Shown here: piece by piece, positions 1 through 64,000 of the stretch
Layout of the letters: every line of letters begins with the position of its first letter
Position numbering within the stretch: position 1 is the stretch's first letter
From: an uncultured Gammaproteobacteria bacterium
GTDB taxonomy: Bacteria > Patescibacteriota > Microgenomatia > Levybacterales > UBA12049
DNA: 64,000 nt
Direction of reading: 5' to 3'
Assembly: GCA_964474445.1 (NCBI GenBank)
Contig: CAYYSJ010000002.1
Span: 119,570-183,569, forward strand
Notes under the pieces: generated by a model
Told to the model about the DNA's origin: nothing
The model's input: the letters and a program-made list of their open reading frames with translations, nothing else
Databases searched by the model: none
Program-made: the position numbers and the translations under genes

Positions 1-104
1 ACCAATTTTTTCTTGATAGCATCAACAGCGAGTATTCGTTCATCCATAAATATTTGGTACCACTTACAAGATACTAGCTATTTGTTTTCTTTTTCAACTA
101 GTAA

Positions 105-836
105 TTAAGATGGCTTTTCTAACCTTGCTTTGACAATAAGCCGTTTCCAAATTGTTCCTGGAGGAGTACATGTAATAAGAGTGATATAACTATCATCGTA
201 AGTTTGTGAAAGAACAGACGTATCTTCTGGTTCTACAACGGTCAAAGAAACTATTGAGTAGGTAAAGATAACACCATTGACCGTTGCGATAATTGTATCT
301 CCTGGTTGCAGCGTATGCACATTGGCAAAAATCGTTTTGTAGTCATTCGGATTAAAAAGTTGGGGAAGTGTTGAATGACCAAAAATGACCGTATTTCCTT
401 TGTCAGGAGGGACAGCTGTACCGGAAAGATTGACAAGATGTTTGGAGAGATCTGTATCAAAAGTTGAGACTTGCGCATTGACAATATGAAGCTTGGGAAT
501 AGAAAGGGTATAGGCAGTCTCACGTGGAGCTGTATGCGAGACAGTATAGGTAGGGTACCAATTAGCTGCGTTCGTAAAATCAATACCTGAGAGTGTCTGC
601 AAACTTGCATTTACAAGGCTTGCAATAGTGATATTTGTCACAACACTATGTTGTGGAATAGGGACTGTTACTTGTTGTTCAGCAAATGCTGGAGCGAGAG
701 TCAATTGCCATAAAATAAGAGGACTAAAGACATAGAAGACAGTACCTAAACCTCCTAAGAAAATAAAAAGTCCTACACATCGTAAGACAATCTTCATGTT
801 CACAAATGAGGGGTTTTTGTAGTAGTACTTATTCAT
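105..836 (-). CDS. Sortase-family transpeptidase (N-terminal TM; His in GHSTLPQ; TLITC catalytic Cys; downstream Arg)
   Basis: The translation carries the sortase signature TLxTC with upstream His and downstream Arg, plus an N-terminal hydrophobic anchor. Its ATG overlaps the stop of the upstream gene (ATGAATAA), which suggests translational coupling. Confidence 0.72.
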   Translation of the reverse strand: MNKYYYKNPSFVNMKIVLRCVGLFIFLGGLGTVFYVFSPLILWQLTLAPAFAEQQVTVPIPQHSVVTNITIASLVNASLQTLSGIDFTNAANWYPTYTVSHTAPRETAYTLSIPKLHIVNAQVSTFDTDLSKHLVNLSGTAVPPDKGNTVIFGHSTLPQLFNPNDYKTIFANVHTLQPGDTIIATVNGVIFTYSIVSLTVVEPEDTSVLSQTYDDSYITLITCTPPGTIWKRLIVKARLEKPS

Positions 837-3195
837 TGGCAGAAAGATTTATTGTAATATTTCTTGATAAGCGAGGAAGTATCTGTGGCAGGAAGAAAAG
901 ATTAGGTGAAAGCTTAAACGTTACTCCTGCAAATTGTGGTGTCCCTGATAGAATTTCTTTTGCTTGTGAGAATGATTTACCGGCGATCTGAGGTGCAATT
1001 GTTTTGGTATCAAGATTAGGAAGCAGTGATGCTTTCATATCAAGCGTTGCTTTTGCACTACCGTCTTTTTGCAGTAAGTCCTTGACGTCATATGTGATGC
1101 CTTGTGAAGCAAGACGCATATCAGCAGGAAACTGACCTTGCATAACTGATTTTGTGTAGGTATCAATATCAGATTTTTTATAAGAAAGACTTTGATATGA
1201 AACAGTCCCAGTGAGGTTAATACTCGTTGCTTGATCACTAACTTTTTTATCAAACGAGCTTTTTGTAATTGTTGTTTTTGTAAAACTTGGCAATATAACG
1301 ACGTCACTGGTTGCTTGCTGTTGCAAATCTTGTTTTGCTTTATCAGTAAGGCTATTGGTCAATTGACCAGATAAATTATCGAGATCTTTTTGTGCAACAA
1401 CAGTAATTGTTTTTTTAGTACCACCAGAAAAAGCATTGTCATTTTTTGCAGCAACTGTCGAACTTGTTCCAACGCTGAATTTTGTACCAGAAGGAAGATT
1501 ATATTCAGTTCCGATATCTGCAGCAGTAACAGGAACATCCTGTTTTCCAGGCTGTGTCCCAGAGAAGATATCTCCACTTGCTGATGCTATTGTCACATCT
1601 TTATCAAGAGTAAATTTGAGACTATTCGAAGAGGTGATTGTTGTTCCTGCAGATAATGTTTTAGCTGAGTCATTATTGTTAAAAATAGTGACTGTCCCTT
1701 TTGCTTTATCACCAATATCTTTACTTCCTGTTGCATTGCCAGATACTGTTCCGTCTTCTGTAACCCCAATATTTGTTGCTGCAATTGTTCCAGAAGTCGT
1801 ATCACTTGAACCAGAAGTTGAAAAGGTCACTGACTGATTTTGTTCGATGACTTTTGGTGTTAAAGAAAGGGTAGCAATTGCATGTATTCCAAAAATATAC
1901 CAAATAAAAAAAAGAACAAGAAGTATAAGAATACCTGGAATAACAAAGATTGCTTTATTGCCACCCGCTGGGATAGGAGAAGGCAGATGAGTAGGAAATG
2001 AAAGGGGATTTTTAGGGAGGCCTTTTTTGATATTTTCAAAAGTTTTTTTTGCGCCTTCCACAAATGCTGGACCGCTGACACTAAATCCCGGAGTGACATT
2101 TGTTTCTTCCTCTTCTTTCACTTTCTCCGGGATTTCTTCAAATGAGTCAGATGCATAATGAGAGATGTGGGGTGTATCTGTTTTTATAATATCTTCATCT
2201 TTGACAAAACCAAAGTATTCCTGACTTGAATCCTCTGCAATTTCTTTTGCATCTTCTTGCTGAAATAACTGGGAAGAGCGATGATCGTGGGGAGTTTCTT
2301 CTCTTTCACCCTCATGAGTCTTTTTAGGGAAGGGGAAAGTAATCTGAGTTTTTTCTTCTTCGTTTGTATCTTCTACAGTTTCTTCTAGATTTTCCATGGG
2401 CTTTGTACTTGGTGCTTCACGTTGTTTTACCAAATCAATTGCATCAAATCCCATTTGCGTTGCTGTCCCAAAAAGAATTGCTCTCGTATCAAAATCTGAC
2501 GCGAGTGTGGTGGCTTGGGGAACATGAAGAAATGGAAGAGATTTGCTCCAATGATGGCTTATGAATGCATGTTCTGCTTTTTGATCACCATTATCAAATA
2601 AGATAAGACGAGAAGGGAAGATTTCTACATTTTCAAATTGTTTGAGTGCTGCTTCAACTGTTTGAGTGAGACTTTCACCGAAAGGTATTTCTTTTGTGGC
2701 AATGATTCTTCCCGCTCGGATAAGAGTAAGTGATACCTGCCTTTTCCCTGCATCAACAAGAATACCGGAAACAGGTGCTCCTTCTTCTTTCTGTAATAAA
2801 TGAGCAATTGCTTCTGGAAAAACCAAAAACCCAATTGGTTGCAAGTCGAGTTCTTGGCTCATTTGCTTGAGTTTTCCTAAGTACTCTTTTGTAATATGCG
2901 AATCTACTACCCAACTTTCTTTTACCCCAAAAACTGTTTTGTGTGTTTGAACACCATCTGGTAATGATTGCTCTGCAATACTAATTGCTCGATCTGCTGC
3001 ACTGAGCAGATTCTCTGAAGAGACATGTTCAAGAGAAGCAGGTAATTCTGCTTTCCCTTGCCCTATAACCTGGATTCGTCCTCCTACCTCTTCAAAAACG
3101 ACGGCATGAACATGTTCGTCACGAAGAAGAAAAGCCAAAAAATATTCTGTTGGCGGAGCCTTTTTAAAGAGAGACCCTAGTATAGGTAGCTTCAT
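829..3195 (-). CDS. Large bitopic membrane protein: N-terminal degenerate actin-like ATPase fold (FtsA/PilM/MreB-like, ~250 aa), acidic disordered linker, one TM helix, ~370 aa Ser/Thr/Gly-rich extracellular domain
   Basis: The N-terminus aligns by eye to the beta1-beta2 and phosphate-2 regions of FtsA/PilM (HAVVFEEVGGRIQVIGQGK; ILVDAGKRQVSLTLIRAGRIIATKEIPFGES), but the DxGT motif is replaced (FLLRDEH). A hydrophobic segment AIFVIPGILILLVLFFIWYIFGI follows, then an S/T-rich C-terminus. Confidence 0.45.
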   Translation of the reverse strand: MKLPILGSLFKKAPPTEYFLAFLLRDEHVHAVVFEEVGGRIQVIGQGKAELPASLEHVSSENLLSAADRAISIAEQSLPDGVQTHKTVFGVKESWVVDSHITKEYLGKLKQMSQELDLQPIGFLVFPEAIAHLLQKEEGAPVSGILVDAGKRQVSLTLIRAGRIIATKEIPFGESLTQTVEAALKQFENVEIFPSRLILFDNGDQKAEHAFISHHWSKSLPFLHVPQATTLASDFDTRAILFGTATQMGFDAIDLVKQREAPSTKPMENLEETVEDTNEEEKTQITFPFPKKTHEGEREETPHDHRSSQLFQQEDAKEIAEDSSQEYFGFVKDEDIIKTDTPHISHYASDSFEEIPEKVKEEEETNVTPGFSVSGPAFVEGAKKTFENIKKGLPKNPLSFPTHLPSPIPAGGNKAIFVIPGILILLVLFFIWYIFGIHAIATLSLTPKVIEQNQSVTFSTSGSSDTTSGTIAATNIGVTEDGTVSGNATGSKDIGDKAKGTVTIFNNNDSAKTLSAGTTITSSNSLKFTLDKDVTIASASGDIFSGTQPGKQDVPVTAADIGTEYNLPSGTKFSVGTSSTVAAKNDNAFSGGTKKTITVVAQKDLDNLSGQLTNSLTDKAKQDLQQQATSDVVILPSFTKTTITKSSFDKKVSDQATSINLTGTVSYQSLSYKKSDIDTYTKSVMQGQFPADMRLASQGITYDVKDLLQKDGSAKATLDMKASLLPNLDTKTIAPQIAGKSFSQAKEILSGTPQFAGVTFKLSPNLFFLPQILPRLSRNITINLSANE

Positions 3196-3301
3196 ACATC
3201 AGTAACCAATTAGCTTCTAATTACTTGTTTTAGCATATCACGATATGTTATTTGTAGCAAATTGTCAGGATATGTGATCGAGGGATGAAAAGTCGGGTTC
3301 T

Positions 3302-5179
3302 TTAGCTAACCAATGCATACAATCTCATAAGGTTATTTCCAAGTTTTTCTTGTTTTGTAATCGTAAATGATTGTATAACACCGGTATGTGCAACATGAGG
3401 TCCTCCGCAAAATTCTTTAGAGTAGGCGTTATAGTCACCTTCTTTTCCAGATCCTCCTATAATATATACTTTTACCTGCTCTTGATATTTCTCGTCAAAA
3501 AGACCGATAGCGTTAATGTCTTTCGCTTTCTGAAGTGGCATCATTTCAAATCTTACTGGCAAATCTTCTGTAATTTTCTCATTGACTGTTCTCTCAAGAG
3601 AGACAAGTTCCTCATTAGTTAATTTTCTGTCAAAGTTAAAATCAAATCGAAGTCTTTCAGTTGTAATATTAGATCCTGATTGATGAACTTGTGTTCCGAG
3701 CAAATCCCTTATTGCCTGATGTAAAAGATGCGTTGCCGTATGACCTTTCACTGTCAGATCTTGCGTATCAGCTAGCCCGCCTTTGAATTTTCCAGCTGAT
3801 GCTGTCTTTGAAAGGTTTTGATGTTCCTTGATTTTCTCAGCCAATTCCTCCTGATTGAATGTATACCCAAGACTTTTCAACTGGGTTGGGGAGAGTCCAA
3901 AGGATGAGATTGCCTTGAAAGCTGTCTCAGGAGAAATTTCCACTACTCCCAGAAGTTCATCCCCCTCTCTAACTCCAGGCAATTTTTCAGGTGACAGGGC
4001 CTGTTTTTGTACATCTTTTTCAATAAGCTTTTTGGCATTAGAGAGCGTTTGTTGGTATTTTTGTTGTTCAGTAAGAAGAGTAAGCAGAATTGGTTCAAAG
4101 TTATCTGTAAGATAAGGATCAGTTTCTTTATATTCTGCAACAATTGCTTCTACAATAGTTTTTGTATCTGCATCTTTTGCAAGTTCCCATAAGTGATCAA
4201 GGCCACGTCTGATAAGCCTTCGCAAAATATATCCTTGTTCTTTATTTGAAGGTAAAATACCATTTGCTGCCATCATAATACTCCCAAGCAGATGATCTGT
4301 TACAACTCTCATGTGTTTTTCGTTCCCTTTATAGGATTTATTGGTTGCTTTTTCTATTACCGTAATGATTGGTTTAAAAAGAGAAGTATGAAAAACATCA
4401 ACCTGATCCTCTGCTGCTGCTAAAAGTCTTTCAAGGCCGCCACCAAAATCAACATTTCGTTGAGGGAGTTCTTTAAAGGTACCATCATCTTGTTTCTGAT
4501 ACTGCATAAAGACACTATTTCCAATTTCCATAAATCGTCCACAGTCACAATTCACATGACATGTCTCATCTTTCCATGGACTATTTTCGTGCAGTTGTAA
4601 ATCTGCCCCAAAATCATAGAAAACTTCACTGTCAGGTCCTCCTGGTTCGCCAGCTGGCATCTTGTCGGGAGTTCCAGAGCGAGACCACCAATTTTTCTCA
4701 ACGCCGTATTCAAAAATTCTTTCATCTGGATTGAGTTCTGCATCAGAAAAGAGTTTTTTCCAAATTGCAGTAGAAGTTTCATCTTCCGGTATTTGATCGT
4801 TTCCTTTAAAAACAGTGACATAGAGCCTTTGTGGATCAAGACGTAGTTCTTTTGTTAAAAATTCCCAAAACCAGGGAATCTGTTCTGTTTTAAAATAGTC
4901 TCCCAATGACCAGTTGCCAAGCATCCGGAAAAAAGTTGTATGTCTGTTGTCTCCAATTTCATCGATGTCTTGTGCCCTGAAACAATTCTGAACATTTACA
5001 AGTCTTTTTCCAGCAGGATGAGACTCTCCTAATAAATATGGTACTAAGGGCTGCATACCGGAAGAGGTAAAAAGGGTAGTTGGATCATTTTCTGGCACCA
5101 GAGGAGCATTGGCAATTCGTGTATGCCTTCTCTTTTCAAAATATGAAATATATAAATCAATAATTTCTCTAGCCGTCAT
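3302..5179 (-). CDS. alaS: Alanyl-tRNA synthetase (short form, no C-Ala domain)
   Basis: The protein carries class II AlaRS motifs (LVPENDPTTLFTSSGMQP; FRMLGNWSLGDYFK) and the editing-domain motif GGPHV...HTG. The ORF-track start at 5233 is probably over-extended. The ATG at 5179 (MTAREII) sits 7 nt downstream of a TTGCTATAAT -10 element. Confidence 0.85.
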   Translation of the reverse strand: MTAREIIDLYISYFEKRRHTRIANAPLVPENDPTTLFTSSGMQPLVPYLLGESHPAGKRLVNVQNCFRAQDIDEIGDNRHTTFFRMLGNWSLGDYFKTEQIPWFWEFLTKELRLDPQRLYVTVFKGNDQIPEDETSTAIWKKLFSDAELNPDERIFEYGVEKNWWSRSGTPDKMPAGEPGGPDSEVFYDFGADLQLHENSPWKDETCHVNCDCGRFMEIGNSVFMQYQKQDDGTFKELPQRNVDFGGGLERLLAAAEDQVDVFHTSLFKPIITVIEKATNKSYKGNEKHMRVVTDHLLGSIMMAANGILPSNKEQGYILRRLIRRGLDHLWELAKDADTKTIVEAIVAEYKETDPYLTDNFEPILLTLLTEQQKYQQTLSNAKKLIEKDVQKQALSPEKLPGVREGDELLGVVEISPETAFKAISSFGLSPTQLKSLGYTFNQEELAEKIKEHQNLSKTASAGKFKGGLADTQDLTVKGHTATHLLHQAIRDLLGTQVHQSGSNITTERLRFDFNFDRKLTNEELVSLERTVNEKITEDLPVRFEMMPLQKAKDINAIGLFDEKYQEQVKVYIIGGSGKEGDYNAYSKEFCGGPHVAHTGVIQSFTITKQEKLGNNLMRLYALVS

Positions 5180-5186
5180 AAAAAGT

Positions 5187-5196
5187 ATTATAGCAA
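5187..5196 (-). promoter_or_regulatory. Extended -10 element TTGCTATAAT (minus strand) 7 nt upstream of the alaS ATG; implies a leaderless transcript
   Basis: The reverse complement of plus-strand ATTATAGCAA is TTGCTATAAT. The same motif recurs before other genes in the window. Confidence 0.45.
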
Positions 5197-5332
5197 AGAG
5201 CAGGATACGAAAGACAGAGCCATGGTCACTCAATAGGAATAGTATGAAATACAGCGAGGAGAAGATGTTGATCTACTCAAATTGATCTCATCATTTCCTT
5301 ACTATTCTGTGTCGCAAAACTTAAAAAGGTGC

Positions 5333-5361
5333 TTGACATATAAAAAATGCTATGGTATAAA
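5333..5361 (+). promoter_or_regulatory. Sigma70-like promoter upstream of rpoB (TTGACA, 17 nt spacer, TATAAA)
   Basis: -35 TTGACA at 5333-5338, a 17-nt spacer, and -10 TATAAA at 5356-5361. Confidence 0.5.
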
Positions 5362-5380
5362 CATAGCTACCTTAGCAAAA

Positions 5381-5412
5381 TAAAGGAAGGGTCGATCGAC
5401 CTTTTTCCTTTT
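5381..5412 (+). promoter_or_regulatory. Strong hairpin (AAGGAAGGGTCGA / TCGACCTTTTTCCTT) followed by a T-run, lying inside the rpoB leader between the promoter and the start codon; attenuator-like
   Basis: The core GGGTCGATCGACC is near-palindromic and is followed by TTTTTCCTTTTTTTT, giving an intrinsic-terminator geometry about 50 nt upstream of rpoB. Confidence 0.4.
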
Positions 5413-5459
5413 TTTTGGTGAAGTACAACTGTCCGAAGCTAATCCTAATTTAGAAAGCC

Positions 5460-8400
5460 TTGCCAAGAATGCCAAAGAATACCACGAACGACAACATTAG
5501 ACAAAACTGGGGACGAACATATTCCATCGTGCCTGAATTGGACCTTCTTTCTATTCAAAAAACATCATACCAATGGTTTAAAGAGCATGCAATTGGTGAA
5601 ATCCTTCAAGAAATCTCTCCTGTTGAGGATTTTACCGAAAAAAACTGGCAACTTACTTTTGGACATTATCGGATCGGTAAATCAACCTACAGTCCAGAAG
5701 AAGCAATGAATAAAGGAGTAACATTTGATGCCCCACTCTATGTAGAAGCAACCCTCTTAAACAAGAAAACCGGTGAAACCCAGACACAAGAAATTTTCTT
5801 AGGAGATATTCCTCAGATGACAGAGAGAGGAACATTTGTTGTAAATGGCATTGAGAGATCTGTTGTTAACCAGTTAGTGAGAAGCCCTGGTGTCTTCTTT
5901 ACTGCAACAGTAGATCCAGTTACCGGAAAACCTCTCTATACAGCAGAAGTGCGGCCTGTTCATGGAAGTTGGCTCGAATTTTCAACAACAAGGCACGGTA
6001 CCATTACCGTAAAAATTGATAGACGACGAAAATTCCCAGTGACTACCTTCCTTCGAGCGATCGGTATTTCTTCAAATGATGATATCCGGGATCGATTTAC
6101 AGGAATTACAGACAAAGAAGCATTTATTGATAACACACTTCAAAAAGATGAAACAGCTTCTGAAACAGAAGCTATGATTGAAATTTTTAAGAAGATGCAC
6201 CCAGGCGAACCTGTTGTGTTAGAAAAAGTCCGTGAATCACTTAACGGACTTTTCTTTAATAATAGAAGATATGATTTAGGTCCAGTTGGAAGATATAAGA
6301 TTAATAAGAAATTAGCAGACACTCAAAACTTTAGACCAGCTGAAGAAAGAGTATTGTCTGTTGATGATGTTGTTGGTACCATTGCATACCTTATTGGTCT
6401 TTCTCAAGGGAATGGTGTTGTTGATGACATTGATAGTCTTGCAAATAGAAGAATTCGATCTGTTGGAGAACTCGTTGCTTCCACTGCATTCAGAGTTGGA
6501 GTATTGCGACTTGAGCGAAGTATTAAAGAAAGAATGTCTCTGATGCAAACAGACGTTCCTTCAACAATTGCAAACCTTATTAATGCTCGACCTATTATGG
6601 CAGCACTCAACGAATTCTTCCGAACCTCCCAGCTTTCCACAATCCTTGACCAAACAAACCCATTAGCAGAAGTAGACAATCTGAACCGTCTTACCGTTAT
6701 GGGTACTGGTGGTATCTCACGAGAGCGCGCAGCCTTCTCTATCCGAGATATTAATGCATCCCAATACAGTAGAGTCTGTCCAATTAGAAGTCCTGAAGGT
6801 CCAAATATTGGTTTGGTTACCTATCTTTCCTTATATACAAGAGTAAATGGGTATGGCTTCTTGGAAGCACCATATAGAAAGGTTGAAGTCAAACAGGACG
6901 GAAAGAAATCTGTTGTGAGTGCATCTGAGGAAATTGTCTATCTTGATGCAGAAGATGAACAAAAGCACTATATTACTCATGCAGGTGCGTTAGACGAAAA
7001 TAATGAACTTACAACAGATCGAGTCCCTGCACGATTTAGAGGCGAGTTTATTGAAATTGAAAAGGAAAAAATTGAATATGTTGATGTAACCCCACAACAA
7101 GTTGTTGGATCTTCAGCAAGTCTTATTCCTTTTGTTGCTCATGATGAAGCTAACCGTGCGCTCATGGGTACTCACATGCAATGTCAAGCAGTGCCACTTG
7201 TAAAGCCAGATAGTCCAATTGTTGGAACAGGAATGGAAGGCAAAATTTCTGAAGTTATGGGACGAGTTGTCAAAGCTCCATTTGATGGGAAAATTACCCA
7301 TGCAGATGCACGAAGTATTGTTTTAGAAGGCAAGAATGAAAAGCAAACATTCATGCTTGAAACATTCCATCGAACAGCAGCAACAACAGCATACACACAG
7401 AAAACAGTAGTCAAAGCAGGTCAATTAGTTAAGAAAGGTGACATCCTTATTGATGGTCCAGCATCACAGAATGGAGAACTCGCTTTGGGTCAAAACCTTC
7501 TTATTGCATATGCATCATTTGAAGGTCTTGGATACGAAGATGCTATTGTTATCTCTGAAAGACTCGTCAAAGAAGATATCCTCTCCAGTATTCATATTGA
7601 GAAATATGAAGCATCAGTTGTTGAAACAAAACTTGGACCAGAAGAAACAACACGAGATATTCCAAATGTGTCAGAGGAAGATTTAGCAAATCTTGATGAA
7701 GATGGAATTGTTGTTATCGGATCAGAAGTCGGACCAGGTGATATTTTAGTTGGAAAGATTGCACCAAAAGGTGAAACAGAATTAACGGCGGAAGAAAGAC
7801 TTTTGAGAGCAATCTTTGGAGAACAAGCACGAGAAGTTCGCGATACCAGTTTGAGAATTCCACATGGTGAAAGAGGAACAGTAGTCAACGTTCAAATCCT
7901 TGACCGAAAGAAAGGTGACGAACTTGAACCAGGAACAATTCGAAAGATTGTTGTTGAAGTTGCTCAATTTAGACACGTTGTTGTTGGAGATAAGCTTGCA
8001 GGACGACATGGAAACAAAGGTGTTATTTCTCGAATTCTTCCAGCATCTGATATGCCATATCTGGAAGATGGAACACCAGTTGATATTGTTATTTCTCCAA
8101 TCTCAGTGCTTGCTCGTATGAACTTGGGGCAGTTACTCGAAGCACATCTTGGGTGGGCAGCACAAAAAATGAATATCAAAGTTGCAACTCCAGTCTTTGA
8201 AAAGATTGAAGAAAAACGAATTCGAGAACTATTGAAAGAAGCAGGTCTTCCAGAAGACGGAAAAGCAAAACTTTATGATGGAAGAACCGGTGAAGCATTC
8301 GAAAATCCAGTTGTTGTCGGTATTGAATATGTGATGAAACTTATTCACATGGTTGAGGACAAGGCACATGCTCGAAGTACTGGTCCATACTCTCTCGTTA

Positions 8401-8864
8401 CCCAGCAACCTCTTGGAGGAAAAGCACAAATGGGAGGTCAGAGACTTGGAGAAATGGAAGTATGGGCACTTGAATCACATCGTGCACAGCATATTTTGCA
8501 AGAAATGCTTACCTACAAATCTGATGATGTTGTGGGACGAACCAAAGCATTTGAAGCAATTGTGAAGGGTACAGATATTCCAACACCACGAGTTCCTGAA
8601 TCATTTAAAGTTTTGGTAAAGGAATTACAAGCGTTGGGTCTTAAAATAGAGGCAGTAGAAGCAGAATTGACTGTTGATGAAACAACTGCTCCAACAGGAG
8701 AAGTACCAGCAGATTTGGCAGCAGAAGAAGTAAGAGAACAAGCAGAAGAAATGGAAGAAGAATTGGGAGGAGCGGAAGTTGCTGAAGGAGAGGAAGGATT
8801 AGATATTGCAGAAAATGAAGAAATAAGAGAGAATATGAGTTCACCAGAAGGAGGAGAAGAATAA
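5460..8864 (+). CDS. rpoB: DNA-directed RNA polymerase subunit beta, with acidic C-terminal tail
   Basis: The full-length beta subunit is conserved throughout (SYQWF, rifampicin-region and GDK(L/F)AGRHGNKG motifs). The start is ambiguous between TTG at 5460 and ATG at 5469. Confidence 0.95.
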   Translation: MPRMPKNTTNDNIRQNWGRTYSIVPELDLLSIQKTSYQWFKEHAIGEILQEISPVEDFTEKNWQLTFGHYRIGKSTYSPEEAMNKGVTFDAPLYVEATLLNKKTGETQTQEIFLGDIPQMTERGTFVVNGIERSVVNQLVRSPGVFFTATVDPVTGKPLYTAEVRPVHGSWLEFSTTRHGTITVKIDRRRKFPVTTFLRAIGISSNDDIRDRFTGITDKEAFIDNTLQKDETASETEAMIEIFKKMHPGEPVVLEKVRESLNGLFFNNRRYDLGPVGRYKINKKLADTQNFRPAEERVLSVDDVVGTIAYLIGLSQGNGVVDDIDSLANRRIRSVGELVASTAFRVGVLRLERSIKERMSLMQTDVPSTIANLINARPIMAALNEFFRTSQLSTILDQTNPLAEVDNLNRLTVMGTGGISRERAAFSIRDINASQYSRVCPIRSPEGPNIGLVTYLSLYTRVNGYGFLEAPYRKVEVKQDGKKSVVSASEEIVYLDAEDEQKHYITHAGALDENNELTTDRVPARFRGEFIEIEKEKIEYVDVTPQQVVGSSASLIPFVAHDEANRALMGTHMQCQAVPLVKPDSPIVGTGMEGKISEVMGRVVKAPFDGKITHADARSIVLEGKNEKQTFMLETFHRTAATTAYTQKTVVKAGQLVKKGDILIDGPASQNGELALGQNLLIAYASFEGLGYEDAIVISERLVKEDILSSIHIEKYEASVVETKLGPEETTRDIPNVSEEDLANLDEDGIVVIGSEVGPGDILVGKIAPKGETELTAEERLLRAIFGEQAREVRDTSLRIPHGERGTVVNVQILDRKKGDELEPGTIRKIVVEVAQFRHVVVGDKLAGRHGNKGVISRILPASDMPYLEDGTPVDIVISPISVLARMNLGQLLEAHLGWAAQKMNIKVATPVFEKIEEKRIRELLKEAGLPEDGKAKLYDGRTGEAFENPVVVGIEYVMKLIHMVEDKAHARSTGPYSLVTQQPLGGKAQMGGQRLGEMEVWALESHRAQHILQEMLTYKSDDVVGRTKAFEAIVKGTDIPTPRVPESFKVLVKELQALGLKIEAVEAELTVDETTAPTGEVPADLAAEEVREQAEEMEEELGGAEVAEGEEGLDIAENEEIRENMSSPEGGEE

Positions 8865-8879
8865 GCAGGAGTTTGCTTA

Positions 8880-11800
8880 TTGACTAAATATATTATGGAT
8901 AATCAAAAAATGAAAAAATTAAAAGACGTAACCATTATTGACTTTAAAGCATTGAAGATTTTACTTGCTTCTAAAGAAGATATTTTAGATAGTTCTTTTG
9001 GAGAAGTTACGAAACCAGAAACAATTAACTATCGAACACTTCGACCTGAAAAAGATGGTCTCTTTGATGAGAGAATTTTTGGACCAACCAAAGACTGGGA
9101 ATGCTATTGTGGAAAATACAAAAGAATCAGATACAAAGGTATTATTTGCGATAAATGTGGTGTTGAAGTGACCCTTTCCAGAGTTAGACGAGAAAGAATG
9201 GGGCATATTATGCTCTCAGCACCTGTAAGTCATGTGTGGTTCTTTAAAGGTGCATCAAGTCCTCTCGCTACATTCTTAGATGTGTCTCAGAAGAGTCTTG
9301 AATCAGTTATCTACTATGCATCTCATTTAGTTGTTGCAGTTGATGAAGAGAAGAAAAAAGAAGCTCTTGAAGTCTTAAATAAGAATATTGAATCTCGAAA
9401 AGAAGCACTTCTTAAGGAAAAAGAAGAAGAAGAGAAAAAGATTGAAGCAGACTCCTCAGAAAAAGCTCAAGATGCAGACAAGATGAAAACAGAACAGAAA
9501 AAGCTTGTTGGTCAAGAGCTTGAGCTTATGAAGAGACAAAAGATTGCACGACTTACCGAGCGATTTAATGAAGAATCAAAGAAAGTTGAAGAAATTGCAA
9601 CAGCTCTCTCAAATCTTCTTAAAAGTCTTAAAGTTTCATCAGTTTTGTCTGAAGACGAATACTTTAAGCTTTTGGAATATGATATCCCAGTATTCTTTAC
9701 GATGAAGACTGGAGCAGAAGCAATCCTTGATCTCATGAAAGATCTGAGCTTGGATGATGTGATTGCAGATTTGAGAAAAGAATTAGAAAAAGCATCAGCT
9801 CAACGATACCTCAAACTTATTAAAAGACTTCGACTTATCGAGAACATGAAAAAATCTAGTATTGATCCTCGAGCGATGATTATGACTGCGTTGCCAGTTA
9901 TTCCACCAGACCTTCGACCTATGGTTCAACTTGCTGGAGGACGATTTGCTACCTCAGACTTGAATGACTTGTACAGAAGAGTAATCAACAGAAACAATCG
10001 TTTAAAGCACTTAATGAGTCTGGGGGCCCCAGAAATTATTCTGAGAAATGAGAAAAGAATGCTTCAAGAATCAGTTGACGCGTTAATTGATGCATCACAA
10101 AGATCTTCACAAGTTGTTGCATCACCGTTGAGATCACTTTCAGACATGCTCCGAGGGAAGCAAGGCCGCTTCCGACAGAACCTTCTTGGAAAGCGTGTTG
10201 ATTACTCTGGACGATCTGTTATCGTTGTAGGACCAGATTTGAAACTCTCTGAATGTGGACTTCCAAAAGAAATGGCTCTTGAAATGTTTAAGCCATTTGT
10301 ATTACGAGAAGTTATTGTCAGAGGTTTTGCTCCAAATATTAAGAGTGCAAAACGATTTATTGAGAAGAGACCACCAGAAGTATTTGATATTCTTGAGGAA
10401 ATCACCCGAAATCACCCTGTGCTTCTTAATCGTGCACCAACTCTTCACAAGCTTGGTATTCAGGCATTCTATCCAAGATTGATTGAAGGTTCTGCAATCG
10501 CACTTCACCCTTGTGTTTGTGCAGGATATAACGCAGACTTTGACGGCGACCAGATGGCTGTTCATATTCCGCTTTCTAAAAAAGCACAACAAGAAGCTAT
10601 TGAGTTGATGATGCCAAGACATAATCTTCTTAAGCCAGCTGATGGATCACCAATTACCCTTCCAAATAAAGAAATGGCTCTTGGTGTGTACTATCTTACT
10701 TCTTTGGATGAAACATTGAGAAAAGAAGACATGCCAGCTTTTTCGGATGCAAATGAAGCACTTCTTGCTTTCACATTAAAGAAAGTGACTCTTCGACAAC
10801 CAATTTTAGTCAGAGTGGATACCGGTACTAAGTTGGAAACAATTGAAACATCTATTGGAAGACTGAAACTTAATGAAAACCTTCTTCCAGGAATGTCTTA
10901 CATGAATGAAGCAGTCAAGGCATCAGGTATTAAAAAGCTTGTTACCAAGGCTCTTCTTACTTATACATCTGATGAAGTTGCAGACTTAATTGACCGAATT
11001 AAAGCACTTGGGTTCTATGGTTCTACCCAATCAGGTATTTCCGTATCTGTTTTTGATAATGAAATGGTTGAAGGAAAAAACAAGATGATTGAAGAAGGAG
11101 AGAAAAAAGTTGCTCAAATTAACGAAGAGTATCAACAGGGTCTTATCACTCTTGAAGAAAAGAAAAGATTACAAAATGATGTCTGGCTTAAGGTAACTGA
11201 TGAAATGGCAGAGAAGACATGGAACAATATGAAAGAAACCAATGTCATCAGAACCATTATTAACTCTGAAGGAGCTCGTGCAGGAAAAGAACAGCTTAAA
11301 CAGCTTTCGGCTATGAGAGGTCTTATTTTGGATCCACTTGGAAAGATTGTTGAACTTCCTATTAAATCTAACTTCCGAGAAGGTCTTTCAATCTTTGAAT
11401 ACGTTGCTTCAGCAAGAGGATCCCGAAAAGGTCTTACTGATTCAGCTCTCAAGACTGCAAACGCAGGATACTTAACCAGAAGACTTGTTGATGTATCTCA
11501 TGATGTCATCATTCGAGAAGAAGATTGTGGATCTGTAGAAGGTGTTACCATTCTTGCACACGATGGTGAACGAACAGCAACCTTGGCTGATAGAATTACC
11601 GGGCGATATGCAGCAGAGAAAGTAACTGCAGATAGAAAGACTTTGGTGAATGAAAACGAGCTTATTACTCCAGAAATTGCAAAAGTAATTTTAGATGCAG
11701 GAGTTGAGGAAGTCATTGTCAGATCACCTCTTACCTGCAAACTTTCATCCGGTCTCTGTAAGATGTGTTATGGTTGGGACTTTTCAACAAAACAAGTTGT

Positions 11801-12692
11801 CAACACTGGTGTACCAGTTGGTGTTATGGCTGCACAATCTATTGGAGAACCAGGAACCCAGCTTACCATGCGGGTCAGACACTTTGGTGGAGTTGTGATG
11901 AGTGACGTGACTCAGGGTCTCCCAAGAGTTGAAGAACTCTTTGAAATGAGAACACCAAAGAACCTTTCACCAGTTGCAGAAATTACCGGTAAAGTTGATG
12001 TTGAAACCACTGATGAAGGGTACAAAATTGTTATCAAGAACACTGCAATGAAACCAGTTGAAGTACAGGAGTACTTTGTTCCACTCGCTTCAGAATTAGC
12101 AGTGAAAGACGGGCAGACTATTGCAGCAGGAACACCTCTTGCGAGCGGATACTTAGATCCAAAAGAAATTATTAAAGTAAAAGGTATTCGATCAGGACAA
12201 CAATACATTTTATCTGAAGCGCAAAGAGTGTACGAATCACAGGGTATTGCAATCAATGATAAGCACTTTGAAATTATCATTCGAAAGATGTCAGACAAAG
12301 TCGTTGTTGAAACCGTTGGTGACACGCCACTTATTCCAGGAGACTTTATTACCCAAAGTAGATTTGAAGAAGTCAATGCTGAGACCCTTTCACAAGGTGG
12401 AGAACCAGCAACAGCACGACAAGTAATCTTAGGTGTTACCAAAGCTGCACTTTTCTCAGATTCATGGCTTTCAGCAGCATCGTTCCAGGAGACAACAAAA
12501 GTTCTTACCGATGCAGCACTTGAGGGTCGAGAAGACAAGTTGTTGGGTCTTAAAGAAAACGTTATCATTGGACGTCTTATCCCTGTTGAAGGACTTACCT
12601 TTGAAGAAGAAACTCCTGAATCAACAGCGGCTGGTGCCACAGAAGGAGAAGAAGCTGCACAACTTGAAGAAAGAACCGTTGTTGAGGTATAA
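8880..12692 (+). CDS. rpoC: DNA-directed RNA polymerase subunit beta'
   Basis: The zinc-finger N-terminus (CYCGKYKRIRYKGIICDKCGVEV) and the catalytic NADFDGDQMAVH motif are present. The likely TTG start at 8880 has an AGGAG 8 nt upstream. Confidence 0.95.
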   Translation: MTKYIMDNQKMKKLKDVTIIDFKALKILLASKEDILDSSFGEVTKPETINYRTLRPEKDGLFDERIFGPTKDWECYCGKYKRIRYKGIICDKCGVEVTLSRVRRERMGHIMLSAPVSHVWFFKGASSPLATFLDVSQKSLESVIYYASHLVVAVDEEKKKEALEVLNKNIESRKEALLKEKEEEEKKIEADSSEKAQDADKMKTEQKKLVGQELELMKRQKIARLTERFNEESKKVEEIATALSNLLKSLKVSSVLSEDEYFKLLEYDIPVFFTMKTGAEAILDLMKDLSLDDVIADLRKELEKASAQRYLKLIKRLRLIENMKKSSIDPRAMIMTALPVIPPDLRPMVQLAGGRFATSDLNDLYRRVINRNNRLKHLMSLGAPEIILRNEKRMLQESVDALIDASQRSSQVVASPLRSLSDMLRGKQGRFRQNLLGKRVDYSGRSVIVVGPDLKLSECGLPKEMALEMFKPFVLREVIVRGFAPNIKSAKRFIEKRPPEVFDILEEITRNHPVLLNRAPTLHKLGIQAFYPRLIEGSAIALHPCVCAGYNADFDGDQMAVHIPLSKKAQQEAIELMMPRHNLLKPADGSPITLPNKEMALGVYYLTSLDETLRKEDMPAFSDANEALLAFTLKKVTLRQPILVRVDTGTKLETIETSIGRLKLNENLLPGMSYMNEAVKASGIKKLVTKALLTYTSDEVADLIDRIKALGFYGSTQSGISVSVFDNEMVEGKNKMIEEGEKKVAQINEEYQQGLITLEEKKRLQNDVWLKVTDEMAEKTWNNMKETNVIRTIINSEGARAGKEQLKQLSAMRGLILDPLGKIVELPIKSNFREGLSIFEYVASARGSRKGLTDSALKTANAGYLTRRLVDVSHDVIIREEDCGSVEGVTILAHDGERTATLADRITGRYAAEKVTADRKTLVNENELITPEIAKVILDAGVEEVIVRSPLTCKLSSGLCKMCYGWDFSTKQVVNTGVPVGVMAAQSIGEPGTQLTMRVRHFGGVVMSDVTQGLPRVEELFEMRTPKNLSPVAEITGKVDVETTDEGYKIVIKNTAMKPVEVQEYFVPLASELAVKDGQTIAAGTPLASGYLDPKEIIKVKGIRSGQQYILSEAQRVYESQGIAINDKHFEIIIRKMSDKVVVETVGDTPLIPGDFITQSRFEEVNAETLSQGGEPATARQVILGVTKAALFSDSWLSAASFQETTKVLTDAALEGREDKLLGLKENVIIGRLIPVEGLTFEEETPESTAAGATEGEEAAQLEERTVVEV

Positions 12693-12747
12693 TACACAGA
12701 AGCGAAAAGCGAACAATAATTTTTCGTTTTATTTTTAGTTTAAAACT

Positions 12748-13179
12748 ATGCCAACATTATCACAATTAGTAAAAAGAGGAAGAGCAAAGAAAACAAAGAA
12801 GGTTAAAGCAACCGGTCTGAGACGTTTATATAATGCAAAAGATCGAGAATACAAAGAATCAGCTTCTCCACAGAAACGAGGGGTTGTTACGTTGGTAAAA
12901 ACAATGACTCCTAAAAAACCTAATTCAGCACTTCGAAAAGTTGCAAGAGTCAAACTCTCAAATAGAACTGAAGTTACTGCATATATTCAAGGAGTCGGAC
13001 ATAGTTTAGCAGAACACGGTATTGTTTTAGTCAGAGGTGGTCGTGTAAAAGATTTACCAGGAGTGAAATATCATATTGTACGAGGTAAGTTTGATTTACA
13101 AGGTGTACAAGGCAGAATGACCAGTCGTTCTAAATATGGTGCAAAGAAGCCACAAGCGAAAGGAGCAGCTACAAAATAA
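12748..13179 (+). CDS. rpsL: 30S ribosomal protein S12
   Basis: [12 protein letters not shown]... is a conserved S12 sequence. Confidence 0.95.
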
Positions 13180-13182
13180 CCT

Positions 13183-13656
13183 ATGAGACATGCTAAAGTA
13201 GCAAAAAGAGTAACAGAGGCAGATCAACTCTATAACAGTATTTTGGTTGCCAAATTTATTAATAACCTTATGAAAGATGGCAAAAAGACTGTTGCCCAAA
13301 AAGTTGTTTATAGTGCATTTGATCTTTTAAAAGCAAAAGGGCAAGACCCACTTGATACTTTCCAAAAAGTTTTGGATACTGTTTCTCCAAAAGTAGAAAT
13401 TAAAGCTCGAAGAATTGGAGGAGCAAATTATCAAGTTCCTGTTGAAGTAAAAGGTGATAGAAAGAATGCAGTTGCTATTCGATGGATCTTAGAAGCAGCC
13501 GCAGGTAGACCAAATAAAGAATATCACACTTTTGCAGAAAAATTAGTTGCAGAATTCACAGATATCCTTGAAGGAAAAGGTGAAGCAATTAAAAAGAGAG
13601 ATAATACACACAGACAAGCAGAAGCGAACAAAGCTTTTGCACACTTTAGGTGGTAA
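13183..13656 (+). CDS. rpsG: 30S ribosomal protein S7
   Basis: Conserved S7 sequence, directly after rpsL. Confidence 0.95.
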   Translation: MRHAKVAKRVTEADQLYNSILVAKFINNLMKDGKKTVAQKVVYSAFDLLKAKGQDPLDTFQKVLDTVSPKVEIKARRIGGANYQVPVEVKGDRKNAVAIRWILEAAAGRPNKEYHTFAEKLVAEFTDILEGKGEAIKKRDNTHRQAEANKAFAHFRW

Positions 13657-13955
13657 TTCCTACTTCTTTTTGTTCTCCTTGATATATCTTTTCGATACCA
13701 TTCCTTCAACTAGATTCAGACCACATGTATAATACACTTGATAGAGTCTTGCGGTGGAATGCTGAAGATCAATCATTAGTAACAGAAGGACTAAAACCTG
13801 GTCAGCGGAGACGTAATGATGGGAACGGTACATATATTTAGAGAAGCAACTAATCCGCCAAGCATAATATGGGAATTACGAAATCCTCAAGGAAAGCTTA
13901 TGGTTCGAAAAAGATTTGCAAGGAATATTCAATAAACTCTGTTTTGAGCCATAAT

Positions 13956-13976
13956 TCCCCGAGAGGGGATTTTTTT
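13956..13976 (+). terminator. Intrinsic terminator (TCCCC-GAGA-GGGGA + TTTTTTT) ending the rpoBC-rpsLG unit about 300 nt after rpsG
   Basis: GC hairpin followed by a 7-T run. Confidence 0.6.
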
Positions 13977-14001
13977 ATGGCAAATTTTACTTCTTGTTGT
14001 T

Positions 14002-14011
14002 TTGCTATAAT
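14002..14011 (+). promoter_or_regulatory. Extended -10 TTGCTATAAT, 7 nt upstream of the CNNM gene ATG (leaderless)
   Basis: TTTTGCTATAATTTAATAT then ATG at 14019. Confidence 0.45.
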
Positions 14012-14018
14012 TTAATAT

Positions 14019-15068
14019 ATGGATCTGTTCTTTCAAGTTCTGTTAATAGTATGTTTTATCTTTCTCAATGGATTTTTTGTATTATCGGAATTTTCTTTAG
14101 TAAGTGTCAGACGTACGCGTATTGAAGAGTTAGCAAGAAGCGGGCATAGAGGTGCAAAACTTGTATTATCTGCTCTCAACGATCTCTCTACCTATATCTC
14201 TGCAACGCAATTTGGTATTACGCTAGTCTCATTGGCACTAGGTTGGTTGGGGGAACCTGCACTAGCACATGTATTTGCGATTATTCTGGAACCTCATATG
14301 CCCTTACGGATGCTCTTTATTTCTTCTCATGCTATTGCTATCGCTACGGCCTTTATTGTGATTACCTTTCTGCAAATTATTTTTGGAGAATTAGCTCCAA
14401 AGACGACAGCATTGCAAAAGTCGGAAAAACTAGTATTTCTTATTATTACACCTCTTATGGCTTTTACCACTCTTTTTAAACCGTTCATTTGGTTCCTGAG
14501 TGCCAGCTCGGGGTTTCTCCTCAGTATTTCTGGTATTGCAGAGGATAGTAAGAGGACAGTACATACAGAAGAGGAAATTAAGCTCATTCTTTCGCAAAGC
14601 GCAAAATCAGGGGAAATAGATCAACAAGAAGTGGATATTATTTATCGAGTATTTAAAATTGGTGATCTACCTATTTCAACAATAATGGTACCTAAAAAAG
14701 ATGTCATTGCTTTTGGTATTCATACTGGTATTCAGGAAATTGCAAAAGATATTACAGAAGAAAATCTCCATACGCGATTTCCTATTTATGAAAGAAATTT
14801 AGAAAATGTAAAAGGGTATGTGTCGGTTACTGATATGTATGTATTTGCAAAAACGCTTCATCAGGATAAAAAAGTGGGAGAGACAGACCTGATTCGAAAA
14901 ATCATGTCAATAAATGAAAACAAACGCATAGATAATGTTTTATCTCTTATGAAAAAAACAGGAGTTCATTTAGCCATTATTACCAATGCAAGTGGTAAAA
15001 TGGTAGGACTCGTTAGTATTGAGGATATTATTGAAAGTCTCGTCGGTGAGTTAGAAGAACAGGAATGA
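14019..15068 (+). CDS. CNNM/CorC/HlyC-family membrane protein (DUF21 TM domain + CBS pair + CorC-HlyC C-terminal)
   Basis: N-terminal 4-TM DUF21-like region, CBS-like repeats and a C-terminal transporter-associated domain (VSIEDIIESLVGELEE). Confidence 0.8.
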   Translation: MDLFFQVLLIVCFIFLNGFFVLSEFSLVSVRRTRIEELARSGHRGAKLVLSALNDLSTYISATQFGITLVSLALGWLGEPALAHVFAIILEPHMPLRMLFISSHAIAIATAFIVITFLQIIFGELAPKTTALQKSEKLVFLIITPLMAFTTLFKPFIWFLSASSGFLLSISGIAEDSKRTVHTEEEIKLILSQSAKSGEIDQQEVDIIYRVFKIGDLPISTIMVPKKDVIAFGIHTGIQEIAKDITEENLHTRFPIYERNLENVKGYVSVTDMYVFAKTLHQDKKVGETDLIRKIMSINENKRIDNVLSLMKKTGVHLAIITNASGKMVGLVSIEDIIESLVGELEEQE

Positions 15069-15094
15069 TAGCCAGAAAATTCAGAATATGGTGA

Positions 15095-15823
15095 CTATTG
15101 AACATCAATTTTTGTCATTTTATCTCCTATAGCAATCTTTTTGACAACATCCATTCCTGAGGTTACTTTTCCAAAAATGGTATAGTTTTTTGGAAGCGAA
15201 GTATTATCTGCAAGCATAATGAAAAATTGTGATCCATTGGTATTTGGTCCTCTATTAGCCATAGCAACAACTCCCTGTAAGTATCCCGCCTTATATGAAG
15301 GGGCACTAGGATTGAGTTCGTCCTCAAAGATATCCCCATAAATTGATCTCCCTCCTGTTCCATCACCATTTGGATCTCCTCCTTGAATAACAAATCCTGG
15401 TTCAACTCGATGGAAAGTGAGGCTATCATAGTAGCCTTTTTTAGCAAGAGTTGCAAAATTGGTAACTGTTTTTGGAGCATCTTGGTTATATAACTGAATG
15501 GTAATATCTCCTTTTGGTGTGTGAATTGCTGCTGAAGTGGCTGTTGTTACCCATTCTGACTGAGGATATAAAAGATTTACTTTTGCTTGAGCTTGTTGCT
15601 GTTGTTGAGCAACTTGTTGTGCTTGAGCGTTTTGTTTATTTTGATTGTTGCTAAAAAAATCAAGAGCAGGTGTTGGGGTTACTGTGGGGGTAATACCCAA
15701 ATTCAATGCATTAATATCAGAATTTGCACTCGTTGGAGATTGAGAAAGTGTTTTAGAGAGAAGAAGAATACCTGAAATAACACCAACCGCAATAACAATA
15801 ACAAAGAATAAGAATTTTTCCAT
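15095..15823 (-). CDS. Cyclophilin-type peptidyl-prolyl cis-trans isomerase with N-terminal TM anchor and a Q-rich linker
   Basis: FHRVEPGFVIQGGDPNGDGTGGRSIYG...FEDE cyclophilin core, plus a signal/TM segment at the N-terminus. Confidence 0.85.
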   Translation of the reverse strand: MEKFLFFVIVIAVGVISGILLLSKTLSQSPTSANSDINALNLGITPTVTPTPALDFFSNNQNKQNAQAQQVAQQQQQAQAKVNLLYPQSEWVTTATSAAIHTPKGDITIQLYNQDAPKTVTNFATLAKKGYYDSLTFHRVEPGFVIQGGDPNGDGTGGRSIYGDIFEDELNPSAPSYKAGYLQGVVAMANRGPNTNGSQFFIMLADNTSLPKNYTIFGKVTSGMDVVKKIAIGDKMTKIDVQ

Positions 15824-15999
15824 ACTGCTCTAGTAGAGATTTTAGCTTCAAATATTCTTGTTTGCAATGAGCATTTTTTTGGGAAATAGATCTTTTCTCT
15901 TAGTAGAAAGTATGGTACAATAATATTAAGTCAAAATTCAAAGGTCAAAAGCACAAAATTGTTTTTTGAATTTTGATTTTTTATTTTACATTAAACACT

Positions 16000-18108
16000 A
16001 TGGCTGATACAGCAGTACGACACGCAGAATTAGACAAAATTAGAAATATTGGTATTATTGCGCACATTGACGCAGGAAAAACAACCACAACCGAACGTAT
16101 CCTTTACTACACTGGTAAATCCTACAAAATCGGTGATATTGACGAAGGAAATACGCAAATGGACTGGATGGAACAGGAAAGAGAAAGAGGTATTACCATT
16201 GTATCTGCTGCTACTACTACGTTTTGGAAGGATTACAGAATTAACATTATTGATACTCCAGGTCATGTCGATTTTACCGCTGAGGTAGAGCGATCTTTGA
16301 GAGTTCTTGATGGAGGTATTACTGTGTTGGATGCTGAAGAAGGTGTGCAATCACAGTCTGAGACAGTTTGGAGACAAGCAGATAAATACAGAGTTCCAAG
16401 AATTTGTTTTGTTAACAAAATGGATAAGCTTGGTGCAGACTTTTTACATACAGTCCAAACCATTGAAGACAGACTTGGTGCAAATCCAGCAATTATGGTG
16501 TTACCAATTGGAGCTGAAAATACCTATGAAGGAAATGTTGATTTACTTACAAGAAAAGCAATCCGATGGGGATCTGACGAATTAGGTGCAAAATTTGATG
16601 TTACTGACAATATTCCAGAGGATATGAAGGCACAAGTTGAGGAATATAGACAAAAATTAGTTGAGAAAATTGCAGAAACAAATGATGTACTTTTAGAAAA
16701 ATACTTAGGTGGAGAAGAAATGAGTATTGAGGAATTAAAGAAGGCTCTCCGAGCAGCTGTTATTTCGTACAAATTAGTCCCTATTTATGCAGGAACATCT
16801 TTGAGGAATAAGGGAGTACAGCCACTTCTTGATGCAGTTATTGACTATCTTCCATCTCCAGTTGATTTGGGAGAGGTTAAGGGTATAAATTCAAAGACAG
16901 AACAAGAAGAAGTCAGAAAATTAGTTCCTGAAGAAAAACTCACTGGACTTGCCTTCAAAATTCAAATCGACCCACATGTTGGAAAAATTACCTACTTTAG
17001 AGTCTACTCTGGAAAAGTTGAAGCCGGATCATACATTTACAATGCAACCAAAGGTATCACAGAGCGTGTTGGCAGAATTCTTTTGATGCATGCAAACCAA
17101 AGAGAAGAAATTAAAGAAGCATATGCAGGAGAAATTGTTGCATTAGTCGGACTTAAGGACACTATTACTGGAGATACTCTCTGCGATGAAAAAGCCCCAA
17201 TAGTACTCGAGCAAATTACCTTCCCAGAACCAGTTATCTCTTTGGCAATTGAACCACAAAGTAAAGCAGATCAGGAAAAGCTTGGACTTGCTCTGAAGAG
17301 ACTTACAGAAGAAGATCCAACATTCCAAGTGAAGACCAATCACGAGACCAATCAGACCATTATTTCAGGGATTGGAGAGTTACAGCTTGAAATTATGGTT
17401 GATAGAATGAAAAGAGAATTTGGAGTTTCAGCAAATGTTGGAGCACCTCAGGTTGCATATAAAGAAACAATTGGCATATTGGCAGAAGGCGAAGGGAAAT
17501 ACATTCGGCAGTCTGGAGGACGAGGTCAATATGGTCACTGCTGGCTTCGAATTGAGCCAAAGCCGCGAGGAGAAGGCTTTGAATTTGTTAATGCTATTAA
17601 GGGAGGAGCAATCCCGGCAGAATTTGTTATCTCCATTCAAAAAGGTGTTAAGGAAACAATTGAAAATGGCGTACTTTTGGGATACCCAATTGTTGATGTA
17701 AAAGTAACCGTTTATGATGGATCATACCATGATGTTGACTCATCTGATATGGCATTTAAAATTGCTGCATCTATGGCTTTCCAGGCAGCTTCAAAGAAAG
17801 CAAATATGCAACTTCTTGAGCCAATAATGAAGGTTGAAGTGACAACTCCTTCAGAATTCATGGGAGATATTATTGGGGATCTTTCTTCAAAGAGAGCTCA
17901 AATCATGGGGACAGAAGAAAGATCACGAGCAACTATTGTGAAAGCCATGGTTCCACTTGCAGAGCTTTCTGGATATGCAACTCAACTTCGAAGTATGTCA
18001 CAAGGCCGAGCATCTTACTATATGGAACCATCCCACTATGAAGAAGTTCCACAAAATATTGTGCAACAGCTTCTTGCTAAATCCACTTTCACAGGACGAG
18101 TAGAGTAA
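16000..18108 (+). CDS. fusA: Elongation factor G
   Basis: [20 protein letters not shown]-domain and full EF-G domain order. The ORF-track start at 15973 is over-extended. MADTAV at 16000 is the likely start. Confidence 0.95.
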
Positions 18109-18129
18109 CCGTAGTCTTTTGTATAATTT

Positions 18130-18990
18130 TTGTCAAATAACCAAGTACGTCTTTGTGTATTCATAGATTACACCTTCCTTGCCCTTTTGCTACAAATACC
18201 ATATAATCGCTCGATGAGAAATGTCGAGGCATGTTCTGAGCTCCGAAAACCTATTTGGGAGCAAAGAAGGGTTGTTGATAAAAAAGCATGGCAAACGGAA
18301 GGAAGCCAATTAGCCCTTTTCAACATGCTAGTTGGTGACTTTATTGCTTCTGGATGTTCTATTGGTGCTATTAATGACCTTATCCCATTAGGAGACTTTG
18401 TAGATAGAGCATTTTTACAAGCAAACTTACCTCTTCGGCAGGAAGAAAAATTAGTTGATCCAGTTGTGCATTCTTACCGTGTCGCCTTGCGTTTTGTTAA
18501 GGGGACACAACTTGATCCGAAAGTATTGCCAACCTATGCTGCGATAGCACTTCTCCATGATGTTGTGGAGGATACCCATACAGACCCTGAAGTTATAAAA
18601 AAAATATTTGGAGAGGAAATTGCACAAGGAGTTGTATTGCTCAGCAAGAAAGTAAATGGGGTAAAAATTTCAATAGAAAGGTACTATGAAGAGCTCCGTA
18701 ATGCAGACCCTGAAATTCGGTGGATTAAAGCTGCAGATAGAATCGAGAATTTATCTGTCTTTTTACGAATGAGTTATGTGCCAGAGCTCATAGATCCTAA
18801 TCAATTTAAACTTCCCAGTGGAAACAGCATCTTACAGGCCATGGCAGAAAACTTAATGGAGTCTCAACAACATGTTATGGAACTGGCAAAAGGTAATCCA
18901 TATTTGCAAAAAGAGCTTCAAGAAGTAATGCAACAAATAAAAGAAAGACTTATACAGCTTAAAGCTCAAAAAAAAGTATTTGATGCGTAG
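18130..18990 (+). CDS. HD-domain protein of the RelA/SpoT hydrolase type (small alarmone hydrolase-like); true start probably internal
   Basis: Metal-binding His (VVHSYRVA), ALLHDVVEDT and KAADRIENL motifs match the (p)ppGpp hydrolase HD domain. There is no synthetase domain. Confidence 0.55.
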   Translation: MSNNQVRLCVFIDYTFLALLLQIPYNRSMRNVEACSELRKPIWEQRRVVDKKAWQTEGSQLALFNMLVGDFIASGCSIGAINDLIPLGDFVDRAFLQANLPLRQEEKLVDPVVHSYRVALRFVKGTQLDPKVLPTYAAIALLHDVVEDTHTDPEVIKKIFGEEIAQGVVLLSKKVNGVKISIERYYEELRNADPEIRWIKAADRIENLSVFLRMSYVPELIDPNQFKLPSGNSILQAMAENLMESQQHVMELAKGNPYLQKELQEVMQQIKERLIQLKAQKKVFDA

Positions 18991-19119
18991 AAGATACATA
19001 TAGATTTTATATTTCTTATTAGATATAGTGTATTCAAATGGCAAATAAAAGACTTATTAGTATTATTATTCTTAACCGTTAACGCGGCGGGATAATAGTA
19101 CTTTGATAACTAATAACAT

Positions 19120-19143
19120 CCCGTCATGAAGACGGGTTTTTTT
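19120..19143 (+). terminator. Intrinsic terminator CCCGTC-ATGAA-GACGGG + TTTTTTT
   Basis: Perfect 6-bp GC stem plus a T-run. It overlaps the over-extended ORF-track start at 19126. Confidence 0.65.
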
Positions 19144-19149
19144 GTGGTT

Positions 19150-20736
19150 ATGAATAAAATTGCAATTATCGGAGGAGGTTTTAATGGATTATGCGTTGCT
19201 GCGCATATCATGCGTCTTGCAACTGAGCAGGGAAAGAAGGCATATATCACTGTTTTTGATGCAACAGGACTACGAAGCGGTAGAATATTCTCTCCTGAAT
19301 TACCTGATAATTTTACCCTCAACCATGAAACTGCAAATATGGGTTCTCTTCATCCTTTTTCATCCGTTGGGACTGACGACTTTTATAATTGGATTCAAGA
19401 AAAAAAAGATGAACCGCTGAAAAGTCTTAGTGGAACAACACTTGCAAAAAGATACAAGAAATGGGATCTTGATAATCCCTCTGGGTATCTTCCACGGAGT
19501 CTTTTTGGACATTATCTGGTGTACCGTCTCGACCAAATGAGCGGAAGTTCCCAAACCGATAATTATACCTTCTCGTATTTGTTAAAAAAAGTCGAGTCAG
19601 TAGTAAAAGTAGGGGGAAAATATAAAATTATCTGGGATGATAAAAAAGAATTGTTTGATACTGTTATTATCGCTACTGGTTTCTGGTACAACAGCAAGGA
19701 TAATACAGAAATAGTATATAAAGGGGAAGAGAAATGGCTCCCTAAGGCTTCAGATCCAATTGCTGTTATCGGTTCTTCATTATCTGCAATTGAGGTTTCA
19801 CTTGCCTTAGCAGATAAGGGTTATACAAATGTGACTATGTATAGTCGACACGGGAGGTTGCCTAAAGTACGTGGGAATACTCATCCATATATACCACGTT
19901 ATGTGACAACAACTGCTTTAGAGAAATTACAAAATAAATTTGGTTACGTAGAGTCTGTACTTCTTTTGCCTTTACTCAAGAAGGAATTTGATTATGCATA
20001 TTTTGTCAAAAGAGAGGGACTTTATCGGCGCGAAGGCATTCATTGGCAAGAGATATTACAGAATACAAACCCCCTCCGACAACTGGAAGAAGATATTAAA
20101 AAAGCAGAGAGTGGAGAAGAATTAGTATGGCGATCTGTTTTGACAAGTCTCTATGAATATGAAGGTGTCATCTGGCGTGGTCTTTCTGGATTTTCCCGCC
20201 ATAGCTTTTTGCAAAAGTACTCAAGTTTACTCTTGAGTTTTATAGCACCGATGCCACTGTTTCAAGCAAAAAGGCTGTTGAAGTATATGAGAAAAAAGAA
20301 AATAAAGCTTGTTGCCGGTGTCGATCATTATCAGGAGGAACATAGTAGATGGGTTATTCAAATAGGTGGGAAAAAGTATGTAAAAAGGTATTTAATAGAT
20401 GCTCGTGGTCCTGCAAAGCATGTAGGAACAAACGCATTTTTACGGTCGCTTATTGACCAACAGCTTTTAGAGAAAAATACAGCTGGAGGAATTTTCGTCA
20501 ATAGACAGCTACAAGTTGTTGTTAAAAATAAGGTTCAGCCTAATCTCTACGCCATAGGCCCCATAGTATATGGTGAACGCCCTCATAATAGCACTGTTTT
20601 TGCGACAGAGTATGCAGAGTTAGTTGCTTCTTATATTGTAAATAGTCTTGATTCATCAAAAGTACATGCTGTAACAGAGGCTGAAGCACCTTTTCTATCA
20701 AGTCACGTTGATTTTCTCCCAACGCTTTTCTCATAA
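19150..20736 (+). CDS. FAD/NAD(P)-binding protein of the YdhS-like family (NAD_binding_9-type Rossmann N-terminus)
   Basis: MNKIAIIGGGFNGLCVAAH dinucleotide-binding motif, a second GxGxxA (AVIGSSLSAIE) mid-protein, and a length (~530 aa) typical of YdhS-like proteins. Confidence 0.5.
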   Translation: MNKIAIIGGGFNGLCVAAHIMRLATEQGKKAYITVFDATGLRSGRIFSPELPDNFTLNHETANMGSLHPFSSVGTDDFYNWIQEKKDEPLKSLSGTTLAKRYKKWDLDNPSGYLPRSLFGHYLVYRLDQMSGSSQTDNYTFSYLLKKVESVVKVGGKYKIIWDDKKELFDTVIIATGFWYNSKDNTEIVYKGEEKWLPKASDPIAVIGSSLSAIEVSLALADKGYTNVTMYSRHGRLPKVRGNTHPYIPRYVTTTALEKLQNKFGYVESVLLLPLLKKEFDYAYFVKREGLYRREGIHWQEILQNTNPLRQLEEDIKKAESGEELVWRSVLTSLYEYEGVIWRGLSGFSRHSFLQKYSSLLLSFIAPMPLFQAKRLLKYMRKKKIKLVAGVDHYQEEHSRWVIQIGGKKYVKRYLIDARGPAKHVGTNAFLRSLIDQQLLEKNTAGGIFVNRQLQVVVKNKVQPNLYAIGPIVYGERPHNSTVFATEYAELVASYIVNSLDSSKVHAVTEAEAPFLSSHVDFLPTLFS

Positions 20737-20804
20737 GTCCTTACTACACGTTTCTTACTGCTCCTTCTCATGATTTTTCTTTTGAATTAGTTACTCTTTG
20801 TTGT

Positions 20805-21488
20805 ATGGTTGAGGCAATTGATGCAAAAGTTGTTTTTATCACAGGCTCAAGTCGTGGGATAGGAGCTGAAACAGCTGTTGCGTTTGCCCGTGAGGAAATG
20901 AATGTTGTAGTTACCTATTATGAAGAAGCGATACATGCTGAAGAGACTGCAAAAAGATGTCGTGCAGCAGGGGCTCCAGATGTCTTTTTAACCCAGCTCA
21001 ATATTCTGGATAGCCATAGCATTGAAGAAGCGGTAACAGCAATTATAAATCGTTATGAAAAAATAGATATTTTAGTAAATAATGCAGGAGTTTTGGTAGA
21101 AAGTTCACTTTCAGAGCAAAGTATTCAGGATATTGAACGTCAAGTAAGAACAAACTTGGAAGGGACGATAAAAGTAACAAAAGTATGTTTGCCATATGTT
21201 AGAGAGGCAATTATTAACATTGGTAGTGGTGCCGGCATAACAGCGTATGCTGGGCTTTCCCCGTATTCTGCGACAAAGTTTGGCGTTAGAGGGTTTACTC
21301 AAGCACTTGCGCAAGAGTTGGATGACATCGCAGTCTATGTCGTAAATCCAGGGCTTACTGCAACAGCAATGACGAATTTCGAGGGGATTCCACCTGAAAA
21401 AGTAGCAGATGTTGTTGTAAAAACTGCAAAAGGGGAATTGAATGCATATAAAGATCGAGATATTAATGTATGGGATTACGTTGAGTAG
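20805..21488 (+). CDS. Short-chain dehydrogenase/reductase (SDR)
   Basis: TGSSRGIG cofactor motif, NNAG, and the catalytic YSATK. Confidence 0.8.
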   Translation: MVEAIDAKVVFITGSSRGIGAETAVAFAREEMNVVVTYYEEAIHAEETAKRCRAAGAPDVFLTQLNILDSHSIEEAVTAIINRYEKIDILVNNAGVLVESSLSEQSIQDIERQVRTNLEGTIKVTKVCLPYVREAIINIGSGAGITAYAGLSPYSATKFGVRGFTQALAQELDDIAVYVVNPGLTATAMTNFEGIPPEKVADVVVKTAKGELNAYKDRDINVWDYVE

Positions 21489-21555
21489 TATTATGCCTTG
21501 ATCTGCTTTATGAATTTATCAACAAGTGTATGGTTTCCAATGATAATAGGACGAC

Positions 21556-22023
21556 TCATGATCTTAGTGTCTTTTTGATTTTTTGGACAAATTTTAAACG
21601 TTCTTCTTGGCTTGCAAACTGTTTATTCAATATTTCTTTATAGAAAGTATCAGTTGTATATCGTGGGAAAACGTGTTGATGATAATGAAATGCATGTTGA
21701 TTACCTGCTGGTTCATTATTTTGCACAAGCGTAATACCCTCACATTTATACGTTTTTTTCAATACTAAAGCAATTTTTTTAGAAATATCTGCAAGGGCAT
21801 ATGCATAGTCATTTGGGAGATCATACAAATTTTCAAAATGTTTATTTGGAACGACAATGATATGTCCTTCATTGCCTGGGATAAAAAATGAATTGATAAA
21901 TGCAGTGACGAGGCCATCTTTATAAATAACGTCACTTTGTTTTAGTAATGTGTCGTTATTCTCAATCCCATTGACTCCTAAACAAATCGGACAAATATAA
22001 TCCGCTGAAGCATGATTATACAT
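21556..22023 (-). CDS. HIT-family hydrolase
   Basis: Histidine triad HYHQHVFP plus the GHIIVVP motif. Confidence 0.75.
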   Translation of the reverse strand: MYNHASADYICPICLGVNGIENNDTLLKQSDVIYKDGLVTAFINSFFIPGNEGHIIVVPNKHFENLYDLPNDYAYALADISKKIALVLKKTYKCEGITLVQNNEPAGNQHAFHYHQHVFPRYTTDTFYKEILNKQFASQEERLKFVQKIKKTLRS

Positions 22024-22045
22024 GAGTAAAATTATATCACTATAG

Positions 22046-22074
22046 TTGAGTAATAGTTTGTTTTCTCTTATACT
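22046..22074 (+). promoter_or_regulatory. Sigma70-like promoter (TTGAGT, 17 nt, TATACT) ending 9 nt before the aclB ATG; near-leaderless
   Basis: Hexamers at 22046-22051 and 22069-22074. Confidence 0.4.
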
Positions 22075-22083
22075 TAAACCACA

Positions 22084-23292
22084 ATGGCGCGAAGAAAACT
22101 TCCTGAATATACTGCAAAAAAGTTATTGTTTGAAAAATTAGACTTACCCTACCATGGAATTGCAATTGAAAGTTTAGATAAAGAAGAATTGCGAAAACTC
22201 GATGTATTGAATAAGACGAAGTCTTATGTAGTAAAAGTAGACCAGGGGATAAAAAAACGAGGGAAGCAAGGGCTTATTGGGGTGAATGTTAACCCGTATA
22301 AAATAAAAAAGTATCTACATGAATTTGCACAAAAAGGTTATTCCCGATTTTTGGTTGAAGACTTTGTTTTACATGAAAAGGTAGATGAAAAATATTTTGC
22401 TCTTGAGAGAACACGAGAAGGTATTACTGTCTATATGTCTCAATTTGGTGGTATTGATATAGAGGAACATCAGGACAAAGTAGAATCAAGAATAATACAT
22501 CCTGAACAGAATGATTATGAAGGAAAAATTACTGAAATTAGCACCTTCTTAGGCTTGGACAAGACGCTTCTTAAAGAGATTGTGAATTTCTTTGATGAAG
22601 CTTATGTCTCCTTTCTTGAAATAAATCCTTTCTTAATTCTTGATTCTAAGTTCGTAATGTTGGACCTTGCTGTGGAAGTTGATAGTGCAGGAGAGTTTTT
22701 TGTGAAAGGAGCGTGGAGTGCGAAAGATGTTGTCAGTAATACAGCAGGGAAAAAATTAACAGATGAAGAAAAGGCTGTTCAGCAACTCAAGGAGAATTCT
22801 CAAGCATCTCTTAAATTGGATGTCTTAAATCCTAATGGGGGTATTTTTACCATGCTTTCAGGTGGAGGGGCAAGTATTACTATTGCTGATGAAGTTTATA
22901 ATAGAGGATTTGCAAAAGAGTTGGCAAATTATGCAGATTATTCAGGAAATCCAAATCAAGAGGAGACATATCTCTATACAAAACAACTGTTACGTCTTTT
23001 ACACAAGTCAGAAGCCTCAAGGAAAGCTCTTGTTATTGCAGGAGGAGTTGCGAATTTTACCGACGTGAGGGTAACATTTAGAGGGATTCTTCAGGCACTT
23101 GCAGAAGATGTTTTAGCTTTGCAAAAGGAAGAAGTCAAAGTCTTTGTGAGGCGAGGTGGGCCGAATCAGATTGAAGGGCTTGCAATGATGAAAAATTTCC
23201 TTACTGAAAAGAATTTATACGGAGGAGTTTGGGACCAAACAATGGTTTTAACAGATGTTGTGAATAAAGCGATAGAGTATGTGAAACCATAG
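22084..23292 (+). CDS. aclB: ATP-citrate lyase small subunit (ATP-grasp / SucC-like; citryl-CoA synthetase beta)
   Basis: Collinear by eye with the N-terminal ~420 aa of eukaryotic ACLY and with Chlorobium AclB (VVKVDQGIKKRGKQGLIGVN, LEINPF, LNPNGGIFTMLSGGGAS, VRRGGPN). Confidence 0.8.
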   Translation: MARRKLPEYTAKKLLFEKLDLPYHGIAIESLDKEELRKLDVLNKTKSYVVKVDQGIKKRGKQGLIGVNVNPYKIKKYLHEFAQKGYSRFLVEDFVLHEKVDEKYFALERTREGITVYMSQFGGIDIEEHQDKVESRIIHPEQNDYEGKITEISTFLGLDKTLLKEIVNFFDEAYVSFLEINPFLILDSKFVMLDLAVEVDSAGEFFVKGAWSAKDVVSNTAGKKLTDEEKAVQQLKENSQASLKLDVLNPNGGIFTMLSGGGASITIADEVYNRGFAKELANYADYSGNPNQEETYLYTKQLLRLLHKSEASRKALVIAGGVANFTDVRVTFRGILQALAEDVLALQKEEVKVFVRRGGPNQIEGLAMMKNFLTEKNLYGGVWDQTMVLTDVVNKAIEYVKP

Positions 23293-23328
23293 TTCAATAC
23301 TACATAGCAAAATAATACATTAACCAGT

Positions 23329-25110
23329 ATGTTAAACATGCAGACACTACGACAAATTAAAGACTTTAACATCTTATTTTTGGGTTCTTATCCGTCTATT
23401 ATTCAATCTATTTTAGATTTTGATTATCTCTCAGGTAAAGAATATCCTTCCATTGTGGGAATTGTTGCAACCGGTCGTCGAACAGAACGTTATTTCTGGG
23501 GAGAGGGAGAAGTGATGCTTCCTGTTTTCCCAAGCGTTGATGCTGTACCCGAGGAAATAAAAAAAGAAGTGAATGCATTTTTTAACAATGCTTCGGGAAG
23601 GCGTGTTTTCTCAACAACGATAAATGCTCTGGATCTTTTTCCTCACCTTCAACTTGGAGTTATTTTTGCAGAAGAGACTCCGGAGAAACATGCTCTCGCC
23701 CTCTACAAAAAAGCAGAAGAAAGACAGGTCATGTTAGTCGGTCCAGCGAGTGTTGGCGTACTTCTCCCTCAAAAACTCAAGCTTGGTCCAATAGGCGGAG
23801 TGGATTTTCGACAAATGATAAGTTCTCAAATTCTCACGCCTGGGAATATTGCCGTTTTTTCTTCATCAGGAGGTATGACAAACGAGCTGATTAATATTGT
23901 CACATCAGCAGGTCACAGACTTTCTTTTGCCATGTCTTTTGGAGGAGATAGATTTCCTTTGATGACTCCTTTAGATGCACTGCTTGCGGTAGAAAAAGAC
24001 AAATCCACAGAATACATAGTCTATTTTGGAGAGTTGGGTGGGTATGATGAATATGATATCGCTGAGGCGCTGAAGACAAAAAAAGTAAACAAGAAAGTGA
24101 TTTGCTACATTGCAGGAACAGTATCAGAGATGTTTGAGACTCCTCCTCAGTTTGGTCATGCGAAGGCAATGGCTGGAAGAAGTGGTGAAGGAGCCTCTGC
24201 AAAAAGAAAAGCGTTACAGGAAGCAGGAGCAGTTGTTGCATCATCCTTTACTGATTTTGTTTCTATGGTAAGAAGTCTTCCACAAAAGCACTACAAGGAG
24301 ACCGAGTATGCTATGATAGGGAAGGTTATGGAAGAGAGACAAAAAGCACTCATTGCAACAACAATCAGTAGTGACAAGGATGGGAAAGTCATGGTGTTGG
24401 GCGAAGAGTTGTTGTCCTTTGCGAAGAATAATTCCTTTGCAAGAATTGTTGGAAGTTTGTTTTTAGGCAAAAAATTACGTTCTCGAGATACAGAACAATT
24501 CATTGATTTTGTTTTAAGACTATTAGTTGATCATGGCCCCTATGTTTCTGGTGCAGTCAATACCATTATTACTGCGCGAGCTGGAAAAGATTTAGTTTCG
24601 TCTCTTGCAACAGGCCTTTTGACAGTTGGTCCTCGCTTTGGTGGAGCAATTAATGAGGCAGCAGGAAATTGGTTAAGAGGTGCTACTAGGGGAGTCTCTG
24701 CTGAAGAATTTGTCGAACATTTTGCTTCTTCTAAAAAATTTATTGCAGGAATAGGTCACAAAAAATATCGAGTGGATTTCCCAGACCCTCGGGTAAAAGA
24801 AATTCTTCGATTTGCACCGGGGAAAAGAATGTTCACAAAATTTGCTTTGGAAGTTGAAAAAATCACAGTTGCTAAAAAAGGGAATCTTATCTTAAATGTT
24901 GATGGTGCAATTGCTGCTGTTTTACTTGATTTACTTTTAGAAAAGGAAGAATATACAGTGGAGGACTTGCAAAGACTTGTTGATATAGAATTCTTCAATG
25001 CCTTATTTGTACTGTCGCGCTCTGTTGGATTTATCTCTCATTTCTTGGATCAGAAGCGACTTGATGAAGGACTTTTCAGACTACCAGAAGATCAAGTTGC
25101 TGAAATATAA
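23329..25110 (+). CDS. aclA: ATP-citrate lyase large subunit (CoA-binding/SucD-like + citrate-synthase-like citryl-CoA lyase domain)
   Basis: VDHGPYVSGAVNTIITARAGKDLVSSLATGLLTVGPRFGGA and GIGHKKYRVDFPDPRV (the citrate-synthase His motif) are present. FVLSRSVGFISHFLDQKRL matches the ACLY C-terminus closely. Confidence 0.85.
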   Translation: MLNMQTLRQIKDFNILFLGSYPSIIQSILDFDYLSGKEYPSIVGIVATGRRTERYFWGEGEVMLPVFPSVDAVPEEIKKEVNAFFNNASGRRVFSTTINALDLFPHLQLGVIFAEETPEKHALALYKKAEERQVMLVGPASVGVLLPQKLKLGPIGGVDFRQMISSQILTPGNIAVFSSSGGMTNELINIVTSAGHRLSFAMSFGGDRFPLMTPLDALLAVEKDKSTEYIVYFGELGGYDEYDIAEALKTKKVNKKVICYIAGTVSEMFETPPQFGHAKAMAGRSGEGASAKRKALQEAGAVVASSFTDFVSMVRSLPQKHYKETEYAMIGKVMEERQKALIATTISSDKDGKVMVLGEELLSFAKNNSFARIVGSLFLGKKLRSRDTEQFIDFVLRLLVDHGPYVSGAVNTIITARAGKDLVSSLATGLLTVGPRFGGAINEAAGNWLRGATRGVSAEEFVEHFASSKKFIAGIGHKKYRVDFPDPRVKEILRFAPGKRMFTKFALEVEKITVAKKGNLILNVDGAIAAVLLDLLLEKEEYTVEDLQRLVDIEFFNALFVLSRSVGFISHFLDQKRLDEGLFRLPEDQVAEI

Positions 25111-25111
25111 A

Positions 25112-25954
25112 TTATTTAGGGGGTTGTTCGAGACGTCTTCTTGCTCTTTTGGTTAATGCACCCTGTTCTGATAGAACACGATGAACTGCAGCTTTACGCA
25201 TGGCATCTACTACTTGTCGCGAAGAAACTTGTTGTACGCTCATGACTTCAGGCCTTCGTGCATGGGCGATTGCGCTATCTACCTCATCTTGCAGTGGTTG
25301 TTGAACAACAACAGGTGGTTCCCCAGCTTTTCGGAAAACAAGTTCTTCAGACATTACTTTGATTTAATCAGAAAGGAGAGTTAGGAACAAGAGAAAGTTA
25401 TCTCAATGCTCGTGGATCTAGACGAATAACTCCTTCACTAATTTCTACTCCATTTAAAACTTCTTTTTTTGCATGCCTTTTATACCATCGTCGTGAGCGT
25501 ATTTTTGGTAAACCCACTGGGGGTTGTCTCCATACTGTACCCTCTTCAACTGTTTTTTGGGGCTCTGTTGGTGGATGTCTTCTTTTCCCCATAGTTTTGC
25601 GCATTATAGCAACTAAGATCTCGGTTGCCTTCTGGAAAATCGTGTGTCGTCAGTTGGTCCTACAGGTGGCTCCAAAATCCACACAGTGGGATTATTTGGA
25701 TCACCTAATGTTCGTTTTGCTTGTGCGAGTGTCTCTTCAACTTTTTCTGGAGTTTTTTTTGTTGAACGGGGTTTGGAAGGTCGTGAATGTGGTTTTGTTT
25801 CACCAAATGAAGCAGGAGGAATTATCCCGTAGGCTGTTTGAATAGCGCGAACCCCTCGACCATCATCTTCTCGTGAGCCTCCATTATTAGTAAGTCCTTT
25901 CCATTTGGAAGAAGGTTCTTTGTTCCCCACAATTACCATAATATCCATATACAC
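25112..25954 (-). other. Three collinear small basic ORFs (113, 68, 80 aa) in a locally GC-richer (~48-50%) patch; unknown function, possible gene remnant or foreign DNA
   Basis: The ORF-track entries 25613-25954, 25398-25604 and 25112-25354 all lie on the minus strand. They are R/K-rich (KRRHPPTEPQ...RSRRWYKRHAKK). I recognise no family for them. Confidence 0.25.
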
Positions 25955-26196
25955 TAAAAAAATACAATGGAGAAAATCATGAGTAAATCCGCATATTACG
26001 TCCTAATGTATGGTAAATAAATATTGATCACCTCAGTTCTCAAAAAAGAGAGATCTTCTCTCAACTACGACATGTCTCTTTACGAAGGAGTTCAATGCTA
26101 GTCCTTTGGTTGTTCTTTCATTATTCTTATTCCTTTTTTGCTTCGTTTTAAGACTCACTCAGCAATAATAAAAAGACGCAAAAGGAGGTGATTTCC

Positions 26197-26568
26197 ATGC
26201 CAGATACCAAAAAATCTTCCCGTAAGGATGAAAAAGAAGAGATGATGGAAGAACAGGGCGATAAAAAAGGGAAAAAGGGTGGAACAGCCCAAGCCACAGG
26301 TCCAAATATTATGGCTGCAGCAATGATGGGTGCTATTGCGGGTGCAGCAGTTGGTGTAGCAACACAAATAGCATTGTCAGATGAAAAAACAAGACAAAGA
26401 GCATCCGAAGTCATGAGCGACATGAGAGATAGAGCTGCAGATAGAATTTCTCAAATGACCAAAACAGCCAAACAGACGGCTTCAAAAGCAGTTGATGCAC
26501 TTCCTGAAAACATGAGGGAGTCTGCCAAAAAAATGACTGAGGGGCAGAATAATAAAAAGGGAGAGTAA
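26197..26568 (+). CDS. Small protein with K/E-rich N-terminus, a Gly/Ala-rich hydrophobic helix and a coiled-coil tail (YtxH/DUF948-like?)
   Basis: AAGGAGG sits 8 nt upstream of the ATG at 26197. The sequence includes AAAMMGAIAGAAVGVATQIAL. Confidence 0.4.
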   Translation: MPDTKKSSRKDEKEEMMEEQGDKKGKKGGTAQATGPNIMAAAMMGAIAGAAVGVATQIALSDEKTRQRASEVMSDMRDRAADRISQMTKTAKQTASKAVDALPENMRESAKKMTEGQNNKKGE

Positions 26569-26724
26569 ACATCCTTTAGGAAGAGATAAGGAAATCCCGT
26601 TTTGACAATATGCAGGATCAAAGCGGGATTTTATGTATACAGATAACATAATAGTGCTTTGAAAATAATCTTACGAAGAGAACCTCTTGCGAGAATACTT
26701 ATATGCTTGTTACAATTAACTCCT

Positions 26725-27060
26725 ATGGATATACTCGTTGGTTGGTTGGTTAGCACACTCTCCATCCTTATTACTGCATATCTTCTTCCTGGTGTCCATT
26801 TACAAAGTTTTGTTGCTGCACTAGCAACTTCACTTGTATTGGGGATTATTAATGCAATTATTAAACCGGTTCTCTTAGTGTTAACACTTCCTATTAATGT
26901 CTTATCGCTTGGCCTTTTTACGTTTGTAATCAATGCATTGTTAGTGTTGTTAGCCTCGCGAATTGTTCCTGGATTTCAAGTGGATGGGTTTTTGTGGGCA
27001 CTTGCTTTTAGTATTGTCCTCTCTCTCGTCAATTCCGTTCTTCACAACCTATCTCGATAA
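26725..27060 (+). CDS. DUF360 / phage-holin-4-like small membrane protein (YvlD-like)
   Basis: LLPGV...KPVLLVLTLPINVLSLGLFTFVINALLVLLAS pattern across 3-4 TM helices. The ORF-track start at 26659 is probably too long. Confidence 0.55.
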   Translation: MDILVGWLVSTLSILITAYLLPGVHLQSFVAALATSLVLGIINAIIKPVLLVLTLPINVLSLGLFTFVINALLVLLASRIVPGFQVDGFLWALAFSIVLSLVNSVLHNLSR

Positions 27061-27075
27061 CGGACACATAATGCT

Positions 27076-28299
27076 ATGAAACAATCATCATTTGCAGCCC
27101 TACAATTTCATGCACTTCGTATTTTTCTTTTTGGACTTTTTGTTTCAACACTTGGTTCAGCAATGCAAACAGTTGCTGTTGGATGGCATGTCTATGAAAT
27201 GACACATTCTGCAATTAGTTTGGGATTTTTAGGTATTGCAGGATTTTTACCAATCCTTCTTTGTTTTTTGCCAGGAGGTGCCATTGCAGACACATTTAAT
27301 AGAAAAAAGGTGCTGATTCTTCTTCAAATTGTTTTTGGATTCGGAGCAAGTGTGCTTGGCTTAGTGACCATATTACACATTGTTAACCCATATATTATCT
27401 ATGCAGTTTTAGCAGTCAATGGACTTTTAGTAACCGTTGATTTACCAGCTCGTTCTGCTATTATTCCACTCCTTGTCCCAAAACAATATGTTTTTGGTGC
27501 AGTAAGTCTTAACACGCTTTTTCGTCAGATAGCTTTTGTGTTAGGGCCTGCAAGTGCAGGATTTTTGATTGCATTGTTTGGTCCACAAAGTGTTTATTTT
27601 TTTAATGCAGTTTCCTTTTTTGTCATGCTTGTTGCTCTTCTTCTCATTCATGTGCCACACCTGGGAGAGAAAAAGGCAGGTGTTTCATTACAGTCAGTAA
27701 GTCAGGGCATCCATTTTATCCGTCAATCACCACTTATCTATTCAACAATACTTCTTGATTTTTTTGTCACATTTCTTGCCTCATCTGTTGTTCTATTGCC
27801 AGTCTTTGCGAGAGAGATATTGCATGTTAGTGCAGCAGAACTTGGACTTTTGTATGCTGCTCCATCCTTTGGTGCTGTACTTGCAGGATTTATTTTTTCC
27901 AGTGTCGGGAATATCCATCGTCAAGGCAGGTTTCTTTTTGCAGCCATAGGTGTCTATAGTGTGGCCACAATAGCATTTGGTGTGTCTCGTTCATTACTCC
28001 TATCACTCCTATTCCTTGCAATTGCAGGAGCAGGAGATATGGTAAGTACAATTATTCGCAATGGGATTAGACAACTTATGACTCCAGATGAGATGAGAGG
28101 AAGAATGACAGCGATCTCTATGGTGTTCTTCATTGGAGGGCCGTTCTTAGGAGACAGCGAAGCAGGGTTTCTTGCAGGATTAGTGGGTGCTCCTCTATCT
28201 GTTATTGTCGGAGGAGTTGCTGCTGTATTATTTATCTTTGGTGTTTGGGTAAAGACTCCAAAACTCACAAACTACAATAACTCAGATATGAGCCTCTAA
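27076..28299 (+). CDS. MFS transporter
   Basis: 12 predicted TM segments and the MFS loop motif (GGAIADTFNRKK). Confidence 0.8.
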   Translation: MKQSSFAALQFHALRIFLFGLFVSTLGSAMQTVAVGWHVYEMTHSAISLGFLGIAGFLPILLCFLPGGAIADTFNRKKVLILLQIVFGFGASVLGLVTILHIVNPYIIYAVLAVNGLLVTVDLPARSAIIPLLVPKQYVFGAVSLNTLFRQIAFVLGPASAGFLIALFGPQSVYFFNAVSFFVMLVALLLIHVPHLGEKKAGVSLQSVSQGIHFIRQSPLIYSTILLDFFVTFLASSVVLLPVFAREILHVSAAELGLLYAAPSFGAVLAGFIFSSVGNIHRQGRFLFAAIGVYSVATIAFGVSRSLLLSLLFLAIAGAGDMVSTIIRNGIRQLMTPDEMRGRMTAISMVFFIGGPFLGDSEAGFLAGLVGAPLSVIVGGVAAVLFIFGVWVKTPKLTNYNNSDMSL

Positions 28300-28320
28300 A
28301 GACAATACCTTTTTTATCCG

Positions 28321-28728
28321 TTATCGCCACAACGCGAACACTGCGCCAAAAATAACAAATGAGACCAAAAAGTAGCCAGTTTCAATAAAATATAGTCCTA
28401 CTTTTTTCCCGGAAAAAACCCAATTAGCAAATTGTGTAGTGGCAGTAAATCCAAGCCACACCATTCCTCCGGTTATAGCTCCAGATGTGAGTGTATGAGT
28501 GCCTGTTAGACGAACAACCCAACTCATGAAATAAGCCATGACGAGTGCAGCAATAAACATCATTCCGTATTTTGCTCCCATATTGCTTTCTTTCATTTGT
28601 TTGTCCATCCATTCTTTGGTGTAGCCATTGTATTTCATCCATGGTTTGGCAAAAAGTGGTCCGTACCAGAGAAAGCCAAGTACCATATTAATAACTGCTG
28701 CTACCAAGACTGCGAGATAATTTGTCAT
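28321..28728 (-). CDS. DUF1761-like small membrane protein
   Basis: A 135-aa 4-TM protein with the LGFLWYGPLF N-terminal motif. Confidence 0.5.
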   Translation of the reverse strand: MTNYLAVLVAAVINMVLGFLWYGPLFAKPWMKYNGYTKEWMDKQMKESNMGAKYGMMFIAALVMAYFMSWVVRLTGTHTLTSGAITGGMVWLGFTATTQFANWVFSGKKVGLYFIETGYFLVSFVIFGAVFALWR

Positions 28729-28852
28729 ATCATTTCACCCCCTTTCTATAAAAATAGTAAAAGTAAGATAGATAAAAGTAAAGTAGAAGATGAGAAGGGG
28801 GGTTTTAAGGCTACAAAAAATGCTTCTCGCATTCTCCTGCTATAATCATTCC

Positions 28853-29908
28853 ATGAAGAAACTACTTTTTGGGATTTTAGTTATTGTGTTGTTAATCGTA
28901 TACACCGTTTCTATCTCACATCCTCAACAAAAAAAACAAACCTCAACTTTTGCTAGTCCAACTCCTACGATAGTTCCTGTAACCCTTACCAATAAAATAC
29001 TTTTTGTACCATATTGGACAGTAAATGGAGGTATCGATGGTACATACAATGAATATGTTTACTTTGGTGTTGTTCCAGATAAAACAGGTATTGTCCGTAC
29101 AGACAGTGGGTATCAAAACATGCAGACATTCGTACATGCTGTACCTACTGGAACGAAAAAATTACTAGGAGTACGAATGGTTAATACCACAATAAATGAG
29201 TCTATTTTGCATAATGATGCGTTGCAACAGAAAGTTATTGCTGATGCAGTTTCCATAGCGCAAGATAATGGATTTGATGGTATTTTACTTGATTTGGAAT
29301 ACAGTGCATTTCCCTTTGATTCTGTTATACAAAGCGTTACGACTTTTTCAAAGCAGTTTGCTGATATAACAAAAAGTCATAGCTTACTTTTTTATCAGAC
29401 AGTTTATGGAGATACCTATTACAGGGGAAGACCATATACGGTAAAGGATTTAGCAAAGAATGCTGATAGGATTTTAATAATGGCATATGATTTTCATAAA
29501 GCCAATGGGGATCCAGGAGCTAATTTTCCTCTTGAGATGGGAAGTGAAGGCTATTCATTTAAGGAAATGGTAAATAACTTTACCAAGGATGTTTCATTAT
29601 CCAAACTGACTGTGATTTTTGGCATGTTTGGATATGATTGGAAAGTAAATGAAAAAGGTAATTCAGTAGGACAAGCTGAAAGCTTGAGTACGAATGAAAT
29701 GTTGCAAAAGTTTGTTGGCAGGTGTTTATTTAAAAATTGTTCAGTCGTGCAAAATGCTTCTTTAGAAACAAACGTTACTTATGAAGATAGCACTGGACAG
29801 AAGCACGAAGTGTGGTTTGAGGATAGAACTTCTATTATCAAAAAAGAAGAAGTTCTGGAGAAAAATGGCATTTCTTCAGTTGGTTTCTGGGCGAATGGGT
29901 ACTTCTAG
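28853..29908 (+). CDS. Glycoside hydrolase family 18-like protein (chitinase/peptidoglycan hydrolase fold) with signal anchor
   Basis: DGFDGILLDLEY matches the GH18 DxxDxDxE catalytic motif. There is an N-terminal TM, and the start at MKKLLFGIL (28853) is preferred. Confidence 0.7.
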   Translation: MKKLLFGILVIVLLIVYTVSISHPQQKKQTSTFASPTPTIVPVTLTNKILFVPYWTVNGGIDGTYNEYVYFGVVPDKTGIVRTDSGYQNMQTFVHAVPTGTKKLLGVRMVNTTINESILHNDALQQKVIADAVSIAQDNGFDGILLDLEYSAFPFDSVIQSVTTFSKQFADITKSHSLLFYQTVYGDTYYRGRPYTVKDLAKNADRILIMAYDFHKANGDPGANFPLEMGSEGYSFKEMVNNFTKDVSLSKLTVIFGMFGYDWKVNEKGNSVGQAESLSTNEMLQKFVGRCLFKNCSVVQNASLETNVTYEDSTGQKHEVWFEDRTSIIKKEEVLEKNGISSVGFWANGYF

Positions 29909-29939
29909 TTATAGGTTTTATTCCTTAAAACTGATGACA

Positions 29940-30830
29940 TTACTTTGTGCTCCATCGAGCAAAAATGCCTGTTGAGAGAAGTCTTTTGCCTGCGGATTCT
30001 TCAAGACATAATTCTCCTACTTCGATTATTCCACTAAATTTATTTAAGTAATCGCCCATAACATTCTCAAGCATGATTGCGGATGAAGAAATAGCATACG
30101 CATTTACAATGACAAAAAGAGGTTTTGGAGAAAGGATTTTTGATATCTGTTCCATAAGTAGAGGAAAATTTTCATTAAATTTCCAAATTTGGCCTGTTGG
30201 TCCATGTCCATAAACAGGAGGATCCATAATAACTCCATCATAGGTATTACCTCTTCGAATCTCTCGTTCAACAAACTTTACTGCATCTTCCAAAATCCAA
30301 CGAATAGGTTTGTCCTCAAGTCCTGATAATTTTTGATTGTCTCGTGCCCAGGCAATTGAAGGACGAGAGGCATCTACATGCGTAACTTTTGCTCCTGCAG
30401 CTGCTGCAGCAAGAGAAGCAATACCAGTATAACCAAAGAGATTCAAAATATTTGGAATCTTAGGATTTGTGGATTTCTGGACTTCTGCATTTCTAACTTT
30501 CTCTTCAATCCAGTCCCACTGCAAGCTTTGTTCTGGAAAAACGCCAGTATGCTTGAAAGCGGTCAGTCTTGCCCAAAAGGATAAATGTTTATACGACATT
30601 TTCCATTTTTCAGGCAGGCGAGTGCGGTATTCCCAAATACCACTGTCAGCGTTCGTTCTTCTGAAACTAACAGCAGCTTTTTCCCATTCATTGCTAGATA
30701 GTGTCGGTTTCCAAATCGCTTGAGGATCGGGACGTACAATAGTATATGTTCCAAATTTTTCAAGTCGGAAACCATTACCACTATCAATTAATTGATAATC
30801 GTTCCAACCTTTACTAATAAGAATTTGCAT
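29940..30830 (-). CDS. Class I SAM-dependent methyltransferase, RlmI/YccW-like (rRNA m5C-type)
   Basis: GYTGIASLAAAAAGAKVTHVDAS SAM-binding motif and the catalytic DPPVYGHG. Confidence 0.7.
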   Translation of the reverse strand: MQILISKGWNDYQLIDSGNGFRLEKFGTYTIVRPDPQAIWKPTLSSNEWEKAAVSFRRTNADSGIWEYRTRLPEKWKMSYKHLSFWARLTAFKHTGVFPEQSLQWDWIEEKVRNAEVQKSTNPKIPNILNLFGYTGIASLAAAAAGAKVTHVDASRPSIAWARDNQKLSGLEDKPIRWILEDAVKFVEREIRRGNTYDGVIMDPPVYGHGPTGQIWKFNENFPLLMEQISKILSPKPLFVIVNAYAISSSAIMLENVMGDYLNKFSGIIEVGELCLEESAGKRLLSTGIFARWSTK

Positions 30831-30943
30831 AGCTTTCTATTATTATACGAAAAAAACGTATAAAAATTTATGATTTTACTATTACCTTTATCAATCAAAA
30901 TATATCAAAATGTAGAAATTTTACAAAAGTTTCAAAAAGGGTG

Positions 30944-30972
30944 TTGACGGGAAATAATAAATGTTGTATCAT
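30944..30972 (+). promoter_or_regulatory. Sigma70-like promoter for tuf (TTGACG, 17 nt, TATCAT)
   Basis: Hexamers at 30944-30949 and 30967-30972. The ORF-track start at 30941 lies inside this promoter and is an artefact. Confidence 0.55.
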
Positions 30973-31012
30973 GACAACAGACTCAATAAACGAGTCTTTC
31001 TTTTTTAAAACT

Positions 31013-32191
31013 ATGGCAACATTTCAAAGAACAAAACCACACGTAAACATTGGAACCATTGGTCACGTTGACCACGGTAAGACAACCACGACAGCAGCTA
31101 TTGCTACCGTTCTTGCTAAAAAAGGAATGGCAGAAGCAAAGAAATACGAAGATATTGATAATGCCCCAGAAGAAAAAGCACGAGGAGTTACCATTAATAT
31201 TTCCCACATTGAGTACGAAACAGCAAAAAGACATTATGCACATATTGATGCTCCAGGTCACGCAGATTACATCAAAAACATGATTACCGGAGCAGCACAA
31301 ATGGATGGTGCTATCCTTGTTGTTTCAGCTCCAGATGGTCCAATGCCTCAAACTCGAGAACATATCCTTCTTGCTCGACAAGTCGGTGTTCCAGCAATTG
31401 TCGTTTACATGAACAAGACAGATATGGTACAAGATCCAGAACTTCTTGATCTTGTTGAAATGGAAGTTAGAGAGCTTCTCTCTAAATATCAATATCCAGG
31501 TGATGATGTTCCAGTTATCCGAGGTTCTTCTCTTAAAGCTCTAGAGGGAGATCCAGAAGCAGAAGCAAAGATTATGGAGCTCATGGATGCAGTTGATTCT
31601 TATATTCCAGATCCAGTTCGAGATACAGCAAAGCCATTCTTGATGCCAGTTGAGGACGTTTTCTCAATCAAAGGTCGAGGAACAGTTGTTACCGGAAGAA
31701 TTGAAAGAGGAGAAGTCAAGGTTAATGAACCAGTTGAGATTGTTGGAATGAAAGCTACAGCACAATCTGTTGTTACCGGAGTTGAAATGTTTAGAAAACA
31801 ACTCGATTCAGGTATTGCAGGAGATAATGTAGGTCTTCTTCTCCGAGGAGTTGAAAAAGATGATGTAGAGAGAGGACAAGTTATTGCTAAACCAGGTTCT
31901 ATTACTCCACACACACAATTTGAAGCAGAAGTGTACGTTTTGGCAAAAGAAGAAGGTGGACGACATACACCATTCTTTAAAGGATACAGGCCACAATTCT
32001 ATATTAGAACAACTGATGTGACTGGAAACGTTACTCTTCCAGACGGAGTAGAAATGATTATGCCAGGAGATAATACAAAGATGACTGTTGAACTTATTGT
32101 TCCAGTTGCTCTTGAAGAAGGTCTTCGATTTGCTATCCGAGAAGGAGGAAAAACAGTTGGAGCAGGAGTTATCACAAAGATCATTAAATAA
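31013..32191 (+). CDS. tuf: Elongation factor Tu
   Basis: [30 protein letters not shown] and the full EF-Tu sequence. Confidence 0.95.
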
Positions 32192-32211
32192 AATGGTCTT
32201 TTCTCCGTGAT

Positions 32212-32236
32212 GACCGCCGTAAGGCGGTTTTTTTGT
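32212..32236 (+). terminator. Intrinsic terminator after tuf (CCGCC-GTAA-GGCGG + TTTTTTT)
   Basis: GC stem plus a T-run 20 nt after the tuf stop. Confidence 0.7.
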
Positions 32237-32243
32237 ATTTTTT

Positions 32244-32252
32244 TGCTATAAT
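32244..32252 (+). promoter_or_regulatory. Extended -10 TGCTATAAT 9 nt upstream of the GTG start of the SET gene (leaderless)
   Basis: TTTTTTTGCTATAATTCTTATAGT then GTG at 32262. Confidence 0.45.
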
Positions 32253-32261
32253 TCTTATAGT

Positions 32262-32678
32262 GTGAAGGTCATTATTCCTTCAAATAAAGTTTACCTTTCA
32301 AAATCCGCAATTCTTAATGCAGGAAGAGGTGTTTTTGCCTCAAAAAATATCTATACAGGTGAGGTTATAGAAATTTGTCCTGTTATTGTTATCCCCTGTC
32401 ATGCAAGTGGCTTGCTAAGCAAAACCCCACTTGTTAATTATTACTTTACGTGGGGAAAAGGACAGGAAACAGTTGCTGTCTGTTTTGGCTTTGGATCTAT
32501 GTACAACCATTCTTACGACCCAAATGCTACGTATAAAAAACACTTTGATAATCTCATGATTGATTTTGTTGCTGTTAAAAATATTAAGAAGGATGAGGAA
32601 ATAACAGTTAATTACAATCACGGTAATCCGGATGATAAGTCGGCTTTATGGATGCTTGACGTCCCACAGGCCATTTAG
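32262..32678 (+). CDS. SET-domain protein (putative protein-lysine methyltransferase), 138 aa
   Basis: GRGVFA N-SET motif, the NHSYDPN pseudoknot motif and the EEITVNY post-SET-like motif. Confidence 0.7.
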   Translation: MKVIIPSNKVYLSKSAILNAGRGVFASKNIYTGEVIEICPVIVIPCHASGLLSKTPLVNYYFTWGKGQETVAVCFGFGSMYNHSYDPNATYKKHFDNLMIDFVAVKNIKKDEEITVNYNHGNPDDKSALWMLDVPQAI

Positions 32679-32695
32679 TTTGTTATAATCCAAAC

Positions 32696-33295
32696 ATGAT
32701 TAAAGCCGTGCTATTTGATGTTGATGGGGTTCTTATTGATATTTCTATTGATAAATCGCAAGAACAGCTGCAAAAAGATTGGGGCATTTCTCCTTTGCAA
32801 ACAGAAAGATTTTTCAAAAATGAGTTCGTCGATTGCTTAAAAGGAGAGTCGGATTTAAAAGAGGTTATAACTCCTTTTCTGCTCGAATGGGGGTGGAGTG
32901 GATCGGTAAACGCTTTTCTGGATTATTGGTTTGAGAGTCAGAAAGATGTTGATGAGCGTTTACTTCAAGAAGTGAAAACATTGCAAAAGAAAGGTTTGAA
33001 AGTATATTTAGCAACCAATCAGGAAAAATACAGAGCAGAGTATTTACTCCATCGAGTAGGTTTTGGAGAAATTTTTGATGGTATGTTTGCTTCTTATGAT
33101 TTTGGCTTTACCAAAAGAGATGCTGTATTCTTCACAGCTATTTTAAGGAAAACCCATCTAAAACCAGAAGAAGTTATTTTTTGGGATGATCATATGAGTT
33201 ACGTCCAGTCTGCGGAAAGTATAGGGATACATGCATATTGTTATGCAAATTTCGAGCAATATAAAAAGATAATGGAAAAGTATGCTCTATCATAA
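32696..33295 (+). CDS. HAD-superfamily hydrolase
   Basis: MIKAVLFDVDGVLID (DxDG motif I) and WDD near the C-terminus (motif IV). Confidence 0.75.
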   Translation: MIKAVLFDVDGVLIDISIDKSQEQLQKDWGISPLQTERFFKNEFVDCLKGESDLKEVITPFLLEWGWSGSVNAFLDYWFESQKDVDERLLQEVKTLQKKGLKVYLATNQEKYRAEYLLHRVGFGEIFDGMFASYDFGFTKRDAVFFTAILRKTHLKPEEVIFWDDHMSYVQSAESIGIHAYCYANFEQYKKIMEKYALS

Positions 33296-33301
33296 AAAGT
33301 G

Positions 33302-33330
33302 TAGACATTGTAAGCTGAGTTTGATATAAT
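33302..33330 (+). promoter_or_regulatory. Promoter for rpsJ (TAGACA, 17 nt, extended TGATATAAT)
   Basis: TATAAT at 33325-33330 preceded by TGA. The -35-like TAGACA is at 33302-33307. Confidence 0.55.
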
Positions 33331-33361
33331 AGCTATCACAATTAGTTCTTTTACATAGACT

Positions 33362-33670
33362 ATGCCAAAAGGAAGAATCAGAGTTAGATTAAAATCATAT
33401 GACGCACGTGTCATCGACACGACATGCCAGCAAATTTTAGATACTGCAATTAGAACAGGAGCTAAAGTTGTTGGACCAGTACCACTTCCTACAGATCGAT
33501 CAGTCTATGTTGTTAATAAAGGTCCTTTCATTGATAAAAACGCACGAGATCACTTCGAAATTAGAATCCATAAAAGACTTATTGATATTGTTTCCCCAAC
33601 AGAAAAAACAATTGATTCCCTTACACATCTTGAACTCCCAGCAGGAGTTGATGTAGAAATTAAGATGTAA
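33362..33670 (+). CDS. rpsJ: 30S ribosomal protein S10
   Basis: MPKGRIRVRLKSYD... is a conserved S10 sequence. Confidence 0.95.
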   Translation: MPKGRIRVRLKSYDARVIDTTCQQILDTAIRTGAKVVGPVPLPTDRSVYVVNKGPFIDKNARDHFEIRIHKRLIDIVSPTEKTIDSLTHLELPAGVDVEIKM

Positions 33671-33693
33671 AAGTACATCAGAGAACAAAATGC

Positions 33694-33717
33694 ATCCGCC
33701 AGTGGGCGGTTTTTTTG
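33694..33717 (+). terminator. Intrinsic terminator after rpsJ (CCGCC-AGTG-GGCGG + TTTTTTT)
   Basis: GC stem plus a T-run. This makes rpsJ a monocistronic unit. Confidence 0.7.
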
Positions 33718-33776
33718 TAGCTTTACCCTAATTTTCTATTATTAGCATTTCTGCTTTTCTATCTGATAAGATACAT

Positions 33777-34430
33777 GTGATGGATATAAATAACCCTTAT
33801 TGTACCTTTTATATTGTTCGTCATGCTCAGTCTCATGGGAATATAAAAAGAATTATTTCTGGACAACAAGATACAAACCTTTCTGATGAAGGACGGTTAC
33901 AAGCGTTTGAACGTGGAAAAGAACTTGTGTCAATTCACTTTGATGCTGCCTTTTCCTCAGATTTGAGTAGGGCACATGAAACAGCAACAATCATTGCAAA
34001 GGAGCATGATTTGGCTGTTACAGCCCTTCAGATTCTTCGAGAAAGACATTTTGGCGCTATTCAGGGGACTGCAGGGGATGATCTTGAAGAGAGCCTCAAA
34101 AAGAAGTTAGAAGAATACAATAATATGAATTACAAGGAAAGATTACTTGTAAAGATTGTACCAGGAATGGAAAACGATGAGGAAGTTATTGGGCGCTTTG
34201 AGACTTTTCTTCGCGAAACAGCACTCGCCTATCCTGGGAAGACGGTACTTGTCGTTGCCCATGGGAATTTAATGCGAACCTTTTTGGTGCATTTAGGCCT
34301 TGGTACGTACCAAGAATTTGGACATGGCTCAGTTAGTAATACAGGTTATTTTGTGCTTCGCTCAGATGGGGTAAATTTTGAGGTCCAAAAAATGGTTGGA
34401 ATTAACAAAATAATTGTAAAAGGTAAGTAA
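33777..34430 (+). CDS. Histidine phosphatase superfamily (phosphoglycerate-mutase-like) protein
   Basis: The RHG motif (IVRHAQSHGN) and a second His (VVAHGNL). Confidence 0.75.
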   Translation: MMDINNPYCTFYIVRHAQSHGNIKRIISGQQDTNLSDEGRLQAFERGKELVSIHFDAAFSSDLSRAHETATIIAKEHDLAVTALQILRERHFGAIQGTAGDDLEESLKKKLEEYNNMNYKERLLVKIVPGMENDEEVIGRFETFLRETALAYPGKTVLVVAHGNLMRTFLVHLGLGTYQEFGHGSVSNTGYFVLRSDGVNFEVQKMVGINKIIVKGK

Positions 34431-34450
34431 ACTTATTGTAAGGCTACCTA

Positions 34451-34479
34451 TTGCGGGATTTTAATGTATTTGATACAAT
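34451..34479 (+). promoter_or_regulatory. Promoter for the rplC operon (TTGCGG, 17 nt, extended TGATACAAT)
   Basis: Hexamers at 34451-34456 and 34474-34479. Confidence 0.4.
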
Positions 34480-34557
34480 ACCCATGTTTCGTCCAACATG
34501 ATCCGACTAACACAACGGATCGATTTTAAAAAGTAGCTTCAGCGTTAACCCAAGAGA

Positions 34558-34580
34558 GGTGGCCTGAGGGCCGCTTTTTT
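34558..34580 (+). terminator. Terminator-like hairpin (GGTGGCC-TGAG-GGCCGCT + TTTTTT) 14 nt upstream of the rplC ATG; candidate L4-responsive attenuator of the leader
   Basis: A 7-bp stem plus a T-run located inside the 5' leader of rplC. Confidence 0.5.
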
Positions 34581-34594
34581 GTTGGAAAAGTCAT

Positions 34595-35467
34595 ATGCAA
34601 GTAGTAATTGGTAAAAAACAAGAACAAACACAAAAATTCCTAACAGATGGAACAAGAGTTCCAGTTACTGTTGTGTCTACCACTGGTGGCAATACCGTCG
34701 TTAGTATTAAGACCATGGATAAGGACGGATATTGGGCATTGCAACTTGGCTTTGGTATCCGAAAACACATGAATAAGCCACTTACAGGACATGTAAAAAA
34801 GGCGCAATTAGAAAAGGCGCCTTTTGCGTTAAAAGAAGTCAGACTTGATGAGAAAGAAGCTGCAAATCTTCCAGAACTTGGACAAGTTTTGGAAGCTGCA
34901 ACTGTTTTAGAAGCTGGAGATATCGTTGATGTTGTTGGTCATTCAAAAGGAAAAGGATTTGCTGGAGGTGTAAAGAGACATAACTTTAAAGGCGGTCCAA
35001 GAACTCATGGTCAATCAGATAGAGAAAGAGCACCAGGATCTTTGGGTCAGACAACAACTCCAGGAAGAGTATACAAAGGGAAAAGAATGGCTGGAAAAAT
35101 GGGTAATGAAACAGTAACGCTGAAGAATTTAGAAGTTGCCAAAGTTGGAGCTGATTATGTGTGGATTAAGGGTCTTGTTCCAGGATCACTTGGAAGTTTT
35201 GTTACTATCAGAACAACAGGAAAGAAAAATAAAAAGTTTGTGGAAGTCATGAAGACTCAAGAAGAATTGGCAGCAGAAGAGGCAGCAAGACTTGCAGCTG
35301 AAGAAGAAGCACGAAGGGCTCAAGAAGCTGCAGAACTTGAAGCAAAGAAAGCTGCTGAGGAAGCAGCGAAAGTTGAAGCAGAAGCAAAGGCGGCAGAACC
35401 TGTTACTGAAGAAGCACAAGCAGCTGAGGAAGTAAAAGGAGAAACAGTAAAGGAGGAAGTTAAATAA
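34595..35467 (+). CDS. rplC: 50S ribosomal protein L3 with ~80 aa A/E/K-rich C-terminal extension
   Basis: Conserved L3 core followed by a low-complexity tail (AAEEAARLAAEEEARRAQEAAELEAKKAAEEAAK...). Confidence 0.95.
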   Translation: MQVVIGKKQEQTQKFLTDGTRVPVTVVSTTGGNTVVSIKTMDKDGYWALQLGFGIRKHMNKPLTGHVKKAQLEKAPFALKEVRLDEKEAANLPELGQVLEAATVLEAGDIVDVVGHSKGKGFAGGVKRHNFKGGPRTHGQSDRERAPGSLGQTTTPGRVYKGKRMAGKMGNETVTLKNLEVAKVGADYVWIKGLVPGSLGSFVTIRTTGKKNKKFVEVMKTQEELAAEEAARLAAEEEARRAQEAAELEAKKAAEEAAKVEAEAKAAEPVTEEAQAAEEVKGETVKEEVK

Positions 35468-35469
35468 CT

Positions 35470-36219
35470 ATGACAGAAGCAAAGAAACCAGCAGTAAAAA
35501 AGACAACAACAGCTAAGAAAGCTGAGACAAAGGTTGAAAAAACAGAAAAGGTTGAAGCTACAGTGAAGACTGAGAAAAAAGCAACAGGATCTTTAACAGT
35601 AACAGTATATGATGCTAAAGGCAAAGAAACAGGGACAATGGAACTTCCAAAAGAAGTTTTTGGAGCAAAGATTAATCCTGTTCTTATGGCTCAAGCAGTG
35701 AGAGTCTATTTAGCTAACCAAAGACTTGGTAGTGCAAACACCAGAACAAGAGGAGAAGTTGATGGCTCCACGCGAAAAATCTATAGACAAAAAGGAACAG
35801 GTCGAGCACGACACGGTGGAATTAGAGCACCAATCTTTGTTGGTGGAGGCGTTGCTCATGGTCCAAAAGCAAAAGACTTTGAATTGTCATTATCCAAGAA
35901 GATGAAAAAAGCAGCAGTTGCTTCAGCACTTTCATCTCTTGCTAAGGACGGGAATATCAAAGTTGTTGCAGGATTTGAAAAGATTGAACCAAAGACAAAA
36001 AGTGTTGCCGCAGCTCTTGTAGAAATGGGACTTTCTCAAAAGAAAGCATTGTTGGTTATGCCAAAGCATTTAGAGAATGTCTTTAAAGCAGCACGAAACA
36101 TTGATAACATAAAGGTTTCTGCAGCAGCAATGCTTACTACCTATGATGTATTGAATGCCGGGACCTTAGTTTTTATGAAAGAAGCAGTTGAAGTAATGGA
36201 AAAAGGAGGAAAAGAATAA
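35470..36219 (+). CDS. rplD: 50S ribosomal protein L4 with K/T/E-rich N-terminal extension
   Basis: GTGRARHGGIRAPIFVGGGVAHGPK core, with an SD AGGAGG upstream. Confidence 0.95.
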   Translation: MTEAKKPAVKKTTTAKKAETKVEKTEKVEATVKTEKKATGSLTVTVYDAKGKETGTMELPKEVFGAKINPVLMAQAVRVYLANQRLGSANTRTRGEVDGSTRKIYRQKGTGRARHGGIRAPIFVGGGVAHGPKAKDFELSLSKKMKKAAVASALSSLAKDGNIKVVAGFEKIEPKTKSVAAALVEMGLSQKKALLVMPKHLENVFKAARNIDNIKVSAAAMLTTYDVLNAGTLVFMKEAVEVMEKGGKE

Positions 36220-36222
36220 TTC

Positions 36223-36522
36223 ATGAATGTTCTTACTGTATTACAGAGGCCATTAATTACAGAAAAATCATATGCTGATGCACAAAATGGTAAATTTACA
36301 TTTGTTGTTGCATTATCAGCAGACAAGAAAGCTATCAAACAAGCAGTTGAAGAACAATTTAAGGTAAAGGTACTTGATGTTGCAACGGTGATTGTCAAAG
36401 GGAAAATAAAAAGAGTCGGAAAAAGACGAACAGAGAAAAAACTAACACCGGTTAAGAAAGCTGTCGTACTGTTGGAAAAAGGACAAAAGATTGATCTGTT
36501 TGATTTAGGAGAAAAGAAATAA
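36223..36522 (+). CDS. rplW: 50S ribosomal protein L23
   Basis: Conserved L23 sequence. Confidence 0.9.
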
Positions 36523-36523
36523 T

Positions 36524-37258
36524 ATGAAATTAAAAGTAATTAGAAAAAAAAATTCGGGGAGAAATTCAAGCGGAAGTGTAACCGTTAGACATCAAGGTGG
36601 CGGCGAAAAACGATTTTTACGAAATATTGATTTTAAAAGAGAAAAGAGAATCGTAGGAAAAGTTGTCGCGATAGAATATGATCCTAATAGAACTTGTGAC
36701 ATCGCTTTGGTACAATATACGGACGGTGAGAAGAGATATATTCTTTGTCCTGAAGGACTTAAAGTTGGAGATAAAATTGAATCAGGAGAAAACGTTGATT
36801 TACGAGTAGGAAATGCGTTGCCATTATCAGCATTACCTCTTGGAACAGTTGTTCACAATGTTGAACTCACTCCTGGAAAAGGTGGTCAATTTGCAAGAAG
36901 CGCAGGTACTGCAGCAACGGTAGCAGCAAAAGAAGGTAATTATGCTCATTTGCGTATGCCTTCTGGAGAAGTACGACTTGTTCCAGTAAGTGGAATGGCA
37001 ACAATTGGACAATTGGGGAATATTAATCATAAAAATGAAGTAATTGGAAAAGCAGGACGAGCACGACACATGGGTAAAAGACCAGCAGTCAGAGGAGTTG
37101 CAATGAATCCTCGCTCTCACCCTCATGGAGGAGGAGAAGGACGATCTGGAATTGGTTTGAAAAGGCCAAAGACCTATGCAGGACGAGCAGCTGTTGGAAA
37201 GAGGAGAAATCCTAAAAAATATTCTAATAAATATATAATACAAAGGAGAAAGAAGTAA
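36524..37258 (+). CDS. rplB: 50S ribosomal protein L2
   Basis: [29 protein letters not shown] motif. Confidence 0.95.
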
Positions 37259-37270
37259 ACATTAATTAAT

Positions 37271-37555
37271 ATGGGAAGAAGTGCTAAAAAAGGACCATAC
37301 GTAGACGATAGACTTTTGAAAAAGGTCTTAAAACAAAAAGAAAGTGGAGATCATACTCTTATTAAGACATGGTCAAGAGCATGCCAAATTCCACCAGAAT
37401 TTGTCGGACATACCATTGGTGTCTATAATGGTCGAATTTTTGTGAACGTTTTTGTTGTTGAAGGAATGGTTGGACACAGACTTGGTGAATTTGCACCAAC
37501 ACGAACATTTAGATCTCATGGACGCATTGTCGCTCGAGAGATTAGTAAGACATAA
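37271..37555 (+). CDS. rpsS: 30S ribosomal protein S19
   Basis: Conserved S19. Confidence 0.95.
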
Positions 37556-37567
37556 GGAGAAAATATT

Positions 37568-37948
37568 ATGCAAGCAGTAGCAACAGTAAAAGGAGCAAGA
37601 GTTAGTCCAAGAAAAGTACAAGTTGTAGCGGATGCAATTCGCGGAATGTCAGTTGCAAAAGCACAGCAAACACTTTCTATCACAAAAAAACACGGTGCTA
37701 CAGTACTGAGTAAAGTGCTGCAGAGTGCAGTGGCAAATGCTGTAAATAATAAAAAATTACAAGAAGATAGATTGGTTATTAGTCAACTTCTTGTTCAGGG
37801 TGGATCATTTTTACGACGATTCCATTCATCAGCACGAGGAAGGACAAGGCCATATACTAAGAGAACAACACATGTAACAATCGTAGTTTCAGAAAAAGGT
37901 TCACATGAGCCACAAGTGACAAAAGAGTCGAAGGGAGAAAACAAATAA
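37568..37948 (+). CDS. rplV: 50S ribosomal protein L22
   Basis: Conserved L22 with a short C-terminal tail. Confidence 0.9.
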   Translation: MQAVATVKGARVSPRKVQVVADAIRGMSVAKAQQTLSITKKHGATVLSKVLQSAVANAVNNKKLQEDRLVISQLLVQGGSFLRRFHSSARGRTRPYTKRTTHVTIVVSEKGSHEPQVTKESKGENK

Positions 37949-38616
37949 TGGGACAAAAAGTTAATCCACAAATTTTAAGACTTGGAACAGTATATAATTG
38001 GGAATCTCGTTGGTTTAATGAGAGAGATTATAAGCAGACACTTTTAGAAGATTACAAACTTCGAAAAGCGTTGATGGAAAAACTGAAATTTGCAGGAGTC
38101 TCCCATATTGAAATTGAAAGATCTATTAACAGTGTCAAGTTAATTATTAATGTGAGTAAGCCGGGTATGGTTATTGGACGAGCAGGTACAGGTCTTGAAG
38201 ATTTGAAGAAATTTGTCATGGCAACTTTCAAGAAAATTGATCCAAAAAAGACTGGTAAATATGCTCCAAAAGTTGATTTAAGAGTAGAAGCTGTCAAGGA
38301 GCCAAATTTGGATGCATTTTTAGTTGCAAAGAATGTTGCAGAAATGCTTGCAAAAAGACTTCCTTATAAAAGAGTTTTGAATAGTAATTCAGAAAGAGTT
38401 ATGGGAGCAGGAGCAAAAGGCGTAAGAATTGTGCTATCAGGAAGAATTGGTGGATCAGAAATTGGACGACGAGAAAAAATTCAGGTTGGGAAAGTCCCAT
38501 TATCAACAATTCGAGAACATATTGAATATGCATCATATCCATCATTAACACAAAAAGGATATATTGGGGTAAAAGTATGGATTAATTCGCCAGAAAAGGA
38601 GGGTAGAAATTCCTAA
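37948..38616 (+). CDS. rpsC: 30S ribosomal protein S3
   Basis: MGQKVNPQILRLG KH-domain S3. Confidence 0.95.
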   Translation: MGQKVNPQILRLGTVYNWESRWFNERDYKQTLLEDYKLRKALMEKLKFAGVSHIEIERSINSVKLIINVSKPGMVIGRAGTGLEDLKKFVMATFKKIDPKKTGKYAPKVDLRVEAVKEPNLDAFLVAKNVAEMLAKRLPYKRVLNSNSERVMGAGAKGVRIVLSGRIGGSEIGRREKIQVGKVPLSTIREHIEYASYPSLTQKGYIGVKVWINSPEKEGRNS

Positions 38617-38643
38617 TTTTTTAAAATTAGCAATTTCTTAGAT

Positions 38644-39054
38644 ATGTTAGTACCAAGACGAGTTAAATATAGAAAACAAATGCGGGGTTCCCGAAAAGGA
38701 GATGCATACCGTGGAACTGATATAACGTTTGGTGACTTTGGTTTACAAAGCATTGAAGCAGGTTGGGTAAGTAGTCGACAGATAGAAGCTGCACGACGTG
38801 CAATTACTCATTACATTGCTCGAGGTGGTAAAGTCTGGATTAAAATTTTCCCAGACAAACCAATTACTAAAAAACCACCAGAAACTCGTATGGGATCTGG
38901 AAAAGGAGATGTGCATGAGTACGTTGCTGTTGTTAAACCAGGTAGAATGTTATTTGAAATGGGGGGAATCAGTAAAGAGGTTGCTGAAGAAGCATTACGA
39001 CTTGCAGCATATAAATTACCAGTAAAAACACGATTTGCTACAAAAGGAGAATAA
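38644..39054 (+). CDS. rplP: 50S ribosomal protein L16
   Basis: [15 protein letters not shown]. Confidence 0.95.
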
Positions 39055-39057
39055 GAT

Positions 39058-39270
39058 ATGGCAAAACAAAAAACAGATAATTATGTACAAAAAAGCGTTG
39101 CAGAACTAAAAGAAACAGTGAAAACACTGAGAGGAGAACTGATGATATTAAGACTGAATCATGCAAAAAGAGAATTAAAGCAAACACGGTCGTTAACAAC
39201 GGTTCGAAAAAATATTGCTCATGCATTAACAGCTTTGAAGGAAAAGGAGGGAATGGTAAAAAATGGCTAA
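39058..39270 (+). CDS. rpmC: 50S ribosomal protein L29
   Basis: The position and sequence ([18 protein letters not shown]) match L29. Confidence 0.85.
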
Positions 39271-39496
39271 ATCATTAGTGGGAAAAGTTGTTTCAACAAA
39301 AATGACAGGAAGTGCTGTTGTTGAAGTAACCATGCGAACACCTCATCCTTTGTATAAAAAACTTTTAAAGAAAAGTAAAAAATATATAGTTGATTTAGGA
39401 GGAAAAGACGTGAAAGAAGGAGATTCGGTACGAATTGTTGAGATGAAAAAAGTTGCAAAAAATAAGAATTTTACAATTCAGGAGGTTTTGAAGTAA
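39263..39496 (+). CDS. rpsQ: 30S ribosomal protein S17
   Basis: [18 protein letters not shown]-fold S17. It overlaps rpmC by 8 nt. Confidence 0.9.
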
Positions 39497-39500
39497 GGAT

Positions 39501-39875
39501 ATGATACAACATAGATCATTATTAAAAGCAGCTGATAACTCAGGAGCAAAAGTCCTTCGAGTTATCCATATCTTTGGTGGTTCAAGGAGAAAATTTGGAT
39601 ACATTGGCGACATTCTTAACTGTGTCGTTATTGAAGCAAGTCCAAATGGTCAAGTAAAAGACAGTGAAATTGTAAAAGTTGTTTTGGTGAGATCTCGAAA
39701 AGAGACAAGAAGAAAAGATGGGTCATATGTTAGATTTTCAGATAATGCAGGCGTTGTTATTGACAATATGAAAGACAAAAATCCAAAAGGGACGCGTATC
39801 TTTGGACCAATTGCGCGAGAAGTAAGAGATGCAGGATTTAATAAGATTGCATCAATGGCTATAGAAGTGGTATAA
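39501..39875 (+). CDS. rplN: 50S ribosomal protein L14
   Basis: [17 protein letters not shown]. Confidence 0.95.
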
Positions 39876-39884
39876 AGGAGCACT

Positions 39885-40205
39885 ATGAAATTATTAAAAA
39901 ATGACGAAATAAAAGTTGTAGCAGGAAAAGACAAAGGCAAGACAGGAAAAATTGAGAAAGTCTTTTCAAAAGAAGCAAAAGTCTTGGTAACTGGGATAAA
40001 TCAGTATAAAAGACATACAAAGGGCGGCTATGGTGGCCAAAAATCAGAAATTTTGACGATTACAAAGCCATTGCCTGTTGCAAATGTGCAACTTGTTTGT
40101 CCACATTGCAAAAAGTTAACACGGGTTGGGTATAAGGTTGAAACAGCAAAAAATGGCGCAGTGAGTAAAACAAGAGTTTGCCGAAAATGCGGAAAGGAAT
40201 TATAA
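39885..40205 (+). CDS. rplX: 50S ribosomal protein L24 with an embedded Cys4 zinc-ribbon at the C-terminus (CPHC...CRKC)
   Basis: KOW motif VAGKDKGKTGKI and TRVGYKVE, with flanking C-x-x-C pairs. Confidence 0.9.
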   Translation: MKLLKNDEIKVVAGKDKGKTGKIEKVFSKEAKVLVTGINQYKRHTKGGYGGQKSEILTITKPLPVANVQLVCPHCKKLTRVGYKVETAKNGAVSKTRVCRKCGKEL

Positions 40206-40209
40206 ACAG

Positions 40210-40749
40210 ATGACATACGTACAAGATAAATATCAAAAAGAAGTAGTAAAAAAATTACAGGAAGAATTGGGGATTAAAAACCCAATGGCTATTCCAGCAA
40301 TTAAAAAAATTGTTGTTAATATGGGTGTCAAACAGGCAACAGCTGACAAGAAAAATATGGAAATTGGTGTAGACGTTATGAAACAGATTACTGGACAAAA
40401 GCCCAAAGTAACAGCAGCAAAAAAGTCTATTGCAAGCTTTAAGCTTCGAGAAGGAGATAAAATTGGTCTTATGGTAACGTTGAGAGGTAACAGAATGTAT
40501 AACTTTTATGGTAAACTAGTAGACGTTGTCTTACCTCGTTTGAAAGATTTCAGAGGAGTTAATAAAGATAGTTTTGATACAAAAGGGAATTACACCCTTG
40601 GTCTTTCAGAATATTCAGTATTTCCAGAAATAGATCCAGGAAAGATTGATAGAGTTCAAGGATTACAAATTACTATTGTAACGAATGCTCAGACAAAGGA
40701 GCATGCACAGGCATTATTGAAAGCAATGGGTATGCCGTTTGTAAAGTAA
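40210..40749 (+). CDS. rplE: 50S ribosomal protein L5
   Basis: Conserved L5. Confidence 0.95.
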   Translation: MTYVQDKYQKEVVKKLQEELGIKNPMAIPAIKKIVVNMGVKQATADKKNMEIGVDVMKQITGQKPKVTAAKKSIASFKLREGDKIGLMVTLRGNRMYNFYGKLVDVVLPRLKDFRGVNKDSFDTKGNYTLGLSEYSVFPEIDPGKIDRVQGLQITIVTNAQTKEHAQALLKAMGMPFVK

Positions 40750-40764
40750 AAAAAGGAAAATTAT

Positions 40765-40950
40765 ATGGCAAAAACATCAGATATTGTTAAATTTAAGAGA
40801 AAGCAAAAATTTGCAGTCAGAATGAAAAATAGATGCAATCTATGTGGTAGATCACGGGCATATATACGACGATTTGGCATTTGCAGAATGTGTTTTAGAG
40901 AATTAGCGCAGAAAGGAGAATTGCCAGGAGTATTAAAGGCAAGTTGGTAA
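40765..40950 (+). CDS. rpsN: 30S ribosomal protein S14 type Z (zinc-binding, 61 aa)
   Basis: [23 protein letters not shown] Cys4 motif. Confidence 0.95.
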
Positions 40951-40954
40951 AACT

Positions 40955-41347
40955 ATGAATTATTCAGTAGCAGATTTTATTATTAGATTAAAAAATGCAG
41001 CAGCAGCCAGGAGAAGAGAGGTTGTACTTCCTTATTCCAAGTTGAATAAAGCAATTGGAGGAGTTTTAGTAAAACGACATCTTCTCGAGTCAATCAAAGA
41101 AGAGACCAAAGAGGGGAAAAAGCAGCTTGTTGGAGTGATAACTTTTGATAAAAGACATGCAGCATTTACAGAAGTTGTTGTTATTTCAAAGCCATCTCTT
41201 CGAGTCTATGCTGGCTCTCATGATGAAGTTGGTCTTATGGGTCGAGGACTTGGAATAACAGTTGTCAGTACCAGTCACGGTGTTATGACAGGGAGAGATG
41301 CATTTAAGAAAGGAGTCGGAGGAGAAGTTCTCTTTAAGATTTGGTAA
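40955..41347 (+). CDS. rpsH: 30S ribosomal protein S8
   Basis: Conserved S8. Confidence 0.9.
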   Translation: MNYSVADFIIRLKNAAAARRREVVLPYSKLNKAIGGVLVKRHLLESIKEETKEGKKQLVGVITFDKRHAAFTEVVVISKPSLRVYAGSHDEVGLMGRGLGITVVSTSHGVMTGRDAFKKGVGGEVLFKIW

Positions 41348-41350
41348 GCT

Positions 41351-41902
41351 ATGTCAAAAATCGGTAAATTACCAATTACGATAAATGGTGGTGTTACAGT
41401 AACTGTTACTGGTGACGTTGTCACTGTTGCAGGGCCAAAAGGAAATGCATCCTATACTCTTCCAAAAGGCATTACAGCAGCCGTTGAAGAAGGGAAAGTT
41501 GTTGTGAAACAGGAAGAAAAAACTAAAGGTGAGACAAAAAACTTATTTGGCCTGACGCGAGCGCTTCTTGCTAATATGGTAAAAGGTGTTTCAACAGGTG
41601 TTGAGAAAAAACTTGAGCTCTCTGGAGTTGGGTACAGAGCACAAGCAAGCGGATCAGACTTAACACTGTCCGTTGGGTTTTCTCACCCAGTAAAAATAAA
41701 AGCACCAGCTGGAGTAACATTCACTGTTGCAGAGAACGTCATTACAGTAAGTGGAACAGACAAGGCAATAGTTGGACTTATTGCATCACAAGTGAGAGCT
41801 GTCAGACCACCAGAACCATACAAGGGGAAGGGAATTAAATATCAAGGTGAATACATTAGAAAGAAAGCTGGAAAAGCAGCCAAGGCTGTCGGAGGGAAAT
41901 AA
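41351..41902 (+). CDS. rplF: 50S ribosomal protein L6
   Basis: Conserved L6 duplicated domain. Confidence 0.9.
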   Translation: MSKIGKLPITINGGVTVTVTGDVVTVAGPKGNASYTLPKGITAAVEEGKVVVKQEEKTKGETKNLFGLTRALLANMVKGVSTGVEKKLELSGVGYRAQASGSDLTLSVGFSHPVKIKAPAGVTFTVAENVITVSGTDKAIVGLIASQVRAVRPPEPYKGKGIKYQGEYIRKKAGKAAKAVGGK

Positions 41903-41907
41903 AAAAT

Positions 41908-42255
41908 ATGGAAAATAAAATTTTGAGAGCAAATAAACGAAAGACAAGAATTAGGGTAAAAATTGCTGGAACAAATGAAGCACCAAGACTTTCTGTTCAT
42001 AGAACAAATGCTTATGTCTATGCACAACTGATTGATGATGCAAAAGCAGTAACACTTGTTGGTGTATCAGAAAAAGAATTAGGAAAAGTTGCAGGAACAA
42101 AAACAGAAAAAGCGAGAGCATTAGGTGCATTGCTTGCAAAAAAAGCAGAAGAGAAAAAAATTAAAAAAGTTGTTTTTGATAAAGGTGCATTCCAATACCA
42201 TGGTCGAGTAAAAGCTTTTGCAGAAGGAGCCAGAGAAGGAGGGCTAGAATTCTAA
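41908..42255 (+). CDS. rplR: 50S ribosomal protein L18
   Basis: Conserved L18. Confidence 0.9.
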   Translation: MENKILRANKRKTRIRVKIAGTNEAPRLSVHRTNAYVYAQLIDDAKAVTLVGVSEKELGKVAGTKTEKARALGALLAKKAEEKKIKKVVFDKGAFQYHGRVKAFAEGAREGGLEF

Positions 42256-42279
42256 GGGAATATTAGAAACATTCAGAAT

Positions 42280-42816
42280 ATGGCATTCAATAGAAATCAA
42301 AACCAAAGAAGAGAAATGAATCAACAACCATCAGAATTTTCTGAAGATATTGTGATGATTAACAGAATCTCTAAGAAAACTCAGGGAGGAAATAAAGTAA
42401 GTTTTGCAGCCCTTGCAGTTGTTGGAGATAAAAAGGGTCGAGTTGGTGCAGGACACGGAAAAGCAGCTGACGTTGCTTCAGCTATCCGAAAGGGTGTCGC
42501 AGCAGCTAAAAAACACCTCATCGAAGTCCCAATTGTGAACGGCACTATTCCATTCAGTGTTAATGTGAAATTAAAAGCAGCACGAGTGATGCTCAAGCCA
42601 GCACCTGCAGGATCAGGTATTATCGCTGGAGGAGCAATCAGAAGTATTGTATCAGCAGTAGGAATTACCAATGTTTCTTCAAAAGTTTTGGGAAGTGACA
42701 ACAAGGCAAGTAATGTTTACGCTGCACTTGAAGCATTAAGACAAATTGCAGAGTTACACAAGAAGAATCAAAATAAAAAAGTTTCAAAAGCATCAAAAGT
42801 GTCAAAGGAGGAATAA
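42280..42816 (+). CDS. rpsE: 30S ribosomal protein S5 with N- and C-terminal low-complexity extensions
   Basis: Conserved S5 dsRBD and C-terminal domains. Confidence 0.95.
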   Translation: MAFNRNQNQRREMNQQPSEFSEDIVMINRISKKTQGGNKVSFAALAVVGDKKGRVGAGHGKAADVASAIRKGVAAAKKHLIEVPIVNGTIPFSVNVKLKAARVMLKPAPAGSGIIAGGAIRSIVSAVGITNVSSKVLGSDNKASNVYAALEALRQIAELHKKNQNKKVSKASKVSKEE

Positions 42817-42819
42817 GAA

Positions 42820-43266
42820 ATGAATTTAAGTAATTTAGTCAAAGTAACACACAAATCACAAAAAAGAAAAGGACAAGGTCATGGTTCTGGAAAAGTCAAA
42901 ACGTCTGGTCGAGGTCAAAAAGGTCAAAAAGCTCGAGGAAAAATTCCATTCACAAAATATAGTGGTGGATCATTGGCTTTTGTAAAGCGTTTGCCATTCC
43001 TTCGAGGCAAAGATAAAAATTACTCATTCAAAAATAAACCTGTTGTTGTTGATGTGGCAGACCTTAACAAACTTCCAAAAGGAGCAACTGTTGATCTTGC
43101 CTCATTAGTTGCACACAAAGTTGTTAATGAGAAAGAAGCAAAGCGGGATGGAATTAAAGTATTGGGAAGTGGAGAGCTAACTGTTGCCCTCACAGTTAAG
43201 CTGCCTGTCTCCAAAAGTGCACAGGAGAAAATTGAAAAAGCCGGGGGAAAAGTAGAACTGAGCTAA
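42820..43266 (+). CDS. rplO: 50S ribosomal protein L15 (directly follows rpsE; no rpmD/L30 between)
   Basis: Gly/Lys-rich N-terminus ([26 protein letters not shown]). Confidence 0.9.
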
Positions 43267-44552
43267 TGAACAATATTCTTTCGCTTTTTAGAAAGAGTTT
43301 TCAATCACCAGAGATTCGTCGTAAACTCCTCTTTACTGCAGCTATTTTTGTTGTATTTAGGTTATTTGCACATATCCCAGTAAGCGGTGTCAACGTTGCA
43401 AGTCTTCGAGCGCTTTTTGCCCAGAATCAATTCTTAGGTCTTCTGGATATTTTTTCAGGTGGCACCCTTGCAAACTTTTCTATCATGGCGTTAGGTCTTA
43501 ACCCGTATATCAATGCATCCATTATTCTCCAATTGTTGACAATGGTCTTTCCAAAACTTGAGGAAATGTCTAAGGAGGGAGAAGCCGGGAGACAAAAAAT
43601 CAATCAATATACCAGACTTTTGACTGTTCCATTAGCAGGTTTGCAAGCATTTGGCATGTTTTTGTTGCTTCGCAGTCAAGGCATCATTCACAATTTTAAC
43701 GCACTGCAAATTGTTGGTCTTATCGTTACCATGACTGCTGGGACTATGCTTCTCGTGTGGTTTGGTGAGCTTATTACAGAACGAGGCATCGGAAACGGCA
43801 TTTCTATGCTTATTTTTGCTGGTATTATTGGAAGACTCCCGGTTGCATTCACTCAAACAGTTACCACAACATCAAGCGAGAACACTTTTAACTTATTGAT
43901 CTTCTTGGGTCTTGGGCTTGCTGTGATTGCAGGAATTGTGATTACGAATGAAGCAACACGACAAATTCCTGTATTTTATGCAAAACAAGTGAGAGGAAAT
44001 AAAACGTATGGAAATCAATCGACACACTTGCCCTTGAGGCTTAATCAAGCAGGGGTTATCCCAATTATTTTTGCGGTATCTCTCGTTTTACTTCCTTCAC
44101 TTATCGCAAACTTTTTAGGCACGGCAAAAAATCCAGCAACGCATACTATTTCTGCTTGGCTTACAACAACCTTTAATCCAAACGGATGGGTCTATAACAT
44201 TGCTTACTTCTTGCTTGTTGTAGGGTTTACCTATTTCTATACTGCTGTTATTTTTAATCCAAATAAAATAGCTGAAGATATCCAAAAATATGGTGGATTC
44301 ATCCCTGGCGTTCGTCCAGGCAAGCAAACAGCACAGTATTTAAATTATGTTTTAACTCGTATTACTCTTGCAGGTGCACTATTTTTAGGTATTATTGCTA
44401 TTTTTCCAACTCTAGCAAAGAGTTTTACAAACATTCAGACCCTTCTCCTAGGAGGTACTGGTATTTTAATTGTAGTTAGTGTAATATTAGAATCTGTTAA
44501 AGCAATAGAAGCGCAGCTTGTTATGCGCAATTATGAAAGGTTTGTACAATAG
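43266..44552 (+). CDS. secY: Preprotein translocase subunit SecY
   Basis: 10-TM SecY sequence in the conserved position after rplO. Confidence 0.95.
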
Positions 44553-44569
44553 TACTAGTAACTAAATTC

Positions 44570-45139
44570 ATGAAACTCATACTGATTGGTATTCAAGGAG
44601 CTGGAAAATCAACCCAAGGAAATATCCTTTCAAAAAAGTTAAAAATACCCTACCTCTCAACAGGTCATATTTTCCGTACAATGGCTCAGGAAAAAACCAC
44701 TGTGGGCCGATACATTAAAGAAGTCATGAATGCAGGCTTTTTAATTCCAGACAAGAAAACACTTGAAATTGTTAGTGAATATCTTTCTCGTCCAGAATAT
44801 GAAAAAGGATACATTATGGACGGATTTCCACGAACCGCAGGTCAAGCAAAAACATTTAAAAATGGGTTAAATGCTGTCATTTATTTGAAAGTAAGTGATA
44901 GAGAGGCTTTATGGAGACTTTCTTTTAGAGACCAGGCAGGCCGAGAAGATGAAACATTGACGGCTCTTCGAAAAAGAATAGAGCTTTTCCATAAATTTAC
45001 TGAGCCAGTTTTGGATTATTACAGAGAAAAAGGCATGTTAATCGAAATTGATGGAGAAAAACCAATCAATGAAATTACAAGCGAAATTTTGGAGAAACTT
45101 GCACAAATTGAAAAAAAGAATGAGCAGCTTACCAAGTAA
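44570..45139 (+). CDS. adk: Adenylate kinase (short, no zinc lid)
   Basis: GIQGAGKSTQG P-loop and the adk core. Confidence 0.9.
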   Translation: MKLILIGIQGAGKSTQGNILSKKLKIPYLSTGHIFRTMAQEKTTVGRYIKEVMNAGFLIPDKKTLEIVSEYLSRPEYEKGYIMDGFPRTAGQAKTFKNGLNAVIYLKVSDREALWRLSFRDQAGREDETLTALRKRIELFHKFTEPVLDYYREKGMLIEIDGEKPINEITSEILEKLAQIEKKNEQLTK

Positions 45140-45695
45140 TAGACCACTCATTATCGGTATAACCGGTGCATTTGGAAGCGGAAAATCAACTGCAAGCTCT
45201 TTCTTCTCGAAAAATGGCTTCCAAGACATCGCCCTTTCATCATTCCTGGAAGAAGAAGCTCACAGACGGGGAGAAACAAAAATAACCAGAAAAGTTCTTC
45301 AAGATATTGGGAATGAATGGCGAGGGCTATACGGAAAAGGAATACTTGCGCAAAAGGCCTTGGAAACTGTTAATGCAGGTGAGAAAATTGTTATTGATGG
45401 CATTCGAAACGTTGGAGAGGTAGAGATTCTTCGAGAAACAGGTAACTTTGTACTTTTAGCAGTCGTCAGCGATCGAGCAAATCGGTTTGAACGGTTAAAA
45501 ACAATGAAAAGGCGTGAAGAACTAACGTGGGATTTATTTGAGAAGCTTGATTATCGAGATTTAGGTATACGGCAGGAAGAAAAAGGCTTACAGGTTGCAG
45601 CATGCATTGCTCTTGCTGACAGATTTATTGAAAATAATGGAACATTTGAAGGGTTTGTGAAAAGACTAGAAGGATTAGTTCAAGAACTGAGATAG
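45120..45695 (+). CDS. P-loop nucleotide/nucleoside kinase-like protein (dephospho-CoA kinase/dNMP-kinase-like fold)
   Basis: IIGITGAFGSGKST Walker A. Probable start at MSSLPSN (45120) overlaps the adk 3' end by 20 nt in another frame. Confidence 0.5.
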   Translation: MSSLPSNRPLIIGITGAFGSGKSTASSFFSKNGFQDIALSSFLEEEAHRRGETKITRKVLQDIGNEWRGLYGKGILAQKALETVNAGEKIVIDGIRNVGEVEILRETGNFVLLAVVSDRANRFERLKTMKRREELTWDLFEKLDYRDLGIRQEEKGLQVAACIALADRFIENNGTFEGFVKRLEGLVQELR

Positions 45696-45707
45696 TATTT
45701 AAATTTC

Positions 45708-46448
45708 TTGACTTTCTTACACATACATAAACGATATTTGAAATATATGGATACAGACAAAAAAGTATTACATGCGATAGCAATTGATGGTCCAGTAGCG
45801 GCTGGAAAAGGGACGATTGCTACAGCACTCAGTAAACGATTAAAGGGATTTCATTTGAATACGGGTGCGATGTATCGATGCCTTGCTCTCTACTGCCTCG
45901 AACAAAATATCCCTGTACAAAAGGTAGATCAGGTTATTGCAGGACTTTCTCGTATTTGGTTTGATTTAGAACCTGACAAAGTCTTTTTAAATGGTGTTGA
46001 TGTAACTGAAAAGATAAAGCAACGTGCAGTGACACAGCTTGTTGCAAAAGTAGCGGCTATTGGACAAGTCAGAGAGGAAATGGTGAAGCGTCAACAAGAA
46101 ATCGGACGTAAAAAGATTGCTCAGGGGATGATTGTCATTGCAGAGGGACGGGACGCGGCAACAAAAATTTTTCCTGATGCATTATTAAAGATTTTTCTCA
46201 CTGCCCGTCCTGAAATACGAGCACAGAGGCGTTTTGAGCAGATGGGAGGCAAAAACAATCATACCATTACATACGAACAAATTTTATCTGATACGAACGA
46301 GCGGGATAGACGAGATTATGAGCGGAAAGTTGATCCATTAGTAAAAAATCCAAAAGAAATGGGATATGTTGTATTAGATAATTCAGACCTGAGTGAAGAA
46401 GAGACAGTGCAGGCAGTTGCTGATGCATGGGAGAAGATAAACAAATGA
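45708..46448 (+). CDS. cmk: Cytidylate kinase
   Basis: IAIDGPVAAGKGT P-loop and the CMP-kinase core. The true start may be MDTDKK at 45747. Confidence 0.85.
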   Translation: MTFLHIHKRYLKYMDTDKKVLHAIAIDGPVAAGKGTIATALSKRLKGFHLNTGAMYRCLALYCLEQNIPVQKVDQVIAGLSRIWFDLEPDKVFLNGVDVTEKIKQRAVTQLVAKVAAIGQVREEMVKRQQEIGRKKIAQGMIVIAEGRDAATKIFPDALLKIFLTARPEIRAQRRFEQMGGKNNHTITYEQILSDTNERDRRDYERKVDPLVKNPKEMGYVVLDNSDLSEEETVQAVADAWEKINK

Positions 46449-47224
46449 GAATACCTATTAAAACACCACAAGAGATAGAAATAATGGTACGGGGAGGAAA
46501 AATCCTTTCAGAGACAATGTGGGAGGTCCTTAAACATGCAAAACCAGGAGTTAGCGAGCTAGAGCTTGACGCTCTTGCAGAGAAACTTATCCGTAAGCAG
46601 GGTGGAGAGCCTGGATTTAAAAAGGTGGAAGGATACAAGCATACCATTTGTATTTCAACAAACCAGGTAGTTGTGCATGGTATCCCCACTCCTTACAGGT
46701 TACAAGAGGGAGATATTGTGGGGATTGATTGTGGGGTCTTTTTAGATGGCTTTCACACAGACATGTCAGAGTCTATTCAAGTGAAACGAGAAGGATCAAC
46801 AGTTAACAGTGAAGAGAGTAGAAAGATTGATCAATTTTTGGCGACCGGGAAAAAAGCACTTGAGGAGGCTATTCAACAGGTAAAACCTGGTAATAGGATT
46901 GGTCATATCTCCCAAACGATTCAGAAAATCGTTGAAGGTGGTGGATATAGTGTGGTTCGTGAGCTTATTGGCCACGGTGTAGGAAAGGAATTGCATGAAG
47001 ATCCCCCTGTACCTGGATATTTCTCAGGGAAACTTGAAAAAACTCCCCTGCTTCGTGAAGGAATGGTGATTGCTGTTGAAATTATCTATAACATGGGGAA
47101 AAAAGCTGTCGTTTTTTCTGGAACAGATGACTGGACAATTGAGACAAAAGATGGGTCGTTATCAGGCCTTTTTGAGCGTACTATTGCAATAACAGCAGGA
47201 GGACATAAGATTTTAACCCCCTAG
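46445..47224 (+). CDS. map: Methionine aminopeptidase type I
   Basis: Pita-bread fold motifs (GHGVGKELHEDP, D..D metal ligands). ATGA start/stop overlap with cmk. Confidence 0.9.
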   Translation: MRIPIKTPQEIEIMVRGGKILSETMWEVLKHAKPGVSELELDALAEKLIRKQGGEPGFKKVEGYKHTICISTNQVVVHGIPTPYRLQEGDIVGIDCGVFLDGFHTDMSESIQVKREGSTVNSEESRKIDQFLATGKKALEEAIQQVKPGNRIGHISQTIQKIVEGGGYSVVRELIGHGVGKELHEDPPVPGYFSGKLEKTPLLREGMVIAVEIIYNMGKKAVVFSGTDDWTIETKDGSLSGLFERTIAITAGGHKILTP

Positions 47225-47304
47225 GTGTTCACAAGTTCAGAAAATGCTAAATTCTGGTATACTGACTCTATCTAGTTTTCTGAGTATTCTGACCTTCTGA
47301 GTTA

Positions 47305-47333
47305 TTGCTCTTTGAGGCAAGGTTTGATATAAT
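47305..47333 (+). promoter_or_regulatory. Promoter for the infA-rpmJ-rpsM-rpsK-rpsD-rpoA cluster (TTGCTC, 17 nt, extended TGATATAAT)
   Basis: Hexamers at 47305-47310 and 47328-47333. Confidence 0.45.
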
Positions 47334-47352
47334 AAGTCTCTAGTTGAGATAA

Positions 47353-47571
47353 ATGGCACATCAAGGATCTTACGAAGTGGAAGGGATTGTAAAAGAGTCT
47401 CTTCCTAATACGTTATTTAGAGTCGAGTTATTCGACGGATCAGTTGTTTTGTGTCATTTAGCTGGCAAAATGCGAATTAATTTTGTCAAAATTTTACCAG
47501 GAGATAAAGTCAGAGTAGAAATGACTGAATATGACAAAACCAAGGGTAGAATTATTTCGAGAGGGAGATAG
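47353..47571 (+). CDS. infA: Translation initiation factor IF-1
   Basis: A 72-aa S1-like OB fold, highly conserved. Confidence 0.95.
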
Positions 47572-47576
47572 AAACT

Positions 47577-47690
47577 ATGAAAGTACAAGCAAGCGTCAAA
47601 CCAAGATGTGCAAAATGCAAAGTTATTAAGCGAAAAGGAGTGCTTCGTGTTGTTTGCGAAAATCCACGACACAAGCAGCGCCAAGGATAA
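47577..47690 (+). CDS. rpmJ: 50S ribosomal protein L36 (37 aa; not in the ORF track)
   Basis: Translation [37 protein letters not shown] with the C-C-C-H zinc ribbon, in the conserved infA-rpmJ-rpsM position. Confidence 0.9.
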
Positions 47691-47693
47691 TCT

Positions 47694-48101
47694 ATGAGAA
47701 TTTCAGGAATTACAATACCAGACGAAAAAAGAGTTGATATCTCTTTGACTTATTTATATGGTGTTGGCAGAAGTAATGCAAAGGATGTTTTGAAAAAAGC
47801 AGGAGTAGATAGTGCAAAAAGAGTAAAAGATTTATCGGAAGATGATCAAAAGAACATTGCAAAGATTCTTGAATCCTACAAGCTTGAGGGAGATTTACGA
47901 GCAGAAGTTACTGGAAATATAAAAAGACTTCGAGAAGTTGGTACATACCGAGGAAGTAGACATACACATAACTTACCTTCAAGAGGACAAAGAACAAGAT
48001 CAAATGCTCGTACGAAGAGAGGAAAGAGATTAACCATTGGAGCTATTAAGAAAGAAGTTGCAGCAAAGATGGAAGCATCAAAAGCAAAAACAACAAAGTA
48101 A
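47694..48101 (+). CDS. rpsM: 30S ribosomal protein S13
   Basis: MRISGITIPDEKRV. Confidence 0.95.
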   Translation: MRISGITIPDEKRVDISLTYLYGVGRSNAKDVLKKAGVDSAKRVKDLSEDDQKNIAKILESYKLEGDLRAEVTGNIKRLREVGTYRGSRHTHNLPSRGQRTRSNARTKRGKRLTIGAIKKEVAAKMEASKAKTTK

Positions 48102-48104
48102 CCT

Positions 48105-48524
48105 ATGGCAAAGAATGTAAAATCAAATGAAAAAAAGTCTGGAGCATCTACTGGACGCAAGAAAAGCGGAGTAGCAGTTAGTACATCAGGCAAAATTTTT
48201 ATTTCTGCTACCTTTAATAACACATTGGTAACTGTTACCAATGATAAAGGAGAAACAGTTTCTTGGAGTTCATCTGGAGCAAAAGGTTTCAAGGGTGCAA
48301 GAAAGTCTACTCCTTATGCTGCGTCATTAGCAGTAGAAGATGCAGCGAAAAAGGCACTTGAAAAAGGACTAAAATCAGTTGAGGTATTTGTGAAGGGTCC
48401 AGGTTCCGGACGAGATAGCGCTCTCCGGGCAATCCGTTCTGCAGGGCTTTCAATTGCTCTGATTGCAGATATTACCCCTATCCCACATAATGGACCTCGA
48501 GCAAAAAAGAAAAGGAGAGTCTAA
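48105..48524 (+). CDS. rpsK: 30S ribosomal protein S11
   Basis: Conserved S11. Confidence 0.95.
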
Positions 48525-48533
48525 CGAAATAGT

Positions 48534-49136
48534 ATGGCACGATATACAGGACCAAAACATAAATTAGCACGACGAGAAGGCATTAACCTGATTGATAAGC
48601 AATCAGCAACCCTTCAAAAAAGATTAACTGTTAAACCAGGAGTGCATGGTGGTAAAAGAGCGAGAAAACTTTCAGAATTTGGACTTCAGCTGCGAGAAAA
48701 ACAAAAAGCAAAAAATATGTACGGTGTTTTAGAAAAACAATTTGCCAATATGGTGCATAATGTTCAAAAAATCAAAGGCGATACTTCAGAGGCAATTATT
48801 GCTCGACTTGAAAGAAGACTTGATAATATCGTCTATCGATTAGGATTTACAAAATCACGATTTATGGCACGCCAATTTGTCTCACACGGGCATGTGTTGG
48901 TAAATGGTAAAAAGTTAACAATTCCTTCTTACCTCGTAGAGTCAGGAGATATTATTGAACTTGGGAAAAAAATTCAAGAAAATCCAGATGTTGTTAAAGT
49001 AATGGCAGATGATAAAGTCCTTTTACCATTTTTGGAAAGAAAAGGACATGTAGGTAAATTAGTACGAGATCCAAAAAGACAAGACGTTGAAGTACCATTT
49101 GACGTCCAAATGATTATCGAATACTACTCACGATAA
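48534..49136 (+). CDS. rpsD: 30S ribosomal protein S4
   Basis: MARYTGPKHKLARREG. Confidence 0.95.
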   Translation: MARYTGPKHKLARREGINLIDKQSATLQKRLTVKPGVHGGKRARKLSEFGLQLREKQKAKNMYGVLEKQFANMVHNVQKIKGDTSEAIIARLERRLDNIVYRLGFTKSRFMARQFVSHGHVLVNGKKLTIPSYLVESGDIIELGKKIQENPDVVKVMADDKVLLPFLERKGHVGKLVRDPKRQDVEVPFDVQMIIEYYSR

Positions 49137-49216
49137 GCATAATAGAATGCTTGTGAAGCAAGCAAATTTGCGTGTTGAATATTATTCGAAGAAATGGTAA
49201 AATACCTATTACTATT

Positions 49217-50140
49217 ATGATGATTGCAAATTTTAAAGTAACAGAACAAAACAGCTCAGAAACATTTGCACAATTTGTTATTGAGCCACTCGAACCAGGA
49301 TATGGTTATACATTAGGCCATGCAATGAGACGAGTCTTACTTGCATCTATTCCAGGAGCAGCAGTCACCTCAGTAAAAATTTCTGGAGTAAAGCATAAAT
49401 TTGCAGCAGTTCCAGGTCTTAAGGAAACAGTCGTTGATTTCCTTCTTAATCTTAAAAATGTTAATTTTAGACTTTCTTCCTCAAAAGAATCAGCAACAGT
49501 AACACTTTCTGTAAAAGGTCAAAAAGAAATTACCGCAGCAGATATTGAGGCTGTTGATGGTGTTGAAGTTGTTAATCCAGATCAATACCTTGGTTCTCTT
49601 TCAGGTGATAAAGCAAAGCTTGAAATGGAGATTACTCTCGAAAGAGGATATGGATACTCTCTCGCTGAAGAACGACAAGTTGAATCACTTGGAACAATTC
49701 TTGCTGATGCAGTATTTACTCCAGTAAAAAGAGTAAACTACACTGTTGAAGCAACCCGTGTTGGACGACGAACTAATATGGATAAATTAGTTCTTCAAGT
49801 ATGGACAAATGGCTCTGTTACTCCAAAAGAAGCTCTTGATGAAACAGCAAAAATCCTTTCATCGTTCTTTAAGCAGGTTTATGAACCACAAACAGAAGGT
49901 GTAGAAGCACCAGTTGTGGCCACATCTTCTGTCTCTGAAGATTTACTCAGACTTACTGTTGATGAATTAGACCTTCCTACAAGAATTTACAATAGTCTTC
50001 GAAATGGCGGTATAGAGACAATTGGTCAACTATTGTCTACACCACGAAAAGATCTTATTTCCATGCGAAATATGGGAGCAAAATCAATTGCAATTATTGA
50101 AGAAAAGCTGTCAGATAAGGGTATTTCACTCAATGTATAA
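49217..50140 (+). CDS. rpoA: DNA-directed RNA polymerase subunit alpha
   Basis: FVIEPLEPGYGYTLGHAMRRVLL N-terminal domain and the C-terminal domain. The ORF-track GTG start at 49172 is probably too long. ATG at 49217 is preferred. Confidence 0.9.
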   Translation: MMIANFKVTEQNSSETFAQFVIEPLEPGYGYTLGHAMRRVLLASIPGAAVTSVKISGVKHKFAAVPGLKETVVDFLLNLKNVNFRLSSSKESATVTLSVKGQKEITAADIEAVDGVEVVNPDQYLGSLSGDKAKLEMEITLERGYGYSLAEERQVESLGTILADAVFTPVKRVNYTVEATRVGRRTNMDKLVLQVWTNGSVTPKEALDETAKILSSFFKQVYEPQTEGVEAPVVATSSVSEDLLRLTVDELDLPTRIYNSLRNGGIETIGQLLSTPRKDLISMRNMGAKSIAIIEEKLSDKGISLNV

Positions 50141-50237
50141 TTGTTGAGTCGTAAGACCGCCCAGTTTAGAAGCGACCAGCTCGCATAGGTAGAATCAGGT
50201 TGCGGGTGGGCGCTTATTTTTTTAGGGAAACAATAGT

Positions 50238-50759
50238 ATGAGAAAACAAGTATTTGGAAGAAAATTTAAAAGAGACGCAAATGAAAGAAAAGCTCTTCTG
50301 AAAGGGCTTATGAATGATTTGGTTTTAAAAGAAGGTATTAAAACAACTGAAGAGAAGGCTAAATCTATTAAAGGACAGGTTGAAAAATTAGTTACAAAAG
50401 CAAAGAATAAAGGTGAAGCATCACGAAGCCTTTTACAACCGTATTTAAATGCAAAAGCAGTTGAAAAAGTCTTAAAAGATTTGGCTCCTCGATTTGCAAA
50501 AAGACAGGGTGGTTATACAAGAATTGTTAAATTAACTGAAAGATTTGGAGATAATGCATCAATGGCAATTATTGAATGGGTTGAAAAAGCAACTGTTGTT
50601 GAAGTAGCAGAACCAGAAAAAGCAGAAAAGAGTAACAAGAAGGAAGCTCTTGAAGCAACAGTCAAAGAAGAAAAGCCAACAAAGAAAGAAACAAAAAAGG
50701 GAGAGAAGAAGGAAACGAAAAAAGAAGAAAAGAAAGCTGGAAAAACAACAAAAAAATAA
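50238..50759 (+). CDS. rplQ: 50S ribosomal protein L17 with K/E-rich C-terminal extension
   Basis: Conserved L17 core, then EKKETKKEEKKAGKTTKK. Confidence 0.9.
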   Translation: MRKQVFGRKFKRDANERKALLKGLMNDLVLKEGIKTTEEKAKSIKGQVEKLVTKAKNKGEASRSLLQPYLNAKAVEKVLKDLAPRFAKRQGGYTRIVKLTERFGDNASMAIIEWVEKATVVEVAEPEKAEKSNKKEALEATVKEEKPTKKETKKGEKKETKKEEKKAGKTTKK

Positions 50760-50762
50760 ACT

Positions 50763-51185
50763 ATGAATAAAGCAACCAAACCAACATCACAAAAAGATAT
50801 CATCAGAAATTGGCATTTAGTTGATCTAAATGATAAAGTATTAGGTCGAGAGGCAACAGCAATTGCTCACAAATTGATGGGAAAAGGCAAGCCATACTTT
50901 GTGACTAACTTAGATTGTGGTGACTATGTTGTTGTCATTAATGCAAAGAGTGTGAAAGTTACTGGGAAAAAGGCAACAGACAAGACATATTACCGGCATT
51001 CTATGTATCCCGGTGGATTTAAATCAGAAACCTTTAAAGAAGTTATGATGAAACATCCAACCGAGGTTATTGTTCATGCAGTAAAAGGGATGTTGCCACA
51101 AAACAAATTACGAGATAAAATGCTTAAGAGACTTTTTGTCTTTGAAGGTGCAGAGCATAAGTACCAAGACAAATTTGCAAAATAA
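50763..51185 (+). CDS. rplM: 50S ribosomal protein L13
   Basis: Conserved L13. Confidence 0.9.
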   Translation: MNKATKPTSQKDIIRNWHLVDLNDKVLGREATAIAHKLMGKGKPYFVTNLDCGDYVVVINAKSVKVTGKKATDKTYYRHSMYPGGFKSETFKEVMMKHPTEVIVHAVKGMLPQNKLRDKMLKRLFVFEGAEHKYQDKFAK

Positions 51186-51194
51186 GGAGATTAT

Positions 51195-51647
51195 ATGGCT
51201 AATAAAACAACAAAAAGAGATTACATATACGCAGTAGGACGACGACGAGAAGCATCAGCTCGAGTTAGACTCTATGCTGCTGTGAAAGATGGTCAAGCCT
51301 GGGGTGAACAGACAGTAAGTAAAGATCAGATGCTTGTTAATGGGTTACCAGTTGAGCATTACTTTTCAGGTCCTGTTGCAAAATCAAGGTATCAACTACC
51401 ACTTGTTCTCACAAATACTCTTGGAAAATATGCTGTTACTGTTAAAGTAGAAGGCGGCGGGAAGACAGGACAGTTAGGAGCACTCGTTTTGGGTCTTGCA
51501 CGAGCACTTTCTCTTGCTGATAAGGAAAAGAATAGACCTGTACTTAAGGCAAAAGGACTTCTCAAAGTTGATGCGAGAGTTAGAGAGCGACGAAAAGTTG
51601 GTACTGGCGGCAAGGCTCGACGAAAGAAACAATCTCCAAAGCGTTAA
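51195..51647 (+). CDS. rpsI: 30S ribosomal protein S9
   Basis: GGGKTGQLGALVLGLARAL and the R/K C-terminus. Confidence 0.95.
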   Translation: MANKTTKRDYIYAVGRRREASARVRLYAAVKDGQAWGEQTVSKDQMLVNGLPVEHYFSGPVAKSRYQLPLVLTNTLGKYAVTVKVEGGGKTGQLGALVLGLARALSLADKEKNRPVLKAKGLLKVDARVRERRKVGTGGKARRKKQSPKR

Positions 51648-51697
51648 TATTTTCCCTCTCAATCCAAACAGAGCGAAAAACGTTATTTTCCAAATTT

Positions 51698-52018
51698 TTA
51701 GAATTTCAGGAGTTCCATGTAAAGGAGAATTTTTAGCAGGCCATTTGTAGGCCAAAGATTATATGTTGCGTGGGGAGGAATAGGAATGAGGTCTCCCGGT
51801 TCTACGTCAAATTTTTCTCCATTAATAACAAACTCTCCCTCTCCATCCAAAATATAATATATTCTTTCCCTATCTTCAATTGTTCTTTCTCCATGTTCGC
51901 CAGTAAATTCTGCATAAGCGACAGTTGTTCCATGATTACTGTCTGGTAATTGGTAATACCATCCATTAACACCCTCTCTGCCATGGTAAATAGTATCTTT
52001 CTTTGAAATCTTTTTCAT
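51698..52018 (-). CDS. Cupin-domain protein
   Basis: Cupin two-motif pattern (G..E.H.H...E.YYILDGEG ... PG..I.IPP..H). Confidence 0.6.
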   Translation of the reverse strand: MKKISKKDTIYHGREGVNGWYYQLPDSNHGTTVAYAEFTGEHGERTIEDRERIYYILDGEGEFVINGEKFDVEPGDLIPIPPHATYNLWPTNGLLKILLYMELLKF

Positions 52019-52473
52019 GATTGTATATGAAGTTCTTGTCTTGGGTTAATAGGAAAGTTCAATGAATCAAATAGAACAAAAAGAGTAGGTTTTATCATGT
52101 AAACATTATGTTCGTCTTTTCCATCAGCAATTTTTTGCCTACGTTCTTCTTTCATGTTCATTCGTTTGGCATAGAGCTCTAGTGCGTGATGAAATTCTTC
52201 TCCAGTAGTTAGCTCCTTTGCGACCCCATCAAATTGTATACCTCTAACAGCATCTCCTGGAGTATGCGGTAAAACAATAGTTCCAGCTACTTTTTGATTC
52301 GCTTTCAATTCTTGAGAGTGTCTTGTTGAAGGCAAAGAGATCCAAAATAGATTAAATTCATCATCAAAAGCAAAATAGACACTACATGCCCATGGCTGAT
52401 TATCTTTTGAAGTTGCCACCTGCATAAGCCGTGCATCATTCAAATACTCTTTAATAAGTTGTCGAATCTCCAT
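52015..52473 (-). CDS. Pyridoxamine 5'-phosphate oxidase-like FMN-binding split-barrel protein
   Basis: PNPOx-like N-terminus (ARLMQVATSKDNQPWACSVYFAFD). It overlaps the downstream cupin gene by 4 nt. Confidence 0.6.
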   Translation of the reverse strand: MEIRQLIKEYLNDARLMQVATSKDNQPWACSVYFAFDDEFNLFWISLPSTRHSQELKANQKVAGTIVLPHTPGDAVRGIQFDGVAKELTTGEEFHHALELYAKRMNMKEERRQKIADGKDEHNVYMIKPTLFVLFDSLNFPINPRQELHIQS

Positions 52474-52507
52474 GCCAAAATTATATCAGAGAGTGGCGAG
52501 TTTTCAA

Positions 52508-53530
52508 TCACTTCCACAATTGCAAAAACGCTTTTTCGTGCTTTTTGACAACGTTTTTATTTCCTAAAAGGCCGTGTTGGGACATATCCGGAGAATATTT
52601 ACTTGCAGGGACAACTCGTCCTAAAGATTCTGCCATTGAACGGACATGATGAGGGCCAGCACCACAACAGATGCCAATGTAGTTAATACCAATTTCCTTT
52701 GCCGCTTTTGTAAACTCTGCCATTTCTGTCCGGGTACAAAGGAATGGATCTAAATGAACGGGAAAGGCGGAATTTCCGTCTTTTTGTTTGAGGAATTGGA
52801 ATGCAGGATACTTAGCAGTCGTATGATACGGTACAGGTTGTGCTGCAGTAAAACATGAGACGGATTTTCGAAGTTTCTGAAGAAGTGGTAATAGTGTCTT
52901 TGGTCCCCTGATACAGTTGAATCCTACAACATCAACACCTTTCTCCTCAAGCATTTTACATCCTTCTATCCAATCAATCCCATCCTTACTTTTCTGATAC
53001 GTCGCTCCAAATGTGACAAGCGCTGGATATCCATACTGCTTAATAACATCCAAAGCGATCAGTGCTTCTCCAACGTATTCAATTGTTTCTGCAATAATGA
53101 AATCAACTCCTGCCTCTTTTGCCCATCCAACTTGCTCTTCATACATATTCCGCACAATTGTTTCTGATTTCTTATCTCCCGGTTTATAAGCCCACGTATT
53201 ACAAATATTTCCAGCAACAAGTGCATGCCCTTCTTTTGCAACTTTTTTTGCAATTTTTAAAGCTTGTCTATTCATTGGCTTTAGGTCGTTCTCTCGTCCG
53301 ATTACTCGCAGTTTTTCTCTATGTGCATAATAAGTAAACGCGACCATCACTTCTGCACCTGCTCTTAAAAACTCTCTATGCAATTCCTCAACAGCTTGAG
53401 GATAATCCAAAACGACCTCAGGTACAAAAGCACCTGCTTTTAGAAAGCCTCTTCTTTCAAGTTCAAAAAGATATCCTTCTGCCCCAAGGACTATCCCTTG
53501 CTGTAATCTCTCTAAAAGTGATTGTTTCAT
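52508..53530 (-). CDS. Betaine-homocysteine S-methyltransferase-family (BHMT/HMT, Pfam S-methyl_trans) zinc-dependent homocysteine methyltransferase
   Basis: Collinear with animal BHMT over the whole length (GAEGYLFELERRGF.KAG.F.PE...HREFLRAGAEV; IGICCGAGPHHVRSMAESL zinc-Cys motif). Confidence 0.8.
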   Translation of the reverse strand: MKQSLLERLQQGIVLGAEGYLFELERRGFLKAGAFVPEVVLDYPQAVEELHREFLRAGAEVMVAFTYYAHREKLRVIGRENDLKPMNRQALKIAKKVAKEGHALVAGNICNTWAYKPGDKKSETIVRNMYEEQVGWAKEAGVDFIIAETIEYVGEALIALDVIKQYGYPALVTFGATYQKSKDGIDWIEGCKMLEEKGVDVVGFNCIRGPKTLLPLLQKLRKSVSCFTAAQPVPYHTTAKYPAFQFLKQKDGNSAFPVHLDPFLCTRTEMAEFTKAAKEIGINYIGICCGAGPHHVRSMAESLGRVVPASKYSPDMSQHGLLGNKNVVKKHEKAFLQLWK

Positions 53531-53534
53531 AAAA

Positions 53535-53560
53535 CTAAAAAACCCCGCTGAGCGGGGAGG
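53535..53560 (-). terminator. Minus-strand intrinsic terminator (CCCCGC-TCA-GCGGGG + TTTTTT) ending 4 nt before the BHMT-family ATG; the terminator arm of an attenuator
   Basis: Reverse complement of plus 53537-53557. Confidence 0.6.
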
Positions 53561-53580
53561 TTCGTATTTCTCAAATAAGA

Positions 53581-53643
53581 CTACAACGAACTTCCCCTCA
53601 AAGAGGACATCATCATAGTCATCATAATTTGTTCATGTATCAT
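53581..53643 (-). CDS. Candidate 20-codon Met-rich leader peptide MIHEQIMMTMMMSSLRGSSL
   Basis: Minus-strand ORF ATG ATA CAT GAA CAA ATT ATG ATG ACT ATG ATG ATG TCC TCT TTG AGG GGA AGT TCG TTG TAG. Six of 20 codons are Met. Its 3' end forms the antiterminator arm. Confidence 0.5.
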   Translation of the reverse strand: MIHEQIMMTMMMSSLRGSSL

Positions 53644-53653
53644 AATTAAATAA

Positions 53654-53682
53654 AGTATATATCTCGAAAAAATTGTTGTCAA
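53654..53682 (-). promoter_or_regulatory. Minus-strand sigma70-like promoter (TTGACA, 17 nt, TATACT) driving the leader-peptide and BHMT-family transcript
   Basis: The -35 is the rc of plus 53677-53682 and the -10 is the rc of plus 53654-53659. The leader ORF ATG begins about 10 nt downstream. Confidence 0.5.
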
Positions 53683-53789
53683 TCATATCCAATGTGGAGG
53701 ATAGCAATTATAGTAAAAACTCTCTGTTACTCCCTACGTTTAATTTTCTCTATTGCTAAGATTATAAGGTATGTTATAATAGTCAAGTT

Positions 53790-54554
53790 ATGCCGAAGAA
53801 AAAAAGAACTCCTAAAAAAACTGATCAAGCAAAATCAGTAAAATCATTAAAACCAGTAAAAGCAGCACGAAAAACAGCCCCAAGAAAAAATGGTGTAAAA
53901 GCTCAAAAGACACAAACAGCTGAACAACAAATGGCTCCTGAAACACATACAACTTCTCAAGCAGTTAGTACAAATGCACGAAATCCAAGACTTTGGATAG
54001 GACTTGGTATTGTTGTTTTGGTTATTTTAGTAGTTGCTTTTAAAGGTTTATTCATTGCAGCAATCGTCAATGGCCAGCCAATTAGTCGATTACAAGTTTT
54101 GCAACAACTTGAGAAGCAAAACGGTAAGCAAGCATTAAGTAGTCTTGTTACCCAAACCCTTATTACTCAAGAAGCAGCAAAAAAACATGTGAGTGTCAGT
54201 CAGGCAGACGTAAATAGTGATTTAAAGAAAATCGATGATGCATTGAAAGCACAAGGACAAAATCTGGATACAGCACTTGCTGTGCGAGGATTGAGCAAAC
54301 AAGATTTGGTCCAGCAAATAACTCTCCAGAAATTAGTTGAGAAAATGGTAGGAAAAGATGTCAAAGTAACAGATGCAGATGTTCAAAAATATATTGATAA
54401 TAATCAAGATACGTTGCCAAAAGACTTGTCTGATGATCAATTACGAGCACAAGTGAAACAACAACTTGAACAACAACAATTGCAGGATAAAACACAAGCG
54501 TTTGTCGCAAATTTGCAGAAGAAAGCAAACATTTCCTACTTCGTTAGCTATTAA
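53790..54554 (+). CDS. Membrane-anchored protein with K-rich N-terminal tail and SurA-N-terminal-like chaperone domain
   Basis: Basic tail, one TM (LWIGLGIVVLVILVVAF), then a Q/L-rich helical domain resembling the SurA N-domain. Confidence 0.4.
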   Translation: MPKKKRTPKKTDQAKSVKSLKPVKAARKTAPRKNGVKAQKTQTAEQQMAPETHTTSQAVSTNARNPRLWIGLGIVVLVILVVAFKGLFIAAIVNGQPISRLQVLQQLEKQNGKQALSSLVTQTLITQEAAKKHVSVSQADVNSDLKKIDDALKAQGQNLDTALAVRGLSKQDLVQQITLQKLVEKMVGKDVKVTDADVQKYIDNNQDTLPKDLSDDQLRAQVKQQLEQQQLQDKTQAFVANLQKKANISYFVSY

Positions 54555-54583
54555 AGTTAGTACCTAATAATTTTGAGTTTTTT

Positions 54584-55213
54584 CTACACCTCAACAATAT
54601 CACCTGTTTCTACCGTTTTAAAATCAATTCCTTGTGTTGCAAAATACTCTTTGAATCGTTGATAGAATGCTTTTCGTGCTTCATCTCTCCAATGCCAATC
54701 ATGTATTGGAATAATAACTTTTGGTTTAAGCTGCAGTGCAAGTTCAACCGCTCGTGTGGTATTACCCCATGGTGCCTGAATGGGAAGTGCTAGAGTATCT
54801 ACAGTTATCGTAAAGGTATGTGAATCACCTGGTGTTGCAAATGTTCCAAATAGTGTTGCCAACACATTTTGTGGCGCAGCGCCAAACCAAATTTTCTCAT
54901 GGGGAACAGGTTTTAAAGAGATAAACTCATTGCCTTCTGTGTAGACATTGTGAATACCTTCTGATATCAGGATGTTCTTTGCTGACTCAGTAGTATAGAG
55001 AGGGGTATGCGGAAATTTTTGCAGAATTTCTTTTATCCAGGGAAGATACATATGGTCTGGATGTTCATGAGTAATGACAATTGCATCAAGTTGGTTCAGT
55101 GAATTTATATCTAACGCATTTTCGTTGTATGAATAATTTCCTGGATCTATTAACACAACTTTTCCTTGGTCCTCGACTAAAAGACAGGAATGGACATGTT
55201 TGGAGATCTTCAT
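54584..55213 (-). CDS. MBL-fold metallo-hydrolase
   Basis: HEHPDH (HxHxDH) motif and a downstream His. Confidence 0.75.
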   Translation of the reverse strand: MKISKHVHSCLLVEDQGKVVLIDPGNYSYNENALDINSLNQLDAIVITHEHPDHMYLPWIKEILQKFPHTPLYTTESAKNILISEGIHNVYTEGNEFISLKPVPHEKIWFGAAPQNVLATLFGTFATPGDSHTFTITVDTLALPIQAPWGNTTRAVELALQLKPKVIIPIHDWHWRDEARKAFYQRFKEYFATQGIDFKTVETGDIVEV

Positions 55214-55577
55214 ATGCAGAGTATATCAAAGGAAATCTGAGAAAACTATCTGAAGAAAATCACAATATAAATAAGCGAGCGTCAATGGATCATCTTTAAC
55301 AATCTTAGAAAATAAGTTCTAGGATGACTATATATAGGTAGAATATTTTTCTACAAGTAAGCAATTATGAATATAATTAGAAACTTTCATAAATTTATTT
55401 TATTTCTTATTTTTACTTTGGCCAAGGCAAATAAGAGAACAGTAGGATTTTTGATTTAACTTTTTATTTTCATTTACATGTCGGAGATCTCGTAGAATTT
55501 TTTTATTACAATAAGAGCAAATTAAAGTAACAAACACAGTCATGTTTTTATTACAAATTATACGAATAGCAATTGTG

Positions 55578-55649
55578 TCGGGGCGACATGAATTGAACAT
55601 GCTACTTCTCGGACCCCATCCGAGCGTTCTACCGATGAACTACGCCCCG
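55578..55649 (-). tRNA. tRNA-Pro (anticodon GGG), 72 nt, no encoded CCA
   Basis: The minus strand reads CGGGGCG-TA-GTTC-ATCGGTA-GAAC-G-CTCGG-ATGGGGT-CCGAG-AAGTA-GCATG-TTCAATT-CATGT-CGCCCCG-A. It has a 7-bp acceptor stem, a 4-bp D stem with GG in the loop, a 5-bp anticodon stem, U33-GGG-G37, and a TTCAAxT T-loop. Confidence 0.7.
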
Positions 55650-55767
55650 GTTGTGTTGTGATTTTACCTTAAATGGTGAAGAAAGAAAAGATCAAGATAG
55701 TATTATAAGTCTTACCAAAAACTTACGTATTTGAGCTAGAATGATCTATTGTATTCCAATGCAGAAT

Positions 55768-55776
55768 TGCTATTAT
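55768..55776 (+). promoter_or_regulatory. Extended -10 variant TTGCTATTAT 11 nt upstream of the recA ATG
   Basis: GAATTGCTATTATAGGTATATATT then ATG at 55788. Confidence 0.35.
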
Positions 55777-55787
55777 AGGTATATATT

Positions 55788-56891
55788 ATGGCACGAACAG
55801 CTACAGCCCCTAAAACAGTAACAGCCGCTCCTGATGCAGATCAACAACATAAAATGGACGCAGTCCGTATGGCAATGGAAGCAATTGAAAAGCAATATGG
55901 ACGTGGATCTATTATGCGTTTTGGAGAAGCTGCACAAAAGCTTGATATTTCTGTTATCTCCACAGGGTGTCTTCCTTTAGATATAGGACTTGGTGTTGGT
56001 GGGTTACCAAGAGGAAGAATTATTGAAATCTACGGACCAGAAGCATCTGGAAAAACAACAATTTGTCTCTCAACCATTGCACAAGCACAAAAGCATGGTG
56101 GTGTTGCTGCATTTATTGATGCAGAGCATGCACTTGATCCACTGTGGGCACAACAAGTTGGGATTAAATTAGATGAGCTGTTGATTTCTCAACCAGACAC
56201 AGGAGAGCAGGCTTTAGAAATTGCAGAGTCATTAGTTCGCTCAGGAGGAATAGACGTTCTGGTTATTGATTCTGTTGCAGCACTTGTTCCAAGAGCAGAA
56301 ATTGAAGGAGAAATGGGTGATGCGATGGTTGGTCTTCAGGCACGACTTATGTCCCAAGCTCTTAGAAAATTAACAGCAGTTATTTCTAAATCCAAGACTG
56401 TTGTTATCTTTACCAATCAGTTACGACAAAAAATTGGTGTGATGTTTGGTAATCCAGAGACGACAACTGGTGGACTTGCTCTTAAATTCTATGCTTCTGT
56501 TCGAATGGATGTGCGAAAAATTGAGACTATCAAAGATGGAGATAAAGTTGTTGGCTCACGACATCGAGTAAAAATTGTCAAAAATAAGGTTAGTGTTCCA
56601 TTTAGAACGGCAGAATTTGAAGTGTCTGAAGATGGCATCTCTAGAGAAGGTGGTATTTTGGATGTTGGTATCGAACTTGGCATTATTTCCAAATCTGGTG
56701 CATTTCTTCGCTATGGAGAGACAATGCTTGGACAAGGACGTGCTGCAGCAATGGATACATTGAAAGGCAATAAAGATTTGGAAGCAGAAATTGTTAAGAA
56801 AATTAAAGAACAATCCCAGACTCGCACACCAATGGAGCTTGGAAAAGAAGATAGTGACGAAGAAGAAGTAGATCGAACCCTAGAAGTATAA
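55788..56891 (+). CDS. recA: Recombinase RecA
   Basis: GPEASGKTT Walker A, L1/L2 loops and the acidic C-terminus. Confidence 0.95.
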
Positions 56892-57005
56892 TCCTCTGTA
56901 TGGCAAAACGAGTGGAAGAGCCTTTTTATCCCCACCAGCTTAAACCCTTTGGTAACACGGTTATAGGAGAAGGTTGGACATGAGGATATAAAAAGTAAGT
57001 AGCTT

Positions 57006-57485
57006 ATGGATTTTAATACTCTCTATACAAAAGCTTTAAAATATCTCAATTATCGCCCTCGCTCAGAAAAGGAAATTCGAGATTATTTGGCAAAAGAACT
57101 TGGAAGCCCTTCCAGTGCAGATCTATCTCTGATTGATCTAATAGTGCTCAAGTTAAAGTCACAAAGATTCCTTAATGACTTGGAATTTGCGCGTATGTGG
57201 GTGAGGAGTAGGACGTCATATAAACCAAAGGGAGAAAGGCTAATCCGTTTGGAATTAGAGCAAAAGGGAATTAGTAAAGAGATTCTAGATGAAGTACTCC
57301 AAAACTCAGAAGTCAGAGTAAGTAATGACCTAGAGCTTGCTATTGAAATGCTTGAGAAAAAACGTGAGAAGTATGAAGGAATGAGTAGGCAAGAAAGATT
57401 TAATAAAGCGGGTTCAATGCTTGCCAGGCGAGGCTACGATTTGAATACAATTCGTAAGGCAATTGACCAAGTTTTTGAAAAATAG
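57006..57485 (+). CDS. recX: Regulatory protein RecX
   Basis: Three-helix repeat RecX-like sequence immediately downstream of recA. Confidence 0.75.
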   Translation: MDFNTLYTKALKYLNYRPRSEKEIRDYLAKELGSPSSADLSLIDLIVLKLKSQRFLNDLEFARMWVRSRTSYKPKGERLIRLELEQKGISKEILDEVLQNSEVRVSNDLELAIEMLEKKREKYEGMSRQERFNKAGSMLARRGYDLNTIRKAIDQVFEK

Positions 57486-57601
57486 TATAATAGAGGTAGA
57501 CGCAAAAGGAATTAGTTTATGAAGAGCCGTCTTTTATTATTCGTTCTTCAGATAGCTTTTAAATAAGCAATTTCTCCTTTTGTTTTAGTTATTAAATATT
57601 T

Positions 57602-58837
57602 ATGGCAAACGATGTATTAGATTTAGAGAAAAAACTCCTTGAAAAACAAGAAAAATTAGACGAACTCAAAGAGAGATTAGAAAAAGAAAAAGAAGAATAC
57701 CGTGAAAAGCTTCAACAGCTTGCTCATCTGACAGCAGATGAAGCAAGAAAAGCCCTCATGGAAGAGACAGAGAGGTCCGAGGCAGCATCTGTTGCGAAAC
57801 TTATTAAAGAGCGTGAAGAAGAGGCAAAAAGAACAGCAGATAGAAAAGCCCAAGAAGTCATCGTCGAGGCAATGAGACATGGCACCATTAATTATGTTGC
57901 TGAATTTACTGTCTCAATTGTGAAGGTTGAAGATGAAGAAATGAAGGGTCGAATTATTGGAAAAGAGGGCCGAAATATCAGGGCTTTTGAATCTGCAACT
58001 GGCGTTGATATTGATTTAGATGAGGAGGGTGTCATTAGACTTTCTTCATTTGATAGTATAAGACGGGAAATTGCTCGACGAGCACTTGAAGTTCTTTTGA
58101 AAGACACAAGAATCCAGCCTTTCAGAATTGAAGAAGTTGTTAATCAAACCAAACAAGATCTGGAAAAGATTATGTTTCAGGAAGGAGAAAAACTTGCTCA
58201 TGAAGCAGGGGTTTTTAGTTTACCAGTGGATCTTATTAAGATGCTCGGTCGCTTTAAATTCAGAACTTCTTATGGACAAAACCTCATTACCCATTCTTTA
58301 GAAGTAAGTAAAATTGCTGTTGGGATTGCTGAAGAAATTGGTGCAGATGTTGATGTTGTCAGACTTGGTGGATTGCTGCATGATATTGGAAAAGTTGTTG
58401 AGGGTGAAGGAAGTCACGTTAAATTAGGAGTTGAGCTTCTTAAGAGATATGGGCTTCCAGAAACCATTGTTAATACTGTTGCTGAGCATCATGAGGACAA
58501 ACCTTTCTCTTCTGTTGAATCAGTTATAGTGCATATTGCTGACCAAGCATCAGGTGGACGACCCGGTGCAAGATATGAGGATGTTGAAAAATATGCAAAT
58601 AGACTGAAGGAAATGGAAGAAATGGCAAAGAAATACGAGGGAGTTGAAGATGCATATGCTTTCGAAGCAGGACGAGAATTGCGAGTGATTATTAATCCTG
58701 GTAAATTAGATGATGCACAGACTGTTATTATTGCAAAGAAATTGCGAGACGAAATTAGTAATTCCTTAGCGATTCCAGGAGAAGTAAAAGTAACTGCAAT
58801 TCGAGAATTCCGTGCTGTTTCAGGGGAAAGTCTATAA
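57602..58837 (+). CDS. rny: Ribonuclease Y (coiled-coil, KH and HD domains; no N-terminal TM encoded in this ORF)
   Basis: Collinear with B. subtilis RNase Y from the coiled-coil onward (GRIIGKEGRNIR, LKFRTSYGQN, LLHDIGK, VAEHH). Confidence 0.85.
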   Translation: MANDVLDLEKKLLEKQEKLDELKERLEKEKEEYREKLQQLAHLTADEARKALMEETERSEAASVAKLIKEREEEAKRTADRKAQEVIVEAMRHGTINYVAEFTVSIVKVEDEEMKGRIIGKEGRNIRAFESATGVDIDLDEEGVIRLSSFDSIRREIARRALEVLLKDTRIQPFRIEEVVNQTKQDLEKIMFQEGEKLAHEAGVFSLPVDLIKMLGRFKFRTSYGQNLITHSLEVSKIAVGIAEEIGADVDVVRLGGLLHDIGKVVEGEGSHVKLGVELLKRYGLPETIVNTVAEHHEDKPFSSVESVIVHIADQASGGRPGARYEDVEKYANRLKEMEEMAKKYEGVEDAYAFEAGRELRVIINPGKLDDAQTVIIAKKLRDEISNSLAIPGEVKVTAIREFRAVSGESL

Positions 58838-59325
58838 TTTACTCAATAACTTCTCTTCCAATTGCATAAATGCCATACCGATTGATTCTCTTTTCATAAT
58901 TACCTAAAGAATGGTAACTTTTTATTCTCTCCTCAATATTGTCGTCGCGTGAATATCCCTTCAGTTTCAAGCATGATTCTGATATCTGGGTAATGATGAA
59001 CAAAATGTACCATTGTTTCTATTTGTTCATGAGTTTTTTCATTTTCAAAGAGAATAGTATTGCCCTTTTTCATTTGTTTATAATCGTATATCTTGAAAAT
59101 CTTTTGGTGTTCTCCCTTCAATTTTTTAAATACCCTTTTTAATTGCGTGAAAAGGACGGGTTTTTAAAGATAAATAGTATTTCTATTGATAAACAATTCT
59201 ACACAATGATTTTCATAATTATAACATTAACAGATATATTGATATAGTTGGCCACATTGACAATATTCTCGTTTGAGTTGTATTGTTAATCTAATCTACA
59301 ACTGCCCTGATAGGAGGTGAAATAC

Positions 59326-59598
59326 ATGACAAAAAGAGATTTAATCGAACTCGTTGCAAAAAAAGCAAATCTTACCAACAAGGCAGCACGAGATAGTGTT
59401 CAAGCAATGCTTAATGCTGTCCGAGATTCTCTCAAAAGAGGAGAAAAAGTTGTTTTGACTGGATTTGGAACTTTCTCAGTGAGAAAGAGAGCAAGTAGAC
59501 CAGGTCGAAATCCAAAGACTGGTGCAAAGCTTACTATCGCTGCACGAAAAGCTCCTGGATTTACACCAGGTAAGACATTAAAGAAAGCAGTTCGCTAA
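59326..59598 (+). CDS. hup: HU-family DNA-binding protein
   Basis: MTKRDLIELVAKKANLTNKAARDSVQAMLNAV...GFGTFSVRKRASRPGRNPKTG. AGGAGG precedes the ATG at 59326. Confidence 0.85.
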   Translation: MTKRDLIELVAKKANLTNKAARDSVQAMLNAVRDSLKRGEKVVLTGFGTFSVRKRASRPGRNPKTGAKLTIAARKAPGFTPGKTLKKAVR

Positions 59599-59620
59599 GG
59601 TTATCTGCTTTCACATACTA

Positions 59621-59662
59621 AAGAGGTTTTTTACAATTTATTTGTGAGAAACCTCTTTTTTT
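59621..59662 (+). terminator. Intrinsic terminator after hup (AAGAGGTTT / AAACCTCTT stem with long loop + T-run)
   Basis: Inverted repeat followed by TTTTTTT. Confidence 0.55.
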
Positions 59663-59684
59663 GATACCATAACAGTTACTAGAT

Positions 59685-60668
59685 ATGAGTACAATTTCTG
59701 TTAAAAATTTAGTCAAAGAATATACAGTATATAAAAAAGAACCAGGATTTGTAGGTTCTTTAAAATCATTATTTTCTCGAAAATATGAAAAGGTGAGGGC
59801 AGTTGATGATATCTCCTTTGAAATAGAAGAAGGAGAATTAATCGGTTTTATTGGTCCAAATGGAGCAGGGAAAACAACAACGCTTAAGTGTTTGTCTGGT
59901 CTTTTATATCCAACGCATGGAGAGGTAAAAGTACTTGGATTTACCCCATTTGAGCGGAAAACAAAATTCTTAAAAAGTATTGCATTGGTAATGGGACAAA
60001 AAAATCAATTGTGGTGGGACTTGCCTGCCATGGAGAGTTTTTCACTAAATAAGGAAATTTACGAAATTCCAGACAAACAATTTCAAGAAGTAGTACATGA
60101 TTTATCAAAACTATTAGATGTAGAAGAATTCCTTAAAGTCCAAGTTCGCAAACTGTCATTAGGACAGAGAATGAAAATGGAATTAATTGCTGCGTTGTTG
60201 CATAATCCAAAAGTATTATTCTTGGATGAACCAACTATCGGTCTTGATGTTGTCATGCAACAGAATCTGCGTGAGTTTATTCGTGAATATAACAGAAAAT
60301 ATAAAGCAACAATATTGCTAACTTCTCACTATATGGGAGACGTAGAGGCATTGGCAAAAAGAGTGATAGTTATTAATCATGGGAAAATCTTATTTGATGG
60401 ACAACTCTCAGATTTGGTAAAAAAGCATGCTCCATATAAAGTGATTTCCGTGGTGCTCAATAATATGCCAAATCCGAAAATCCTCGAAGGAATGGGTGAA
60501 ATAGAGAAATTTAAATACCCGGAGTTAATTTTAAGAGTTCCAAGAGACAGGGCAAGTGAAATTGCAGGAATTATTCTTTCCAAACTTCCTGTTGAAGATG
60601 TAAATATTGAAAATCCGTCAGTGGAGGATATTATTCGAGATGTTTTTTCAGGAAGTCAGGCAAAATGA
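59685..60668 (+). CDS. ABC transporter ATP-binding protein (COG4586-like, with ~100 aa C-terminal extension)
   Basis: Walker A GPNGAGKTTT, the LSLGQRMKMEL signature, Walker B LFLDEPT and the H-loop. Confidence 0.85.
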   Translation: MSTISVKNLVKEYTVYKKEPGFVGSLKSLFSRKYEKVRAVDDISFEIEEGELIGFIGPNGAGKTTTLKCLSGLLYPTHGEVKVLGFTPFERKTKFLKSIALVMGQKNQLWWDLPAMESFSLNKEIYEIPDKQFQEVVHDLSKLLDVEEFLKVQVRKLSLGQRMKMELIAALLHNPKVLFLDEPTIGLDVVMQQNLREFIREYNRKYKATILLTSHYMGDVEALAKRVIVINHGKILFDGQLSDLVKKHAPYKVISVVLNNMPNPKILEGMGEIEKFKYPELILRVPRDRASEIAGIILSKLPVEDVNIENPSVEDIIRDVFSGSQAK

Positions 60669-60671
60669 CCT

Positions 60672-61451
60672 ATGCGCTATGCGAGAATACTTTTTCTTAA
60701 TTTTCAACAAGTTTTTGAAGAAAGAACACGCTCTTTTATTTGGTTTCTGCTATCTCTTTATGGACCTCTGTTAATGGTGCTTTTTTGGAGAGGAGCAAAG
60801 ACGAGTATCTCGTTCTCTTCAATTTCATCATATTATTTTCTTCTTGTTATTGGAGGATCTTTTCTTATGTCTCATTCAGAAGAGAATATCGCTCTTATTG
60901 ATATTCAAGAAGGTCGCTTAGGTAACTATATCCTTAAACCTTTTATATATTTCTTTGCTAAATGGATGGAAGAAATACCATATAGATTGTTGCAAGGATC
61001 TTTTGGAGTTATCACATTAATATTATTTTTATTCTTTTTTCATGTTCATATTCCTTCGTTTTCCTTTAAACCCTTGAATATCATCATGATGATACTACTC
61101 ACATTGGGTGCAGTAGTTCTTACGCAGATTTATAAAACCTGTTTGGGATTTATTGCATTTTGGATGACTGATGCGTATGGAATTTTTCAACTATCAGAAA
61201 TGCTCATATTTATTTTTGGAGGATACATTGTTCCTCTTTTCTTGTTTCCTCATACTATTGAAATTATTGCATACATAATCCCTTTTCCTTATATGCTCTA
61301 TTTCCCAGTAGCTGCCTTTGCTGGAGTATTTAGTCAATTGCAATTGCTTCTTATTCTTTTGGGGCAATTACTTTGGATTTGTTTTTTTATTGGTATATAT
61401 CTATTGCTGTGGAGAAAGGGTCTTAGAATTTTTGCTGGAGTAGGACAATAG
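60672..61451 (+). CDS. ABC-2-type permease paralog 1 (6 TM; GNYILKP motif)
   Basis: Hydrophobic 6-TM protein. It shares the G-x-Y-L-L-x-P motif with the three following paralogs. Confidence 0.7.
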   Translation: MRYARILFLNFQQVFEERTRSFIWFLLSLYGPLLMVLFWRGAKTSISFSSISSYYFLLVIGGSFLMSHSEENIALIDIQEGRLGNYILKPFIYFFAKWMEEIPYRLLQGSFGVITLILFLFFFHVHIPSFSFKPLNIIMMILLTLGAVVLTQIYKTCLGFIAFWMTDAYGIFQLSEMLIFIFGGYIVPLFLFPHTIEIIAYIIPFPYMLYFPVAAFAGVFSQLQLLLILLGQLLWICFFIGIYLLLWRKGLRIFAGVGQ

Positions 61452-61458
61452 AAAATCT

Positions 61459-62247
61459 ATGATAAGATATCTCAAAATTTATTTTTATTTACTAAAAATA
61501 AATATCTCATTACTTTTTGCGTATAGAGCAAACTTTTATAATGCAGCGTTAACGACAGTGGGATGGGGGATTATATCGATAACATCAATAATGCTTCTTA
61601 CGGCAAAGACATCAAGTGTATATGGGTGGAACCGTCAAGAGTTATATCTGTTGACTGGCTTGTACAGTATTATTATAGGAATTTTTCACATGTTTTTTTC
61701 TGCAAGTTTAGAACGTTTTGCACGAACAGTTAGTTTAGGGCAGTTGGATTCATATCTTTTAGCTCCTGTAGATGCGCAACTTTTCCTGAGTATCAAGAAT
61801 TTTCGTCCAGTCTCTATACTAAGGGTCATCATAGGAACTCTATTTACTCTCTATCTTCTGCAAACCATGCATATTATCTTTACATTTTTTACATTATTTG
61901 TTTTTATACTCTTTATCAGTATGGGTGTTTTACTGTTATATTCTGTTTGGTTTCTTGTAATTACTATTACAATTTGGAACCCAAATTTGTCTAATTTAGT
62001 AGATTTTCTATACAACTTTAGCAATCTTGGGAGATATCCTCCAGCGTTACTGCTTTATACAAGAAATATGGTGGTTTTTTTACTTATTCCTCTCACGCTT
62101 ATTGCTTCTGTACCTGCTCGAATAGCTTTGGGTAAAGTGACAACGATAGAAGTTATTGGCCTTGTCGGATTTTCCGTAGGCATTTTTACTCTCTCCCGTT
62201 ATTTTTGGAAATTTGCTTTACGACATTACACAAGTGCAAGTAATTGA
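61459..62247 (+). CDS. ABC-2-type permease paralog 2 (LDSYLLAP motif)
   Basis: 6-TM protein, paralogous to the neighbouring permeases. Confidence 0.7.
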   Translation: MIRYLKIYFYLLKINISLLFAYRANFYNAALTTVGWGIISITSIMLLTAKTSSVYGWNRQELYLLTGLYSIIIGIFHMFFSASLERFARTVSLGQLDSYLLAPVDAQLFLSIKNFRPVSILRVIIGTLFTLYLLQTMHIIFTFFTLFVFILFISMGVLLLYSVWFLVITITIWNPNLSNLVDFLYNFSNLGRYPPALLLYTRNMVVFLLIPLTLIASVPARIALGKVTTIEVIGLVGFSVGIFTLSRYFWKFALRHYTSASN

Positions 62248-62296
62248 CAGTATATGTTAACCTGAGTTTGTTTGCTGGCAAATCGAAATCTACTAT

Positions 62297-63100
62297 ATGA
62301 AAAAATTGACAACATATTGGCTCGTTGCAAAGAATACATGGGATGAGGCTTTAACATATCGTCTCAATTTTGCTGTTTGGAGACTGCGAGTTTTCCTTTC
62401 ACTGATATCAACCTATTTTTTGTGGTTAACACTTTTGCCAAAAGGTTCAACAATTGGGATTTACAATCAAGCCTCAATGCTCACTTATATTTTGGGAGGG
62501 TCAATTATGTACTCGATTGTTATGTCAACAAGGGCAGCTGGAGTAGCAGATGATATTGTTCAAGGGAATTTATCTAATTACTTGCTCCGTCCGGTTAATT
62601 ATATTTTCTATTATTTTTCAAAAGATATTGGAGATAAGGCAATGAATATTGCTTTTTCATTATTTGAAATATCTCTTGTTTTTCTATTGCTTCGTCCGCC
62701 TTTTTTCATCCAAACAAATCTTTTGTATATCATACCCTTTACTATTTCTGTTTTATTAGCTGTATGTATTAATTTTTATCTGAATATGATGCTTTCATTC
62801 ATAGGATTCTTTAGCTCAGAAGCCTGGGCACCTCGCTTTATTTTTTATATTCTTCTTACCTTTTTTGCAGGTTCTCTGTTTCCTCTTGATATTTTCCCAG
62901 CACCAATTTATCTATTTCTTAAATTACTGCCATTTTCATATTTACTCTATTCTCCAATGAAGATCTATCTTGGGCAAATGTCTCCTTTAAATATAGCTAT
63001 TAACCTTGTATTGGCAATACTCTGGACAGTACTGTTGTATTTTTTCGTTAACTTACTTTGGAAGAAAGGTTTGCGATTGTATACTGCAGAGGGTAGATAA
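62297..63100 (+). CDS. ABC-2-type permease paralog 3 (LSNYLLRP motif)
   Basis: 6-TM protein, paralogous to the neighbouring permeases. Confidence 0.7.
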   Translation: MKKLTTYWLVAKNTWDEALTYRLNFAVWRLRVFLSLISTYFLWLTLLPKGSTIGIYNQASMLTYILGGSIMYSIVMSTRAAGVADDIVQGNLSNYLLRPVNYIFYYFSKDIGDKAMNIAFSLFEISLVFLLLRPPFFIQTNLLYIIPFTISVLLAVCINFYLNMMLSFIGFFSSEAWAPRFIFYILLTFFAGSLFPLDIFPAPIYLFLKLLPFSYLLYSPMKIYLGQMSPLNIAINLVLAILWTVLLYFFVNLLWKKGLRLYTAEGR

Positions 63101-63103
63101 GAT

Positions 63104-63886
63104 ATGCGAAAATACTTTATTATTTGGTGGACTCTTACTAGTAATGCAACCCAAATTGCCTTTACATCTCGTTTAGGTGCTCTTATTTTTCTTATAGGCA
63201 AAGTTCTCCGATTTGTCTTTTTCTTTTTTATTCTTTTTGTTCTACTTGCACGGACCAAATCACTCGCTGGATATACAGCACAACAAGTTTTTTTCTTCTA
63301 TCTTACTTTTTGTATTGTTGATAATATCCCCCAGATGTTTTTTAGAGAAGTCTATCGTTTCCGGCAGCAGGTTGTTTCAGGAGATTTTGATTATTATCTT
63401 CTGAAACCAATATCAACGCTTTTCAGGTCTATTGTTGGAGGAGCAGATATCCTAGATGTCCCACTTACTAGTATTTATATCGGCCTTCTTATTTTTGTTG
63501 GTCTTCATCTGCCAGGAGTGACCGTATTTAATACCGTCCTCTATGTCATATTGTTGATAAATGCTCTTGTTATTGCATTTGCGTTTCATATATTCGTTGT
63601 TAGCCTTGGGATTCTTACAACAGAGGTTGATAATGCAATTATGCTTTACAGAGACTTTACACAAATGGGAAGATTTCCTGTTGATATATATAAGCAACCA
63701 TTACGAGGTATACTAACACTTGTTATCCCAATTGGTATTATGATGACCTTCCCTGCAAAGGCATTCATGGGTATTCTTTCCTGGCAAATTCTTATTGCAT
63801 CCATTGGGGTAGGTGCTATATTTTTGTTTTTGAGCTTTACTCTATGGAGATATGCATTGAATTCTTATTCAAGTGCAAGTAGTTAA
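63104..63886 (+). CDS. ABC-2-type permease paralog 4 (FDYYLLKP motif)
   Basis: 6-TM protein, paralogous to the neighbouring permeases. Confidence 0.7.
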   Translation: MRKYFIIWWTLTSNATQIAFTSRLGALIFLIGKVLRFVFFFFILFVLLARTKSLAGYTAQQVFFFYLTFCIVDNIPQMFFREVYRFRQQVVSGDFDYYLLKPISTLFRSIVGGADILDVPLTSIYIGLLIFVGLHLPGVTVFNTVLYVILLINALVIAFAFHIFVVSLGILTTEVDNAIMLYRDFTQMGRFPVDIYKQPLRGILTLVIPIGIMMTFPAKAFMGILSWQILIASIGVGAIFLFLSFTLWRYALNSYSSASS

Positions 63887-64000
63887 AGGAAATCTCTGAC
63901 ATGTGAGAAAGCAAAATTGTCAGAAGGGACATACTATTGTCGGCGATTTTTTAGTCTTTATGCTTGTTTAGTGCTATAATACTCCTATGGTTGTTAATAG

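Follow-up and report, generated by a model that had tools for sequence, protein, structure and literature searches.

In Campylobacter jejuni, metBA is preceded by the leader peptide MetL, which is 20 amino acids long and has three Met codons, and ribosome stalling with antitermination has been proposed for it (PMC3847290). MetL is translated, as it gives a TIS Ribo-seq peak (PMC11955535), and another short ORF of the same species, CJsORF19 (MMYQMR), precedes a Met transporter. In Streptomyces lividans, a leaderless ORF of 29 amino acids upstream of metNIQ, metL, is annotated as a Met-dependent leader peptide; it has two internal Met codons only, mixed with Cys (CMCRRMC), and a typical Rho-independent terminator is missing according to the authors (PMC8079986). 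Leaderless sensory ORFs have also been described for other amino acids. In mycobacteria, polycysteine sORFs sense Cys supply via ribosome pausing, unmasking a downstream ribosome-binding site (bioRxiv 10.1101/834739), and leaderless leader peptides of Deinococcus deserti sense various amino acids (PMC4007540). Met leader attenuation is not unprecedented, MetL having been proposed in both C. jejuni and S. lividans. A sequence-only reading of the locus considered here had placed a Met-responsive attenuator outside the classically described ones; the amino acid and the lineage are indeed unusual, but the novelty was overstated, because MetL leaders had already been proposed before C. jejuni metBA and S. 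lividans metNIQ.

The element described below, from a member of the Patescibacteria, is quite probably a transcription attenuator of the ribosome-mediated, leader-peptide type, with charged elongator Met-tRNA as its signal. This reading is well supported computationally and survives all of the computational tests run.

Promoter, leader ORF, and alternative helices

The downstream gene lies in a 64-kb stretch of DNA (the window, in its entirety) and encodes a BHMT-family homocysteine S-methyltransferase of 340 amino acids (52508..53530, minus strand, ATG at 53530; PF02574, E 1.7e-41). Among PDB entries it matches rat and human BHMT1 best (E 4e-55), and it falls below all NCBIfam equivalog cut-offs. 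The gene and the 500 nt before it have the identical sequence in an independent Logan assembly (L172, run SRR12266076). The parts that the sequence-only reading had placed on the minus strand before this gene are present. They begin with a sigma-70-type promoter (53654..53682), in which TTGACA (53682-53677) and TATACT (53659-53654) are separated by a 17-nt spacer; its 11/12 match is the top score in 44001-64000. The leader ORF follows (53581..53643, minus strand), with 20 codons from the ATG at 53643 to the TAG at 53583-53581 and the product MIHEQIMMTMMMSSLRGSSL*. Because its start codon is 10 nt downstream of the -10 box and no Shine-Dalgarno (SD) sequence stands upstream of it, this is probably a leaderless or near-leaderless ORF. 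A crude anti-SD energy scan of the window ORFs did not separate starts from controls, because the choice of start codons was unreliable.

Six of the 20 codons specify Met, five of them within six consecutive codons (codons 7-12, AUG AUG ACU AUG AUG AUG; 53608..53625, minus strand), as had been claimed. A run of at least five ATG in seven in-frame codons occurs once in the window, both strands considered, and none of 200 first-order Markov simulations produced one. The only two runs of four in seven are chance events: the one at 17714 (plus strand) is within a 711-aa ORF (15973-18108) in a different frame, and the one at 38551 (minus strand) is antisense to a 222-aa ORF (37948-38616).

The leader measures 107 nt, counted from the first nucleotide of the ORF through the U-tract, and within it four segments can pair in alternative ways. 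Segment 1 (53620-53610, minus strand) is part of the Met run and pairs with UCGUUGUAGUC (53589-53579) to make the 1:2 hairpin, whose 3′ arm thus contains the stop codon of the leader ORF. Segment 2 (53579..53599, minus strand) comprises this arm and GAGGGGAAGUUCG (53599-53587), the 5′ arm of the antiterminator, while segment 3, CGAACCUCCCC (53554..53564, minus strand), is the antiterminator 3′ arm and shares its CCCC with the 5′ arm of the terminator. The antiterminator joins GAGGGGAAGTTCG (53599-53587) to CGAACCTCCCC (53564-53554) with 10 of 11 positions paired, as the sequence-only reading had it; that reading erred in taking GAGGGGAAGTTCG for the last 13 nt of the ORF, since TTG TAG come after it. 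The intrinsic terminator (segments 3:4; 53537..53557, minus strand) consists of CCCCGC-UCA-GCGGGG (53557-53543), with six GC pairs, then U6 (53542-53537) ahead of the BHMT-family ATG, and is the best terminator match in 44001-64000. Intrinsic terminators are not enriched in the genome region (16 found vs. 11.8 expected). Both the pairing of the Met run with the 3′ end of the ORF (the 1:2 hairpin) and the lack of a SD sequence before the ORF had been overlooked earlier.

The 2:3 helix occupies four of the six nucleotides of the terminator 5′ arm, and the two structures are mutually exclusive. In the window, the hairpin energies are -17.4 kcal/mol for 1:2, -18.4 kcal/mol for 2:3, and -10.3 kcal/mol for the 3:4 stem. 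Both of the competing conformers envisaged at the outset are recovered when the full leader is folded, the terminator state at -30.8 and the antiterminator state at -28.8 kcal/mol; the switch is finely balanced. The antiterminator duplex (-18.5 kcal/mol) is stronger than its shuffles (mean -7.8 kcal/mol, p=0.003), and the leader as a whole folds more stably than its own shuffles (z = -2.8). When the RNA ends before the terminator 3′ arm, 2:3 is slightly favored over 1:2 at equilibrium without a ribosome, and the default of an untranslated leader therefore hinges on folding kinetics.

The effect of a ribosome was modeled by hiding the RNA beneath it and folding the remainder. In these masking folds the antiterminator appears only with the A site on or just before the Met run. 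For the window, L001, L163, L164, and L002a (the L-numbers are contigs with the same layout, described below), the minimum-energy fold contains the terminator when the ribosome is at the first few codons, the antiterminator while it is between a point roughly two codons ahead of the Met run (earlier in L002a) and the end of the run, and again the terminator when the ribosome is past the run or at the stop codon. L170 shows just the last two of these states, and for L161, L165, L169, L002b, and L008 the match to this pattern is partial. Only about one instance in two follows the masking model cleanly.

Recurrence in Patescibacteria and SAM-I riboswitches at orthologous loci

The same layout, with an in-frame Met run, a terminator, and then the downstream gene, is found at 10 further sites on nine Patescibacteria contigs (L001, L161, L163, L164, L165, L169, L170, L002 in two copies, and L008; L162 is the same sequence as L161 in a second assembly). 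Nine of the 10 sites are upstream of BHMT orthologues, and the leader at L002a is followed by a DUF2000 gene that shares an operon with the orthologue. The expectation that relatives would keep a Met-codon run and the alternative helices is borne out at all 10, where the runs read MMAMMM, MTAMMM, MMTMMM, MMQMM, MMMAMM, MMPMPM, MNMM, MTM, and MMTPM. Counting the window, nine of 11 instances have an equivalent promoter whose -10 box is 6-12 nt upstream of the leader start codon, a spacing compatible with leaderless initiation, and a possible in-frame TTG start with GAGGA before it is visible in the sequence of L008. All 11 have a terminator-type hairpin with a T-tract, in which 5-8 T directly adjoin the GC-rich stem, except in L002b, where the tract is interrupted (TTTATTT).

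In each of the 11 instances, the stretch that follows the Met run can base-pair with the 5′ arm of the terminator, with energies from -7.8 to -20.7 kcal/mol that are below the shuffle mean in each case (Fisher's combined p 3.5e-13, for instances that are not independent). From the last Met codon to the first duplex nucleotide the distance is 8-14 nt, mostly 9, and the stop codon falls no further than 9 nt to either side (-9 to +9) of where the arm ends. A MAFFT alignment of whole leaders put segment 3 out of register between terminators of CCCCGC type and CCTCCC type, and truncated segments were therefore aligned instead; from these, RNAalifold predicted the antiterminator independently. In this alignment 87.5% of the antiterminator cells are paired, vs. 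42-57% when the partner is slid, and four pairs show double (compensatory) changes, giving a covariation score that none of 500 shuffles reached, for a small sample of six phylogenetically related sequences. Helix sequences differ among the sites, with compensatory changes, and the 1:2 hairpin is kept in six close relatives.

These comparisons bear on a coincidental or non-regulatory account of the locus, by which it would be no more than a constitutive promoter ahead of a leaky hairpin, or would encode a functional Met-rich micropeptide (e.g., a Cu(I)-binding Mets motif), or would hold the terminator of some other transcript. Cu(I) binding is known for MxM motifs of other proteins, and a minus-strand gene (54584-55213) does lie about 1 kb upstream of the leader. 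The earlier statement that no minus-strand gene exists further right is thus incorrect, but a plus-strand gene (53790-54554) intervenes. This neighbor is divergent from the leader and the hairpin has no T-tract on the plus strand, so a role as a plus-strand or convergent-gene terminator was rejected. Against coincidence stand also the absence of a comparable Met run from the 200 simulations, the recurrence of the entire layout at 10 other loci with different sequences, and a peptide C-terminus that varies except where pairing constrains it. We find this account scarcely credible.

BHMT orthologues without a leader ORF have a SAM-I riboswitch and a terminator in the equivalent position. Orthologous loci match SAM-I (RF00162) at 45-53 bits. 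Scores are at or above the gathering threshold in L004, L010, L021, L022, L066, L083, L084, and L170 and just under it in L006, L171, and L167; the BHMT-family gene is therefore a Met/SAM-regulated target. L170 has the Met leader and a SAM-I riboswitch in tandem on one contig, and in P0015, P0016, and P0017 the gene is inside operons headed by a SAM riboswitch or a plain promoter. Among the matches listed, metagenome contigs resembling Chloroflexota and Actinomycetota gave no new Met leaders; L083 and L084 have SAM riboswitches. In the window itself, an Rfam scan of 53300-54000 returned no SAM-clan match at E<=10, and at the same limit the leader gave no T-box (RF00230) match and chance-level matches only (snoR126, mir-515, and Trp_leader). 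The Trp_leader (RF00513) match reaches 16.2 bits against a gathering threshold of 41 (E 2.2), and no other leader family is listed. Membership of the window leader in the SAM riboswitches or the T-boxes was accordingly rejected.

A different kind of switch, in which the RNA is not translated and the ORF is incidental, would be a new Met or SAM aptamer or the target of a protein that binds AUG repeats. TRAP recognizes triplet repeats. Such a switch would be in keeping with the folding of the leader relative to its shuffles (z = -2.8) and with the AUG repeats forming one strand of a conserved hairpin; moreover, AUG has no synonymous codon, which makes coding and RNA constraint inseparable at the Met positions. 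However, the divergent instances L165, L002a, L002b, L008, and L170 have just four features in common, namely in-frame AUGs, a frame that stays open back to a start codon next to the promoter, a stop inside or close to segment 2, and helices that can form in alternative ways; no aptamer-like core sequence is conserved across them. The spacing from the start codon to the Met run varies by whole codons (6-10), and no Rfam family matches the leader. The polarity is also wrong, because the orthologues put the gene behind SAM-I and a terminator, whereas a factor that bound segment 1 at high Met would free segment 2 and cause read-through. We consider an untranslated switch very unlikely.

On balance we lean toward a broader reading, in which leaderless Met-codon-run attenuators have repeatedly replaced SAM-I before the same BHMT-family gene in Patescibacteria (CPR), standing in tandem with the riboswitch in one contig. 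Among attenuators that sense Met-tRNA, the element would then be the first whose 1:2/2:3/3:4 architecture is complete and covaries. It would also point indirectly to leaderless initiation and to coupling of transcription with translation in CPR, and the terminator 3′ arm may double as the SD sequence of the gene. CPR gene regulation is almost unexplored, as the organisms are uncultured, and a conserved attenuator would imply that coupling, and probably leaderless initiation, operate in reduced genomes. The locus would also exemplify regulatory turnover, with one gene under a SAM riboswitch in some lineages and under a Met-codon sensor of tRNA charging in others; the tandem form could represent a transitional stage or a gate with two inputs. 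Such leaders have rarely been reported with Met specificity, possibly because initiation itself uses Met-tRNA, and a defined family makes this question testable. The BHMT-family, DUF2000, and Cys/Met-PLP genes are flagged as members of a Met regulon here.

Proposed mechanism and its output

The ribosome-mediated attenuation first put forward for this locus draws support from the recurrence at 10 sites, from the SAM-I orthologues, and from the masking folds. Sequence and computation show the parts, how they are conserved and covary, their folding energies, and the regulatory setting in which the orthologues lie; we infer from them where transcription starts, that the ORF is translated, that ribosomes stall on it, and that transcripts do terminate. 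Transcription would begin about 7 nt past TATACT, so the leader AUG would be at or a few nucleotides from the 5′ end, and a ribosome would initiate there without a SD sequence. When Met-tRNA is plentiful, the ribosome would pass the six Met codons to the UAG and cover segment 2 (GGGGAAGUUCG...). Segment 3 could then pair with segment 4 as the CCCCGC/GCGGGG terminator, and RNA polymerase would halt at the U-tract, ahead of the gene ATG at 53530. When Met-tRNA is scarce, the ribosome would stall with a Met codon (codons 7-12) in the A site and melt the 1:2 hairpin, and segment 2 would stay exposed because it starts 9-10 nt past the last Met codon. Segments 2 and 3 would then pair (-18 kcal/mol) and sequester the CCCC of the terminator, and polymerase would read into the BHMT-family gene, whose enzyme would make methionine from homocysteine.

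As the leader ORF has no SD sequence, the mechanism relies on leaderless or near-leaderless initiation, which would have to take place in Patescibacteria; against it, GGAG(G) motifs are seen before ribosomal-protein genes of the window. A further counterpoint is that Met starvation should deplete initiator fMet-tRNA as well, which could block translation of the leader.

The output might instead, or in addition, be translational. The 3:4 hairpin would then hide the one motif of the gene that resembles an SD sequence (GCGGGG; in relatives GGGAGG/AGGAGG), located 9-14 nt before the ATG, until 2:3 pairing on stalling frees it. This spacing of 9-14 nt holds for the terminator 3′ arm of the window, L163, L164, and L169, where no other purine-rich motif is present; ribosomal-protein genes of the window have GGAG(G) motifs 5-13 nt before their starts (by eye), and the leaderless polycysteine sORFs of mycobacteria offer a precedent (bioRxiv 10.1101/834739). 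Yet a GC-rich stem with 5-8 T is the signature of an intrinsic terminator, present in every instance but L002b (TTTATTT); 18-60 nt separate the hairpin and the ATG in L161, L001, L165, L002a, and L008; L165 and L002a have an AAGGAG of their own downstream of the terminator; and the GGGG of the window is a poor SD. We consider a translational output unlikely.

Comparison with described systems

In related Patescibacteria, SAM-I occupies the same site, with a terminator, upstream of orthologous BHMT-family genes and presumably has the same role, feedback on Met/SAM supply via premature termination. The riboswitch differs in sensing SAM directly by an aptamer and in needing no translation.

In architecture the element resembles the classical enterobacterial trp, his, leu, thr, phe, and ilv attenuators, in which a short ORF likewise holds repeated codons for the amino acid that the pathway makes and four segments form 1:2, 2:3 (antiterminator), and 3:4 (terminator) hairpins. 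Here too the stop codon would let a terminating ribosome cover segment 2, and the three-state logic is reproduced by modeling. The differences are that the amino acid is Met, the ORF has no SD sequence, its start abuts the promoter, and the host belongs to the Patescibacteria; no sequence or covariance-model homology links these attenuators with the window leader (Trp_leader, 16.2 vs. 41 bits).

Similarities to the two MetL leaders are ones of analogy only. C. jejuni MetL, like the window leader, is a short ORF with Met codons that goes with a short terminated RNA before methionine biosynthesis genes (PMC3847290), but it starts from an RBS, has fewer Met codons, and comes from an unrelated phylum with an unrelated target gene, and its accessible description contains no analysis of alternative helices or covariation. 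S. lividans metL is a leaderless short ORF with Met codons before a methionine-related operon, as the window ORF probably is too, whereas the window element has a clear terminator and antiterminator, and the S. lividans peptide, MSTTSDRTPATEATTTPGARCMCRRMCAF, has no obvious similarity to the window leader peptide. The mycobacterial and D. deserti sORFs share the runs of codons for one amino acid and the placement, probable in the window, of a sensory ORF at the 5′ end of the transcript; the mycobacterial sORFs differ in having no intrinsic-terminator output, whereas the window element keeps a canonical terminator.

Leader layout and gene neighbourhood

The leader region lies in a 259-nt intergenic gap between a plus-strand gene (53790-54554) and the minus-strand BHMT-family gene (53530-52508). 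The four-part layout proposed in the sequence-only reading (promoter, Met ORF, alternative pairings, and terminator before the ATG) is present on the minus strand. TTGACA (53682-53677) and TATACT (53659-53654) are separated by a 17-nt spacer, and ten nt past TATACT begins the leader ORF (53643-53581; ATG ATA CAT GAA CAA ATT ATG ATG ACT ATG ATG ATG TCC TCT TTG AGG GGA AGT TCG TTG TAG), encoding MIHEQIMMTMMMSSLRGSSL. Downstream of the ORF lie CGAACCTCCCC (53564-53554) and the terminator CCCCGC-TCA-GCGGGG (53557-53543), followed by T6 (53542-53537), AGTTTT, and the BHMT-family ATG at 53530. Two details of that reading needed correction: GAGGGGAAGTTCG was taken as the end of the ORF, but TTG TAG still follow within it, and a minus-strand gene said to be absent further right does exist (54584-55213), although a divergent plus-strand gene stands between it and the leader. 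Ranked against all promoter and terminator matches in 44001-64000, both elements came first in their class, and an independent Logan assembly was identical to the window throughout the gene and the 500 nt before it. Intrinsic terminators were not enriched in 44-64 kb (16 found vs 11.8 expected); the only other strong terminator-like site there is a 17-pair A/U-rich hairpin followed by TTTTT (59620-59658, plus strand). An Rfam scan of the leader returned no family match at E≤10 (Trp_leader reached 16.2 bits, its gathering score being 41).

In the window (37.6% G+C), at least five ATG per seven in-frame codons occur once on both strands, in the leader, and such a run appeared in 0 of 200 first-order Markov simulations. 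Two 4-of-7 runs were found, one within a 711-aa ORF (15973-18108) in another frame and one antisense to a 222-aa ORF (37948-38616).

No Shine-Dalgarno (SD) sequence precedes the window leader ORF. Among eleven instances of the layout, comprising the window and ten found at other loci, nine have a 9-11/12 sigma-70-type promoter ending 6-12 nt before the leader start codon (ATG, or GTG at locus L001), so transcription would start on this codon or only a few bases from it, and initiation would be leaderless. Ribosomal-protein genes in the window carry GGAG(G) motifs 5-13 nt before their starts; the absent SD is therefore a real feature of the leader, not a genome-wide property. Leaderless leader peptides are known in Deinococcus deserti (PMC4007540), Streptomyces lividans (PMC8079986), and mycobacteria (bioRxiv 10.1101/834739), and the predicted arrangement here is of that kind.

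The 340-aa product of the downstream gene hits PF02574 (E 1.7e-41); among solved structures, BHMT1 from rat and human comes closest (E 4e-55). The protein falls under every NCBIfam equivalog cut-off, so its proper name level is 'BHMT-family homocysteine S-methyltransferase'. At 65-86% identity, its nearest homologues belong to MAGs that carry the labels Patescibacteria, Saccharimonadales, Saccharibacteria, and Levyibacteriota. Proteins 65-68% identical occur at L005, L007, L009, and L011-L016 in MAGs under the labels Methanosarcinales, Methanobacteriota, and Micrarchaeota, and Chloroflexota and Actinomycetota versions are about 60% identical; such a spread suggests that the gene has been transferred laterally on a wide scale, or that some contigs are mis-binned. 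The window, L161, and L164 share a divergent SurA_N-like gene, the BHMT-family gene, and downstream rpsI-rplM-rplQ-rpoA. The leader moves together with the BHMT-family gene and not with its neighbours. The PNPOx-like gene of L161 and L164 lies on the opposite side of the SurA_N-like gene, and at L163 an MFS transporter gene stops at the leader's promoter. In the window, TTGAAA, 16 nt, and TATAAT with an upstream TG (52480-52507, minus strand; an 11/12 promoter-like match) lie within the 34-nt gap from the BHMT-family stop to a PNPOx/YhbP-like gene (52473-52015); given this strong site, transcription of the PNPOx-like and cupin genes further downstream may be independent of the BHMT-family gene.

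Alternative folds and ribosome position

The minimum-energy fold of the leader (z = -2.8) contains a hairpin unmentioned in the earlier reading, in which the Met run GACUAUGAUGA (segment 1) pairs with UCGUUGUAGUC (segment 2, stop codon included); it encloses a small CCUCU/AGGGG hairpin, and the terminator comes next. Predicted energies were -17.4 kcal/mol for this 1:2 hairpin, -18.4 kcal/mol for the 2:3 antiterminator, and -10.3 kcal/mol for the 3:4 terminator stem. Comparing the two proposed states over the whole leader gave -30.8 kcal/mol with the terminator and -28.8 kcal/mol for the best antiterminator-containing fold.

A ribosome was modelled by making the RNA unpairable from its 5′ end to a point 9-13 nt beyond the first nt of the A-site codon. 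For the window leader, ribosome positions at codons 1-4 gave a minimum-energy fold with the terminator; A-site positions at codons 5/6-12, spanning the Met run, gave the antiterminator in its place; and the terminator was back for positions between codon 13/14 and the stop. The same succession was seen in L001, L163, L164, and L002a (one of two leaders on L002), while L170 passed from antiterminator to terminator and L161, L165, L169, L002b, and L008 agreed in part only. In ribosome-free RNA ending before the terminator 3′ arm, equilibrium slightly favours 2:3; for an untranslated leader to terminate, 1:2 would thus have to form first, co-transcriptionally.

Recurrence of the leader and interchange with SAM-I

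Among 172 loci with relatives of the BHMT-family protein, the Met-codon run and both alternative helices recur at ten further instances, in keeping with the original proposal. The leader peptides, with protein identity, are those of L001 ((V)SIRKQMMAMMMTSLREALS, 78%), L161 (MNKLSAKMMAMMMTPLRGNSL, 86%; L162 is the same sequence in a second assembly), L163 (MVLSNKTMTAMMMSPFREVLS, 84%), L164 (MTSTRKMMTMMMTPFGEVS, 83%), L169 (MMYRKFTIMTMSSLGGSLS, 82%), L170 (MRIASTTFVMNMMAS, 77%), L165 (MTHEPIAREAMMQMMPQPSPRGLLSA, 76%), L002a and L002b (MTNNTRNMMMAMMPHREAEF and MQTKHHNAQTVMMPMPMSRPRPLS, 72%), and L008 (MMTPMLCPRLVPIS, or 20 aa when counted from an in-frame TTG that follows GAGGA, 65%). Between start codon and Met run, sequence is weakly conserved and length differs by whole codons (6-10). 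Helix sequences also vary, with terminators including CCCCGC/GCGGGG, CCTCCC/GGGAGG, CCTCT/GGAGG, CCTCCG/CGGAGG, CCGGCC/GGCCGG, and AGAGCCTCG/CGGGGCTCT. In all eleven instances the post-Met-run segment forms a duplex with the 5′ arm of the terminator together with the bases directly before it (-7.8 to -20.7 kcal/mol, each under its own shuffle mean; per-locus p 0.001-0.09; Fisher's combined p 3.5e-13, over non-independent instances), and the last Met codon lies 8-14 nt from the first nt of the reported duplex (8-9 nt in 9/11).

For six close relatives, given only the RNA from Met-run end to terminator 5′ arm, RNAalifold predicted the antiterminator de novo, with double changes in 6/14 pairs. 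In the 12-pair helix, 87.5% of cells were paired, against 42-57% with partners slid 1-3 columns; compensatory changes fell at four pairs, and 0/500 shuffles reached the covariation score. The 1:2 hairpin is kept in the same six almost without covariation, as AUG leaves a Met codon no room for change. That the layout recurs with co-varying helices excludes, for practical purposes, both chance and a functional Met-rich micropeptide. An untranslated riboswitch or protein-binding repeat is unlikely, as divergent instances share only in-frame AUGs, a promoter-anchored ORF, and the alternative helices, and binding at segment 1 would yield the wrong polarity. Control of translation is a possible addition: in four instances (the window, L163, L164, and L169) the sole SD-like element, 9-14 nt before the BHMT-family ATG, is the 3′ arm of the terminator (GCGGGG, GGGAGG, or AGGAGG; window 53543-53548), so the hairpin could double as a mask for the ribosome-binding site, the mode known from mycobacteria. 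Against translation as the main output stand the T-tract after the stem in 11/11 instances (interrupted in L002b) and the distance of the hairpin from the ATG at the remaining loci.

In related Patescibacteria, orthologues without the Met ORF carry a SAM-I riboswitch and terminator in the same position, which marks the gene as a Met/SAM feedback target, the polarity required by ribosome-mediated attenuation. SAM-I reached the gathering score at L004, L010, L021, L022, L066, L083, and L084 (45-53 bits) and fell slightly under it at L006 (43.9), L171 (40.2), and L167 (37.4); L166 is SAM-I-like by eye. These ten scored sites lie immediately before the orthologous gene or the operon that holds it, several near the Rfam threshold, and the 37-53-bit scores suggest a somewhat divergent S-box variant in this group. 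In a rough NJ tree, loci with the Met leader made up two or more clades nested among loci with the riboswitch. L170 (792-1121) holds both devices: its Met leader ends in CCTCC-GAAA-GGAGG and T7, followed by a second promoter-like site (TTGACA-17-TATAGT), a SAM-I aptamer (963-1064, 46.2 bits), a separate terminator belonging to that aptamer, and, at 1121, the BHMT-family gene. The tandem may serve as a gate with two inputs, or it may be an intermediate in evolution. On the Saccharimonadales contig L002 (1746-4660), one operon comprises a leader, a DUF2000 gene (PF09391, 1887-2300), a second leader, the BHMT-family gene, and a Cys/Met-metabolism PLP enzyme (3527-4660), which ties DUF2000 to methionine metabolism.

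Relation to previously proposed Met leaders

The observation is confirmed, and at the computational level its interpretation as an attenuator is supported and probable: sequence and folding support the leader as a predicted, well-defined member of a known regulator type. Its main relevance is to CPR biology and the evolution of riboswitch versus leader-peptide control. Methionine is indeed outside the classical cases, but the novelty first claimed does not hold in full, as a Met leader peptide had already been proposed. Full-text searches aimed at attenuators with Met-rich or Met leaders gave no relevant paper; the prior MetL proposals came from further searches. In C. jejuni, a short RNA before metBA encodes the 20-aa 'MetL' with three Met codons, for which stalling and antitermination were proposed, as outlined in PMC3847290; Ribo-seq at translation-initiation sites (TIS) later gave a peak that backs its translation, and another short ORF enriched in Met precedes a Met transporter (PMC11955535). 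In S. lividans, a leaderless 'metL' precedes metNIQ without a clear terminator (PMC8079986). Compared with these, the present leaders are an apparently sequence-unrelated family from a different phylum with a much stronger Met run, and they add a complete four-segment architecture with covariation, a predicted leaderless placement, and both interchange and tandem arrangement with the SAM-I riboswitch.
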